NCBI RefSeq assembly: GCF_022045235.1 | Contig: NW_027266274.1 | Coordinates: 15,128,001-15,192,000 of the forward strand | Direction of reading: 5' to 3' | DNA from: Haliotis cracherodii | Taxonomy: Eukaryota | DNA length: 64,000 bases | In this document: in pieces, positions 1 to 64,000 of the stretch | How positions within the stretch are numbered: the first letter of the stretch is position 1 | How the letters are laid out: every line of letters starts with the position of its first letter | Notes under the pieces: model-generated | Seen by the model: only the letters and a program-made list of their open reading frames with translations | Told to the model about the DNA's origin: nothing | Database searches by the model: none | Program-made: the position numbers and the translations under genes

Positions 1-144
1 CCCTTCTGTAGACCAGACTGACTTATCTGTACCCCTTCTGTAGACCAGACTGACTTATCTGTACCCCTTCTGTAGACCAGACTGACTAATCTGTCCCCCT
101 TCTGTAGACCAGACTGACTTATCTGTACCCCTTCTGTAGACCAG
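1..144 (+). repeat. 32-bp tandem array of a splice-acceptor cassette (continues off the window)
   Basis: Unit ACCAGACTGACTTATCTGTACCCCTTCTGTAG; AG ends at 11, 43, 75, 107, 139. Confidence 0.95.
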
Positions 145-279
145 GTAGACAAACAGCAGGAGTCCCTCCAGCGCAGCCAGTCCCTGGAGGAGACCCAGAA
201 GCTGTACGAGGCAGGGAGCTACGACAAGGTGGTTGAGTTCCTGCTCCAGACCTTCTCTCAACCCCGCACAGCCAAGAAG
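140..279 (+). CDS. CABIN1: CABIN1 exon ([47 protein letters not shown])
   Basis: CTGTAG acceptor 138-139 (CAG at 143-144 is an alternative); AAG|GTGAGA donor. Confidence 0.88.
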
Positions 280-3200
280 GTGAGATATACCTCCACCTTC
301 TCTTAACCCCACACAGTCAAATGTTAGCTATATCACCACCTTCTCTCAACCCTGCACAACCAACAAGGTGAGCTATGTCTCTACCTTCTCTTAACCCTGC
401 ACAGCCAACAAGGTGAGCTATATCACCACCTTCTCTCAACCCTGCACAGCCAACAAGGTGAGCTATGTCTCTACATTCTCTTAACCCTGCACAGCCAACA
501 ATTTGAGCTATATCCCCACGTTCTCTCAACCCCACACAGCCAACAAGGTGAGCTATGTCGCCACCTTCTCTCAACCCCACACAGCCAACAAGGTAAGCTA
601 TGTCGCCACCTTCTCTCAACCCCACACAGCCAACAAGGTGAGCTACATCGCCACCTTCTCTCAACCCCACATAGCCAACAAGGTGAGCTACATCGCCACC
701 TTCTCAACCCCATTTTTTATAAAAAAAACAGTGGACTTGATGTCCCCTGCATTGAAAGTGCTGGAATATGCAGCACAAAACCTGTATCTCTGACCCTGAT
801 GTGGATGATGTCTGTTGCAGATATACCAGGGTAAAAGATTCCGGGGTAGAATAGGTCTTCAGCAACCCATGCTTGCCGTAAAAGGTGACTCTGCTTGTCG
901 TAAAAGGCGACTAACGGGATCGGGTGGTCAGGCTCACTGACTTGGTTGATGCATGTCATCGACCCCAATTGCGTGGTTCGATGCTCATGATATTAATCAC
1001 TGGATTGTCTGGTCCAGACTTGATTATTTACAGGCCGCCATCATATAGCTGGCATATTGCTGAGTTCGGCGTTAAACAACAAACAAACAAACAAACAAAT
1101 CTGTTGCAGATATCGGAGGCAGGCAGCTCTCTCCCCGAGCGGCACCGTCAGCTGATGCTGCTCCAGGACTCCCTCTTCAAGCTCAAAGACTACAAGGTTG
1201 GTGTTGAATGTCAAGGGTCTTAATACTCCTAATTCACATCCTAAAGCATGCTCACACCGGCTACATTAATTGCCCAGCCGATGGATCAGTGTGCACTGAA
1301 GTTTTCAGAAATGCCTCTTGCAGTAGGGTATTCAAGGGTACCTGGCATAGGAGATCTAGCTTAACCTAGCTTAACCTAGCTTAGACATCTTTTTGGGTCC
1401 CTTTATGTAGGTACCTTGTATTGGGCCCTGGAAATGAGAAGCTGTTTGTTGACCTCATATTGGGACCTTGTGTGATGTTGTGAAGCGGATCTCACACAGG
1501 GAGCTTGTGTAATTTTTTGAAGGGGACCTCACAAAGGGACCTTCTGTTATGTTCTAAAGGGGACCTCACACAGGGCCCTTGGGTTATGTTATAAAGGGAC
1601 CTCACACAGGGCCCTTGTGTCATGTTATAAAGGGGACCTCAAACAGGGCCCTCGTGTCATGTTATAAAGGGGACCTCACACAGGGCCCTTTGTCATGTTG
1701 TGAAGAGAACATCATATAGGGACCTTGTGTTATGTTGTAAAGGGACCTCACACAAGGACCTTGTGTCATTTTGTAAAGGGACCTCACACAGGGACATTTT
1801 GTATGGTGGCCCATATAGGAGGACCTTGTTTTATGTGGTAAAAGGGACCTCATATGGGGAATTAGTGGCAATTTGTATTGTGGACCTCATACAGAGACAT
1901 TATAAGGGACTTTTTATAGGGACCTTTTGTAGGGGACTTTATATAGGCACCATGTGTAGGGGACTTTAGATAGGGACCATGTGTAGGGGACTTTATATAG
2001 GGACCTTTTGTAGGGGACTTTATCGAGACACCATGTGTAGGGGACTTTATATAGGCACCATGTGTAGGGGACTTTATATAGGGACCTTTTGTAGGGGACT
2101 TTATATAGGCACCATGTGTAGGGGACTTTATATAGGGACCACATGTAGCGGACTTTATATAGGATCCGCGTGTAGGGGACTTTATGTAGACACCATGTGT
2201 AGGGGACTTTATATAGGGACCATGTGTAGGGGACTTTATATAGGGACCATGTGTAGGGGACTTTATATAGGGACCACGTGTAGGGGACTTTATATAGGGA
2301 CCATGTGTTGGGGACCTTATATAGGCACCATGTGTAGGGGACTTTATATAGGGACCGTGTGTAGGGGACTTTATATAGGGACCATGTGTAGGGGACTTTA
2401 TATAGGCACCATGTGTTGTGACTTTATATAGGCACCATGTGTTGTGACTTTATATAGGGACCATGTGTAGGGGACTTTATATAGGGACCGTGTGTAGGGG
2501 ACTTTATATAGGGACCATGTGTAGGGGACTTTATATAGGGACCTTTTGTAGGGGACTTTATATAGGCACCATGTGTATGGGACTTTATATAGGGACCATG
2601 TGTAGGGGACTTTATATAGACACCATGTGTAGGGGACTTTATATAGGGACCTTTTGTAGGGGACTTTATATAAGGACCATGTGTAGGGGACTTTATTTAG
2701 GGACCTTTTGTAGGGGACTTTATATAGGCACCATGTGTAGGGGACTTTATATAGGGACCTTTTGTAGGGGACTTTATATAGGACCATGTGTAGGGGACTT
2801 TATATAGGGACCTTTTGTAGGGGACTTTTTATAGGAACCTTTTGTAGGGGACTTTATATAGGCACCATGTGTGGGGGACTTTATATAGGGACCACATGTA
2901 GGGGACTTTATATAGACACCATGTGTAGGGGACTTTATATAGACACGACGTGTAGGGGACTTTATATAGGGACCATGTGTAGGGGACTTTATATAGGACC
3001 ACATGTAGGGGACTTTATACAGGGACCACGTGTAGGGGACTTTATATAGGGACCATGTGTAGGGGACTTTATACAGGGACCATGTGTAGGGGACTTTATA
3101 TAGGGACCACGTGTAGGGGACTTTATAGAGGGACCACGTGTAGGGGACTTTATATAGGGAACATGTGTAGGGGGCTTTATATAGGGACCACGTGCAGGGG

Positions 3201-6200
3201 ACTTTATATAGACACCACGTGTAGGGGACTTTATATAGGGACCATGTGTAGGGGACTTTATATAGGGACCACGTGTAGGGGACTTTATATAGGGACCATG
3301 TGTAGGGGACTTTATATAGACACCACGTGTAGGGGACTTTATATAGACACCATGTGTAGGGGACTTTATATAGACACCACGTGTAGGGGACTTTATATAG
3401 ACACCATGTGTAGGGGACTTTATGTAGGGACCATGTGTAGGGGACTTTATGTAGGGACCATGTGTAGGGGACTTTATATAGGGACCACGTGTAGGGGACT
3501 TTATATATAGGGACCACGTGTAGGGGACTTTATATAGGGACCACGTGTAGGGGACTTTATATAGGGACCATGTGTAGGGGACTTTATATAGGGACCATGT
3601 GTAGGGGACTTTATATAGGGACCATGTGTAGGGGACTTTATATAAAGGGACCATGTGTAGGGGACTTTATACTAGGGACCATGTGTAGGGGACTTTATAT
3701 AGGGACCACGTGTATGGGACTTTATATAGGGACCACGTGTAGGGGACTTTATATAGACACCATGTGTAGGGGACTTTATATAGGGACCGTGTGTAGGGAA
3801 CTTTATATAAGGACCATGTGTAGGGGACTTTATATAGGCACCATGTGTTGGGACTTTATATAGGCACCATGTGTTGGGACTTTATATAGGCACCATTTGT
3901 TGTGACTTTATATAGGGACCATGTGTTGGGACTTTATATAGGACCATGTGTAGGGGACTTTATATAGGACCATGTGTAGGGGACTTTATATAGGACCATG
4001 TGTTGGGACTTTGTATAGACACCACGTGTAGGGGACTTTATATAGGACCATGTGTAGGGTACTTTATATAGGACCATGTGTAGGGGACTTTATATAGGAC
4101 CATGTGTAGGGGACTTTATATAGGACCATGTGTTGGGGACTTTATACAGGGACCACGTGTAGGGGACTTTATATAGGGACCATGTGTAGGGGACTTTATA
4201 CAGGGACCGTGTGTAGGGGACTTTATATAGGGACCACGTGTAGGGGACTTTATATAGGGACCACGTGTAGGGGACTTTATATAGGGACCATGTGTAGGGG
4301 ACTTTATATAGGGAACATGTGTAGGGGCTTTATATAGGGACCATGTGCAGGGGACTTTATATAGACACCACGTGTAGGGGACTTTATATAGGGACCATGT
4401 GTAGGGGACTTTATATAGGGACCACGTGTAGGGGACTTTATATAGGGACCATGTGTAGGGGACTTTATATAGACACCACGTGTAGGGGACTTTATATAGA
4501 CACCATGTGTAGGGGACTTTATATAGACACCATGTGTAGGGGACTTTATATAGACACCACGTGTAGGGGACTTTATATAGACACCATGTGTATGGGACTT
4601 TATGTAGGGACCATGTGTAGGGGACTTTATATAGGGACCGTGTGTAGGGAACTTTATATAAGGACCATGTGTAGGGGACTTTATATAGGCACCATGTGTT
4701 GTGACTTTATATAGGCACCATGTGTTGTGACTTTATATAGGGACCATGTGTTTGGACTTTATATAGGACCATGTGTAGGGGACTTTATATAGGACCATGT
4801 GTAGGGGACTTTATATAGGACCATGTGTTGGGACTTTGTATAGACACCACGTGTAGGGGACTTTATATGGGACCATGTTTAGGGGACTTTATATAGGACC
4901 ATGTGTAGGGGACTTTATATAGGACCATGTGTTGGGACTTTGTATAGACACCACGTGTAGGGGACTTTATATAGACACCACGTGTAGGGGACTTTATATA
5001 GACACCATGTGTAGGGGACTTTATGTATTGGAGAAAACACTTTCCCTCGGTTTTAGTAGACAGAGCATGCCCTGGGGAGAGGGAAAAACCAAGGAGGCGG
5101 AGCCCCCACGGTTTTCCCAATCCCCAGGGCATGCTCTGTCTACCAAAACCAAGTGAAAGTGTTTTTCCATACTTATAAACTGTCTAAATTGATTAAATGT
5201 TATAACGAGCATCTATAAATGAGGGGCTTCATTATAGTGCTTCCTTGAAGACGTGATATCATAACTTGCATGAGAAATTCACTGACTTGCCAGGCGTTCA
5301 AGAGTACTTGGATTTGTCAACAACAAAACACAACTAAAATTCTTACTTTTAAATGAAAGAGAAATCTTCAGTTTCTAAATGTTTGTGTTGCAGTATTCCA
5401 CTTCTTTTAAACTTTTCAAAACGAAAATTTGCAAATTTTAAAGGTGTTTTTTGCTTTACAAGATTTTTGACTTTGAACAATCCAACTGTTACATAGAGGT
5501 ATTTGTGACGTAACGGCTAGCAGTTACTGCACGTGCAAATTGTGCAGCATTGATAAGCACTTGTTTAAAAGCGTATGTTTTGAAACCTCGCTGTCCTTTC
5601 ACCAGAAGTGATGTCACTTTTAAATGTCCACGCGGAACTGTACACATGACATTCAATATTAATTGAATTAAAATTTTGAATTGCTACTTGTCATTTTTTC
5701 AGTAAACCTGGGATTTGAGGTTTCATATTCAAAGTAAAACCTCCCGAACAAAAATAAAACCTCATAATAGGTTTTACTTTGAATGTAAAACCTCATAATA
5801 AGTTTTACTTTGAAAGTAAAACCTCACAATAGGTTTTAATGCCTATAGAAGGAACTCTCTTACTTAATAGCGATCCCAATGAATAGGTTTATAAATAGGC
5901 ACCACGTGTAGGGGACTTTATATAGGGACCACGTGTAGGGGACTTTATATAGACACCACGTGTAGGGGACTTTATAAAGGGACCACGTGTAGGGGACTTT
6001 ATATAGACACCACGTGTAGGGGACTTTATATAGACACCATGTGTAGGGGACTTTATATAGGCACCACGTGTAGGGGACTTTATATAGACACCACGTGTAG
6101 GGGACTTTATAAAGGGACCACGTGTAGGGGACTTTATAAAGGGACCACGTGTAGGGGACTTTATATAGACACCATGTGTAGGGGACTTTATATAGGCACA

Positions 6201-9200
6201 GTGTGTAGGGGACTTTCTATAGGCACCGTGTGTAGGGGACTTTATACAGGGACCACGTGTAAGGGACTTTATATATGTAAATCCTTCCAGAAATGTCTGC
6301 TGTGGGGTGAGGTGTCCTTCAATGAAGCTCTCCAGTGTTACCGGCGGGCGTCGGGGCAGTCACGGGATGAATGGCTCACTACCATCAGACAGATCTTTGA
6401 CCACATCAACAAGTGAGAAGCCACATATTTTAATCATTTTCAGTTTTCAAGAATGGAAATATTTGCTGTCAGAAGACATTTTCTTGAAGTGTTTGTAATG
6501 TTCAACTAAATGTTTGTCAAACTTTGTGACATATCCTTGAATAGAATTAGGTGAAGGAATTGTCATTTTAGCTTGCCGCCATAACTCAGTAAGATCTGTT
6601 GTGAAAAAAATGAAATTCTGTGGAGAGTGGCATCAGTTGTCTGTCACTGACTCACTTGCTCCTCCTCTCAACACACAGAGTCCTAGACATGGATGAGAGC
6701 ATACTGAAGAGCCTCCCATCCAGCAACACCGTCCGCCACACTCAGAACCTCATCCGCATGATCGAGCTGACGATGGACGCTTCGGACACTTCCCCCGAGG
6801 TGCCAAACACGGTCGTGTTGTCATGGATACTGTTGTCCAGACTCATCAAAAGGTATGAATTCACGAATATGAACTCATTAATATCTGAATAGTTTCTTGC
6901 AAACCTAGGCTTAAAAAATGTGCAGCGTATGTAAACATTCAAACATCTTACATCGACAAACTGTGGCCAAGGTTTTACCAGATGCCAAGTATCTCATCCT
7001 GGACTCGTACAATTTGATATTGGGCACAAGTAGTTTACATTGTAAGTCCTGTGGAATTCGATAAGGTCTGTTTAAAGCATAAACAATTATCAATATAGAT
7101 TGTGTGGTACAGGTAAAAGTAAGTTCTGTTCTCATAAGAAATACACTCAAGCCTCAGGGCATCAGTGGTTCATTTGCTTCAATCTATCATCTCTACATGG
7201 AGCTTGCTATGGGTGGCCCAATGTTCATGTCTGGACTCCAAACTGTGATGACTGTAATGTATGGACCTAAGTAAAACCCTGTATGGCAATAAGGACCCTA
7301 ATGACATTGAGACTTCTTTAAGTTCAGTCCATCAAGTTTACTGATGCAGGCTTCCGGCAAGATACGAACAACGTGTTCACCAGACACATGTGCCTGGAGA
7401 GCAGGCAACAACAGTTGCTCTTTTATGTGCGCTTCTTATTTCAAGTATTTTACAGTCTCTTCGTGCATTTATTATACCATTGACATTTATAGTTGTGTGT
7501 ATAATTATACATGTACAGTTTGTGTGTATAATAATACATGTACAGTTTGGTATATAATTATACATGTACAGTTTCTGTATAATTATACATGTACAGTTTC
7601 TGGATAATTATACATGTACAGTTTGTATATACAATTACACATGACGTTTGTGTGTATAATTATACATGTACAGTTTGTATATAAAATTATACATGTCGAT
7701 AAAGTGTATAATTATAATGTACAGTTTATATGTATGATTATACATGTACAGTTTGTACATCCTGGTTGCAGCGACACTATCATGTCAAGTGTCCAGCATC
7801 CCCACTGCTTCCTGCATAGTCAGCCCTGTATCCAAGGCCCCTTTTTTACTACAGCATTGATTTTTGTGCCAGTCAGTCATTGCTGAGATGTAGCTAGAGC
7901 TTGGACCAACCTGTCTGTATGTGTGTGTGTCTGCAGTGAGGAGGCCAAGTTGAGGTCCATGCTGGCGCCGGGGGAGGAGGGGACCAACATGGACGGCGCC
8001 ATCAGCAGCTCCCTCATGCTGCTCAACGTCGCACACGAGTATCTTGGGAGGTAAGTCAACAGTTTAAGGAATAGACAGATACTGATTTATATTTGGCTAT
8101 GGACCTGTGCCACTTTCAAGTGAATAATGTTATAAGCCACCCTTTTTTATTACATAATTGGGGCGGTGGGGTAGCCTACTGGTTAAAGCGTTCGCTCATC
8201 ATGCCGAAGACCCGGGTTCGATTCCCGACATGGGTACAATGTGTGAAGCCCATTTCTGGTGTCCCCCACAGTGATATTGCTGGAATATTGCTAAAAGCGG
8301 CATAAAACCTCATTCACTCACTCACTATTACATAATTATGCTCGTAGATTTGCTTTTTGTCTTGTCAATATTTATCAGAATAACTCTGCTGTTTAAATTC
8401 AGTGAGTCATTGTAACCATTAATATACTGGAAATTATTATTGTTTACAGTTTGGACAATTGATATGCAGATAAATGTGTTTGGTCCAAAGATATAGTTTG
8501 CTTGATTGTTTCAAATGTGGTTGATCCTTAACTACAGACAAGGTCTTACTTCAGTCTTTCCTGACACATTAACCTCACAAAAAGTCGTGTAACTGAAATA
8601 TTGTTCAAAGCAACACCCGTGAAGACCCAGGGAAGTATAGGTCTTCAGCAACCCATGCTTGCCGTAAAAGGCGACTAAACTTGTCGTGACTAACGAGATC
8701 GGGTGGTCAGGCTCTGTGACTTGGTTGATGCATGTCATCGTATTGTTCATGGATCAATGCTCATGATGCCAATCACTGGTTTGTCTGGTCCCGACTCGAC
8801 TGTTTACAGACCACTGTCATGTAGCCGGAATATTTCTGAGTGTGGCGTTAAACAACAAACAAACAGATTAAAGCAACATTAAACTGAACTCACTCACTTG
8901 TAAATTCTCTTGAAGAAGAAGCCAGTCAAAAATAAAAAATAAATAATTTTTTTAAAAAATTTTGAGGGTTAGCATAAGATGACACTTCTGTGCTACTTCA
9001 GACACTCGTGGTGCACCAAGTCGGATGGTGCTCTGCTGCTGTACTTCCTCAATGAGCTGGAGCAGGAGATGAAGAAGCCCCACTTCATCAGGGAGGGGCT
9101 GGACATGGCCCTGGAGCAGTGCATCTTCTGTCTGTACGGACACCCACACAAGCGGGGCAAGGCCAAGCACCTGCAGGACCATAACGCTCCACCGGTCAGT

Positions 9201-12200
9201 CAGTCACCCTGCCTAATAATCAAACTCAAGGAACAAACCTCCTGTATAACTGTTCCTGTATTCATGTCTTCCTGGTTTACAGATACATTGACTCAGATTA
9301 AGAATAATAAGGATTTTGAGTTGTCTTTTTTCTTCCAAGTGGGTTTGCTAACTTACTTCAGTAATGAAATAACATAGGTAGGGACGTGACCTGGGACCAC
9401 TTGCACAAAGCGATCTTAGCTCTACGACTATTGTAAGCCTATGTTAAAGTATGGGAGTCGCGATCATCTTAGCGCTAAGATCGCTTTGTGCAAGTGGGCC
9501 CTGGTTTCCAGAAAAAATATCCATCAACAAAGTCTTTAAGCATTGGAACTGACTTGTTGATCTCAGCTTTGTTTTGTCTTTCAATGTTTTGGTACAGTCA
9601 CCTCTATGAATAAGCCCATTCTGTCTTTCTGGTACTCCAGCCTCTAAATGCCATGTCAATGTCTTTAGATATTATGTTCTGTGCCAGATATACCAAAAAC
9701 ATTTGTCCGTTTGTTTGTTTATTCTTGTTAAAGAAAAACAGTTGATTAAATACACCAAGAACTATTTAATTACCCAATGAATGTTGCTTGTCTTTCAGAT
9801 ACCTTTTGTCTGGGAAAAGGCCGGGATAGTGTTTGACTACTTCAAACCCTCCACCTTCCCTGAGTACGACAGCTACAAAGCCAACACAGTGTCAGCTGAG
9901 GTAATCACTTCAGTCAAAGTGATTCTATCATTCTCTTCTGATAGAAACAGCAGGGACTTATTTATTTTGGGAGTCCTGGGACTCAAAGCTTTGAATTGTC
10001 TGGGTCCCAGTTTGAAATAGGGGGGTCCCATGCAACAAAATGAGGGTCCCAGAGAAATGTTCAAAATCTGATATAGCACTCTACAAGAAATGACATAAAA
10101 TTGCATATGTTCAGAGGCTGCTAGTAAAAAAAAAGATATGGAGTTGGTCAGTTGAAAGGAAAGAATCTCTATTGTATTTTTCAGTGTACAGAAATAAGTG
10201 GCACCAAATAATGAAATAGCATTCATTACTAGACATACAGACCTGTGAAGATCCGGGGTAGAATAGGTCTTCAGCAACCCATGCTTGCCGTTAAAGGCGA
10301 CTATGCTTGTCGTTAGTGCCGACTAACGGTATCGGGTGGTCAAGCTTGCTGACTTGGTTGATGCATGTCATTGATCCCAATTGTGTGGATCGATGCTCAT
10401 GATATTAATCACAGGATTGTCTGGTCCAGACTCGATTATTTACAGAACGCCGTCATATGGCTGTAATATTGCTGACTGCGGCGTTAAAAAACAAACTAAC
10501 AAACAAAACAAAACTAGACATGCAAACACATTTTCTGCATCCCACTGGTTGCAATCTGATTAATATTGAAGTTTGGCATGTTCACTATACTGGGACATGG
10601 AAACATGGAAGGTATATAAAAGTATAGCCTTGTTCTTGGGTACAAAAGCATGGGTACAGCTATTTCTTTTCATCTTGACATATGTTTACACATGATATTA
10701 TAAGATGGTACTTGTTGTTTTCCTGCCTGGTGCTCGCATTAAGAGGCTAAAACAAGGACTGGGTGTGGGCTCGGAGTCAGTATACAGTGTCTGAATGGGG
10801 TATTCATGTAAAACTGTGGCAAGAGATCTCAGTGGGCTAGCACTTCAAAACAAGCTTTAGTCTGGACTAGTACAAGCAACCACACACGCACATGAACATG
10901 ATGTTAAACCCCATTTCACCACCACCACTATATCTCTGGCTACAACAAAGAATTCAAGTTATTGACACCATATTATGGTCATACTGCAATACGCTTTTCA
11001 AACGATATGTTTTGCAATATGTTTTTCTGTGTTTTGGTGTATTGGTAAAGAAAAATGTGACACGCTTTGACATTATTTGTATCATTTGGCCAAGTGTCTA
11101 CCCTGAAATTTATTCACAATGATGTTTCTCTTCGAAATTCATTGACAAAACAGGACCCCTGTATCCATGACTTCCAAATGGCTGCGACTGACCATATTTT
11201 ATTTTAGTATGTAGAAAATAATATCTGCATGTACGATCAATGTAAATCAATGTTAAACACTTTAGCTCCAAATATATAATGCCTTTACAACTCATGAATA
11301 TGAAGGTGATCCGTCATACCTGCAGGACCCGGATGTGCCAAAGGACTAACCGATGTTCTGTATTTCAGTTTGAGAATCTGCTCCGCCGGTTGTTTGCTCT
11401 GGTTCCAAGTGATCTCGGTGCAGGTGAGAAAACATAGTATCGCAGCGATGCCAGCCAATATGATTTTGGCTGCAAGTCATTTGGTGCTATGTGATAAATG
11501 GTGCACTTCACTCAAACACTGTATTCATATGCAATTTCTAAAGCTACTCCATATGAGTGAAATTACGTGTCAAACATTGATTAGGTCAGGAATGGCATTG
11601 TAAGTTGTAGCAGGATCATGAAGGGTACATGAGTTTTTTTTGCGTCTTCCGTTAAGTTTTATGCCATAAGCCCATGTACTCTGAGTGACCCTGCTGAGTG
11701 ACCAACATGTTTTAATATGACGTTGTAAAAGAATTAAAACAAATTCAAAATTGATAGAAAACAGCTCTTTGAATGAGCTGCGGTTAGTTTTTGCTATGTC
11801 ACATGACTTTCTTTAACTCAGAAAAAAGGATGCAGCTTTTTGCATTGAAGTGGGGTATAAAGGATTTATTCTGCCTCTCAGAAATCCATGTGCAGCCAGA
11901 TTTTGTCATGGCTGGGTATAAGGGATTTATTCACCCTCTTATAAATTTATTTCCCTCCAAGGCGGGATACATAGTTTTTTTATCAAGATCACTCAAACCA
12001 ATCAGATCTCATCATAATGACATGGAGGTATGATATATTATGATGAAGAGATTACTACTTTTGTGTGTTGCTGCATAGTAGTAAGTACAAGGGGGGTTCT
12101 GGACCACACTGTTGTGGACCTGGTCCAGGCCCTGAAAATGCTTCCATGTAATTTTTATGTTTTTTGTCAATTATGGCAAAAGCATGATAAGACAAAAGAT

Positions 12201-15200
12201 AATTACATTTGACCCATGAAGTTAGGTACGCCACCACATCCTGGATAACATCAAATGACCTGGTCAGTCTCGGGTCATCATAGCTGTAAAAGGTCATCAC
12301 CCCATTGTACATATGTTAGGGACAATAAATATGTGTTGTCCTTGCACAAGACTTGCTAAAGACAATTTTGGTTCCGAACTGTGATATTTTCAGTTCATCA
12401 ACACTTTTGGCTAATAATCTCTGGTTATTATGTTTGCACATTTAGATATATAAAAGGTGGGTCTTTAACATGTTTAACACAGTGATGTTGACAAAAGCAG
12501 TGGTTATGTTTGTTGACCCATTTCAGTTGCTGAAGTAAAAGTTTGTTTGCTTGTTGTTTATGCCCCCCTCAGCAATATTCCAGATATATGACTGCAGTCT
12601 GTAAATAACCAGTCAGACAATCTAGATCAGACTATCTCGTGATTGGCATCATGAGCAGCGATCTAAACTGTTATATATGATAACATGCATTTACCAGGTC
12701 ACCTAAGCTAAGCACCCGATCCAATTTGTTGCCTCTTACGACAAGTCATGGGTTGCTGAAGACCATTTTTGACCTGGATCTTCACAGGGGATGAAATAAA
12801 ATTAATAGCATATGATGAGGTGAACTACAGTACCATGGCACTGTGTGGTAGCATCTTTTCATGCCTAGACAATGATGCTGTGATGGATTTTCTGTTCAGA
12901 TACAAGTTGTACAAATATTAAACTTTTATACAGCCAAACATCACGAGACAGTTCAGAACTACATTGAAGGGAATACCAACACCGCCCCATCCTCACAGAC
13001 AGACAGGTGAGTCAGTCAGGCTCTCATTATCCTCAGTTGGGTGAGACTTGCCAAATTCAGTGATAAAATCATTTTACTTGCAATTTTGTAATTTCCATTT
13101 GTAAACTATTGCCCTTTTTCATTTTACATTTTCAAAAATTTTATTGAAAAGAAATCAAAGCCTAAGTGAGATGTGTTTGACACTGCTTTCAACGTTTTTT
13201 CATATCTTTGCATGGCAGAAATGGAAATTCCATTCTGTCGCGATTTAACATTCTGGTGAAACTGAAAATGATCATGAAAATGTTGTGACAGCTTACCATA
13301 AAGATACTCTGTTTTGTCAGCCGAAGGGTAATGTGTTTCCTGTTTTCCAGCTCCATCTTGAAGGGTCTGTATTACCTCCTGGGCGACTACTACTTCAAGA
13401 ATAAGGAAACACCGTAAGTAGACACTCAACATCAGTTCTCAACATGACAACCGTTTTGTTACAACTACATGCAGAAAGCTAATTAAGTGATTGTTAACTT
13501 AACCCCCTGGCTTTTCGCTTCTACTCAACCTTTCGAGGGGAATTTACAGTACGACATGTCGCCATCTTGATTCAGGAAGGCCTTTATGTTCTACATGTAT
13601 GACATGGCGCCACCTGTTTCAAGCAGGCCATCAAGTTCTCCAAGTGTGACATGTCACCATCTTGTTTCAGGAAGACGGTAAAGCTCAACATGTATGACAT
13701 GTCACCATCTTGTTTCAGGAAGACGGTAAAGCTCTTCATGTATGACATGTCACTATCTTGTTTCAGGAAGGCTATCAAGTTCTAAATGTATGACATGTCA
13801 CTATCTTGTTTCAGGAAGGCTATCAAGTTCTACATGTATGACATGTCACCATCTTGTTTCAGGAAGACGGTAAAGCTCTTCATGTATGACATGTCACCAT
13901 CTTGTTTCAGGAAGGCTATCAAAGTTCTACATGTATGACATGTCACCATCTTGTTTCAGGAAGGCTATCAAGTTCTACATGTATGACATGTCACTATCTT
14001 GTTTCAGGAAGGCTATCAAGTTCTACATGTATGGCATGTCGCCATCTTGTTTCAGGAAGGCTATCAAGTTCTACATGTATGACATGTCGCCATCTTGTTT
14101 CAGGAAGGCTATCAAGTTCTACATGTATGACATCTCACTATCTTGTTTCAGGAAGGCTATCAAGTTCTACATGTATGACATGTCACTATCTTGTTTCAGG
14201 AAGGCTATCAAGTTCTACATGTATGGCATGTCACTATCTTGTTTTAGGAAGGCTATCAAGTTCTACAAGTATGACATGTCACTATCTTGTTTCAGGAAGG
14301 CCATCAAGTTCTACAAGTATGACATGTCACCATCTTGTTTCAGGAAGACCATCAAGTTCTACAAGTATGACATGTCACCATCTTGTTTCAGGAAGACCAT
14401 CAAGTTCTACAAGTATGACATGTCACCATCTTGTTTCAGGAAGGCCATCAAGCTCTCCAAGTATGACATGTCACCATCTTGTTTCAGAAGGCCATCAAGC
14501 TCTCCAAGTATGACATGTCACCATCTTGTTTCAGAAGGCCATCAAGCTCTCCAAGTATGACATGTCACCATCTTGTTTCAGGAAGGCTATCAAGTTCTAC
14601 ATGTATGATCTCGGCAGCAACCCCACCAGACTAGACTCATGGGCAGGGTTGGCACTGGCGCGGATGAGCCAGCTGGAACAGAAGCTCAGCTCGGTAAGAG
14701 AAGATTTCTTGTCATAAATCCTTGAATGATAACTATTTTCACTGTAAACTTTAACCAGGATCAAGCCTTGTTTTGAATTTGGGTCACTTTACTTTTGGAG
14801 TGTCTCGCTGCATTCAATATCGATCGTGGTGATACAACTGGAATAGTATTCAAAGCGGCATTAAACCCAACTCACTCACTTACTCTCAATATCGATCACT
14901 GGATTGTTTAGTCCAGACCCGATTATCTAAAGGCTGCTGTAATATAGCTGAAATATTGCTGAGTGTGGCATTAAACTACAATTACAATTTTGGAGTCCTA
15001 AAATTGAAACACAAACTCATTATTGATGTGGTCATTACACTCTTCGTCAGAGGAATTAATTCTTTCAAAAATTCTTCACCGAGAATGTCAATTTTTACCC
15101 ACAAACAATGGAAATCCATTAAAAAACAAGGTTGAAAGGCAGGGTTTTACATTGACCTACAAAACCATGGGTCCAGAGGACCATGAGGACCCCCAGTTAC

Positions 15201-18200
15201 TAATTTCAAGGGTCCTTCCAGTAAATACGAGGTTCCTGTAAAGTAATGAAATGGTCTAGTGTACCGTACTGTAAGATTTAATAATTACTTTAATTACAGG
15301 AACTTTAAATTTTTGTCAAGGTTTTGGTACACCTGTACTCCACCTGTACTTGATGGCCCATGTAATCTAGCAACTCATTTCAGATGGAGCTGCGCATGGA
15401 CATCTCTATACACAAGAAGTCTATAGCAGCTCTGCGGTGTTTCCGCCGCGCGGTGGAGATTGACGAGACACAGAGGAACCTGTGGATAGAGTACGGCTCC
15501 CTGGCCTACCAGCTCCACTCACATGCTTCCAGGCAACTCAAGATGGTAGGTGATCCAGGCCCTCTTAGGGGATTTCTCTAAGATTTGTTTGTTTGTTGCT
15601 GCTACACTCAAGCAATGTGATATCCTGCATGTTGTCAAGTCTGGATCAGACAATCCAGTGATTGGCCACAATGTAATGTCCCATGCTGTCTGGTTCCGAT
15701 GTCACAAGAGTGACTTGTTCCCCCTGTAGGATGGTGGGGAATTCTGTCTTCTATCTCTGTATCCCCACAGAGAGACTGGTTCACCTGTAGGATGGCGGGG
15801 AATATGGATGACTCTGTCTTATATCTCTGTATCCCCACAGAGAGACTGGTTCACCTGTAGGATGGCGGGGAATATGGATGACTCTGACTTATATCTCTGT
15901 ATCCCCACAGAGAGACTGGTTCACCTGTAGGATGGCGGGGAATATGGATGACTCTGACTTATATCTCTGTATCCCCACAGAGAGACTGGTTCACCTGTAG
16001 GATGGCGGGGAATATGGATGACTCTGACTTATATCTCTGTATCCCCACAGAGAGACTGGTTCCCCCTCTAGGATGGCGGGGAATATGGATGACTCTGACT
16101 TATATCTCTGTATCCCCACAGAGAGACTGGTTCCCCCTGTACGAGGAGCTGCTGGGGATTGTGACGGACACAAAGCAGGAGATGCTGCAGATCGCCCAGA
16201 ACTGTTATTGGAAGGCCAGTGAGTGTGAAGCCGACGGCAGCGAGGAGGAGTGGCTGCACCACTACATGATAGGCAAGGTGAAGGAGAAGAAGAGGTGTCA
16301 CCCTAAAGAATACCTGGAACACTACAGACAGGTGAGTTGTACTTGGAGCACTACAACTATACTTGGAACCAAGTTAACTTGTTATGACATTTCAGTCACT
16401 GCAGATGATAATTTCCAGTGTTTTGTTTACTGTTCATACAGTGAATGTATTGGGTAGGTGTTACACATGTGTATCAGTGTATTCAGGGTATTAAAACATT
16501 CACTGGCACCTCTCCCTATTCCAGGCAGCAATCTACCTCCACGAAGATGAGGCCTTCTATCCCAAGAAGATCACATACGCCAACAGCCCACCCAAACTGG
16601 CTCTTGAAGCGCTCGAGGTAACAGATTCTCAACTCCCACATACTCCATGCTTGTATTAGTAGCCAACTGTGTTTACAGTGTGTGACCTGGCTGATAAGGT
16701 GTTATAGTTTCACAACAACATTCACAGATACTTGTGCTATCAATCATTTGTTGGCCACATCCATTGCACAGACATGTTGCCTCTTGAACTAGAGAAGTCA
16801 CGTTTCACATATAAATACTTCTACAAGTGGAGCAGACCCATGAAGATCTGGGGTAGTACAGGTCTTCAGCAACGCATGCTTGCTGTAAAAGGCGACTATG
16901 CTTGTCATTAGAGGCGACATGCGGAATCAGGTTTTCAGACTCGCTGACTTGGTTGATGCATGTCATCGTTTCCCAGTTGCGCAGATTGATGCTCATGATA
17001 TCAAAAACTGGATTATTAGTCCAAAGTTGATTTGTTTTTGTTAGGGTCTAATCATTCTTGTTTGATACTGTTTGCAGATGACAGCAATTAAAAAGTGTTG
17101 CTGCTGAAGTATGATATCAATATATGTCCATATGTTATATTTGCTCTCAGATATCTCTAATTACTGAAACAATAATAAGGGGTGTATGTTCCATTGATTA
17201 TCAACAGTAGATTTCAATATATTACATCCTAGCCACTCGTGAAGATCTGGGTTAGAATAGGACTTCAGCAACCCTTACTTGCCGTAGGAAGAGATTATGC
17301 TTGTCATAAGTCGCGATCGGGGTTGTCAGGCTCGCTGACTTGGTTGATGCATGGCATCATGTCCCAATTGCTTGGATCAGTGCTCATGATATCAATAACT
17401 GGATTGTCTGGTCCAGACTCGATTATTTACAGACCGCTGTCATTTAGCTGGAGTGCAGCTTTAACATTAAAATGACAAACTAACATATACTAGTGGAGCG
17501 TAGATGATGTTTTAAATAATGTCTTGAGGATAAAAGGTCGGCAGAGGACAGTTGATGTTAAGATGGTGTTTTCAGGTGTTCTACCTGTAGAACATTGCTG
17601 ATGTTAAAATGGATGTTTTCAGTTCTACCTACAGAGCATAAATTGTGTTATGATGATGTTACAGGATTCTACATAAAGAACATTGATGATGTTAAAATGC
17701 ATGTTTTCAGTTCTACCTACAGAGCATAAATTATGTTATGATGATGTTACAGTATTCTACCTAAAGAACATTGATGATGTTAAAATGGTTGTTTTCAGTT
17801 CTACCTACAGAGTATACATGATTTCAAGTGTTGTTCCTATAAAACAGATGGTGTTTTAGGTGTTCTGCCTATAAAGGGTAGATGATGTTTTAGCCTGATG
17901 CTGCTTATGTCATAGTCATAGAGCATAGACATGTTTACAGTTGTTCTACCTATAGAGCATAAGTAATATCAAGATGATGTTTCAGGTGTTCTACCTATAG
18001 AGCATACATAATGTTAAGATGATGTTTCAGATGTTCTACCTAAAGAGCATACGTAATGTCAAGATGATGTTTCAGGTGTTCTACCTATAGAGCATACGTA
18101 ATGTCAAGATGATGTTTCAGGTGTTCTACCTAAAGAGCATACATAATGTTAAGATGATGTTTCAGGTGTTTTACCTTAAGAGCATACATAATGTTAAGAT

Positions 18201-21200
18201 GATGTTTCAGGTGTTCTACCTATAGAGCATTTGTAATGTCAAGATGATGTTTCAGGTGTTCTACCTTAAGAGCATATATAATGTTAAGATGATGTTTCAG
18301 GAGTTCTACCTTAAGAGCATACGTAATGTCAAGATGATGTTTCAGGTGTTCTACCTATAGAGCATACGTAATGTCAAGATGATGTTTCAGGTGTTCTACC
18401 TGTGGAGCATACGTAATGTCAAGATGATGTTTCAGGTGTTCTACCTGTGGAGCATACGTAATGTTGAGATGATGTTTCAGGTGTTCTGCCTATGGAGCAT
18501 ACGTAATGTCAAGATGATGTTTCAGGTGTTCTACCTATAGAGCATACGTAATGTCAAGATGATGTTTCAGGTGTTCTGCCTATGGAGCATACGTAATGTC
18601 AAGATGATGTTTCAGGTGTTCTACCGCCTGCACGTGGCTATCCTGAAGCAGCTGCTGAAGAAGGATGGGATGGTGGACTACGAGCTGTTCCAGCACTACC
18701 TCACCGAGGCTGCCGAGAGTCCATTTGCAAAGGGCAAGGAGAAGAGGCATGAAAGGTGAGCTTTGTGCCAGTCTCACCGATTTGTCAGGTTCTGAAGATT
18801 GGAATTTTTGCAATGTTCCAGTCCCAGATTTCCCTGATTATGTTTCGGGTTTGTCAGCACCATACCCGTGCTTGTGACTTTAAACAAAGTGGTAAACGCC
18901 TGCATCACCTGGGGTTTCCCCCCAGATGTGATTATAGCTGAAATGTTGCTCACTTGGGTATATCATTCATTCCATCAGCGTTAATAACTCTGTGTAATGA
19001 TGTACATGTTTGATGCAGACGAGAGTCCCACTCTAACTCCATGGACGAAAGCTCCTCATCCAACCTCACCCCCCCAGCCTACAGCCAGCTGAAGGCCCGC
19101 CCTGTGTATCACATGACCCCCCAGGACCACACCTATTCCAAGCAGAAGAGCTCAGTGGACGGGTCGGACACGTCGTGTGATGTGGTCAAGGAAGTTCAGG
19201 GCAACGACAGCTCCCACTCCAAACCTGCAGCCGTGGCTGCTAAGGAGGGGCAGAAGTCGGAGGATAAATCTGGAAAATCGGAAAAAGAAGCTGAAAGCAA
19301 ACCTGAAGCCATGGAGGTGTCGAAAGATGGAGATTTGCTAAAGATCCAGAGACACGTGAGTACAGAATTTGTGCCCAAAGATGGGGATGTTACAGCAGGA
19401 GGTGCTGAACAGAAGTGTGTGGGTAAGGAATTGAAATCAATTCCTGAAGAAAAACGACAGAAAAGTGATTCACAGGACGTCAAAGCTGATAGTGCTAAGT
19501 CTGAAAGTGCTAAAGTGATGCCAGATGGGGATAAAGTGATGCCTGTTGATGATAAAGTGATGCCTGTTGATGATAAAGTGATATCTGGTGATGATAAAGT
19601 GATATCTGGTGATGATAAAGTGACATCTGGTGATGATAAAGTGACATCTGGTGATGATAAAGTGACAGCTGAGAAAGGCAAAGATGCTTCTGACCCAAGT
19701 GAAACAAAACAGAAAGACAAGGATGAGTTGAATGATAGTGTGTTGGTGTTAGATCCCGCCACTGGCCTGATGGTGCCTATGCTAGAGGATGACATGGAGG
19801 TTGATGACGTGATAGAATCTGTAGTCAGTGACAAGAGTAAAGCCAAGACTGTGGAGGATCCCGTGAAGGACCCCAAACCTGCTGCAAGTACTCCAGTCTT
19901 AGGTAAAGCCCCTCCTGTCCATGACATAGATGTTATTGAGATTAGTGATGATGAATCTTCAAATCCTGCTAAATCTACAGTATCCTTGTCCCTTAAGAAG
20001 CCATCTGACTCTTGTAAAGATTCTGAAACTAAAGTTGGACCTGAAGCCAAAAAAGAGCTTTTTGGAAAGGTTAAGGAGAATAGCACTAGTTCTAAAGACA
20101 CTCCGAAACGTGAAACCAAAAAGCCTGAGAAGTCTAAACCAGATGATGAATCACTTCATGATGAATCATCACGGTTGTCTGATAACTCGGATGAGTCGGA
20201 CTCATATCAGCAGGACTCCCTGGACACAGAGATCCTCCACACGGAGCTGATTGACAAGTGTGTAGACGCACTTCATCTGTGTGTTCAGCGCTTCCCCACT
20301 CACTACAAGTCTCTGTACAGACTGGCTCACGTATACATGACATCGCCATACCACAAGGTAAGACAGAAAACTTATGACATCATTATAACAGAACACCTGC
20401 ATGCAGATACGAGTAAGAATTGGTGTTCACGGTTGTGCTTGTCAAATAAAAACAGAATTGAGTGGTCATTCTTGCTGACTTGGTTGATGCATGTATTTGT
20501 ATCACAATGACGTAGATTGATGTTCATGATGTCAATCACTGGGTTATCTGGTCCACTTGATTATTTACAGACCATTGTTACATAGCTGTCATTGCTGAGT
20601 GCAGCGTTAAACAACAAACAGACAATATAACAGAACATTTATGTTTGCTTGTCGCTAATTAGTTATTAGTTTCTATAGTTGTACTCGAAAAGAATTCTGT
20701 CTGCAAAGAGTTTCATAACAATATATTTGGTTCTGAATTTCATTTGCCATGGTATCTGTTAGATAGTGTTTGCAAAGGTTTGAAAATATTTTGATTTAAT
20801 TGGTTTAATCTTGAAAAAGCAAAAGATTGATGCCTTTGATCTTTTCAAATTACCGTAAATACAGTGAAATCTTTAAAACTCACACACATTATATCGTTTC
20901 TTGACAGCACCCTTATTGATGACATTGTCAAAGATCAGCACTTTTGGACAACAGACCTTGATTTTATGAGGTTTTAAGTACTAAATGGAATGTGTTGAAC
21001 CATGTCTCTTTCTGCCACATTGAGACCATAGACAATGAGTTCTTCAGAGTTCTTGAGTCAGACGGTGATTTTAACATTTCGAGATTACCATGATTGCAAG
21101 TGTTGTGATGTTCTTCAGTAGGCAGTGTCAGGTACTGATTGTAGCAACTGTATGTTACAAAATATTAAGTTGTTGATAGGGCTGTGTATTGACCTAGATT

Positions 21201-24200
21201 TTGTATGCCAATATATTGCCATACTTTAACCTGTATTGCGATGCATATTGCAATATATTGCCAATTTACATTTTCATGAGTTAATCAGAGTTATACACTG
21301 TATTAATGTCAGATACAATCAAGCTCCTTCCAAGCGTGTGACACCTTCATTATGCTCTCAGTATAGAGAGCTCCGCAGACAGGCTATTGCTGTGAGGAGA
21401 TTGACATGTGTACACATTAATTGATAAAAAGATCGTCAGAGGTTAGTTGTATGAGAAAGATACTATTTTCCAGACAAGAGAGTATGAAATTTTGAAATGT
21501 GAAAATCTTTATCTTTATCTTTGATGTCCTATTTAGTCATCTTGTCAGCAGGGGGGATAGGGTTTTGAGGATGTTCATTCATCCTCTTTGCTATGTAATT
21601 GTAAGGGACTCCAAGAGGTAAGGTACTCACATTCTTCTTGAAACATGAAATATGTATCCATCATTGTTCCAGAACCTGGAGTATGCCAGGGACTTGTTGC
21701 TAGGCAACAACAACTGGCAGAACCTGTCTCACATGCCCGGGCCAGGTCTGTTTGCAGAGAGACGGACAGCTAACTTCTTCCAGGTACAGTCTTTCAGTAA
21801 TACCATGGTGTATCAACAAGTCAGAGGACAGCCCAAACTGAATAACGTTGCAGATTTTTCCTGTTGAAACACGTCATGGTACTACTAGATTAAAAAATCT
21901 TTATCAGCATGCATGTGTCATTCAAACCCAAGACCGGGTTGATTGTGGAAGCATTGCTTCACACAGCTGGGCACCCATGTAATATAGTGATGGATGTTTT
22001 GAAAGAAGAGGCCATTAAGTAACAACACAGAAGCAATAACATTATTTCAGGAAAGATTTCTGTCCATAACACCTGCATCCATTTTTTCCTCCATGCATGA
22101 CTTTTTGATACTTCTGGCCCTAACCCTAACCCTGCATACATGATTTTTTTATACTTCTAGACCTAACCCAAACCATCACCCTCACCCTAACCTAACCCTG
22201 CATGCAAGATTTTTTTATACTTCTGGCCCTAACCCTAACCCTGTATGCATGATTTTTTATACTTCTAGCCCTAACCCTAACCCTAACCCTGCATACAAGA
22301 TTTTTTTATACTTCTGGCCCTAACCCTTACCCAGCATACATGATTTTTTTTATTCTTCTAGACCTAACCCAAACCATCACCCTCACCCTAACCTAACCCT
22401 GCATACAAGATTTTTTTATACTTCTAGCCCTAACCCTAACCTTGTACGCATGATTTGTTTATACTTCTGGCCCTAACCCTAACCCTGATTTTTTATTCTT
22501 CTGGCCCTAACCCTAACCCCGCATACATGATTTTTTATACTTCTGGCCCTAACCCTTACCCAGCATACATGATTTTTTTTATACTTCTAGACCTAACCCA
22601 AACCATCACCCTCACCCTAACCTAACCCTGCATACAAGATTTTTTTATACTTCTAGCCCTAACCCTAACCTTGTACGCATGATTTATTTATACTTCTGGC
22701 CCTAACCCTAACCCTGATTTTTTATACTTCTAGCCCTAACCCTAACCCTGTATACATGATTTTTTTTTTACTTCTGGCTCTAACCCTAACCTTGTACGCA
22801 TGATTTGTTTATACTTCTGGCCCTAACCCTAACCCTGATTTTTTATACTTCTAGCCCTAACCCTAACCCTAACCCTGTATACATGATTTTTTATACTTCT
22901 GGCCCTAACCCTCACCCTAACCCTGTTTGCATGATTTTTTTATACTTCTAGCCCTAACCCTAACCCTAACCCTCACCCTACACACATGAACTTTATATAC
23001 TTCTAGCCCTAGCCCTAACCCAAACCTTCACCCTAACCCTAACCTAACCATACATACATGAACTTTTTATACTTCTAGCCCTAACCCTAACCCTAACCCT
23101 CACCCTACACACATGAACTTTTTATCCTTCTAGCCCTAGCCCTAACCCAAACCTTCACCCTAACCCTAACCTAACCCTACATACATGAACTTTTTATACT
23201 TCTAGACCTAACCCAAACCCTCGCCCTAATCCTCACCCTACATACTTGAACTTTTTATACTTCTAGTCCTAACCCTAACCCTACATACATGATTTGTTTA
23301 TGCTTCTGTGGGTTATGAGTTTTTAATTATTTCAAGGCAGGAGTTACTCCTGTAAGTTTTACCGTTATTACCTCCTGTTGCTTTATGACTGCCACTGATT
23401 AACACTGTATCTTGCTCTAGGGTATATGGAAGATCCCCATTGAAGAGATAGATAGATCAGGGAGCTTTGCATCTCACATCCACCGTAGTGTGCGTCTGTT
23501 GCTGGACATCCTCACGGAACAAAAGGACATCATGATGCTGTACCACATCCACATCCAGCTGAACCGATCTCTGGACACTGGCAAGTGAGTGGACAATGTT
23601 CTTTGTGTATTTTTTTTTTTTTTGCGGTAGAAATTAACTTAAGCTCTTGACAACCAGTATTCAAGTTTTCAATGGGATAAGGGAAAATGAATTTTCACAA
23701 ACTCTTGCTCACATTCAACTAGTTTTATTAAATAAGCGAGAAGAATTTCAGATTTTCAGTAGTTATGTCTTATAGGTATTATATGTTGACCAATGTGTGT
23801 ATCTGGTCAGCACTAAGAACTCCCATGAAAATCTGGGTAGGATTGGCCTTCAGCAAACCATGTTTATCATAAGAGGCGATTAACGGGATCAGTTTGTCAT
23901 ACTCGCTGACTTGGTTGATGCTTTAGTCATTGCCATGCATGTTTTAGGAAATATCTCCGAGATCAGGAGAGGAACTGCTTTGCCAAGTCGTCCTTCAAGG
24001 CAATCCAAGAGGCCGTCACAGAGGAACTGAAGCATTGGGACCGGAAGAAGCCCCGAGACAAGCAGCTGGACTACCTGATGACCGTGTACAGAGTGTGGCA
24101 CCACTCATCCCACAAGCTCAATGCTTTTGTGGATGGCTGTACAGACCTGTTTGTCAAGGTTTACAAACTTGTACAAAAGGATTATGTGAGTGTAGCAGGA

Positions 24201-27200
24201 TTGTGCCCTAGGTTGGTGTAGTGAGTTGACTGATAAGGTTCCAGTCTGCCATTGGAGGTGTGTGTTGGTCATTCTCGGGACTGGCACTGTGTATGCATCT
24301 TTGATCACTACATATGCTTGATTTGGGTAATCAAATAAAATGCAAGCTCAGCAGTATGCACATGTATTAAGCACTCTATTTTATGGTTACATATGAAAAT
24401 GATAAAATGAATATGTGGTTGCTCAAATTGTACATCTGAAGTCTTAGTAAGAGGAAACATGCAACATCTCTACTTGCAGATTGACAGCAGCCAGCCCATC
24501 CTGGAACAAGCAACCAAATTCTGTCAGCAAAGATCAGCCATGAACAGACCGTCATCTCAGGTTAGTTAACAGTTGATTAAGGGGATACAGTTGCTCTAGA
24601 TTCCATGGCACATTGGGGAGCTTTGATCAGTGGGTCAAACAGATTACTCACATTTGCTAGTGATGTCTCTACTTTAGTGCTAATGGGTATGTCCCAGTGA
24701 AAGAATTATCTTGAATGAAGTCTCGATTTAAAAATATTGTATATTTCAATTTGGAACTTTATAGTAATGTCACAAAGATCTGAGACAAATCCCACAACTG
24801 TGCAGAGTTGTTTCCCCTAGATGTGCCAGGATCAACAGATCTTTAGTTTGTCAGCACCATACCCTGCACATGTGTTTGCCAAGAGGGGTACAATTCACGA
24901 CCTGGGCTGATACAATGTAATATTGATGAAATACTGTTCAAAGTTGTGATAAACCCAACACACTCACTCTTTCAGTCATCGGATGCGAACAAGTCGGCAA
25001 ACCTGAGCACAGCAGGATTCCTGTCACCTCCCACAAATAAGGCCCCTTCTCAGACGTCTGACCACAGCTCACCCGGGGATCCAGCCTTCCTCTCCCCAAA
25101 ACATACAGGACCTTTCTCACCTTCACCTAAGAAGAACATTCAGTCTCCATTCTCATCACCCACTGGTCCATCTAAGCTGCCCATCCAATCAGATTTAAGC
25201 AAAATTCAAACCAGCCAATCAGATGGCAGCAAGGTATCTACAAGCCAATCAGATGCCAGTTCGACTGGAACCACTAGCCAATCAGAAGGAGATGATGCAC
25301 TGGTGTTTCCGTCGCCAGGGAAACTGACTTCAGCGGTACAGGTACACCTTCCGCATGGTCACTATTAGTGATGGTGTATATATCTCTGTGTGGAGGCATG
25401 GTGCATATTTCTGTACTGATTTTGTCCACAGCTTAGCAAGCAAGTTGTTGCACTTTCTGATGACAAATAAATATTTTTGGAAGGCGCTTTTTGTGCAGAG
25501 CATTGTTGTTTTTGTTTATTTTCATCTCTGTTCATTCGTTACGCATTTGAATGCTGACTGACTACCATGTACATGCAGTAGATTTATTTGACAATTCGTA
25601 GCTCGTTATTTAAAAATCTTTTACATGTGCTGCTAACTGTAATGTATTTAACATGGCTGCTTTATGAGGCATGTGCATTGAGTTAGTGTGTCACTCTACA
25701 CAACAGATGACAATGATGCTGAGCATTCCTGTTATGTCCCAAGGATGGCTTACCTGCAAAATTGTTTGTAGTTATTACGTTTTCTCTCATACACAATATC
25801 AAAATTAGGTTAGCTCATAAGTGAGGTAGCCAAAAGTCTGCCACCTTTTCTCTGCCACAAAACTTTTCAGATTGCCTTAGTTTCAATGTCATAATATGAA
25901 GTAAACATGATATGTGCTTCCATCTACAAACAAGAGGAAAGAAACACAGGGCCCTTGTGGTATGCCAAAGGTCTTGGTTCACATGGAAATAATGTTTGAA
26001 GCCCATTCCTGGTGTCGCTCAGTGAGATTTTGGTGATATATTGCTAAAAACCTCGTAAAACCATACTCATTCACCCACTCTTTTTCATCAAGCTCCTGTG
26101 TACACATGACTTGGTAATGTGTGTTCCTATGCTTTTTGACTGTGCTTACTATTGATTGTTAGCAAGTATGCAACAGGGATGTATTTGATAAACAATATCT
26201 TAAAAAAAAATAAATGTCAGGTTCATTCATGCACAAAATACAAGACGATCTTGTGATAGTTTCATGTATGCAGTTGAATTAGTATAGTAGTAGTTATAGG
26301 AGGCGAATAGATTGGGTGATCAGGCTCGATCACTTGCTTGATTGTGTGTCCTCATACCCCAATTTCAATCACAGGATGTCTCGTAAAGACTTGATTATTT
26401 GCACACCGCAATCTTATAGCTGGAATATTGCTGATTACGGAGTATATTAATTTTGTGTGTGCGTGCAGGTAACAGTAGACATGGTAGAAGGAATAAACAG
26501 ATATCGACTCTTACTCATTAACTACAATATGTATTTGTTCTGGTTGTGTCTGAGATTAGACAAGGTCATCTGAAGTAAAATGCTCAGTGTAGTAGTTGGA
26601 ACATTTGATCCCAGATGCTTGATATGTGAGGTTCCATCTTAACGTTCTTTATCAACTACATCCCTGTTCTGTGTATCTGTAGTTCACTTGTTACTTAGCA
26701 CCAAACCAATGATCTCAAAACATATTTGCAAAACAAAATTGAAATTGAAGTCCAGTTTTCAGAATATTATTTTTCATATTGAAAAAGATGTGAATGAATA
26801 CTGAGGAATAAATGAAAAACTCTCGAAGTTACAGGAAATCTATTGATTTGGTGTCTCTTGTTGAAGAAGTCGCAAATGTATGGAAGAAAATCATGATTAA
26901 ATCCTTCCAAACGGTATGCTGTGTTGTCTCCTCTCTCTATGTCATCTGGCAGAACTGTGTTGTGTAAGATGAAGAAGAAATGAGTCGCTGGGATGACAGG
27001 ATTTACCGAGGCCACTGCACAAAATGTCCATGGTGCTACACTTTTTATGCTTATAATTGGAGTTATGTAAGCTTTTGTATTTTGGATGTGAGCTTGTTTT
27101 AGAATGTATTATCGCACCATTGCATCTCAAAACATAGATTGAATTGACTGGATGAAATTACTACTTTATGTATAGTTGCTCAGTGTGATTCCCCTTCCTT

Positions 27201-29659
27201 CAGATCAGTTCGGGGCGGTCGGGTAGCCTATTGGTTAAAGCTTTCGCTCGTCACGCCGAAGACCCGGGTTCGATTCCCGACATGGGTACAATGTGTGAAG
27301 CCCATTTCTGGTGTCCCCCGCCGTGATATTGCTGGAATAGTGCTAAAAGCGGCGTAAAACCATACTCACTCACTCAGATCAGTTCACACTGGTTGTGTGG
27401 ATACATGTTGATCATGGGACATTATGCTGATGCCTCAATATAACTGAGAGACTGGTGAATTGAGGTGCCAGAAGCCAGATTACCTACATGTGACACAATT
27501 TTGGAAGTTAGTGATGGTTAGATTGAGATTGTAGGGTTGTAGACGTTTAGACAATACTTGATATACTTTTATATATTTGGTACCTACACTAAGTGTAGTA
27601 CATCTGTTGTGTTGTAAATGATAATACACATGGCAAAAGAAAGGGATTGTGCAGCAATGTACCAGAAGATAGTGATGTGTTGTGATGATCTGATTGCATC
27701 ACAATAACGACAGACTAGAGAGTGTAGTATACGAGGTGCTGCTACATTGTAAACAGACATATTGTTACAATTGTCAATCTGTTTCCCCTAGTTCTTCATC
27801 AGTTTAAAGTGCTATTTCATTGTATACATGATGAACCAGCATGACTGTTACTTGTCAACACAGTTATGTTTTAAAATATGTATTCAAATTCTTGACTTCA
27901 GTCCAAGCTGTTGGCCGTGGAGACCTGCCTTCCTCCACTCGGCATGTTCAGCGGAGGTTGTGTTGATCCCTACAGGTATCCCTATCCTCCGAGTCCATCG
28001 CCTATGATGCAGGACATCATCCATCCGCTGTTCCACCGACCCTACAACATACCCTCATTCCTACATACAGCTGGACCTCTAGTAAACCAGGACACTTCTC
28101 TTGATCATAACCCAGGTTTCCACTATAACATATCTGATCAAGGACGTGCTAATCGAGAGCCAGTGAACTTGACTAGACCAAGGAAACCAGTACCCTCAGC
28201 CACTTCAAAGCCACCAATAGCATCGTCTATGAATTTGAAAACTATTGCTGATGGTATGAAAATGAAACTGAAAACGGCACTTTTAGCAAGCCCTCGACTG
28301 TTTAATCCTAAGTCTGCAACTGTAACAGGTGTAAAGCAATTAAATCTAAATGTTACTCCTGACAAAGTTGATACAGCTACTGAAAAGGACATTTACCCAA
28401 AGACTTTGGAGACCCCAAGAGGCATCCAGAGAACGTCCAGTGATTCAAGCATGTTCTTGAGCAATACATGCATAAAGAGTTTGCTATTCGGAGAATCAGA
28501 GGAAATTCAAAATCCGTTAATTCCATCAGTGTTCGATGAGGATGTCCAGAAACCTGTGAAAAGTGTCTCATGTGAACAACCAGTTAAGAAAAAGCAGAAA
28601 CTGGTTTCCCTTTTGAACCAAAAACTTCATGACACAGACACTGACGTTAGCAAACAGATTTTGAAAATAGAACCAGTGTCAACAGAAAGGAATGTTTTTA
28701 CAGATGCCACATCATCGAAAGATTCTGACATTGGAGGAAAAGCGGGGTTCTTTCAGAAGAGTCACACGATGACCACTGAGTTGTCATCTGCCAGCACAGC
28801 CTTGATTTCTCAATACAAACAAAAAGAACCAACAGGTGAAGACGATATGTATGTCCACATGTTGAAAGAAGCACCAGTTAAAACAACAGGCGATGAATCG
28901 CCCAAACCACACGTGGCATCGCCAAATTCTGAGCAAAAAAATACGTCGGACAATGTGGCACAGGTCAGTCACTTATCCACGGTGCCGCAGTTTGAAGCTG
29001 TTGATTTAGAGACCATGATTCCAACTCTGCAAATACGTGCGCCACGATCTGACAACAACCAAATTGCAGAGGGAAAGAAATTATCCCAAGTAGGAAACGC
29101 ACCTTTTGTAACACAAGAAGGTGATGCAACTGAGAGTCGGGTTTATGACTCAAAGGTCAGTGAACGAGTCTCCTTGACCAGAAGTCTAAGTTTTGAGGGC
29201 GTCGCTTACCGAGGTGAATCTGCTCGTCCAGTTGTTGATACAGTTTGGTGCAGAGATGTAGAAACAGTTGATCCAACTTCTCAACCGGGAACTAATGCAG
29301 ACAGAAGCTATTATTGCAAAGTTTCTTCAGCTGGTGGTGAGGTGCCAACAGAGGCTGATGAGATTCCATGTGGAAGAGATAAGTGTAGTTCTGAAGATGA
29401 TGGAAATGAAGGTCTCGAAAGTCAAACTACACAAGGAAACATGGGTGACAATCAAATCAGGGGCCATAGTGTATCCACTGGCCATTGTGGTATAGCTTCA
29501 GATCTCTCATTTGGTGATTCAAGCATCCCAATGGAAGACATCGTTCCATCTGTAACGTCTGGACAACTGTCGTTTGGAGCATACGACCCTAACTTGTACG
29601 AGTTTCTGTCTGATGATGACACTGACGAACATGCTCTGACAATCGACATGGACGGATAG
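140..29659 (+). CDS. CABIN1: Calcineurin-binding protein cabin-1 (HIRA/HUCA histone chaperone subunit, TPR-like); 3' 22 coding exons, 5' part lies upstream of the window
   Basis: GT-AG exons with consistent phases: 140-279, 1110-1196, 6291-6412, 6679-6852, 7937-8050, 9002-9194, 9799-9900, 11369-11423, 12934-13006, 13351-13413, 14582-14693, 15384-15545, 16122-16331, 16525-16617, 18616-18755, 19019-20357, 21673-21783, 23421-23584, 23948-24185, 24480-24560, 24976-25335/25341, 27902-29659. Translation is collinear with vertebrate CABIN1 motifs as recalled (QSLEE..LYEAG, SSLMLLN.AHEYLGR.SWC..DGALL, ALEQC..CLY, YYLL.DY.FKNKE..KAIKFYM.D, CFRRA.EID, EEEWL.HYM.GK, GIW.IP..EIDR.GSFA). Confidence 0.95.
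250..711 (+). repeat. 45-bp tandem array of exon end plus splice donor, about 10 copies
   Basis: Unit ACCTTCTCTCAACCCCACACAGCCAACAAG|GTGAGCTATGTCGCC. Confidence 0.95.
825..1099 (+). mobile_element. SINE-like repeat family B with (AAAC)n tail and 14-bp target-site duplication
   Basis: TSD TCTGTTGCAGATAT at 811-824 and 1100-1113; related copies near 8615-8865, 10240-10515, 16837-17030, 17235-17485 and 32270-32530 (minus strand). Confidence 0.85.
1110..1196 (+). CDS. CABIN1: CABIN1 exon ([29 protein letters not shown])
   Basis: TTGCAG| ... AAG|GTTGGT, phase 0-0; resembles PERPAQLLLLQDSLLRLKDY. Confidence 0.9.
1400..6275 (+). repeat. 27-bp satellite (ATGTGTAGGGGACTTTATATAGGGACC)n, degenerate 5' end, interrupted at 5025-5894
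   Basis: Well over 100 near-identical units; source of the CRGLYIGTM and YKVPYTW ORFs. Confidence 0.97.
5025..5894. mobile_element. Non-autonomous hairpin element inserted without a TSD (Crypton/Helentron-like)
   Basis: About 145-bp terminal inverted-repeat hairpin 5026-5171; satellite unit split cleanly between TTTAT and ATAGG. Confidence 0.7.
6291..6412 (+). CDS. CABIN1: CABIN1 exon ([15 protein letters not shown]...FDHIN)
   Basis: TTCCAG| ... AA|GTGAGA, phase 0-2. Confidence 0.9.
6679..6852 (+). CDS. CABIN1: CABIN1 exon (VLDMDES...[10 protein letters not shown])
   Basis: CACAG| ... AG|GTATGA, phase 2-2. Confidence 0.9.
7490..7760 (+). repeat. About 28-30-bp minisatellite (TATAATTATACATGTACAGTTTGTG)n
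   Basis: About 9 degenerate copies. Confidence 0.85.
7937..8050 (+). CDS. CABIN1: CABIN1 exon (EEAKL...[14 protein letters not shown])
   Basis: CTGCAG| ... AG|GTAAGT, phase 2-2. Confidence 0.92.
8160..8325 (+). mobile_element. tRNA-derived SINE family A with (ACTC)n tail
   Basis: A-box GTAGCCTACTGG and B-box GGTTCGATTCC; copies at 27212-27374, 33899-34040 (-), 40196-40345 (-), 47858-48028 and 63254-63413 (-). Confidence 0.88.
9002..9194 (+). CDS. CABIN1: CABIN1 exon ([12 protein letters not shown]...LQDHNAPP)
   Basis: CTTCAG| ... CCG|GTCAGT, phase 2-0. Confidence 0.92.
9799..9900 (+). CDS. CABIN1: CABIN1 exon (IPFVWE...YKANTVSAE)
   Basis: TTTCAG| ... GAG|GTAATC, phase 0-0. Confidence 0.92.
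11369..11423 (+). CDS. CABIN1: CABIN1 exon ([18 protein letters not shown])
   Basis: TTTCAG| ... G|GTGAGA, phase 0-1. Confidence 0.88.
12934..13006 (+). CDS. CABIN1: CABIN1 exon ([23 protein letters not shown])
   Basis: ATACAG| ... AG|GTGAGT, phase 1-2. Confidence 0.88.
13351..13413 (+). CDS. CABIN1: CABIN1 exon ([20 protein letters not shown])
   Basis: TTCCAG| ... CC|GTAAGT, phase 2-2. Confidence 0.92.
13548..14608 (+). repeat. 48-bp tandem array of splice acceptor plus exon start, 22 units
   Basis: Unit GACATGTCACCATCTTGTTTCAG|GAAGGCTATCAAGTTCTACATGTAT. Confidence 0.97.
14582..14693 (+). CDS. CABIN1: CABIN1 exon ([37 protein letters not shown])
   Basis: Starts at the last TTTCAG| of the 48-bp array; TCG|GTAAGA donor, phase 2-0. 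Confidence 0.9.
15384..15545 (+). CDS. CABIN1: CABIN1 exon (MELRMD...HASRQLKM)
   Basis: TTTCAG| ... ATG|GTAGGT, phase 0-0. Confidence 0.92.
15710..16141 (+). repeat. 70-bp tandem array of splice acceptor plus exon start, 6 units
   Basis: CCCCACAG ends at 15770, 15840, 15910, 15980, 16050, 16121. Confidence 0.96.
16122..16331 (+). CDS. CABIN1: CABIN1 exon (RDWFPLYE...YLEHYRQ)
   Basis: Starts at the last CCACAG| of the 70-bp array; CAG|GTGAGT donor. Confidence 0.9.
16525..16617 (+). CDS. CABIN1: CABIN1 exon ([18 protein letters not shown]...LALEALE)
   Basis: TTCCAG| ... GAG|GTAACA, phase 0-0. Confidence 0.92.
17550..18625 (+). repeat. 45-bp tandem array of splice acceptor plus exon start; about 15 clean units plus degenerate 5' units
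   Basis: Unit AGAGCATACGTAATGTCAAGATGATGTTTCAG|GTGTTCTACCTAT; AG every 45 bp from 17985 to 18615. Confidence 0.96.
18616..18755 (+). CDS. CABIN1: CABIN1 exon ([11 protein letters not shown]...[15 protein letters not shown])
   Basis: Starts at the last TTTCAG| of the 45-bp array; AG|GTGAGC donor. Confidence 0.9.
19019..20357 (+). CDS. CABIN1: CABIN1 large exon: acidic low-complexity region, then [20 protein letters not shown]
   Basis: ATGCAG| ... AAG|GTAAGA; contains the 489-aa ORF of the track. Confidence 0.9.
19512..19670 (+). repeat. Coding 21-bp tandem repeat (KVMPVDD / KVISGDD / KVTSGDD, 7 units)
   Basis: In frame within the large CABIN1 exon. Confidence 0.9.
21673..21783 (+). CDS. CABIN1: CABIN1 exon ([11 protein letters not shown]...[13 protein letters not shown])
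   Basis: TTCCAG| ... CAG|GTACAG. Confidence 0.9.
22085..23305 (+). repeat. Minisatellite containing telomeric (CCCTAA)2-4 blocks
   Basis: Unit about CCCTAACCCTAACCCTGCATACATGATTTTTTATACTTCT(A/G)G. Confidence 0.93.
23421..23584 (+). CDS. CABIN1: CABIN1 exon ([19 protein letters not shown]...LDTG)
   Basis: CTCTAG| ... AA|GTGAGT, phase 0-2. Confidence 0.92.
23948..24185 (+). CDS. CABIN1: CABIN1 exon (KYLRDQER...VQKDY)
   Basis: TTTTAG| ... TAT|GTGAGT, phase 2-0. Confidence 0.9.
24480..24560 (+). CDS. CABIN1: CABIN1 exon ([27 protein letters not shown])
   Basis: TTGCAG| ... CAG|GTTAGT. Confidence 0.85.
24976..25341 (+). CDS. CABIN1: CABIN1 Ser/Pro-rich exon; donor after 25335 or 25341, or read-through to TAG 25366-25368
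   Basis: TTTCAG| in phase 0 with the open frame of the 140-aa ORF. Confidence 0.75.
27212..27374 (+). mobile_element. SINE family A, full length
   Basis: TSD CAGATCAGTTC on both sides. Confidence 0.9.
27902..29659 (+). CDS. CABIN1: Probable terminal CABIN1 exon (about 585 aa, low complexity)
   Basis: CTTCAG| acceptor at 27900-27901 in phase 0 with the 582-aa ORF; stop TAG at 29657-29659; AATAAA at 29909. Link to CABIN1 rests on phase and position, not on recognised homology. Confidence 0.7.
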   Translation, partial: SKLLAVETCLPPLGMFSGGCVDPYRYPYPPSPSPMMQDIIHPLFHRPYNIPSFLHTAGPLVNQDTSLDHNPGFHYNISDQGRANREPVNLTRPRKPVPSATSKPPIASSMNLKTIADGMKMKLKTALLASPRLFNPKSATVTGVKQLNLNVTPDKVDTATEKDIYPKTLETPRGIQRTSSDSSMFLSNTCIKSLLFGESEEIQNPLIPSVFDEDVQKPVKSVSCEQPVKKKQKLVSLLNQKLHDTDTDVSKQILKIEPVSTERNVFTDATSSKDSDIGGKAGFFQKSHTMTTELSSASTALISQYKQKEPTGEDDMYVHMLKEAPVKTTGDESPKPHVASPNSEQKNTSDNVAQVSHLSTVPQFEAVDLETMIPTLQIRAPRSDNNQIAEGKKLSQVGNAPFVTQEGDATESRVYDSKVSERVSLTRSLSFEGVAYRGESARPVVDTVWCRDVETVDPTSQPGTNADRSYYCKVSSAGGEVPTEADEIPCGRDKCSSEDDGNEGLESQTTQGNMGDNQIRGHSVSTGHCGIASDLSFGDSSIPMEDIVPSVTSGQLSFGAYDPNLYEFLSDDDTDEHALTIDMDG

Positions 29660-30701
29660 AGGCACACAATCATGATTGCCAGTATTGCACAGGGCTGAAT
29701 TTGGGTTTGGGCCTGCTTGCTTTTAGAGGCTGTTCTTGAAAGGAATATAAAGGCAGTCTTGATGCAAGTTCCGTTGGTGCACAGTAGCTGGCATACTCGC
29801 GATCTCAGAAGAATTGCGCTTCTAACTCTGTCTTGGTACCTGAAACAAATACCATTTCTTCTGGGTGGTGTATTACAAGAATATGTCAGCAAGATGTTAG
29901 CCTTCAGTAATAAAATTAGCGTAAACCATATAATATGTGAAACTGTTCTCGACAAGGACTATTGATGTCCTGCATGAAACAATGTCAAAATATTTGAATC
30001 AACTTCCCAAACAGGTTCCTGTCTTTACCCCATGAAGAATTTGTATATGGGTCAATGTCCTGTGTATCACCATAATTGATAATATGGATGTTTTTTAATA
30101 TAAATATTAATATAAATAATACAAATATAAATAGTGGCATAAAAACAGTGTTAAACGGAGGTCAATTATCACCTGCGTATTTCGGAGGGAAGAGTCATGT
30201 TTTATTTTGTTTTCAATGGAGACCTGCTGATGTTTCTCATCAGACAAGGAATCGTCTTTAGTACAGGTGTATTTTTGATGAATTATTTCTTACACTGTGT
30301 CTATTTTAATCATGAACTTTATAAAGGAATGTTGTGAGATATTTTAGACACATAATACGTATTTTCACCTATGATGCCACAGAATTGTTTCAACTCATAT
30401 TTCTTGTTGCATCCACATTCACGACAAGAAACGAAAAGGAAACTTACAAATAGGATCTTATTGATGTTATAATACGTTACACGAAAAGTATATAACAGGT
30501 AAACTATTAAGGTAAACCTTTAAGCAAACCATTTCCATAAGGTTGAGTTTATACACGGGTATGTGTAGTTAATGTTACTGGTAGAAATTCATTCATATCA
30601 TTCGTACATGATATTCGAATATCTCCAACAAAAATAGTGAAATAAGTAAAAGTAAAAGCAAAACTAACAACATACATATATACTTTATAACTTATTGGAT
30701 T

Positions 30702-31009
30702 GTGAACAATTTTCTTGTCTTTGCATGTTTTTGTGATGGTGACACCGGTGGGGCAGGATATTTTTTCACACCTGGTATCATTTGGTCGTGATTCATAATA
30801 ATAATAAAAGCGGCAAAACCTATTCCACAGCCGCAGGAAATCTCTGCTAGTCGATTGTACATGTGTACGATTTCGACTGTATAATGAGGATGTGTTTATG
30901 AATCACTATCAATTAGTGTTGATGCCAGGTGCTCGCGAAATGGTGGGCGTATCCTGCAGCGCCGATGGCATCCGTCACAAACACATGCAGGGTGAAGTCA
31001 ATTGTTCAC
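30702..31009. mobile_element. MITE-like element with imperfect inverted repeats of about 58 bp
   Basis: GTGAACAATT...GCAGGATA versus TATCCTGC...AATTGTTCAC. Confidence 0.55.
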
Positions 31010-33094
31010 CCGGAAAAAACAACAACACGGAAACAAGTCAAAAAAAGGAATTGCATCGGACTTTATAAACAGGTGATTATGGTTTAGTCGTTATCGCACA
31101 GTGGACACTTATGGTTATGAAAATATTTTGTGCATGTATTTATTAGATTCAGTTTTGTAAAGACGTATATACTTATTATAAAATATACGTACAAGTCGTT
31201 GTACGTACATGTACAGTGTGTTTTATTAAATGTCCTTCGCCTGTAAAGACATGCTTGTGTTCATGACATGTAAACGCCTGTATTGGTGCTTGTTATCATA
31301 CCAACCTATGTGCAATCTATCGTGTAAAAAGTGCATCCCTGTTCGATGGTTGTAGGCAATAGGTATCATTTTACACAACTGCTCTATGGTGATAAATAAT
31401 ACCGAAAATAATATACATAAAAGGACACGAAAGTCGCCATCTGATTGTGGAAATGTCACATTTGACACTATTGTGCGAAGAAAACCTATTTATTGCCATT
31501 AGAAATGGAAGATCTGTGAACACATTTCGTTTGTTAAATTATATGGCCAGGAAGTATAGAAAATCGGTAAAATGAGGGTGAAGTGCACCCAATACTAAAG
31601 TTGCAAGTCTGCTCGGGGAGACGATCAGTACGGCGTGTGTCGTCTCACCAAGTGCCCTTTACTCGCCAACAGAAGGCTTGGTGAAGAAGTGGCCATTCCC
31701 TGATCAGTGCTGCTCTCGCCCCCGCACGTTCTGTTAGCCTAGTAGAATGTGTTCAGTGTCAAAGTTCATTTCAGATATTTAAAACTTTTGTTGATTTAAC
31801 ACAGGTGTCGTGAGAAGTTCTCCAAAACGATTCGGGAAATTCCGGACAATCTGATGTAAAACTCATATATTTGAAAATTCACTCACTAACTAGAAAACTT
31901 TCAAAATACAAACAAGACAGTTCTATACATTTATTTACCATAGTTACGTTTAAGCTTAACTATATTTAATTACACAATGACGAGCTGGCTGTCGTTGACC
32001 TCTCTTCGAACTGATTGAGGTTGACGACTCCTTCACGAGTTTTTTGTGACAAGACAAATATGTTTTTTTAATTCTACTTTTTGTCAGTATTTACACTAGA
32101 TTACCATTCTATTTCATCTGTTAGGAAGACAAAACATTAAGCAAATATTGCATACCGCATTTTACTTATACAAATACATTCAAACATACCTGTTACTTTG
32201 CATATCATTTGTTCATCAGCGTGAGCTTGATAAAGAGTTGTGTACTCGGGTATTTCTCGTGCAAAGTTGGTTGTTTGGTTTGTAGTTAAACGCCGCACTC
32301 AGCAATATTCCAGCTATATGACGGCGGTCTGTAAATAATCGAGTCTCGACCAGACAATCCAGTGATTAATATCATGAGCATCGATCAACGCAATTGGGAG
32401 CGATGACATGCATCAACCAAGTCAGCGAGCCTGACAACCCGATTCCGTTTGTCGCCGACAAGCGTAGTCACTTTTTTACGGTAAGCATGGGTTGCTGAAG
32501 ACTTATTCTACCCTGGAATTTTCACGGGTTTGTGCAAAGTAGAAATACTCCGTGTTTTTCGCGTTGGAACTGAGGAAAGAATATTTGAAAAGTGCATCCT
32601 CAACCACCACCCTCAGTTATTTTCCGAATCTAGGATATTTGAATTTGCGTAACCTGTTACTATGACTGGCTACCCTTTTCTGTAGATTAAACATATTTCG
32701 TTCTTCAACGTGAAGTTTATGTCAACTATTGAACATGGCGACTTTCTTTTGCCTTTCATTATATTATAACATTGATTACAAAATTCTAAAGTGTGTTCAC
32801 ACATAATGTTTATAGTATACGTCTATCATTTTGTATGAATTTATAGTTAATGAAATTTTATTATTTACTTTTTGAAATGTTTTGTTTCTTGAGTGCACCC
32901 AGTGCTGATCATGTTTAGGTAGATTGCAATTACATGACTAGCTTATATATGCAGGCAACTACAATGTGAAATATACATGTACTTGCTTATGTGTGTTATC
33001 AACATATCCTCCGTTTGTAAATGTTGTCCATCAGTAGTGTTTGCCTGTATTTGCCTAAACACAATAAAAAACGACACATTTTGTTATACTGTGT

Positions 33095-33497
33095 AGGTCT
33101 GCCCGAAGAGCGAAAGGTCGCGGATTCGATCTCCGGCCGCGTTATACAAAAAGACTATAAAAGATGGTACTTGCTGTTACCTTGCCTGGAGCTCCGCATT
33201 AAGGGGCTAAAACAAGGACTGTTAAGCTCGGAGTCGGTATACTGTGTCTGAGTGGGTTGTTCATGTTAAACTGTGGCATTGTTTATTCGTGGGCTAGCAC
33301 TATAAACTCGGAATTAGTTCGGACTAGTACAACACAAAACAACACAACACAACACAACACAACACAACACAACACAACACAATACAACACAACACAACAC
33401 AGCACAGCACAGCACAGCACAGCACACAAATGTATGCCCGTCGCTATATATGTGCAATAATTTTGAACGCGACGTTAAACTCCATTTCACCCCACCT
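33095..33497 (+). mobile_element. SINE family C copy with expanded (ACACA)n/(GCACA)n tract
   Basis: Similar to 37736-38090. Confidence 0.75.
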
Positions 33498-35985
33498 TAT
33501 ACTATGTATGTAACATAATTGTGTTGTTTATAACAACCTCAAATTCATCAAAGCTAATAAAAACGTTTCTTGCACATTATTGTCTTTGAACCATATATAT
33601 GTCAATGCATGGTTATAGTAATATTATCCTTGGTGGGAAGAGATCGCGAGAAGGATGCCTCCTGTTCACAAGCATTTAATCACAGGTTATATCACAGCAT
33701 CGACTGCTCTAAACCGAAAGTGGCTTTGCTGTACTCCTCACTCTTGGAACATCATTGCCCACTTTGGTTACGTACAGTATACTATGGACTGCCTGGATAC
33801 AGTGTCGGTGTTATTACCACGTCTCTTAAGACAGTGCATTCGTACCTGACGGATAGATAGACTCCAACCAGTGATTGATTAGAGTTACTGCCTCATAGTG
33901 AGTGAGTGGGTATGGTTTTACGCCGCTTTTAACAATATTCCAGCAATATCGCTTCACACATTATACCCATGTCCGGAATCGAACCCGGGTCTTCGGCGTG
34001 ACGAGCGAACGCTTTAACTACTAGGCGACCCGACCGCCCCTACTGCCTCAGAGGAATAGTGGACATGATTGATCTGATATATCTGTCCTTGGATCTGGTT
34101 TACACTTTGTCTACCAAGCAACAACACTCTCAACATATAACTGTTTGCTGCGAAAAATAGGATCCTGAACAATTGAACTCGAATATTGAATGAGTGCTAA
34201 AGATACTCTTTCGGAAACTATGAAGATGATTACATAGGTAAATGTTATAGCCATCGAGGCGATAGCTGTAACCTTGTCTGGTCATGTTTTCTTTTTGAAG
34301 TGGACAAGACGCAGGGGATTGTTTCAAGTAGGCGGACACTGAAAATAACCAGAAAAACAAACGTTTTTACGAAAAGCTGTAGGGGAACGCCAGTATCGTA
34401 CATACTGTTCTTTTTGCCAAAAATAAACTAGTTTGTCAAGAATTCACAGTATGATATGAAATCTTACAGAAGCACAACACAAGAAGGGAATTATCTCTAC
34501 CGGAAACTTTGCTAATTGTCAAAATGTAGTGATGAAAATAGCGTGGCGTTCTTGAAGATCCCACTATTGATCACCAGTCTGTTGGTAAAACATGTTCATT
34601 TAATGGCTATTCAAATGAATAAATGGGCAGCGATTTCTTATACAACTTAATGACATCAACATAATCCATATTATTATCGATCCCAGGTATATTCTGTTTT
34701 AAACATATTCACCCGAGTTAAAAACGAATTCCTATATTATGTCAAGGTCAGTTTTCTTGTTATAGTTTCAAGTGATTTTAACATAGTAACATGTCTGGTA
34801 CCGTGTACGCTTACTTATCTGTAATTAATATCAGCCACTTAATCCCATCACTGCATACCTGGGTACCCAACATAGGTTCACACAGTCCAGAATACTTAAA
34901 CATGTACCTTTTGACGCAATTCAGGTTTTTATGCACCGAAGGCAGTGCATACATGAACACGTAACAGCATGTAGTAAACCCAAAGAAAACCCTTATGTTG
35001 CGTATCGGGGTAGGCGTCAGATGTGCGTTCCTGTCAACAAAGCAACATAAGATTTAACTTGGGAAAGGAAAAGTACGTGTGGTAGTGCAGGGGTTACCTG
35101 TTTGTTGCCAGGTGTTTGAGAACCATTTCAACAGTGTATCGTGAGTTACAGCTTTCTTAAAGAAGACTTACTGTACCTAAACAGCAGTTTGCTTTCTGAA
35201 ACCAGACACATTAAGGTGATAATGTTTCGTGGATATATAGGGCCTTTGAATTAGTCTTTAAGTTTCTTGTATGACGTTTAACAATTTAAATATACCAGAC
35301 ATGTGCTTTTGGACGGCAACACAATTAGGTTCAACTAAGCAGAATCCTATTCAACTATGGATTGTATAACATAAAACTCTTAATACATTATCCGTACGGA
35401 GTGACATGGATATTTTGTATCTGAAATCTCCTCACCCTATTTTAAGGAATATTTTCTTAAGTATTTGCTTGCACGCTCCTTTACACTTCTGCTTAGTACA
35501 TATCTAACTGAGATGTAGACACCAAATCCTGAGCCATGTGTATACTTTGAGACACGTTGTGATGATAAAAGTGGATTCCGATTTGACACAATTCATTAGG
35601 GCAATGATAACAAAGTTGTGCAATCGTGCCTGATTTGATTGAACAAGTGCTTCATCTGTTTGTACTCTGTTTAGTGATCGCTCATGTTCCGAGCATTCGT
35701 TTTTTTCCAGCAGTGACCGTCAGTTGAGGTCAGTTTCAACATGGCTCACTTGAGAAACACGTTTCAGAATAAGTTTATTGTTTTCTGAAAAAGGCTTGTA
35801 TTCATGATAACATAACCGTGCTTATTTGTGTCAGAGCCTTTGTGATAAGTGGTAGGAACACGAAAATCCCTTAAGATCTGAAATCACCGTGTGTGGTAAA
35901 GTTTAAAGTAGGAACAAGTCATAAGAGTATGGGAGTATGCTTTAAACATGTCCCCGGCAACAGACTACATCGTGGCAACACACGC

Positions 35986-35991
35986 TATAAA
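35986..35991 (+). promoter_or_regulatory. TATA box candidate for the Cys-rich GPI gene
   Basis: TATAAA 78 bp upstream of ATG 36064. Confidence 0.45.
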
Positions 35992-36063
35992 GGTCCACGT
36001 CCCTCATGCTGACAGCGTGTACCACGGCGGAGTCTGGCCAGGCAACAACCAGGTGCATACAGG

Positions 36064-39000
36064 ATGTGGACGTTGGTGGTGTTCCCTCTGCTTTTATGTG
36101 AGTTGCATTTATCAGTCGTTTTTTTTAATATACACGAATGTTAGTTAACTACTCAGGCACCAAAATAATACACAGTAGGAAAGTGAGACTCGTATTATAT
36201 TTATTCAATTCGCGAAGAGTTTTGTATGAAATTTCCATTTTGTGTAATTTTCATTAATTTACATTTATGTGGTATTGTATATTTGTTAAATTATCACCTA
36301 CGCCAGGCCTTAAATGAAACCAGGTTAATATGGGACTTCCTCCTCGTATATTCATTATTTGAATGAATATCAAAACTTATCATTTTAAGAAACCAGTCTT
36401 GCTTGACAACGGTATAAGGATCTATACCGAAACGTCGCTTTTCACAGTATTAAAGAAGTTGTTATCCATAAAAATTGTGTGTATCTATGTTTTTTAAACG
36501 TTAAAACTACTAATATGGATGGACTTAATGTTTCTAGACAGATTTGTTTTTTCTACTTTTTTAGGCGTCTTCACGGTAGGTCATGTAGCTGCTGAAGCTT
36601 GTGATACCTGTACCGAAACCTACAACACTGCTACGTCATCCGCAGATTCAGATGAGAACTGTGCGTAAGTAGTATAATCAACTTTCGTATTGTCATTATT
36701 GGATACCATGAATACGATGAATCATATATTATCACTTCTCTCTACTGTCAACATACATGTATGTTGTATCCATGGATGTTACAGGTTAAAGTAACTCTAC
36801 ATACAAATATATGACAGCTTTACAAATTCCAGACATTTTGAGTTTGTCGAAATAGGACAAATGTGTTATGAAAAGCGTATGTTTCAGACACCTGAAAACA
36901 TACTTGGATTGTCTCGAGACAGCAGCAGGAACATCTGCTGGATGTGACTTGGCAGCAACTCAAGCCACGAAAATCAGTGACGCTGTTTGTGGTAAGCACT
37001 TGTGAAGTAGCGTTCGTCGTTGTAATTTGGTTTATAAACGTCTCAATATAATACTCGACAACCGCGAACATGAGGCAGACACAATTACACTGGTTGTAAA
37101 GTCTCTGTGGATATGCTCTCCTTCCAATGTGCATTCCCAATTTGAATATGAATACTTATCTCGTCCATCTGTCAGTAATATACGTTGTACAACATCCCTC
37201 TGTTTTGCTTTAGTTGTATGAATAGGAATCACTGTGATCAAAGGAGAACGAGAAACTCGCTCTTGTTTCCTGGTTTAGTTTCAGTATCTAACAAAAATAT
37301 CCAATCGCTGTTTCCTTGTATGCCTTTCATCTCGCACATCTCGAAATTCAGTTTATATTCTGTACAGGAGAACGTCTGTGCCTTTTTCAGTTTCAGCTAC
37401 CTCCAGTATATCAGATCTGAATCATATCTGTATGAATGTACTCTAACTGTATCATGTTGTATCTTAATTTTATGACAAAAAATCAGTTCGGCAATTTTGG
37501 AAATGAATGAAACAGAAGGATTCCGTAAATGTCCCTGTTCTGATTTTAGACCCAGTTTTGGAGTCGCCCTGTACATGCCAAAAGACATTCTGGGCAAGCG
37601 ATCTATCCGGGAACAACGCATGCGGGTAAGTTTTCATATACTCTTCAACAATGTAAGATTAACATAATACATGTATTGACATATGTTTGCATATAGAAAC
37701 ATTATCGTCTCCATACATTCACATCTCATGTCAGCGGACAGCCTCCGTGGTCTAGTGGTAGAGCGTCCGCCCGGAGAGCGGAAGGTCTGGGATTCGATGC
37801 CCGGCCGCGTCATACCAAAAGACGTTAAAGGATGGTACTTGTTGTTACCCTATCTGGCGCTCGGCATTAAGGGGCTAAAACAAGGACTGGTCGGCTCGGA
37901 GTCAGTATACTGTGTCTGTGTGGGGTATCCATGTTAAACTGCGGCATGGTATCTCAGGGAGTTAGCACTATAAATCGGCATCAGTCCGGACTAGTACAAG
38001 CAGCCACACACACACACACACGTGCATGCACGTCGCTATATTAGTGCAATAATCTTGAACACGACGTTAAACCACATTTCACCTCACCTCATGTCAGCGA
38101 TTGTTTATTCGAAGTTACTTTCATGTAAGCATTATTGATATTACTTATATTTATATTATTAGTAACATAGCACACTGACATTATGTGATTTAGGCCGCTA
38201 GGGACCTACATCCAATGTCTCACTGACGCAGGAGAGAAAGATACATGCAAGACTGAAACCAAAGCCTCTGCTATCATAGACAAGCCCAAGGGGAGACTTG
38301 CAACTCTCACATGTAGTAAGTATCAGGCTGGTGGATAATGTCGAATGTCCATCTTGTACATTTAATTCAATTATATTCACACAATTTATATTTGCAGTTA
38401 ATAAAATGCTTTACGACAAGCAGCAAAAATACTGACAATTATTTTCTGATTTAAATCAATATAATATTCGTACGGAAATATACTTTGTTTCGGTTGAGAC
38501 TGTGTTCGCCTTATCTCTTCAACCAACAAGACGAAACATACATGTTGAAATATGAGAGATCCCATTTTGATGTTTTTATAGTTTGGTAAATACAGATGTC
38601 ATGTATCCCACTTTACGTGTGTTTCTGAAGCACAGAGATATTTTTTTTTATAAGTGAATACTTTTTTCTTGATCCTCATATACATTAATAAGACCTTACA
38701 ATGCCTACTAACAGTAGTAAGTTGTATTCGTCAGCGTTTGTCACGAACATTCGAAAATCTGTGTAGTGTGATATGGTATTAATTTTTCCTTTACGGAAGT
38801 GTTTACTTGACATTTACACCCTCTACTAACTGTACATGTCCGTACTTAGAGGCCTTTAGTTATTGAAAGCGAAGGATAGATTGCACGCTCTGTATCAGTT
38901 TTACATATACTCCATAAAGTGCAGTTCCCATAAAACCAAGCATAACGTACTCGACACACTGCTAGGACACAAAACAGGTCTAAACTATGAATGGAACTCA

Positions 39001-39737
39001 CACAAAAACTTAATACACTTATTATCAAGGTTTATAGCAGTAGATGGACAATTAGAGATTAAGTCGGAGTTCATGTTCTTGCTATCACAACAGTCAGTTT
39101 TAGATTTTGGTAATGAAGGTTGTTCGTCCAAACAGCATACATGTATTCGATATTATACATGGCTTTGATTATTTTTTATATAAGAAATCTAGTAATAAAG
39201 TTGTTACCTATTCATGTATCAATGACATAAGATATCCGTGAAGTAACATGCAAATATTGTTTTTGTCACATCATATGACGATATATTTTCCTATCTTTGA
39301 AATCAAACAAATATCAGTAGATTTGTGATAGTGCATATACAATATGCTTGTGAGACTTTCAATATGCAGATGTTGATGATTCACTGTCAAATAGTACTAA
39401 GCATGTCCTACCTCACCGGTGGTTCCTGTCATAAACACATGCAAAGGCAAATAAATTGTTAACCGGAACAAACACGAAACATATGGTCATGGGGACGTAA
39501 GTTTTGAGTCGGTTTCACTGGTATCTATAGTTTCTAGAACAGGTGGGTAAATCAGTGGAAGGTAATGGGCCATTTGAATAATATATCTAAAGCTTAAGTT
39601 AAACTTCTTGGCACCATACAAATGAGTGTAATATATTTAATATTTTCTGTTGTGCAGATGCTGCAGTTTCCACCCTGAGGATGTACACTGCGACCACTGT
39701 TGTTCTCCCCTTCGTCCTGATGGCGTTTCTTCTTTAA
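36064..39737 (+). CDS. Uncharacterised 171-aa signal-peptide, probably GPI-anchored Cys-rich protein with two internal repeats
   Basis: Exons 36064-36097, 36565-36664, 36888-36991, 37550-37625, 38194-38315, 39658-39737 (516 nt, all GT-AG, intron phases 1-2-1-2-1). MWTLVVFPLLLCVFTVGHVAA-EACDTC...CAHLKTYLDCL...C-DPVLESPCTC...CGPLGTYIQCL...C-NAAVSTLRMYTATTVVLPFVLMAFLL*. AATAAA at 40136. Confidence 0.8.
37736..38090 (+). mobile_element. tRNA-derived SINE family C; core resembles the Meta/MESC domain
   Basis: A/B boxes; CCGGCCGCGTCATACCAAAAGACGTTAAA...GGCATTAAGGG core; TSD CTCATGTCAGCG; copies near 10700-10925, 47460-47552 (-) and 61130-61452 (-). Confidence 0.8.
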
Positions 39738-40899
39738 CTCACAATGGATACTTTTAAAATGTAGTTGTATTTGAGTGTTTGTGTCTGGTCTGCATTAAAA
39801 CGTCACACTAAACGACATTCTGAATGAATCGTAATCATAACAATGATAAGTTCGGTGTTATACGATGTGTCGATTTTCATTGTCATTTCGATGAACTTAA
39901 GATGCTACAAACTTACTAAGGTGGCAAAACGACTCGTATTCAACTTATTTAGGCCCACCTGATGACGTTTTCTGATGACGTGGTTCTCCCCAAAAAGACC
40001 ACCGACACATAGAAAATGCCATCAACCCTTTAGACACTTTGATAGCAGAATAATAGTTTAGTGTTGTCATGATTTCCTTGAAATATGCAAGATGTGTCTT
40101 ACACGAATGTACTAATCCACCAGAAAATATTTTGGAATAAATTGCTATACTGGCTAAGATTGCATTATGTTATCAGCACTGCATCTATGGGAAAGAGTGA
40201 GTGAGTATGGGTTTTACGCCGCTTTTAGCAATATTCCAGCTATATTACGGCGGGGGACACCAGCAATGGGTTTCACACATTGTACCCATATCGGGAATCG
40301 AACCTGGGTCTTCGGCGTGACGAGCGAACGCTTTAACCACTACACTACACATAATATATGGTAAGTTATTGCTGACAGGTGGTCTTGTTGGGTAGTCATC
40401 ATCTGTACCATTCACAAGCAGCGTGACCACATGATACCTGTTCTAAACTATTGCTGCAAGGAGGAACTGTAGACTTTACCTTCCTACATATGTTTACTGC
40501 TTTGGTGAAACCCAGGACCATGCGTATGGAGCTTATATCAATGGACTACAATGGGGGCGAATCTATGGTTCAAACAGCACATCTGGTTTGAACAGTTCCT
40601 GCAAGAAGTAAAATACATACGACCAATCATTCACAGCAATCAGGAAAACTTCAATCTTTTTGTCGTAACTAATATTCATGCGATGTGTCAGCCGCTTTGA
40701 TTTGGTTCAGTTATCATGACAAGAATCTTCAAAACATCGGCTTTGTGATAAAAGAAATCATAGTGAGATGGTGTGTGCATCTTATACTTTTTCATACCGC
40801 TATCTTCACAAACAAAAGTCTGAAAAAAGCATGCCGACAGATAGTGAAAATAATGTATTGCATCAAACACCTGTTGGTCTCAGATGCGTCAAACTCGTA

Positions 40900-41700
40900 T
40901 ATGTCCTTCATTATTGAACGAGATCAGATTCTCTTCATTGGATTTTGCCAATCATGAACCGAGCAGACTCATATGCATAAAGAAACAGATCAGCAGGGAG
41001 AGGAGCACAATTGTTGTCCATTGGGATGCATACTTCTTGCCTAAATGTCCTATCCCTAAATTCTCATTGTCATCCATGAGAAAGTCCTTCATTGCATATA
41101 TTTTTTCTCCGGAAACTTCCCATGGCATTATGGCATTTTTTGTATGTTTTAACCTTTGAAGAAAAGTCACCACGTTTAGTAACCAATGAAGTTTTCCCTT
41201 AATTTTGTCGTGTGGGATAGTGGTGTTCAAAGGGGAAAAATCAATTGTTTTGACAGAATTGGACTTCGACTTCTCTCACATACTTTCTGTGAATATGAAG
41301 AAAGTCCTTCCTTGATGCTATTAGGGATTATGGTTGGCAGAGACAGGGATTTGCTGGAACTCACCAATATATATTTCTTTGTATGGTTTTGTATGGAGCT
41401 TTGGGATCCAGTACAAAGGATGAATGGACAAATATGTCTTCACGATTAGAAGCTAAGTCAAACGTTGATTGAACTGATGAATGGTTTTAGCATATTTCTT
41501 TCGCAATTAACATAGTTTGGATTAGTAGCAGGATTGCTTATTCATTGATCATTTGTTGTTGGACGGGATGCCTTCTACAGCCTCAAAATGGATGCAAGGT
41601 ACATCTGCAATTCTAGTCTAATGCCACCCCTTCCCTACTGATCTAGAGACAACCCTTACGAATTTAGAAAAGTTGTGCTTTATGAAGTGCAAGTATGGAA
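40900..41700 (-). mobile_element. Degenerate Penelope-like retroelement remnant
   Basis: Minus-strand LYWIPKLH-like motif near 41390-41420, similar to about 59120-59150; no intact frame. Confidence 0.45.
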
Positions 41701-44700
41701 TATAAACTTCCTTAATGTTTTAGAAAACGTCCTTTTGGTTCAGAGCCATATCTGTCCATGACATCACAGATTGATATCCAGAGTCCGCCATCGCCATCTC
41801 TGTTCTATTAGTAACATCGATCATCTCATGTACACACCTCCTTACTAACCGACTTTAATCAATCTGGTGTGAAATTAAGATGAATGTACTGAATACGACA
41901 CATCGTTTGTCAACATGATGTGCAAAGCTATCCGAGAGTAGGACCATCGCATAAAGATTTCATACCTCCTTACTAACCGACACTTACTTAAGTCAATCGT
42001 GTGGACGGCTTGACCACCTAAATATATCACTTCTGGTGAACAGCTTCACCGCTGATCATCTTTTACCTGACCGTGGACTTGCAAGGGATTCTTAGCATAA
42101 AGCAGTACATCTGAAAGATCCTATATGATGGTATATCTCAAAGAAATTGGTCTGTGTAAAAAGTCGTGAAAAACTGTAGTCATACATATTTGTATTCAAT
42201 ACTAAGCCGTAAAAGGCGACTATGCTTGTCTCGATTATTTTAGAGACCGCCGTCATATAGCTGGAACATTGCTGAGTGCGGCGTTAAACAACAAACCAAC
42301 CAGCCAACCAATACTAAGCAAGAGAGGATATTTGAAATCGATGTAATTCTTATTTGAAATAGCTATTTTACCTTCAACTTGCATACAGCATGAAAAGTCT
42401 CATTTTGCTTTTGAAGGCTTTTCGTATTTATCAACGTATTCACAAGCCAAATGTCCAACAGTATTCAGTTAGTAATACTGTGACTTTGGTTTTTGTTTGG
42501 AATGTCTTATTATTTTTAAAACGTTTTGCTTTTCTTGCATAAGCGTATAACACAATTTATTTGGGGGAGAGCATGTAATTAGAATTATAATAATCAGCAC
42601 ATAACTTGTGTCATGCCACTGACGGAGCTATGTTTACCGCATGCACATAATTACCAATCAGTCGAAACGCACCAAAGTCAGATATACACCAGATATAAGA
42701 TTTCATTCACAAGAACGAACAAATATGAATCTATACTTTTCTTACGTCAAAGTTTTAAAATTGACAATTATTGTCAAAAGTGAAATATCATATTCTCGAA
42801 CATGCATATTGACATTGGGTGTATTTTGCTATGGAGCATTTGTGCCATTGAAAGCGTGGTGAATTTAAATGTTGATTTCAAGTACCACGTCAGGGGGAAA
42901 GAAATGATTCACTCTCCATGCAAGATGGTCAGAAATATAGTATGTTGCACAGGCGACATGAAGGACGCTATGTGCAGTTTGCTTTCCATGGATTACTGTT
43001 ACACTGAGTAATCTGTTCGTGTCGAGACTACTTCAATTCAAAAGTAACTTAGTTAAGAATTTACTGCATCACTGAGTGTGAGCGGGGCAAAGTGTAAAAA
43101 GTGGGAACGGCTGTCTTCTGAATACAGAACAATTTATGGTTCTGAACAGTTGTGACGCATGGCAAATAAAACACTTGGCAGAGCTCAACTTTTAGTGCCA
43201 CCCTTTTCACGTTTGTGCCATGGATACTGTGGACATGCGCGGTCTTAATTGTACAGCTAGTGACTGGGAATATCTTTGTAGGGGGTGAATTTTAACAATT
43301 TAATGGCGTGTCCACACTTGCTTTTGAGATACTTAAACTTGGCATTGCCCCAGACAGTAAGTGAGTTGTCTGATATATTTAAGATCATATGGTTCACAGT
43401 TGTTTCACATATGACGTTGCTTCAAAACACAATTTCGAAATAAAGCTCCATTTCCATTGCTTTATACACACAAATACCGAAGGATATTGCGTCATTTTAT
43501 TAATATGTTGTCATATTGTGCCCATTTAATACAAATTGTTCAATAACAATGTTCCAAAATCTCACACACAAATGTTTTGAGACACTGTTTGTATGTTGTT
43601 GTTTAATGCCATAGTCAGCAGTTTTGTTTAAGATAATGAACCAGATATTGTTGTTTTGATGATAAGCATGTTCGAATGACGTCTTACACCGTCGGAGTAT
43701 GACGACATGCAATCCTCCACGACTTCGAGCCAGACTATACAATGCAATATAGTCGCTTAATTTGTATTCTAATGCTTTATGCTGTGATGAATATAAACAA
43801 GAAAAAGATGCCGTTTACACAATATAAAAATAAAATCATCAATTACTTTCCTCACTGCGTTTTATTGTCTATGTGTATAGTTATTTCTGGCCATCGGTTT
43901 TGAAGAAAGTCATCCTGTTAAAATCCATTCGAATTTGAGGTATTGCCAGTCTTGATTAGAATCTACATATATATTACATGTGCAAAGTTTTAACGACGCT
44001 TCTGAAGAAACTATACATGACCTCCAGACCATTAGGTTGTTGTTTACTCAAACTCGATTAAGGCCCACACAGACGGCATTGTATTTGCAAAGTTTTAACA
44101 TATGACCAGGGATTCTGAAAAGAAAGCTTGGCTCCTATAATTTAACAACCACACAAGTGACCCAAAAAGAGCATTTCTTTATTTTTTGGTTAATCTATTT
44201 ATTCCTTTTTCCATCATATTTTACATTTCGATATCATACATAGAGTATGCATGGATTTATTGTGACATTATTGGCATGTTTGTAGCATAGACAGATCAGA
44301 CATCATAGTTGTACAGAGTTTCTAAATAATACATGTAGAGAAGACCAGAAGGCATGGAACATGCATAATTACAAATTAAATATGCAATACAATCGAATTA
44401 TTTCTTTTTGAAAATGTAAAGACATTGGATTTACTTTTTTTCTATTAAATGTGTACAGCATAGATTTTGTTACCATAATTACTGCATTGAGTGAATTGTT
44501 ATTTTTCTCTTTAAATCCAAACAGTATGTGTTCATTACTAAAATTTATTCTGCCTTATGTATAGTTTCCAAGCCAATCTGAAAGTTCCATCCATATATCA
44601 GCAGCATAGTGACAATAACATAATAATTGAAGTGAGCATCTTCCCATACTTGATAAACACTCGCGTTCTTTAATAAAATTAAGTATCCTTTCACAAATGA

Positions 44701-46116
44701 AAACATATTTAGGACATAGTTTGTCAACTATGGCAACACGTGTATTGTCTGTAGTATCACTGTGGGGTTAGTGAGCAAACTGTTGATTTAGACATGTGTT
44801 CCGCTATGATAAGCAAATCACATTTTTCGAAATAGTGTAGGACATCATCTACTGCCCACGGAACACTTACATCTAAAAAGGTACAAAATATTTACTTGGG
44901 TATGACCAGAATAACGTCTCAATTTGAAATGTTTACTTCAATAAACTTAAATATGGTCGTCAGGCTACTTTAGTTAGATAAAGATTTTATTATTCTATTC
45001 TTCCAACTATCACTTTAACACCATTAAATCACTTCAGCGTACCTCTCAAGCGCTACGTGGGGGTCATACGACTGAATCACCCTCTCGTAAGTTCGCTTGT
45101 TGCTCAGCAAAATATAAAGGACCCAAAACATTTTGTGGCGCCTCCAACAGCAATAAATTGTTGTTACGTCATGTAATCTATTCGAGTTGTTTTTCCACTC
45201 GGCTTATCACCTTCAGTTCGGATGTATCTGAGTTCAGAATTACACCGAATTGCTGTGAGTTGGGCAAAATGTAAAAGGCGCAAACAAACGTCATGTTAGT
45301 GCAGGGCAATTTATCATTGTGTGCCACAGTTGTGACGCACAGACAAACAAAACACCAGGGTGGGGATAAGGGTTGAACCTATGCTTGTTAGATACGGTGG
45401 ATATGTTTAAATTTATGATGGCCATGTGCAAGGTGGACAAACAATATGTTTAAAAAATAGACATACTTGTATTGAGCCATTGAACAAGACATGTCTGTAC
45501 ATGGTTGTGTGATACTGGGAGTTGTTGAAGGAGATATAACCCACACTGTGAGTAATTTACTCTCTTAGTTTAACTATTCTTTAAGTTCCCTGCACCAGTG
45601 TGCATGTATGCTAACAGGGAAACGTCAACACCAGATAATAATCAGTCGTGATTGTCTGTCGAAATCAATTCCATAAGGCGTGACAGGCAAAATATTGTTG
45701 AAAAGTGTATAAATGAATCCCTTAAAGTGATTGATGACGCTTGGTCTTCGCGAACAGTTACACGATTAGTGATAGAGAATTCGACTGATTGATTTGTGAT
45801 ATTTCATATTGCTTATGGATTCGTACTTAGTTCAGGATGATTGAACTTGAACACTTCACATGCATCTAGCCATTTATATACGCTTTATACGTTCTAATTA
45901 CATACATTAATTATAGTTGGTTGTCAGTCTCTCAAACACTGTGCATAAATTTCACAACTTTCGCCAACAGTGCAACTTATGAATTTAAGTGAAATGCGTT
46001 AATCAATGCTTTTTACTGACGCAGTTGTCTTAAAGCCCCAGCACTGTTATCACAAGCTTTCTTTAAATAAATAAATCATTTTACTATTAAATGTAAAACC
46101 GTGTGGTATATATCGA

Positions 46117-46131
46117 CCCCCCCCCCCCCCC

Positions 46132-46200
<69 letters not shown>
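46117..46200 (+). repeat. Poly-C run plus (CA)n microsatellite
   Basis: Read directly from the sequence. Confidence 0.97.
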
Positions 46201-46203
<3 letters not shown>

Positions 46204-48069
46204 GTAGTATCTTGATGGAGGACAACTCTCATTGTTCTACCCCATATAAATCCTAAAACTAGTGCAGTGTTGGATTTACAGGCTCTGGGATAATCGTGGA
46301 CCATTTATTTGAAGAGCACCTCCTCAATGGCTGCTAGGATGAATGCTTGATTTTGTTAAAAAGGTTGCACGCTGTACAAATCTATGTGTTGAAATAACGT
46401 TCGTTGATGACTGCCATGCTGTGAATACCATGTAAACAGTTTTAAGATTTGAAGAACGATTTCTTCTTGCAAACATCACGTCTTTTGATCTTAATAAAAC
46501 TAACCTCGCAAACACAAAATAATAATCTTTATGTAAGGTCATTATTTAGTTTTATTACATTTATTACAAACAATCATATCACACACGATCCCACCAAGCA
46601 CTGTGAAGTGTCCTGGGAGTTAGAATTTCTGTTGTATTCATCTACTTAGAAATACTGAACCAAGTCAGTAATCTTCAAGCAGGGAAAATGTTGCATTAAC
46701 AATAGAACTATAAAATTGACATTATTCCGACCAACATACACACATGCATGCACGTTGCTAAATAAGTGCAATAATCTTGGACTCAACGTCAAACCCGATT
46801 TCATCTCACCCAATTATCACAGGGACAATGTAACACGTCAATCCTAAATTGGTGATAATGAGGACAGTAAGTCACTCACATGTTTCAATCAAGTGTTTAC
46901 CACAACGTGTGAGCTGAATACTTGAGGCAACACAAAAGTGATGCAGGTTTAAGAAATCTCATTTTTGTTTGATTATAAGTATGATGCATCTTCTGTCAAA
47001 CCCACCACCAACACATCCTAGCTAACCCAACCTTGCAAATCAAGTAACTGATTGTCCACAATGTTTCTAAATCTGAACGATGATTGTACTATTACACAAC
47101 AGTGTTGAAAATACACGGAAGTTAGATTCACCTTATGTAAGAAAAACAGACCATATATGCATTACTATCTACAGAAGTAGCAAATCTCCGACTGTATCAA
47201 AAGCATGTGTATCCATCCCTATCGGTGGCACCCATCACAAACTCGTGCAAAGGCAAGTCAATCCTTCACCTGAAGAACACGGGAACATATGGTATAAATC
47301 AAAGTAGGGAATTGAATAGGACATGATGTTTTGTTGCCGATTCGTCATATTTCGATACGCCCTACATATGTCTACCATTTGAAAGATTAATGCACTTATA
47401 CTAGTCCAGATTATTGCCGATTTTAAAGTGTTAACCAACTGAGATTCCATGTCGCATGTTCAATGTCTTTTGGTATGACGAAACCGGGGGTCGAACCCCG
47501 CGGATTCAACTCTCTAGGTAGATGCTCTACCGCTAGACCACGGAGGCGGTCTGTTACCTATAAGGAAGTACAGCACTTTATGTTTTCTTTTCTCAGTAAA
47601 CTTCTCATAACATTTGCTTTCATTTTTGACAAATTGTCTTGAACAAATGCATTAATTAAGAGGCACATGTAAATCACTGCCCCCTAATTACTAACAATAA
47701 AAACATACCGAATATCACATAGACACAGAACAAAGTGCCTCAATTATAATATGCATACTAGTTCGCTTCATTTTCTCCAATACAGACAATACTATAAATA
47801 TATGCAATAATATTATGTTAACTCTTGTCAAACAGACTTCTTCCTTTGTGTATTTTTGGGGCGGTCGGGTAGCCTAGTGGTTAAAGGGTTCGCTCGTCAC
47901 GCTGAAGACCCGGGTTCGATTCCCGACATTGGTACAATGTGTGGAGCTCATTTCTGGTATCCCCCGCCGTGATATTGTTGAAATATTGCTAAAAGCGTCG
48001 TAAAACCATATTCACTCACTCACTCACTTAGTGTATTTGCGATTTATTACTGAGTACAGCAGGATTATA

Positions 48070-49434
48070 TACTGAACCGAAAAAGAAACGTCACTATTTG
48101 TCCAAACACTGTAAAAATACTTTGAGATATATTAAAAGATGACACTTGGCAAAATCATCAAGGTTGAAATTAAAGTGTCAAATTTTCTTAAAGTGAAACA
48201 CAATACTAGTCTCTGAGAAAATGGCATCACAAGTCAGTATCTCGTGTGTCCGCCATGTGAATTGATGACAGTCGTGCAACGTCAACACATGGAATGAATG
48301 AGGCGGTTGATGAAGGTATAGGACTTGAACCCACATCCTGAGAAACTCCTGACCCAGTTCAGCTGCAGTTGACGGCCTTGGTCGGACGTCATTCAGCCGT
48401 CTTTGAATCTCGTCCCACAGGTGTTCAATGGGATTTAAATCGGGACTGAGGGCAAGCCACTGCATGGTTGTGCTGCCATTCTGACTGAGGAAGTCTCTTG
48501 TTGCTCACGAAGTGTGGGCACGGGCGTTTTCATGTTGAAACTCGTGGTTGCGGCGACGTGCCAAATGAGGTATGGCGTGTGGTCTCAAGACTTGATCAAA
48601 GTACTGAGCTTCTGTGACACCATTGCCTCTCTCTGGACCGATGTTCTGGAAGACCACAGGGCCGACCCTCTGTGCAAGACCAATTCCACCCCACGCCATG
48701 ATTTCTCTGCCATCTGCTGTTGAGATACAATAACGGCTCTCGTCTGAGAAGAGGACTCTTCTCCTCTGTTGGTGGCGCCAATGCTTGTGTTGTGTTGTCC
48801 ACTGAAGATGGTCCCGGCGATGACATGGCGTCAGAATTGGTCCTCGGTGTGGCCTGTGACTGTGGAGGTGTCTGCTCGTCAATCGTCGACGCACGGTGTC
48901 CACACTAATGTGTTGCTGCCGTGTCCCCATGGTCTGTCGAGCAGTTTCCGCAGCAGTAACAAAGCGATTTTGAAGATGCTGTCGCACATCTGTAGTTTTG
49001 GTGGTCTGGTACCGTTGCTGGAGCCTGCATATGGTCCCTATGTGGACTTGAAATGCAATGGCTACTTCCCGCGCAGTTTTTTCAGCTTCCAAAAGTCCAA
49101 AGGCTTGGTGTCGCTGATTTCTTGTCAGTCTTGGCATGTGGTAGCAATTCAATATCGAGTGAATGTTATCCGATCTGGGTGGATTTTTATAGCGCAAGAA
49201 ATGGGGAAACGCATGTGCATTTCAATTTGCATGGAACTCACGCGCCTGGGTTGCCGTGATGCGTTTGGGCGATCGGTTTTATTGTCATTTGCTTTGTTTT
49301 ATTAGCATCAAATTTTATTTTTCCGGACAAGGTAATGTTAAATTTTATAAACTTTGACAAAAAAATCCCAGATATTTAAGTGACAACTTTTCATGCAATG
49401 CTTGTTGGGGTGAGGTTTCTTTTTCGGTTCAGTA
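48070..49434 (-). mobile_element. Tc1/mariner (DD34E-type) transposon with both termini and a disrupted transposase
   Basis: TA target duplication; TIR TACTGAACCGAAAAAGAAAC / GTTTCTTTTTCGGTTCAGTA; MPRLT..HTH start at 49137; FSDESRY, FQHENARAH and SPDLNPIEHLW split across frames. Confidence 0.93.
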
Positions 49435-49970
49435 TATTTGGGTATGCTTAGATCAATGCACTAACTTTACAAACATAGCTCTTGTTGTTATCTTTTTTTC
49501 TGGCTTATGTAACAGTGTACGTAGCACATATCAACATATCTAGCATGATTAGTGTCAGTATTGATATACTTCACTCAACTTCTGTGTGACCATTTGCTAT
49601 TTTGGGTATTAATGTATTGTTTTCTTCACGGGATAATAGTACCATTGCGATTTATGCCAGTAAAAATTATATTCTCGCTCAAATTCGAATTTAGTAAGGC
49701 ATAATCAAGGTAAGCTCATGGTATGGTTTTCGTCCGTGGTCCATCTGACCATTTCAATATTATTTTCATATAACTTGCCCTACACACCAGACGTAAACGT
49801 TTCATTGATCTAATGTTATGTGAATTTGAAGTCTGGCTGATGAACATGCACTGAATCACCACACAGTTGGTTGTGCAATGCATTTATATGAATCTGGGTG
49901 GACATTTGGATTGTGGAAAACACAGTGCACACATGTGACGAACACAGACCGGTCGCTATGGCATCGTCCC

Positions 49971-49980
49971 TATATAAAAG
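49971..49980 (+). promoter_or_regulatory. TATA box candidate for the EGF-repeat gene
   Basis: TATATAAAAG about 75 bp upstream of ACCATG at 50047. Confidence 0.6.
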
Positions 49981-50046
49981 ATGATCGTAATAGGATCTAT
50001 ACCTGTCGGGGTATGAGAGAGGACTGAACAGCTGCTGTTTTCAACC

Positions 50047-53000
50047 ATGAAAGGTTTTACAAAAACAGTGTTGTTCTTGGGTAAGTGACTCTTCTAGTAT
50101 GTATAGACCGTCATGTGACTTTTTAAAATTTTGTTTTATTTTCAGTTTGATGCGTTTGGGAAAATGGTGTACACATGTTGTATACTAGATGGAACAAACA
50201 TGAAATGAAAGATGAACTATATTCATAGTATAAGTCATCATGTAAATATAAAAAAATAAAAATCTAAAATGTAATTATCTTGTGGGCATGCCTGGAGAGA
50301 GAAGGTTGCCAGTTTCTCATGTTTGTCAAGGTCATCTAAAGAGGTAGGTCAGGCTTAGAAACTTTGTTGTTTGTATGTCATCGTACCCGTATAGATCGTT
50401 TCTAAAGGTGTTAGGAACGTTTTTGACAGGTTCAGACTGGACAAATAATGTCATAACTGACAATAAAAAGTAACGACATAATACTAGTTCCTTTCATGAA
50501 TGAACACATCCTCTTCCAGGTGTTGCCGCCACCATGTACGGCACTGCACTACAGATTCTACATGCAGCGAACATGGAACCTGTGAAACAGATAAGACGTG
50601 CACCTGTGACACTGGTTACATTGGTGACTTGTGTCAACATGGTAAGCCACATTTAATATTATGAACGTTTAGAACGAAAATGAAACCTTGAAACATCTTT
50701 TTAAGACCAGCGCTGGGAATTTAAAGTAAACTGTTAACATCGCTTTGAAAGTCGCTTAAAAAGTAAAGCAGAAACTCATTTTCTAATTTGTTTATTTTTT
50801 TGTTGAAACATGTTTGACCTTTTCGAGAACACATGGCCTCATCACTATTTGATAATGATTCATAAACAAATGAAAACGATATTGTTGAATCCGTACAATG
50901 GACTCTGCCTTAAGCATTAACGTCTTATGATAATGGAAATATTATTTTTTCACATTCATTTGCAGATGTAAATTGCAAATGCTTCAAAAAGATCAAGCCC
51001 AGGTTTTCACAACTGACACTTATTGCAGGACAATAGTTATACAAAAATGATTAAATAGATAGAATATCACAGAAAGAATAAATAGATATCACAAAATAAA
51101 TAGACAGCATATTTATGACAATAACTGAATCATTTTTTAGTTCTTAAAATATATACACCTTCATAATCAAATATAAGTTCATTTACTTGTAATGTTTTAA
51201 AGTGAAGATCTGTGTGATTCAAATATAAATGATTGATGAAAGTCTAATGAAACATGTAACCTGTAACCTTTCTGGTAGCATTCAAATATCTTTTCTAAGG
51301 GTTTTGTCATTGTTACTGTATACAACTTTCCCATACTTCAGATGCACAATCCAAAAGCGATTATATTCGCTGTTTATATTTTTAGCATAAATCTGACATT
51401 GCTGATATTGGACAAATAAATTGAGATCAAACCCTGTGGCATTCAATCATGTTTGATACTGTACGAAATTCACAGTTCTGTATATCCATTCATTATAAAG
51501 CACCGAAACAGGCAATGGCGACTTTACCTTTACAAATCACCAGTATTTGCTCTGTAAAATATAACCCAAGAAGCTTTACATGTTACACAATCTTCAATTT
51601 CACTGAATCAAAAGTAACTCTTTCTCACAGTATGCCTTAATGAAATCAAACAAAACTAATATGTATGAAATTACGTTTGAAAAAAGTATGTGTTATGACA
51701 AGTTGATATTCGGGTGCCAAAAGTTGTCTGACATCGGTTTCAGCATTCAAGGCCTTAGTAAGGCATTATTGTAGCGAAATGTATAGTATAAACACCTTAA
51801 ACGAATGGTTCATGTCACTATATACGAAACACAATACACCTTTAACTAAGAATTAACAATGCATGTATTTCCCATTTACTTAAGACCTCAAGTAATTTGA
51901 CAAAAAAAAATGAGTTTTCACATTTCCGTTCCCACTGGGTGTTACCGGTAGAGCGGGACACAGATCAGTGGAATCTTTGTTCCCGATTCGATTCTTTACA
52001 TGTTTGGCATGTTTGTTTGTTTGATGTTGAACGACTCACTCAGGAATGTAATATCCACCTGCATATCCTGAAAATAGCCGAGTCTGTGCAGACTTTTATG
52101 GGATTTATATTTTAGGTGCAATGATCTTTCTGGTGGGGCACAATGACGTTAGTGGTTACAATGGTGTGCATGAAGGCTGAGATCATTGAATGGATCAACC
52201 ACTGGTTTGTCTGGTTCATACTCAAGTTGCTGAAACAACAGTCACGTGGCTACGGTGTTGCTATCAAATGCTCACTTTAACTTTAAATGCATTACATGTT
52301 ACAGCTTCCCAATGCGACGCTGACACAGATTGTCAGAATGGTGGAACCTGTGACAAAAATAGTCCCCAGTATCTTTGCAACTGCGTCCCTGGTTATGGAG
52401 GAGACACATGCAATCTAGGTACGTTTATATGACTGGTGACCATGTCAGCCATAGATTCTACTGGACAAACTAAAATGTTGTTAATGTGGATGGGCTCTCA
52501 TGCAAGGCAATCTCAATGTTGTGTACAGTGCCTAAAATTCATTGCACGTGTTTAATTACCTGGCTACAGACAATATTTCTCCTTATATTACTAAATACGT
52601 ACATGAGAAAGAGCTCTGCAAAATCAACTGTTTATGTCCGTTAGAGTTCCTGGTGCAGTTGAGCAATCCTTTGGAACAACATACTAGAGACATGTTGAAA
52701 CATCTTAAAATTAATACTATCGTATTTATGAAACAGTTTTATTGTTTTCCTGTTGTAAATAAGGACATAGATACACTACTGCCTAAAAGTTCATTCCCCT
52801 AACACGCGTTGAGAGCCACAGTGATGAATAGTGTTATCTTTAGAAATGTCTTCAACGAATGATAATAATTACTGCAAAACAACAACTTACAAAATCCAAC
52901 ACATATGCTGCTTTCATAGACATTCCAACCCTTAAACACATTTATCTCATTACCACTTAACGAGCAAGGTGTGATAAAGGCTCTTCTTCACCCACTGGAT

Positions 53001-55118
53001 CCGCATAAACGACGAAGTCATCAAAACGTTAAGAGACTCTCATGACAGTCAACAGATATGAACCTGTGAATCAGATCTTGATCTTGCCTGTTTGCAGTTA
53101 TGACATCACCTAATGCAGTTAGAAGGCTAATCTGCCCTGAAAGAATGATTTTAGGGGTTTTCAGTGACATATTTGTAATGTTTGACTCACGCTGATTGTC
53201 TTCCAAAATGCAGATAACAACAGTACAAACAGGAGCAAATCATTTTGGCTTATAGAATTGCTCACAGTTAGATTTCCCTTGGAAGCTTCACTTATTTATC
53301 CACTTCTTTAATACTTGAACATGCAGGAAGTAAACGAAGTGCATGTGTGAAAAAGATTATGTAATTTCCATATCATTATTACACAGTTTTCTCGAACGTA
53401 TTACAAATTTCTATTTCATACTCAAGTTGTTAAGTCATAACAGTCATTTTGCTGCGATGTAGCTGTTAAATACACACTTCAACTTTTAATGCATTGCATG
53501 TTACAGCTCCCCAATGCGACGCTGACACAGATTGTCAGAATGGTGGAACCTGTGACAAAAATAGTCCCCAGTATCTTTGCAACTGCGTCCCTGGTTATGG
53601 AGGAGACACATGCAATCTAGGTACGTTTATATGACCCGTGACCATGTCAGCCATAGATTCTACTGGACAAACTAAGATGTTGTAAATGTGGATGGGCTCT
53701 CATGCAAGGCAATCTCAATGTTGTGTACAGTGCCTAAAATTCATTGCATGTGTTTAATTACCTGGCTACAGACAATATTTCTCCTTATATTACTAAATAC
53801 GTACATGCAAAAGAGCTCTGCAAAATCAACTGTTTATGTCCGATAGAGTTCCTGGTGCAGTTGAGCAATCCTTTGGAACAACATACTAGAGAAATGTTGA
53901 AACATTTTAAAGTTAATACTATCGTATTTATAAAACAGTTTTATTGTTTTCCTATTGTAAATAAGGACATAGATACACTACTGCCTAAAAGTTCATTCCC
54001 CTAACACGCGTTGAGAGCCACAGTGATGAATAGTGTTGTCTTTAGAAATGTCTTCAGAGAATGACAATAATTACTGCAAAACAACAACTTACACAATCCA
54101 ACACATATGCTGCTTTCATAGGCATTTCAACCCTTAAACACATTTATCTCATTGCCCTTTAAAGAACAAGATATGATAAAGGCTCTTTTTAACCCACTGG
54201 ATCCACATAATCGAAGAAATCATCAAAACGTTAAGAAATTGTCATGACAGTCAACAGATATGTACCTGTGAATCAGAACTTGATCTTGCCTGTTTGCAGT
54301 TATGAAATCACTTAATGCATTTTGAAGGCTAATCGGCCCTGAAAGGAAGATTTTAGGGGTTTTCAGTGACATATTTTTAATGTTTGACTCGCGCTGATTG
54401 TCTTCAGAAATGTAGATAACGACAGTAAAAACAGGGGCAAATCATTTTGGGTTATAGAATTGCTCATAGTCAGATTTCACTTGAAGTTTTACTTATTTAT
54501 CCACTTCTTTAATACTTGAACATGCAGGAAGTAAAAAAACGTGCATGTGTGAAAAAGATTATGTTATTTCCATATCATTATTACACAGTTTTCTCTTACG
54601 TATTACACATTTATATTTAATACTCAAGTTGCTAAGACAACAGTCAAATTGTTGCGATGTAGCTGTCAAATGCTCACTTCAGCTTTTAATGCATTACATG
54701 TTACAGCTCCCCAATGTGACGCTGACACAGATTGTCTCAATGATGGAACCTGCGACAAAAGTAGTGATCAATATCTTTGCAAATGCGCCCCTGGTTATGG
54801 AGGAGACACATGCAATCTAGGTACGTTTATATGGCCCTTGATTCCTAGTGGACAAATTATGTTGCTCTAATGCAAGGCAATCTGAATATTGTGCCTGAAG
54901 AAAAACTACTCACACTTCACAACATAAGGAAATGACGACCAATTCATCGTTTTCGATTATTGCTTTCCAAGATCACTGAACATTAAATAATTGAAAACGA
55001 ACAGATCATGAATGTAACATCAATGTACTGTATTTCAGCTTCTGGTGCTGCTAAGGTATCGGTGCATCTCCTGCTTCTCACGGGTGTCGCTGCCCTTGCA
55101 AAGCTGAACCTCAACTGA
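50047..55118 (+). CDS. Small signal-peptide, probably GPI-anchored protein with four EGF-like domains; apparent 1-nt frameshift in exon 2
   Basis: Exons 50047-50080, 50520-50641, 52305-52418, 53507-53620, 54707-54820, 55039-55118. EGF motifs CTTDSTCSEHGTC..CTCDTGYIGDLC and CDADTDCQNGGTC..CNCVPGYGGDTC. C-terminus SGAAKVSVHLLLLTGVAALAKLNLN*. AATAAA at 55597. Confidence 0.78.
52215..54890 (+). repeat. About 1.2-kb tandem duplication (2.2 copies) carrying a 114-nt phase-1 EGF exon
   Basis: Exon starts 52305, 53507, 54707; intron sequence also duplicated (ORFs 52542 and 53744 nearly identical). Confidence 0.95.
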
Positions 55119-55689
55119 ATACATCCGGACCGGAATACGACGTCTTGTAGATACATATTGCGTTTGATGTTGTGATCATTAACCGCAGATACACATATCT
55201 AATAGGAGGGGCTGGGACATATTCGACAAATTATTTGCGTTTGTTTGCCCAAAAATTGTCTATAATTGTTAATTTGTTTGACAACATATCACTATATGGT
55301 TCATGTTTTTTAAACCTCATTATCTTTTGTAAACATCCCTATTCTGCATGTCAATGATTCCTAACAAGTTGAATATTATTACCTCACTGTAGCTAAGAAG
55401 ATAAAATTCCTTGATAGTTTTCGGCCACTGATGACATGTTACTGATGACGTGGAACTCTCTCCCAGTGACCACTGACACAGAGTAAATGTTATCTACTTC
55501 TTATCTACAGTGACAGTGAACGATTGTTACCTACCCACCCAAAGTGTGTTGTCCCATTATCCTGTATCGTCTGATGCATCGTGTTTAAACCATATGAATA
55601 AAACAGGAAGGCAAGAGATTTCACGTGTTACGTTGTGTATTTGGCGGAGAGTTTCGACATAACGATAACTTGATAACTTTAAATAAAAA

Positions 55690-56420
55690 TAGTCCCATCA
55701 GAAATACTGCAGCCACACAGTGACAAGAACAAGTAATGGAATGAAAAAGAATGATATCAATATATCAAAGTCACAAATAAGGATAATGCCAAACATATGT
55801 AACACAGCAACACAACTTTAAAATGTCACCAGAACCCAAACCTAGCTCACTTACAGGCATTTTCGACGAGACGCAGCAGGATTTGCTCGTCACTTAGCTA
55901 TTGGTTTTTGTGCACAAATATAATTTACAAAAAGCTCAGTGATTGAGTTGATAATTGATTATTATAGCACCTGCCGGGGGGAATGCGGATTAATATCAGT
56001 CAACAGCAGTCAACGTTTTTCGAATATTGCCGAGACCAGCATAAAAAACCCAACAAAGTTACATTTATTATATATAAAAATGTAAAGTAAAATGACGGTA
56101 ATTTCATCCCATTTGCAGAATCCTCAATAATCTCTGTTGATATTAGCATTACACCAAATTTACAGACAACAGATTATGTATTGAAACACATGGTTTCAGG
56201 ACTTTGTCTTCCTGGATAAGGGGAAGTAATCCTGTAGCAGATCTAATGGCGCGCTCGTACAGTAATAATGGCTGGAATTTCAGTATCCATCGGTACAATG
56301 CCAAAAACGTGGGGGGTAGAAGGTATCATCAAGACATATCTTCTGATCATTATGGTGTTGCCATAGGAAAAGGCCATCAGACCTAATGGTTTCTAACGGT
56401 TGGTTTGATGATATGGTGGT
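55690..56420 (+). repeat. Segment duplicated at about 60610-61590, where the second copy is interrupted by SINE C
   Basis: Shared GACAAGAACAAG..GGAATGAAAAAGAATGATATCAATAT and GGGGAATGCGGATTAATATCAGTCAACAGCAG blocks. Confidence 0.8.
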
Positions 56421-57299
56421 GCACTCAGTCGTTAAAGCGGTCGGGTGTCACATTCGAAGTTTGCATTTTGCAGCCAACGTCACTAATATCGGGTAAAACC
56501 ACCTCTGTTGGCCACACATGCATGAAATTGTCGAGTCATGCGTCTGTGTGAATGAGTTAAAAATTAACACCACATCAGCAATATTTAAATAATATCGTGA
56601 CGACAGAAAGTTGTACATTGAGGGCAAAGATTAAGACTGTATACAAATCTATCAACAAAGACATTTAAATAACAAGTTTATCACAGATTGATATCTAAAG
56701 ATATTATGGAAACTATAAAAAGATATCACTTTACAGAACAGTACATTATCAAACGGGCTATAGATCGACAGCAACCAAAGCTGGACAACCATACTGGGGA
56801 CCACGGGGATACTTGTGCTATTCTACGTTTAAAAGCGTAGTGGAAATAACGGACTTTGAATGATGTGGTCTTACATTTCCTCTAAGGGGGACTATAATTT
56901 TTCAGCACTTCAACCTCCTTTGATGATAAAGCCACTTACATTCTCAGTTACACATAGAACCCTACTATTACTATGAAATGTTAATTATGTACACACATTC
57001 AAAATTTATCAATGAGTTCAATTTCCTTTTAAAAACTAATCATGAAATGAGACGGAACATTATTCAAAAGATTGATTATTGATGCTGCTCCGAAATATTT
57101 ATCCCTTGTGATGGCAAAATCAATACAGTCAAGCAAGCATGACATGCTTGACTGTGATTCTTTCATCAGAAGGGATACAGAACGAAGGATCAACACCTTT
57201 CAATAAATATTCATGTATATATCTCGAATGGCCAAAACAAAATCGTCGTATAATAACCTCTTCAAATCTGGACTGACAATTCAGGTAAATGTAACCGAT

Positions 57300-58290
57300 A
57301 GTTAGTTTAATTGCATGTCATTTATTTACACCTACATTGGGGCCCCACTTTTTTGCATTAGATATCGGATGAAACATTTAGTGGCAGGCTTAATATAACT
57401 GTATAGGATCAAAAGTGGTGTCACAGATTTGCTGAGTGCTGATTTAGTTGCAGCATCACCCATTGTGTTACCAATGATTCCAACATGGCTGAGTAACCAA
57501 CAAAAGACGATGTCGTATAAGCAAGTAGCAAATTCGTGATGTAATTCAACAATTTCAATTTAATGCGGATGTATACAGGACATGTTATTAATAGCCTGGA
57601 GGCACGAAAAAGAATTGGAAAATAGTATGAACTGCGTACATTTTGACTGTTAAGTGATATATTTATTTGCTTCTGCTGTGAAAATGAAACAGTTATCAGG
57701 TAATCTGGTTGACAAAAAAAGTCCTGGATCCAATGGCAGTGGTGCTAGCAACTGCGTCACCATCCTTGGATCCATCTGTAAATATAGATTTGTAACCATC
57801 GTAAGTGTTTCTTAATCCATTATATTCTTGTTGATAAATACCTTGATTTCTTTAAGGTTTCTTTATCTAAGTAAATGTCAAGTCCACCTCTGGCCTTTTT
57901 AAGACTAAGACAAAAGCTGAGTGGGGTCTAGTGTTTCAAGATTGATATTAGCAGCACAAATATCAGATTGTATACTTTTTCAAAGTGGTGGAAAAAAGAT
58001 GATTTTTTTTATTGTAGAGTTCTTTATAGCATCAATCTACAGACTATGTATCGGCGAAGTTCTAAAGGTAGCAAGGCAAAGCCTCAGGCTTTGGTGATGA
58101 ATAGAATCTAACAATTCTAAATTGCGTTTACAAGCCCCACCATCCATGATGGAGCCGTAATCGTGTTTAAAGCAGAGAAGTGCCCTGTATAGATGGAGGA
58201 GGTTTTTCTGTTCCCTTACCCACTTTCAATAGGCCCAAAGCCTTCAGATACTTATTCTTTTAGTATTTAATGTGTAAGTATTAAAGTATT
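57300..58290 (-). mobile_element. LINE remnant with RNase H domain (I/Nimb-like)
   Basis: Minus-strand KSIFTDGSKD and DIVFCWLLSHVGIIGNTMGDAATKSAL; many stops. Confidence 0.75.
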
Positions 58291-58329
58291 TAAGATAAAA
58301 AAAGATAGAAACTGCAAGATGTTTATTTC

Positions 58330-60450
58330 TAATGGCATTTTCAACTAAAGTAGATGGTCAATGGAACTGCAACATTTTCGAAAACCACATGGAATATTGG
58401 TTAGTAAATAAAGCGAAAAAACCTTTCCATATCTACTAGAAATATCTGCATAAAGCAGAGTCGATTGTACAATTCCGACTATCAAGAGCATGTGTCTATG
58501 ACTCGCTATCAAATAACAGATCATCGATATACCTGCAGCTTAAGTTGAACTTCTTGGCCAAATTACCTTGCTTTTATTTTTCCAATCAGAACAGAAATTC
58601 CGATTCATATGCACAAAGAAACAGATTCGCTACAATGAGAGCACAATTGGTGCCCATGGGGATGCAAACTTCTTACCTGAATATCTTACCCCCAAATTTT
58701 GCGTAGATGTTATCAATTAGGAAGTTCAGCCTTTCAATTTTTGTTTTCTCAGTAAACTTCAGATGGCATTTGCTTTCATTTTAATTATCCTTAACCTCTG
58801 AGCATAGATACGTACCTGTATCTGTGTTCACCACGTTTTGTAACAAAAGTCGCACGAATCAAGGAATGAAGAATATCCTGAACTTGAGTACAAAATTGAA
58901 AATTCAAATGTTTTGACAGAATGGAATTTTTTTCTGAGATTGCAAAAAATCAAGCAAATCCTTTGAGTTTATTTGATATTAATTCTACTTGTGTCAAATA
59001 CTTCCTGTGAATATAAAGAAAGTCATTTCTTAAGTAATAAGGATTATGGTTCATCTTTGAGATAGGGACTAAGTTGTACTTTTGCTTGACCCAGCAATAT
59101 ATCTCTCTTTGTACAGTTTTATAGAGGTTTGGAATCCAGTACAAAAGAGGAATGTAACATAGCTGTCCAGAAAAAAGGATCAGTGTACAACAACTTCGGT
59201 CACAAATACCTCATACGATTGCTAGACTCGGGAAATATCCTAAATTCTTTGTTTCTCAAAGCGGGGATGTATTCGATGACAATTAGTTGTTTTCTTGTGC
59301 TGGACAGGCTAATTACTGGCCAACTCTGAAATACACAGATAGGATACCCTATGATGTTCCGCTGTCCAAGCAAGAGTCTTGCTGACCAAGTAAGAGCACG
59401 TGGTGTAATCATGTGGTCATTACATGGTAGAAAGATAGACTGGATTCAAATATCCCCTACGCAGCAAGAATACTGCTGACGTACGCCACGATGCAAACTC
59501 TGGGCCACAACGTCAACCCGGACACCCCTTAAGTATGGATGTGTTTTGCAGAGACGGCAGACAGACGCCAAACATCACCAGCAGCACAGTGAAAAGGTCC
59601 CGAGAGCCAGAGCAAGAAATAGAACCATCACAGGTTACAGAAATGGACATGTTTCAGTCAAGTTTTGAGTCAAGTCAAAAGTGTACAGAACTGATTTATG
59701 GTTTTGGCAAATTTCGTCTTCAGTTAACATACTGGCCTTACATGGGGCATTTTTAGATATGTCATGTATTCCAAGTTCATTGATAAAACAATTAATGTAG
59801 TGATGCTTACATACAATGGTTATGTTATCTGAGACCTTGTGAGTGGGAACAACTATGAACTGTTCATGAAGGCAGACAGACTTTGTATCACAGCTGGCTA
59901 GGACAGAATGTGTTTGTTCCAATTCCGTTCGCTTTTTTAAATTTGTGCATTCGACCAATTATAACTTCATGCACTGACTTAACCCACTCTGAAAGACATT
60001 CAACAGGTTCCTTTTTCCTTTTGGCCACCCTTTGTGGCACCATCTTTGACAGCATCCATAATGATTTTAAAGTTGTGATCCCAATTGGTTGGACGTTGCT
60101 TATGGTATTTTGATCTATATATGAATAACTGACGGAAGTTGATATTGTCAACAATAGAGAAGTCACCTGTGATTGTGTGACCTGCAGTATGATGAGTCTT
60201 GACAGCCACAAGTAGTATAATTTACATCATGAGCTGCCTAGTCGACTTTCTGCAACACGTTCCTATAATTGAACAACCTGGATGAAATTGTGTTCGTATA
60301 GGAAAATGACATTGTTGGTGGTTCCTGAAATTTGAAATATTGTGGGACAATTTAGGAAACTGATCTTTGTCTCAGAAAGTTATTTTACTTTAAGGCATCA
60401 ATTCCCTTGTTTGCAAATTTCAAATTCAAGAAATTGCGGTCTTGTCCGAA
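58330..60450 (-). mobile_element. Penelope-like reverse transcriptase remnants
   Basis: Minus-strand LNFLIDNIY..FGG, IPMGTNCA..ANLFL..YE, RYIDDL and YWIPNLYK. Confidence 0.7.
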
Positions 60451-62019
60451 TAAGTGGAGTCTATTTCTGGTTTGGGCAAATGTTTCAAAGTGATCAATCA
60501 TTTGATTATTAGTACCATGTTAATCTATTATTGACCATGCATTCCATGGTTTTGCAAACACAGCTGGTTAATGAAATAGGTCAAAATTTGGAGGGATCAG
60601 TATAACTTTACATTAAAAAGTCACACTAGCAATACCTCAGCCAGACAGTGACAAGAACAAGTTAAGGAATGAAAAAGAATGATATCAATATTTCAAAGTA
60701 ATATGTAAGGATCATGTTTAACATATGAAGCATGGCAACACTACTTAACAAATGTCAACAGGAACCAAAACTTGATCATGTTACAAGGTGCCCGAGAGAC
60801 TTGCAGTAAGATCTTGACGTCCTTTATCTGTTAGTCTTTGTGGACAAAACTAATTTACAGAATGATCAGTGATCGAAGTAATCATTGATTATGATAGAAG
60901 TTGCCGAGGGGAATGCGGATTAATATCAGTCAACAGCAGCCTACGTTTTTTCGAATATTGCTGAGACCGGCATAAAAAACGAAGTTACATTGATTACACA
61001 TGTGTCTTGCGGGAATTTATTTTCCTGTATAAGGGGAAGTAATCGTGTAGCGGATCTTATGAAGCGTTCGTACAATAACCATGACTGGAATTTCACAATC
61101 CATATATACGATACCAAAAACGCAGGGCATTGAGGTGAGTTGAGGTGAAATTGGGTTTAACGTCGCGTGTGTGTGTTTGTGTGGCTGCTTGTACGAGTCT
61201 GGACTAATGCCGATTTATAGTGCTAGCCCACTGAGATACCATGCCGCAGTTTAACATGAATACGCCAATCAGACACAGTATACTGACTCCGAGCCGACCA
61301 GTCCTTGTTTTAGCCCCTTAATGCCGAGCGCCAGACAGGGTAACAACAAGTACCATCTTTTAACGTCTTTTGGTATGACGCGACCGGGGATCGAACCCGG
61401 ACCTTCCGCTCTCCGGGCGGACGCTCTACATCTAGACCACGGAGGCGGTCCGCAGGGGATGGAAGGTATCATCAAGACATATCTTCGGATCTATATGGTA
61501 TTTGGTAAATGAATATGATATGATCATATATGCTGTAGAGTAAGCGATCAAATCTAATGGTTTTTAATGGTTGGTGTGATGATATGGTAATCTCAGTTAC
61601 AAATTGAACACTACTAATACTGTAAATTGTAAATGATGTGCACACATTAAAAATCTATCAATCAGTTCAATTTCTTTTTAAAAGCTAATCATTAAATGAA
61701 ACGGAACATTATTAAACAGATCCAGAATAACAGAATAACAGGATAACAGAATAACAGGACCTGGTGTGACCAGCCAATGGATAGAATCGAACCCACTCCA
61801 CCAATGTCTAGGTGAAGTTAACGTCAAGCTGTGCTTGCAAAAGGAACACTGTGCCTGAGTCCAGTGTCCTCAAACACAGGCATCCCTTCCTCAAGCGACA
61901 CAGGGGCGCAACCCACGGCAAACGGTCTGTCGAATTTAGTTGCCTTTTATGACAAGCAATAGGGTGGTGATGGCACATTCTACCCCGGGTAACCACATGG
62001 GCATGCTTCCGATCAGTCG

Positions 62020-62830
62020 ACCAATGTCAGCTTGATTCATGTTGTGGTAAGTGGATTTTGACGTTGACTTACACCAATGCCGTCCCAGACGTGTTCAGTG
62101 TGGGAAAGGTCAGGACATGGATGTTTTGCTGTCGATGAGTTGGGTCACAATTCTGTCACATAATAACACATTATTATCTTGAAAATGCCAAACATGTGCA
62201 AATGGCATCACGAGTAGTGCAATGAAGTTTTCCGATAGTATTGACCTGTTACTCTGCCATGAACAATATGGAGCGACGTTCGGCCAGTCATTGTGATATC
62301 ACCCCATACCATTATGTACCCACCCCCTAAAACGATCATGTTGTACAGCGTTACCGTCCATAAAACTCTTATTAGGAGGTCTCCAAACTATTAATTCGGT
62401 CAATAGTCAAGAATGAACCTCGATTCGTCAGAAAAGAAGTCAAACATCAATTATCTCAGTGCTGACATTCCCTACACCACTGACGTCTGATTTAAATAAC
62501 GTGCCGTAAGTTGTGGGATGACACGTGGACGTTGTGCACGCAAATCCCATCGGTGAAGACGAATTCTTACAAATTGGGTATGTTCTCTTACACCATGTGT
62601 TTGTTGCAGCTAGTCTGACTCATCTGTGGTGGAGCTGGAGTTGTTGCTCTTGGGCGTCCAGAGCGTCGTCGGTCATTGACGTTATGTGTTTGTTGGTATT
62701 GGGCCCACAATCTGCTGATGACAGATTGAGAAACGTGAAGCGTTTGGGCAACAATATTCCGACCTATGACCACCTGCAACATGTAAACATTCCGTTCGTT
62801 GCAAACGCTGCATTATCAATGCGTTGGCCT
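62020..62830 (-). mobile_element. Degenerate Tc1-like transposase remnant
   Basis: VAQTLHVSQSVISRLW..YQQTHNVNDRRRSGRPRATT helix-turn-helix region; FSDESRF-like segment near 62420. Confidence 0.75.
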
Positions 62831-63049
62831 CCTTAGTGATTAAATGTGTGCAATAAAGTAGCTTTGAGCGTTTTTCTTCGAAAATGTTCTTGACACATTG
62901 CCTGACATTGATTCTTTCTGTAGCTTCAGCTTAAAACACAACCTGTCTCTAATTTTTTGCATAGTGCAAGAGATACATATGGAGGTTCATCCTCATCACA
63001 TCAAGAGGATATTAATGAGAATGACCTTATCATATCTTAACTAACATCT

Positions 63050-64000
63050 CCGCCAGGCCTAAACGAATCAGGTTAATGTGGGACTTCCTCCTCTTATATT
63101 CATTATTTGAATGAATATCATAACATCATATTTTGAAGAAACCAACTTTATTTAACATTAAAACTACTTATATGGATGGACCTAATGTTTCTAGACAGAT
63201 TCGTTTTTCTTATTTTTCAGGCAACTTCACGGCAGGTCATGTAGCTGATAAGGTGAGTGAGAATGATTTTACGCCGCTTTTAGCAATATTCCAGCAATAT
63301 CACGGCGGGGGACACCAGAAATGGGCTTCACACATTGTACCCATGTCGGGAATCGAACCCGGGTCTTCGGCGTGACGAGCGAACGCTTTAACCACTAGGC
63401 TACCCGACCGCCCTGTAGCTGATAAGGACTCTGCGTAAGTAGTATAATCAACTTTCGTATTGTCATTATTGGATACCATGAATATAATGAATCACATATT
63501 GTCACTTCCCTCTACTGTCAACATTCATTTTATGTTGTATCAATGGATGTTTCAGGGTAAAATAAACTCTCCAAACATATATAAGACAGTAGGACAAATG
63601 TGTCATGAAACACGTATGTATCAGACACCTGAAAGTGTACTTGGATTGTTTCGAGACTGCAGCGGGAACATCTGCTGTATGTGACTTGGCACGCGCGCGT
63701 CGCTATATAAGTGCAATAATCTTGAATACGACGTTAAACCCCATTTCCCCTCACTTCATGTCAACGATTGTTTATTTATTCGAATTTACTTTCATGTAAG
63801 CATTATTGATATTACTTATATTTATATTATTAGTAATATAGCACACTGACATTATGTGTTTTAGGCCGCTAGGGGCCTACATCCAATGTCTCCCTGACGC
63901 AGGAGAGAAAGATACATGCAAGACTGGAACCAAAGCCTCTGCTCTCGTAGACAAGCCCAAGGGGAGACTTGCAATTCTTACATGTAGTAAGTATCAGGCT
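63050..64000 (+). pseudogene. Disrupted paralogue of the 36064-39737 gene
   Basis: Matches 36300-38330 including introns; SINE A inserted in exon 2 (TSD TGTAGCTGATAAGG); exon 2 shortened; about 1.07-kb deletion removes the end of exon 3 and exon 4; exon 5 counterpart at 63865-63986. Confidence 0.85.

Follow-up and report, generated by a model that had tools for sequence, protein, structure and literature searches.

The closest described relative of the locus reported here is the canine merle allele, in which a SINE (SINEC_Cf) lies at the boundary of PMEL intron 10 and exon 11, and a 15-bp target-site duplication (TSD) is said to hold the original acceptor. As these reports describe it, the merle SINE is antisense to the gene, its oligo(dT) tract activates an in-frame acceptor inside the SINE, and a phenotype results; in cryptic merle, where the tail is short, the exon-adjacent acceptor still works (PMC7349775, PMC6091007). 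Four Alu insertions described in NF1 are likewise non-LTR events that hit a 3' splice site, at its AG or its pyrimidine tract, and carry a TSD. All four were found via disease and all four led to exon skipping (PMC3219598). Introners, according to their description, may take their acceptor AG from the TSD; they form a new intron within an exon and are mostly DNA transposons (PMC11282704). Intronic copies of real splice sites, with the exon-adjacent copy in use, are also reported for the amphioxus "mirages", where splicing is reported to be undisturbed (PMC3087553), and for the human F7 IVS7 minisatellite, where the copied sites are donors (PMC1557585).

Here we describe an abalone insertion whose type has a precedent in the merle allele. 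It lies in a 64,000-nt stretch of Haliotis cracherodii DNA, which we call the window. As in merle, a SINE-like element sits at an intron–exon boundary and the acceptor lies within the TSD. Unlike in merle, the element is in sense orientation and has an AG-free (AAAC)n tail, there is no antisense T tract to activate a cryptic acceptor, the tested alternatives from the upstream AG shift the reading frame, and no phenotype is known. Whereas disease brought the NF1 insertions to light, the abalone insertion seems long-standing and tolerated; whereas introners create an intron, here an existing intron has grown by 289 nt; and whereas the mirages and the F7 minisatellite are tandem arrays, here the TSD has made a single decoy. 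Within the limited literature searched, we found neither a description of this locus nor a tolerated case in a mollusc. Our preferred reading, to which we assign a probability of about 0.8, is that a SINE-like element inserted by chance, that splicing goes to the exon-adjacent copy of the acceptor, and that the insertion is likely near neutral.

Insertion and target-site duplication

By homology, the host gene is the CABIN1 orthologue. A sequence search with exon A led to a bivalve protein, and a search with that protein led to CABIN1 proteins (766 matches, the best 120 of which were considered), with which the gene is collinear. P0007, a Haliotis rufescens protein labelled cabin-1-like by its source, aligns to the genome in 41 collinear tblastn segments, which cover residues 2-2705, start 23 kb before the window and end at position 25365. 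The window gene is nearly identical to it but for scattered residue differences, which point to a close relative or another haplotype. PDB sequence searches (exons A and B; P0001) left the gene unnamed, and a Pfam search returned a weak TPR match alone. The exons needed here are:

140..279, forward strand: exon A of CABIN1, starting in phase 1 and ending in phase 0, with its donor at 280
1110..1196, forward strand: exon B, 87 nt, phase 0/0, 29 residues, with its donor at 1197
6291..6412, forward strand: exon C

Exon B is identical to P0007 residues 1365-1393 and is followed by a 5.1-kb intron. Of the gene's 39 internal exons, 37 are 46-238 nt long; a size of 87 nt fits this range, while one of 376 nt does not. 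The insertion occupies the end of the intron between exons A and B:

811..824, forward strand: upstream TSD copy, with AG at 819-820; likely decoy acceptor; substitution at 814 in run X5
825..1099, forward strand: SINE-like retroposon, 275 nt, sense to the gene, without tRNA head or B box
1074..1099, forward strand: (AAAC)n tail, within a 43-nt AG-free stretch ahead of the downstream AG, with a weak branch-like YTNA (A at 1075)
1100..1113, forward strand: downstream TSD copy, with AG at 1108-1109; the acceptor that yields the conserved protein

The two 14-nt segments are an exact direct repeat with a spacing of 289 nt, and the 14-mer consists of intron positions -10 to -1 plus exon B positions +1 to +4. 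These positions bear out the first-pass annotation, which had proposed a 14-bp TSD covering the acceptor and the first four exon nucleotides. Exact flanking repeats of 10-16 nt are found in 20 of the 29 closest other copies of the element, so a 14-nt repeat is nothing unusual in this family, and a coincidental repeat is not a serious alternative. Judged from the sequence, the repeat is confirmed as a TSD spanning the splice acceptor of exon B. The same annotation also described an insertion into an exon start that was rescued by its own TSD. The TSD stands, while the rescue is overstated: the event can equally be seen as one in which the element landed in the intron, 10 nt short of the exon, and the duplication left a decoy behind.

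Staggered nicking of the target is an established step of non-LTR insertion. In the mechanism that we propose, target-primed reverse transcription would, by chance, have started from staggered nicks on either side of the intron–exon border, one 10 nt into the intron and the other 4 nt into the exon, and this would have produced the duplication. When the genome was searched with 1100-1350, neither a second copy nor an empty haplotig was found, and the short repeat at 1217-1308 alone gave matches. That repeat is a short dispersed one in the intron after exon B, with 25 other matches at 76-83%. A metagenome scan gave two matches of 17-18 residues, which we took as chance.

The element belongs to a large family, with 6206 first-look candidates in the 1.18-Gb genome. 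Among the 40 copies scored, identity is 93-96%, save for the window copy itself and one at 86%. Over 835-1077 (243 positions), the window copy shares 96.7% identity with the majority sequence of the 29 most similar other copies, all of which have AAAC/CAAC-type tails, and the family measures about 252 nt from its head to the start of its tail. The first 10 nt of the window copy (825-834) are unlike the family head, which corrects a detail of the earlier description of the element. This altered head creates a new CAG (827-829) and a new GT (831).

In being short, dispersed and high-copy, with variable TSDs and a simple-repeat 3' tail, the element behaves like a SINE, yet by its features it is not a classical Pol III SINE: it has no tRNA, 5S or 7SL head with Pol III A and B boxes. 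An Rfam search of 800-1120 gave zero matches at E values up to 10, and a search for a B box that allowed one mismatch found none in the element. The Haliotis LP-SINEs Hdi_LP and Hmi_LP are described as 255 bp long, without a tRNA head, with variable TSDs and a tandem-repeat tail, and with a head of ~70 bp that is homologous to the 5' UTR of Nimb/RTE LINEs (PMC4758252). Compared by description only, they resemble our element in abalone host, length, TSDs, tandem-repeat tail and lack of a tRNA head; they differ in the published AATATA hexamer before the tail, to which the family majority has no exact match (PMC4758252).

Carriers, relatives and RNA

Seven of the 21 sequencing runs listed were compared (X1, X5, X6, X7, X8, X15 and X19). 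In X19, which was sampled from raw reads at the percent level, the flanks had no coverage, and there was no RNA of organism A among the 21 runs. X1 and X5 come from organism A and from two studies, although X1 is possibly related to the source of the assembly. Each gave two contigs at the site: one starts at 676, crosses the upstream TSD and ends at 860-861 within the element, and the downstream one begins 25 nt before 1100. The X5 haplotype differs from the window at 748, 761, 762 and 814. Since the contigs cross the 5' junction unbroken, in X5 on a differing haplotype, we infer that the insertion is likely long-standing and likely homozygous in both animals. In X6, the upstream contig stops at 823 and the downstream contig begins 14 nt before 1100, a pattern that fits at least one filled allele.

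The suggestion that relatives be checked for an empty site is indirectly borne out. In organism B (X7) and organism C (X8), the exon B contig reaches 88 and 152 nt, respectively, upstream of the downstream TSD without a break, whereas organism A contigs break 14-25 nt upstream of it. In empty-site coordinates, the organism B contig ends at 724, in an A run, and the organism C contig at 659, in the minisatellite, both near the starts of the organism A upstream contigs (673-676). Assembly of a single contig through both tail and body of such a high-copy repeat is improbable, so we read these extents as indirect evidence that organisms B and C have an empty site. Across 715-861 and 1100-1360, haplotypes within organism A vary as much as organisms B and C vary from the window: in 251 nt there are 6 substitutions within organism A vs 4 between the window and organisms B and C. 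X6 has three variants in common with organisms B and C.

X15 (organism D) is RNA by the tool's guess. A 491-nt contig from this run covers 1108-1196, with the end of exon A before it and the start of exon C after it. It joins the end of exon A directly to 1110 and, after 1196, passes into exon C; the loose end of the contig consists of the last 30 nt of exon A. This shows inclusion of exon B at the right junction in a relative, which is not a known carrier.

Choice between the two acceptors

The following features bear on which acceptor is used:

790..800, forward strand: a pair of branch-like YTRAY motifs, with their A at 793 and 799, that stayed with the upstream acceptor; putative function
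821..884, forward strand: possible 64-nt pseudo-exon, from AG 819-820 to a SINE-internal GT at 885; predicted frame shift
938..940, forward strand: first stop codon on read-through from 821

The 8 nt preceding the AG are identical at the two acceptors. With a small and crude matrix built leave-one-out from the 39 other acceptors of the gene (two introns set by eye), the core acceptor scores 9.8 bits at both sites, above 36 of the 39 leave-one-out scores, and over -24 to +2 the downstream site scores 8.4 vs 7.6 for the upstream site. Farther upstream the sites diverge. There are 5 pyrimidines in -24 to -11 at the upstream site and 3 at the downstream site, which has no T in this interval, the lowest count among 40 acceptors (the other 39 have 1-7). 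YTRAY motifs number two at the upstream acceptor and zero at the downstream acceptor; 19 of the gene's 40 acceptors have one and 21 have none. The downstream acceptor has a weaker YTNA with its A at 1075, and the next AG comes only at 1108. The first-pass annotation held that the downstream AG lacks a pyrimidine tract, which proved wrong: the 8-nt core tract was copied along with the AG, and the upstream site never had a longer one. What was left behind at the upstream site is the two branch-like motifs.

Use of the acceptor ending at 1109 in carriers is likely, and we infer it from three features: a real exon and donor follow it, its core tract is kept, and it is the first AG after a candidate branch A. 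In the proposed mechanism, the downstream AG would win by exon definition, as it alone has a real exon with a real donor 87 nt on; the same core tract would still serve it; it would be the first AG past the possible branch A at 1075; and the (AAAC)n tail would act as an AG-free spacer. Any leak via 821 would yield a frame-shifted message that is likely cleared by nonsense-mediated decay. Several observations run against this reading: the two YTRAY motifs lie upstream, the downstream T count is the lowest in the gene, and a donor in the SINE outscores the real one at 1197. In human reporter libraries, equal tandem acceptors 2-59 nt apart are reported to be used without an order preference (PMC6783452), and exon skipping in 4/4 of the NF1 insertions also speaks against it (PMC3219598).

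We translated seven routes: the normal one, skipping of exon B, and five others via 821 or SINE-internal AGs. The normal route and skipping are the only open ones. Read-through from 821 would give a 376-nt exon in frame +1; this, the 64-nt (821-884) and 10-nt (821-830) exons, and the acceptors at 1018 and 1034 all shift the frame, with stops 102-378 nt ahead of the end of exon C. The AG at 1063-1064 is in frame and open, yet scores under all 39 true acceptors. These results agree with the earlier claims that AG 819-820 now leads into the SINE, 289 nt off and out of frame, and meets a stop (at 938-940 on read-through). Every upstream-AG route tested breaks the frame.

One could propose that the element acts in the style of an introner, i.e., that the upstream acceptor opens a micro-exon, the 5' end of the element provides a donor, and the AG of the downstream TSD copy serves as the acceptor of a new intron. 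The altered head does yield a GT at 831 with a score of 6.1, and an acceptor drawn from the TSD has been described for introners (PMC11282704). However, the micro-exon is 10 nt long, shifts the frame and leads to a stop in exon C, and the two best donors give frame-shifting exons of 10 and 64 nt, so removal as a new intron does not leave the frame intact. Of eight donors scored in the element, the sole in-frame one (877, giving a 57-nt exon) scores 2.9, near the bottom, and P0007, from a related species, has no extra residues at the junction. By frame, this proposal is close to refuted.

The likelier leak is the 64-nt pseudo-exon, a feature absent from the first-pass annotation. The SINE donor at 885 scores 7.7 vs 6.2 for the real donor at 1197, which makes 821-884 the most plausible one; its product would stop in exon C, 102 nt before the exon's end. 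If partially exonised, with acceptor 821 and its branch motifs paired to donor 885, it would act as a poison exon that cuts the dose of CABIN1, and tail length may shift its share, as in merle. The scores of both sites lie among those of true sites in the gene, an exon of 64 nt would not stand out in size here, and the X6 contig start 14 nt before the downstream TSD could be explained by an allelic difference in tail length. On the other side, no read shows the pseudo-exon, the insertion persists on several haplotypes, well-scoring decoy acceptors are frequent and apparently ignored in this gene, and the change at 814 in one haplotype is what would be expected of an upstream copy free to drift (one site only). 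We therefore consider partial exonisation unlikely. We give slightly less credence still to a bolder version, in which the TSD made two live acceptors and slippage of the (AAAC)n tail tunes inclusion of the 821-884 poison exon, so that the insertion would be a sense-strand, merle-like dial on a histone-chaperone gene and, more broadly, AG-free SINE tails may be kept upstream of abalone acceptors.

Alternatively, the tail may weaken the downstream acceptor enough that exon B is often skipped in carriers. Being 87 nt long in phase 0/0, the exon can be lost with the frame kept, giving a protein minus 29 conserved residues; the upstream T content is the lowest of the gene's acceptors; and skipping was the usual result of the NF1 Alu insertions at acceptors (PMC3219598). 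Against this, the core of exon B is present without loss in 119 of the 120 other homologues aligned, birds, mammals and amphioxus among them, so frequent skipping should be costly; carriers appear to be homozygous; and the core acceptor score is high. The homologues, together with the organism D contig, also answer the concern that the exon is normally skipped. Frequent skipping in carriers thus seems very improbable.

Under the preferred reading, the spliceosome would pass over one decoy and use the exon-adjacent acceptor, and elsewhere in this gene it appears to do so many times over. In five other introns the 14-mer around the acceptor recurs exactly farther upstream, in 5, 11, 12, 14 and 16 copies arranged in tandem arrays, and in each of the five the match to P0007 requires the exon-adjacent copy. 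The layout is that of the amphioxus mirages (PMC3087553) and resembles, for donors, that of F7 IVS7 (PMC1557585). The arrays, together with one that contains a donor, are:

1-144 of the window: acceptor-containing tandem array, 11 copies
13545-14608 of the window: acceptor-containing tandem array, 16 copies
15743-16141 of the window: acceptor-containing tandem array, 5 copies
17931-18625 of the window: acceptor-containing tandem array, 12 copies
L031, acceptor 467 nt before the window: acceptor-containing tandem array, 14 copies
250..712, forward strand: minisatellite with a 45-nt unit that includes the donor of exon A; separate from the SINE event

Exon-proximal acceptor choice is thus, as far as can be read from the arrays and the protein match, routine in this gene, and the single TSD decoy is its mildest case there. 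At 22088-23307 of the window, a CABIN1 intron holds a complex array with an abundance of telomere-like CCCTAA units. On the minus strand, 61376-61446 and 63338-63409 match tRNA weakly, right at the threshold of Rfam; these are possibly SINE heads.

Chance, targeting and meaning

The insertion could be one case of a general rule, with the SINE family aimed at acceptors or kept near them. Within the gene, 3 of 16 sense tails adjoin an acceptor vs 0.48 expected (P 0.011, post hoc and with the finding included), which fits pure chance less well, and 3 of the gene's 40 acceptors have a sense retroposon tail whose distance to the exon start, counted from the end motif of the element, is at most 50 nt. 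Once the finding itself is omitted, the count is 2 of 15. Moreover, the other two cases belong to a different, tRNA-like family and show no clear TSD across the acceptor (best matches 9/14 and 8/14).

Genome-wide counts of exact patterns do not favour targeting either. In the 16 nt after the tail pattern, an acceptor-like hexamer occurs 165 times, compared with 111 times for a control hexamer; the background in 211 kb is 370 vs 292 for the control. SINE tails ahead of acceptor-like motifs therefore show no significant genome-wide enrichment (1.17-fold, z 1.1). When 30 of the 165 loci were sampled, an exact repeat of at least 9 nt across the AG was found in 8, one of which is probably not a TSD, and most of the sampled loci look non-coding by GC and open frames. 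A targeting rule is accordingly a highly doubtful explanation.

Other retroposons in the gene have their own features. The two further acceptors, one at 24939-24975 of the window and one in L031 (8992 nt before the window), come immediately after the (CACT)n tail of an older SINE family with a tRNA-like head, and that tail supplies most of their pyrimidines (TSD match at best 8/14 and 9/14). About 9690-9045 nt before the window, L031 holds a DNA-transposon-like element of ~650 nt with 29-nt inverted ends, which splits the copy of this older SINE there, and about 8900-8600 nt before the window it holds a full (CACT)n-tailed SINE with an 11-12-nt TSD, ~14 nt past a donor of the CABIN1 gene. Among retroposon 3' ends in CABIN1 introns, from 23 kb upstream to 24976 of the window, 16 of 19 are sense (P 0.004), a bias that would be expected if antisense T-rich tails were selected against.

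If chance insertion with exon-adjacent splicing is the true account, the consequences for the gene are small: this would be one more tolerated insertion. Its importance would be larger if carriers include the 64-nt pseudo-exon in a manner that depends on tail length. In either case, a duplicated acceptor can mislead annotation and spliced alignment, and the insertion is likely a presence/absence marker between close species. The locus also offers a natural test of acceptor choice in a mollusc, as two identical 14-nt sites stand in contrasting settings: one keeps the old branch region but lacks an exon, whereas the other adjoins the exon and has a SINE tail ahead of it.

Follow-up and report, generated by a model that had tools for sequence, protein, structure and literature searches.

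A 48-bp splice-boundary minisatellite in an abalone CABIN1 gene, with the last acceptor copy used in assembled transcripts

The CABIN1 locus and its boundary array

The window (the whole stretch of DNA analysed, 64 kb long) contains a gene whose spliced fit to the Haliotis rufescens cabin-1-like protein P0006 yields 41 exons and 40 GT-AG introns, with a spliced frame holding a single stop, at its end; the model includes stretches upstream of the window. A search with an exon open reading frame matches a Patella cabin-1 and a Batillaria homologue, and a second protein search returns 830 relatives, with P0006 among the 120 listed. Most exons are more than 90% identical to P0006, which marks the animal as an abalone, and the match to named cabin-1 proteins, colinear and of high identity along the exons, identifies the predicted gene as a CABIN1 orthologue. 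Pfam returns no family on the CABIN1 exon open reading frames, and on P0006 it places TPR matches only near the N-terminus.

Several other elements accompany the gene. The two large CABIN1 exons contain in-frame coding repeats with 21-bp and 45-bp units (19511-19665 in the window, and -13309..-12595, window-relative, on L007). Located 3' of the CABIN1 stop at 25368, an open frame of 587 aa (27896-29659) starts at an acceptor-like sequence and has no Pfam match; it may represent either a separate gene or an alternative last exon of CABIN1. A broken Tc1/mariner-type transposase occupies 48178-49221 on the minus strand (HTH_Tnp_Tc3_2, E 5.9e-09), and an EGF-domain exon of another gene is found at 54553-54870 (E 1.7e-07).

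At one CABIN1 acceptor the end of the intron and the start of the exon are repeated in tandem, and the boundary is built from the following features:

13351..13413, + strand: upstream CABIN1 exon, followed by the phase-2 donor at 13414 (spliced fit to P0006)
13414..14581, + strand: intron holding the array, 1168 nt, GT-AG, phase 2
13540..13557, + strand: unique 5' flank with the intron-side microhomology GTACGA, an 18-mer with a single occurrence in the window
13545..14608, + strand: minisatellite, its unit combining the first 21-27 nt of the exon with an intron end that carries TGAC, a pyrimidine tract and YAG
13624..13670, + strand: distal 47-bp unit, directly 3' of the degenerate AAG acceptor at 13623
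13911..13959, + strand: 49-bp unit (+A), from the unit-length table of the array
14488..14581, + strand: two identical exon-proximal 47-bp units, one G missing after CAG
14580..14581, + strand: authentic AG (putative RNA contigs and spliced fit to the cabin-1-like protein)
14582..14693, + strand: CABIN1 exon of 112 nt, 3' of the array, joined to 15384 in the X9 and X17 contigs

TRF assigns the array a period of 48 bp, 22.2 copies and 92% matches. Analysis reveals 21 TT[CT]AG acceptors, the true site included as the last of them, and together with the degenerate AAG copy these make up the 22 acceptor units that an earlier note on this DNA had counted, with the true site at the end of the row. 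Among the 21 intervals between acceptors, 17 measure 48 bp, three measure 47 bp (13624, 14488 and 14535) and one measures 49 bp (13911), and the -G and +A length changes are of the homopolymer type. The two proximal 47-bp units are neighbours and identical, and have other diagnostic bases in common with unit 14440; variants in general are common to blocks of units, with the greatest divergence in the edge units. When the array end is searched against the source genome with a tool that scores only the best candidates, 9 of 9 matches fall inside the array, and the array derives from its own locus rather than from a dispersed repeat. High-copy dispersed repeats, recognised by very high contig depth, lie in the introns 3' of the exon at 14829-14990, 15185-15330 and 15586-15667.

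Acceptor use and reading frame

Contigs from 7 of 21 runs were examined; three raw runs dated 2026, all miRNA libraries, were left aside. The RNA status of X5, X9, X11 and X17 is putative, none of them being recorded as RNA; three of these four carry other organism labels, and only the label of X5 is closest to that of the window. The exon starts at 14582 in the contigs of all four putative RNA runs, and none of them has depth at 14520-14560. In the X5 contig, the loose 5' letters equal the final 30 nt of the exon before the intron, establishing a direct junction from 13413 to 14582, and the X9 and X17 contigs skip the GT-AG intron 14694-15383. Use of an upstream copy is not seen in any contig, a form of evidence that drops rare isoforms, such as those with low-level use of upstream copies or of 21-nt micro-exons. 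The main isoform uses the last acceptor copy, and for that isoform regular splicing is undisturbed.

With a matrix built from this gene's acceptors, 18 upstream copies score 10.2-11.8 and two score about 8, and the true site scores 10.9; the AAG copy, at offset 958, is weak at 0.8 against 8-12 for the other copies. With most upstream copies on a par with the true site, acceptor strength cannot account for which one is chosen. The exon measures 112 nt from the true site; begun at the alternatives it would measure 159, 206, 254 nt and more, reaching 1118 nt, and 36 of 39 internal CABIN1 exons are no longer than 210 nt. The acceptor is likely chosen by position. Exon definition is an established principle of splicing, and through it the last of the 21 near-equal sites would win.

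The 48-bp unit is by itself frame-neutral, and the offsets of the upstream copies to 14581 (47, 94, 142...622, 671...911, 958, 1006) are all as the earlier note gave them, with no multiple of 3. These 21 offsets are not independent, since four length changes lie behind all of them and two of the four are the identical neighbouring units. Random placement of the four changes yields p 0.048, and p 0.025 when both neighbouring units are moved as one block, under a permutation null that disregards where length changes tend to fall.

When the upstream exon is spliced on paper to the 20 upstream YAG sites in turn, every read-through runs into a premature stop: TAA 13679 (one site), TAA 13783 (three), TGA 13936 (three), TGA 14558 (twelve) and TAG 14632 (one). 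The stops lie 59-1012 nt before the exon end, and with 59 nt or more to junction 14693 in 20 of 20 read-throughs they would trigger NMD under the 50-55 nt rule, should it apply in molluscs. Starting from any of the other in-frame AG dinucleotides at or beyond 13549, 30 in number, likewise leads to a stop. The claim that read-through from any upstream acceptor frameshifts a conserved TPR-like region stands as regards premature termination, but at three of the sites the frame is closed by an in-frame TAA and not by frameshift. Its description of the region holds for length, the exon junction reading KNKETP-KAIKFY with a pattern matched in 102 of the 120 listed homologues, identical spacing in 102 of 102 and no insertion at the junction in any of these; as for TPR character, the exon after the array gives only weak matches, the best at E 0.0035 to designed TPR proteins. 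In addition, each unit contains a weak internal GT 20-22 nt 3' of its AG, and an in-frame 21-nt micro-exon route, overlooked in the earlier note, exists on paper.

Other individuals and other splice sites

Two DNA runs of organism A from two studies, X1 and X6, each hold a contig that starts in flank-like sequence, passes a single acceptor and continues across the exon and past it. These contigs carry the exact 18-mer of window position 13540 one unit before the exon, and GTACGA stands in them twice, once on the intron side and once on the exon side, at a distance of 48 bp; slippage by 48 bp would be expected to start from such a pair. X1 also holds a unit-like 78-bp contig at depth 127 versus 21, and X6 holds unit-like contigs at a summed depth of 583 versus 12.5. 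The simplest reading is that two of the three DNA runs, X1 and X6, are likely heterozygous for an array-less allele; the high-depth unit-like contigs also fit a collapse of the array by the assembler. Types of unit and their depths differ among X1, X6 and X10, which may reflect array lengths that vary between haplotypes or, again, assembler collapse. The third DNA run, X10 (organism B), has a summed unit depth of 793 and an exon contig that starts at 14579, as expected if the array abuts the exon. The X1 contig shows five differences in the 112-nt exon 14582-14693, all synonymous and two of them common to organism B; the contig may be a mosaic, or the allele may have diverged deeply.

The array might be a presence/absence and copy-number polymorphism that acts as an allele-specific leak, with part of the carriers' CABIN1 pre-mRNA spliced at upstream acceptors and lost to NMD, no such loss from array-less alleles, and frame-breaking nearest units kept against in-frame TPR insertions; this is unlikely. 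If it were true, abalone, with arrays at about 5% of sampled sites, would possess thousands of heritable splice and expression dials.

Boundary arrays occur at 7 of 80 CABIN1 splice sites. The six beyond the 48-bp array sit at four acceptors and two donors, with one on each side of exon 140-279:

1..144, + strand: 32-bp array of 12.9 copies at acceptor 139, beginning 5' of the window
250..712, + strand: 45-bp array at donor 280, nearest unit 43 bp
15743..16141, + strand: 70-bp array at acceptor 16121, with an open in-frame second copy at offset 141
17931..18625, + strand: 45-bp array at acceptor 18615, with an open in-frame nearest copy at offset 45
-1341..-453 and -19745..-19555, window-relative, on L006 and L007: two arrays 5' of the window

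A degenerate 44/88-bp array at 17553-17822 resembles the 45-bp acceptor array just 3' of it and is possibly an older part of that array.

Arrays were detected by TRF overlap with splice sites; a regular expression for junction copies caught only 4 of the 7 CABIN1 arrays. The outside sample consists of myosin-head genes in 60 stretches, with a profile from 78 of 150 representatives. Of 169 introns fitted, 164 were kept, the five omitted having a low margin or score; five HMM hits (alternative or duplicate exons) and one of 170 exon pairs, which had no fit, were also left out, and the tandem myosin cluster at C12:64.6-65.0 Mb lies outside the sample. Arrays occupy 13 of 328 myosin splice sites, two of them borderline (C6 donor 8445 and C67b donor 17590), and pooling with CABIN1 gives 20 arrays at 408 splice sites, about 5%. 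Among intronic arrays, 19 of 75 cross a splice site versus 12.5 expected by sliding, a crude null, and an enrichment at splice sites is not claimed. Two observations concern the myosin genes themselves: about 13 tandem myosin-head genes are clustered at C12:64.58-64.96 Mb of the source genome, and at C12 ~65.95 Mb (L077-L078) four successive matches to one segment of the myosin profile (191-225) are likely mutually exclusive exons, as judged from the repeated match.

The periods of the 20 arrays are distributed 7/7/6 over the three frame classes. A nearest copy that is both open and in frame occurs in 4 of 20 arrays against 3.96 expected from frame and the intronic stop rate; three of the four are CABIN1 arrays with an intact nearest copy (offsets 33, 45 and 66, at -500, 18571 and -19644). 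The unit beside the exon is off-period in 8 of 20 arrays versus 17 of 188 interior units (p 0.0007), and this edge change affects 4 of 7 arrays with 3n periods and 4 of 13 others (p 0.36). With the 48-bp array left out of the count, 7 of 19 arrays still show it, so the pattern of the 48-bp array is common. In two arrays the length change at the edge creates an open in-frame copy (67 to 66 and 50 to 48). Among these 20 comparable arrays the frame-breaking state is no commoner than chance, although n = 20 offers little power and weak selection is compatible with the counts.

These counts bear directly on the suggestion that the frame pattern is special. A selected safeguard would operate through low-rate upstream use, with in-frame 16-aa TPR-like insertions being harmful, frame-breaking nearest units favoured and leaks directed to NMD. 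Within the 48-bp array such selection is consistent with the stop in all 20 YAG read-throughs, at least 59 nt before the exon end, with the permutation values of 0.025-0.048 and with the invariant junction spacing in 102 of 102 matched homologues, and the 45-bp donor array at 280 repeats the same pattern. The same gene, however, carries open in-frame nearest copies at three other splice sites, the test on 20 arrays gave no signal, two edge indels produce in-frame open copies, and upstream use is absent from contigs, which would lose rare isoforms. Of the features of an NMD-coupled alternative acceptor, premature stops are found in 20 of 20 read-throughs, and an excess of the frame-breaking state is not found among the 20 arrays. 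The safeguard is accordingly rejected as an account of the pattern, and we regard it as quite improbable.

Origin of the array and comparable systems

The best explanation, and a probable one, is a locus-specific minisatellite likely born by slippage, spliced at its last copy and likely subject to neutral edge decay of frame. Birth would have occurred by slippage or duplication between the short matching words GTACGA, one in the intron and one in the exon, 48 bp apart. Growth may have followed by slippage or unequal exchange, with the interior homogenised and the edges decaying. Somatic instability has reportedly been seen in the Adh3 mirage minisatellite of amphioxus. The frame-breaking indels would then represent neutral decay at the edge, likely not a safeguard, and rare use of an upstream copy would yield a predicted NMD target as a by-product.

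The one-base changes could instead be assembly errors, in which case the true array would consist entirely of 48-bp units and in-frame 16-aa expansions would become possible. The homopolymer-type nature of -G and +A lends itself to this reading, and contigs with G at 14533 are present in X1, X6 and X10; ordinary units, however, would yield G-containing contigs anyway. The two 47-bp units are moreover identical, neighbouring and linked to unit 14440 by their diagnostic bases. In X10 a contig of depth 12.1 spans 14501-14576 without a gap, and the tables show no difference for it at 14516-14539. The tables, rather than the letters themselves, thereby imply a single-G junction (14533/14534) in independent data, and an assembly error becomes less likely at that junction only. 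Assembly error is very unlikely, and even if it were true the last site would still be the one used in transcripts.

Least credible of all is that the units serve as cassette micro-exons (AG + 21 nt + GT, giving in-frame duplications of 7 aa) or that a new intron could be built from them: a GT does stand 20-22 nt after each AG, 21 nt keeps the frame and PMC3087553 offers an intron-gain model, but scores of 3.0-4.5 put the internal donors under the lower quartile for real ones (6.1), the smallest real CABIN1 exon has 46 nt, the X5 junction is direct and the matched homologues carry no insertion.

Such a minisatellite has clear counterparts. The 48-bp array combines a boundary-spanning unit, a terminal authentic site, a local origin, normal splicing and divergent edges, and it is a 'mirage' (splice-boundary) minisatellite. 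In amphioxus, the available text of PMC3087553 describes mirage minisatellites as tandem copies of an intron/exon boundary with regular splicing, copy-number differences between haplotypes and edges that are not homogenised, and PMC3902484 agrees; the loci include Adh3, the globins BflGb6 and BflGb9, troponin C and PGBD5 (PMC3087553, PMC3902484). The two systems are alike in that the terminal unit holds the authentic site, the unit is tens of bp long, splicing proceeds normally and the edges are less homogenised. Unlike amphioxus, the abalone is a mollusc, its array has 22 copies and is one of seven in the same gene, an array-less allele likely exists, and the frame class of the pseudo-sites is counted here, whereas the available text of PMC3087553 and PMC3902484 holds no such count.

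Two human loci offer further parallels. In F7, a 37-bp VNTR of 5-9 copies on the donor side of IVS7 uses only the exon-proximal site, a case tested by mutagenesis, and in-frame pseudo-donors are silent too (PMC1557585). Identical splice sites in a row, with the exon-proximal one used, are common to both arrays, but the F7 case concerns the donor side and rests on mutagenesis, whereas the abalone array is on the acceptor side and known from sequence and contigs. In CBS, c.844_845ins68 duplicates the acceptor on some alleles and the downstream copy is spliced (PMC7490669). This case likewise duplicates an intron end and exon start on some alleles only, with the downstream copy in use, but it adds a single 68-bp copy and no array.

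Taken alone, the CABIN1 array is likely ordinary and harmless, a known type of repeat that splicing ignores. The modest value of the analysis lies in a measured array frequency, about 5% of the sites sampled, and in the neutral frame result. Abalone boundary arrays supply many natural tests of site choice among near-identical copies and can mislead gene prediction and read mapping, and the likely array-less allele displays the microhomology that would seed the repeat. A literature search returned no report of splice-boundary arrays in abalone, within a coverage that excludes most subscription journals. An intronic 27-bp minisatellite of abalone is on record and is not described as boundary-crossing in the available text of PMC6905558. 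The window has a 27-bp minisatellite of its own, in two blocks (1906-5024 and 5895-6275) within a 5.1-kb CABIN1 intron, the second of which stops 15 bp short of acceptor 6290, and an intronic 43-bp minisatellite at 22088-23307 is built around telomere-like CCCTAA words.

Follow-up and report, generated by a model that had tools for sequence, protein, structure and literature searches.

A tandem abalone gene family pairing unrelated disulfide modules with a related last exon and a shared predicted 3'UTR hairpin

The window, the whole 64,000-nt stretch of Haliotis cracherodii DNA analysed here, carries two neighbouring forward-strand genes, designated A and B. Gene A begins with a TATA box (TATAAA, 35986..35991) 78 nt 5' of the ATG at 36064, followed by a 34-nt phase-1 first coding exon in which the signal peptide starts (36064..36097). 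Exon 2 (36565..36664, phases 1-2) completes the signal peptide and encodes the first half of six-Cys repeat 1, whose second half lies in exon 3 (36888..36991, 2-1); exons 4 (37550..37625, 1-2) and 5 (38194..38315, 2-1) encode the two halves of repeat 2. Each repeat is split between two exons, with a phase-2 intron inside it and phase-1 introns at its borders. The last exon (39658..39737; 80 coding nt, phase 1, GPI-signal-like tail, stop TAA) is followed by a predicted 3'UTR hairpin (39959..40024; cores ATGAC at 39975-39979 and CGAC at 40003-40006) and by AATAAA (40136..40141). The exons, with phases 1, 2, 1, 2 and 1, join into an intact 171-aa frame, confirming the two six-Cys repeats that an earlier sequence-only reading had placed between signal and tail. 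The database protein XP_071104792.1, named Haliotis cracherodii, matches gene A, and the precomputed Pfam annotation for the gene A protein is empty.

Gene B has a TATA match (49971..49978) 76 nt 5' of its ATG at 50047, a 34-nt phase-1 first coding exon (50047..50080) and a 122-nt exon 2 (50520..50641) encoding the end of the signal peptide and an EGF of type a. Three 114-nt 1-1 EGF exons follow at a 1.2-kb period (52305..52418, 53507..53620 and 54707..54820), and then a last exon (55039..55118; 80 coding nt, phase 1, GPI-signal-like tail, stop TGA), a predicted 3'UTR hairpin (55428..55495; cores ATGAC at 55445-55449 and TGAC at 55474-55477) and AATAAA (55597..55602). The gene displays tandem exon duplication, with one EGF plus three near-copies, whereas its H. 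rufescens counterpart has four different EGFs. The proposed signal, four-EGF and tail protein is not encoded by the sequence as assembled: a 16-nt deletion near 50541 shifts the frame in exon 2, so that it runs into a stop where exon 3 ends, and the equivalent exon in a paralog measures 138 nt against 122 nt here. No RNA data set was listed as carrying gene B, which weighs neither for nor against its expression. The indel was checked in contigs from four DNA runs of other individuals: a spanning contig in run X5 had the 16 extra nt, those in X2 and X3 had the deleted form of the window, and X6 contained pieces of both forms. Because data from other individuals show both forms, the deletion is most likely a segregating null allele and not an assembly error; it is possible that the two forms reflect a very close paralog instead of alleles.

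Between genes A and B, and part of neither, lies a reverse-strand Tc3-type transposase remnant (48505..49221). A damaged forward-strand copy of gene A (63039..64000) has a SINE in exon 2, a shortened exon 3 and no exon 4; its own last exon and hairpin lie 1.6 kb past the window end.

The common layout originally read from genes A and B is borne out in its parts: a TATA box about 75 bp before the ATG, the 34-nt first and 80-nt last coding exons, GPI-like signals by tail pattern and hydropathy, and a similar 3'UTR block. Across gene classes, block identity was 0.69-0.78, compared with 0.51-0.61 for flanking UTR and 0.50 for shuffled sequence. The suggested homology of the terminal parts survives only at the 3' side, where the last exons are weakly alike (28/80 identical, z 3-4), while promoter plus first exon showed no alignable homology (z 0-1).

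A profile search for the block in 1.26 Mb fetched from contig C11, which carries gene A, retrieved 41 copies, always in sense orientation and 184-428 nt past the stop, with a phase-1 hydrophobic family-type last exon upstream in 37. Pattern and hydropathy likewise identified a signal peptide, a small-residue omega region, a spacer and a hydrophobic C-terminal tail at 37 of the 41 loci. The last exon likely encodes a GPI-anchor signal, and the proteins would then be membrane-tethered. Its stop codon is TGA in 27 of 37 C11 last exons, and TAA or TAG in gene A and nine other C11 genes. BLAST with the two window blocks placed 15 of 15 and 24 of 24 matches on C11, and a divergent block version stands behind six-Cys genes on a second contig, C7, where one six-Cys gene has no hairpin within 3.6 kb. 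Genome searches, which give lower bounds, found the full block only in 3'UTRs of the family, on C11 and on C7. This search had been set beforehand as a test, and the block does mark further hydrophobic-tail genes, with six-Cys, EGF, calcium-binding-type EGF, hybrid or TSP1 modules. The block is real and identifies a family of genes: by sequence, dozens of abalone genes pair unrelated modules with a related last exon and a shared predicted hairpin. A literature search whose reach left out most subscription journals found no description of this abalone gene family or hairpin element.

A loose 15-nt core pattern matched 71 places, compared with 10 in the control. Twenty of the 71 were fetched, and those off C7 resembled old SINE copies or chance; most of the scattered matches inspected lay in an old SINE-like repeat with a 20-nt spacing, as in the C7 copies. 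These matches favour reading the block as a SINE remnant or other dispersed repeat with no tie to these genes. The SINE-like repeats, however, lack the YGAC core and, beyond the search pattern itself, are unlike the C7 copies (flanks 0.21-0.22, spacer 0.37), the covariance model gave no score to four other off-contig pattern sites, and in 37 of 41 cases a family last exon precedes the full block. This position largely rules out an unrelated dispersed repeat, to which we attach almost no probability. An ancient SINE origin of the block core is possible. Off-contig pattern matches on C6, C26, C45 and C56, with no covariance-model score and no family exon, were rejected.

Four kinds of payload precede the shared 3' cassette: six-Cys helical repeats, EGF (one to six exons of many types), a hybrid of these, and TSP1; three calcium-binding-type EGF loci also carry the block. 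Intron phases are 1-1 for the EGF and TSP1 modules, and the six-Cys module is a 1-2/2-1 exon pair. The 63 EGF exons fall into 18 sequence types whose orders vary among genes. The hybrid gene (C11:15626973-15616955, reverse strand) has an open frame for signal, two six-Cys repeats, EGF and tail, an architecture and tail found also in the H. rufescens RefSeq protein XP_046328082.2. The TSP1 gene (C11:15400627-15411453, forward strand) codes for 237 aa in one uninterrupted frame that includes three 189-nt 1-1 exons. Its last exon, together with the neighbouring intron end, is alignable with gene B (z 12-13), and RefSeq model XP_071104961.1 joins its exons identically. Both chimeric joins, hybrid and TSP1, are present in RefSeq gene models; exon linkage in genes lacking a RefSeq match was taken from adjacency, and in one key case 11.6 kb separate the 5' exon from the next exon detected. 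In the sequence searched, two hybrid-type 3' fragments (15448113 and 15534086) and the three calcium-binding-EGF loci yielded no 5' ends.

Three genes have a 5' cassette in common (351-443 bits) and end in three 3' cassettes that do not align; a 3' cassette common to five genes (531-707 bits) follows four 5' cassettes that do not align. Six-Cys and hybrid genes and some of the EGF genes are linked by promoter homology (z mostly 5-23, a few pairs lower), and a promoter profile scored none of seven other 5' cassettes and left the gene B 5' end undetected. Because the first-exon scan retained candidates only if they had a phase-1 length and a TATA box, the phase-1 and TATA regularity is partly built in. 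The notion of a conserved secretion/anchor frame acting as one unit has to be given up, since the 5' and 3' cassettes reassort and the 5' ends of A and B are unalignable. Given this reassortment among EGF genes, the frame, as judged from alignments, is a set of exchangeable phase-1 cassettes and not one fixed shell.

On a UTR tree with a weak root, six-Cys-only and EGF-only genes formed separate groups without interleaving, and the TSP1 gene was nested within the EGF-type 3' group. Because the six-Cys-only and EGF-only genes separate, the helical/EGF switch seems to be one old event and not ongoing swapping. The exon multiplication suggested earlier holds for EGF exons, which are multiplied and mixed. 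dN/dS was 0.20-0.47, below 1 in all three gene sets computed, with no sign of diversifying selection. The low dN/dS, the separation on the tree and the existence of the hybrid gene in two species are in line with plain descent with loss, in which an ancestral helical-plus-EGF gene was split by domain loss and the remainder arose through gene conversion and ordinary tandem duplication, without any exchange of cassettes. Such descent leaves the nested TSP1 gene unexplained, and likewise the 5'/3' incongruence, although 3'-end conversion could produce a similar pattern in part; we consider this account improbable.

The six-Cys repeat was modelled as helical (pLDDT 76). A profile of 22 repeats gave the RGM-N domain of the same genome 22.4 bits, whereas the best of 500 Cys-fixed shuffles reached 12.5, RGM-N having been picked for comparison after weak Pfam hits were noticed. 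Those hits, to RGM_N (PF06535), reached 9-10.5 bits in 4 of 11 relatives scanned, far below the cut-off of 24.2 bits, and hhalign gave a probability of only 37%. Structure searches returned no clear match: Foldseek on PDB gave nothing at E up to 0.001, VIA structure comparison gave a best Z of 5.9, and a wide search gave a best Z of 7.2 with RGM not among the matches listed. The profile against PDB sequences retrieved only cytochrome c6 (E about 0.5), and ESM Atlas matches, with top scores below 0.9 and neuritin at 0.77, serve as leads only. By the score-based comparison, the domain is RGM-N-like, consistent with remote homology. RGMs are GPI-anchored (PMC7354924), and their N-terminal domain resembles the repeat in its six cysteines and helical model (PF06535; PMC7354924). 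The abalone module differs in forming tandem repeats with no RGM C-terminal domain, the vWD-like domain being absent from the 171-aa frame of gene A, and the RGD-loop/His BMP contact residues described there are not evident in the repeats (PMC7354924).

In the hairpin alignment, 93.6% of cells were paired, a level reached in 0 of 500 shuffles that ignore relatedness, and slid controls gave 35-53%. One pair varies among GC, GU and AU with no breaks, and both-side changes occur in only 2 of 17 pairs. The AUGAC core is present in 42 of 44 copies and a same-strand YGAC core in 40 of 44, in SECIS register, with 10-28 nt between the cores and no conserved apical loop. The block is a conserved predicted hairpin with a SECIS-like AUGAC...YGAC core.

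The block might alternatively be kept as DNA, its core TGATGACGTGG, which we take to be a CREB3/XBP1-type bZIP motif, serving as a downstream enhancer for secretory-cell expression; this would be compatible with shuffling. The 5' core is indeed the most invariant stretch of the block, and stem energy has no strand preference, the sense stem being better than the antisense in only 21 of 44 copies. The 3' arm, however, is co-conserved as same-strand YGAC and not as an inverted site, and the lower stem and flanking arms pair in 43 of 44 copies, even where sequence differs, as in the lower stems of the C7 copies. Substitutions also favour G-U pairs, and the block is always in sense orientation at its distance from the stop. 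On this evidence, we regard a DNA element as unlikely.

The cores in SECIS register and the frequent TGA stop would also suit a working SECIS that recodes the terminal UGA and extends the tail. Against this, the cores stand only 10-28 nt apart, whereas human SECIS have a helix 2 of 14-15 bp and a loop (PMC2761289). An Rfam scan of six loci gave no SECIS match at E up to 10 and no other family at the block, and a Sec-for-Cys scan found no TGA at the Cys position of any real module exon. The element is also kept behind TAA or TAG stops (gene A, nine further genes on C11 and all four of the C7 genes examined), and read-through frames past the stop are not conserved between groups. Recoding is very improbable: the predicted upper stem is too short for a SECIS, and the genes appear to have no selenocysteine codon. 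SECIS elements and the SECIS-like element in Tcf7l2 share with the abalone hairpin a 3'UTR stem-internal loop-stem with 5' AUGA and 3' GA; the abalone hairpin differs in its upper stem of about 4-9 bp, its unconserved apical AA, its genes without a Sec codon and its presence throughout a gene family (PMC2761289, PMC10783607, PMC1874613).

Taken together, we consider it probable that these genes form a tandem abalone family built from a signal-peptide 5' cassette, phase-1-bounded disulfide modules and a 3' cassette comprising a hydrophobic, likely GPI-signal exon and the predicted hairpin, with new members likely arising through unequal recombination within phase-1 introns. An ancestor with six-Cys repeats and the hairpin, resembling the genes on contig C7, would have gained an EGF exon; one lineage would then have lost the helical exons and multiplied its EGFs, and TSP1 exons would later have captured the EGF-lineage 3' cassette. 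The proteins may provide GPI-tethered display of binding domains, and the hairpin may be a kink-turn-like element that binds protein; moving together with the anchor exon, it would place family mRNAs under shared post-transcriptional control. More tentatively, and with less than an even chance in our estimate, the hairpin could be a truncated SECIS-type kink-turn, without selenocysteine, fused to the GPI-signal exon as a portable 3' cassette. A recombining domain exon would then gain, in one step, an anchor and shared translational or localisation control through putative binding of SBP2/SBP2L or another L7Ae-family protein, yielding a combinatorial abalone surface-receptor kit.

In phase 1-1 exon shuffling, symmetric phase-1 extracellular modules such as EGF and TSP1 are inserted and multiplied behind a signal-peptide intron, and the abalone genes do the same. 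They depart from the textbook case in that the cluster also exchanges both ends, the promoter/signal cassette and the anchor exon with its UTR hairpin, within one genus-level cluster, and in that two exons make up the helical module. EGF-CFC (Cripto) and other small GPI-anchored EGF proteins combine signal peptide, EGF and GPI-type tail, as do the abalone EGF genes, which differ in having no CFC domain and an EGF number and type that change from gene to gene. In the cone-snail 'toxi-driver', secreted peptides owe their venom-gland expression to a common 5' UTR; there too, new gastropod genes arise by recombination at phase-1 introns beside signal-peptide exons, traced by a shared UTR, whereas the abalone shared part is the 3' anchor exon with its 3'UTR hairpin, on presumed surface proteins (PMC13542836).

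As a structured 3'UTR element, the predicted hairpin had no Rfam match in the six loci scanned and outlasts recognisable protein homology, and its family offers a direct test case for SECIS-like kink-turn roles outside selenoprotein synthesis. Most inferences of exon shuffling start from ancient end products; in these abalones, single-class genes, a hybrid, a captured TSP1, reassorted ends, a recently triplicated exon and a null allele that likely segregates stand next to one another. Because such intermediates coexist in one genus, the steps of shuffling are traceable.

The two genes lie where the sequence-only reading placed them, gene A (six-Cys repeats) at 35986-40141 (+) and gene B (EGF) at 49971-55602 (+), and the spacing of their TATA boxes, the lengths of their first (34 nt) and last (80 nt) exons and their 3'UTR blocks (39959-40024 and 55428-55495) match its description. 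As BLAST queries against the genome, the A and B blocks returned 15 and 24 matches, respectively, every one on contig C11. A profile search of 1.26 Mb of sequence recovered 41 copies; 37 of these are preceded by a hydrophobic last exon of phase 1 whose end lies 184-428 nt away, and the other four comprise three extra partial copies close to another block and one degenerate copy. The block thus marks a gene family, as had been proposed for such a search. Identity across gene classes was 0.69-0.78 in the block, 0.51-0.61 in its flanks and 0.50 after shuffling, the block being the only alignable part.

A more divergent block with the same core (AUGACGUGG...CCACUGAC) occurs in at least 14 copies on contig C7; all four examined sit behind hydrophobic last exons, and the one with full gene sequence read belongs to a multi-repeat six-Cys gene. 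One C7 six-Cys gene yielded no block. C7 thereby holds another large group of six-Cys-repeat genes, variable in repeat number (~5.6, 16.7, 20.9-21.4 and 28.9-29.5 Mb), in which at least 14 genes have a longer hairpin version, its loop starting with AA in some copies.

By automatic labelling, the payloads preceding the 41 blocks were six-Cys repeats only (12), EGF exons (18), both (1) or unlabelled (10), the last group containing a TSP1 gene, three loci with a calcium-binding-type EGF exon (two frameshifted) and six with no payload found. The hybrid, at C11:15626973 (-), has an open frame of signal, two six-Cys repeats, EGF and tail, and a RefSeq protein of H. rufescens is built likewise. The TSP1 gene has a 73-nt signal exon of its own followed by three TSP1 exons; its 237-aa frame is open, and a RefSeq model links the same exons. 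Its alignment with gene B covers the last exon and the adjoining end of the intron (z 12-13). TSP1-exon genes, some with chitin-binding-like exons (labelled by eye), are interleaved with the family at C11 15.74, 15.83, 15.89 and 8.46 Mb (all -); no UTR block was found near them, and those combining both exon kinds are possible TSP1 donors. At an arbitrary cut-off, 18 types can be distinguished among the 63 EGF exons, and the exon orders include abbb, acdd, gfff, gkflkf, qrqr and ppppp. A six-Cys gene at C11:15359525-15365405 has four repeats through internal duplication, its RefSeq model holding only the first two and missing the tail. A 129-nt near-perfect, MITE-like inverted repeat occupies a six-Cys gene intron (L005:73-201).

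Gene A has six exons and an unbroken 171-aa frame, matched by a RefSeq protein named Haliotis cracherodii. Upstream lies a long multi-exon gene (8973-29659, +) whose motifs resemble CABIN1, Pfam giving no informative match; minisatellite arrays occupy 1840-6400 (period 26-27 nt), 13519-14587 (48 nt) and 17800-18774 (45 nt). Of the four EGF exons that gene B does contain, three are recent copies with a 1.2-kb period. Exon 2 (50520-50641) carries a 16-nt deletion; it is 122 nt long, against 138 nt in a paralog, and shifts the frame. Because contigs from four public DNA runs contain both the short form and one with 16 more bases, the assembled copy of gene B most probably represents a null allele. 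Its H. rufescens counterpart has four EGFs, all different.

The single conserved secretion/anchor frame envisaged for A and B did not survive, the frame itself being modular. Their promoters and first exons scored z 0-1 against each other, and their last exons are identical at only 28 of 80 positions. Six-Cys genes share a promoter-plus-first-exon motif with the hybrid and with some of the EGF genes (z mostly 5-23). Judged by exon adjacency, one nearly identical 5' cassette (promoter and signal-peptide exon) accompanies three unrelated 3' cassettes (hydrophobic last exon and UTR hairpin) in three genes, and one nearly identical 3' cassette accompanies four non-aligning 5' cassettes in five genes, a pattern of reassorted ends. 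In the UTR tree, whose root is weak, a single branch (96/100) separate from the six-Cys groups gathers the EGF-type 3' ends, that of the TSP1 gene among them, and a long branch leads to the hybrid type. We infer that the ancestor would have been a six-Cys gene that gained a single EGF; one lineage would then have lost its helical exons, after which EGFs would have duplicated repeatedly, ends been exchanged and TSP1 exons been captured once. The three sets computed gave dN/dS values of 0.47, 0.44 and 0.20; the proposed diversification therefore proceeded through rearrangement, without indication of positive selection.

The six-Cys module is modelled as all-helical (pLDDT 76), and structure searches with the model gave no clear match. 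Pfam RGM_N was weak in 4 of 11 relatives; with the repeat profile, the RGM-N of the same genome reached 22.4 bits, versus at most 12.5 in Cys-fixed shuffles, and hhalign probability was only 37%. From its sequence the module is best called RGM-N-like, not RGM, because it lacks the RGM C-terminal domain, and the residues that contact BMP (PMC7354924) are not evident in it. Among 1.84 billion proteins searched, nine matched, and all eight credible matches are from Haliotis. Elsewhere, C12:80.17-80.25 Mb (L182-L191) carries at least 18 near-identical TGF-beta-family genes in tandem (~4.2-kb period), one of which has a Nodal/BMP2 chimera as its best PDB match; the array may be a true expansion or an artefact of assembly.

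Across 36 aligned block copies, 93.6% of cells pair, more than in any of 500 shuffles or in the slid controls. Most of the variation is towards G-U, with both sides changed in only 2 of 17 pairs. Over 44 copies including C7, the cores AUGAC (42/44) and YGAC (40/44) are kept, and the lower stem outperforms shuffles in 43, including copies with different stem sequence. Sense and antisense folding energies did not differ in these 44 copies, and the main rival reading is a bZIP site in DNA. We lean slightly towards a putative non-recoding, protein-binding, kink-turn-like element acting as RNA. Its geometry matches that of a SECIS core with tandem G-A pairs (PMC2761289). A working SECIS is very unlikely: the upper part is too short, an Rfam search at six loci gave no match for the block, no module exon has TGA at a Cys position, and the element is retained behind TAA and TAG stops. 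SBP2 binds such kink-turn-like motifs (PMC1874613), and a SECIS-like element reportedly raises translation of a non-selenoprotein mRNA (PMC10783607). Tandem 86-nt repeats containing TGATGACGTG...CATCGAC at C26:2695799-2698187 and 2779610-2780314 (-) received no score from the family model. The 15-nt core is similar to an old SINE-like repeat, a similarity that does not extend beyond the core; this scattered repeat (e.g. L156-L159, L161, L162) has ATGACGTGG-N20-CCACTG in common with the C7 hairpin and is a possible ancient source of the element.

Taken together, cassette shuffling in this lineage-specific family, whose proteins are likely GPI-anchored, is real and well supported. The mechanism is already known and close to cone-snail toxin recruitment (PMC13542836), although the family here is keyed on the 3' end; the novelty lies in how complete the set of intermediates is and in the portable hairpin.
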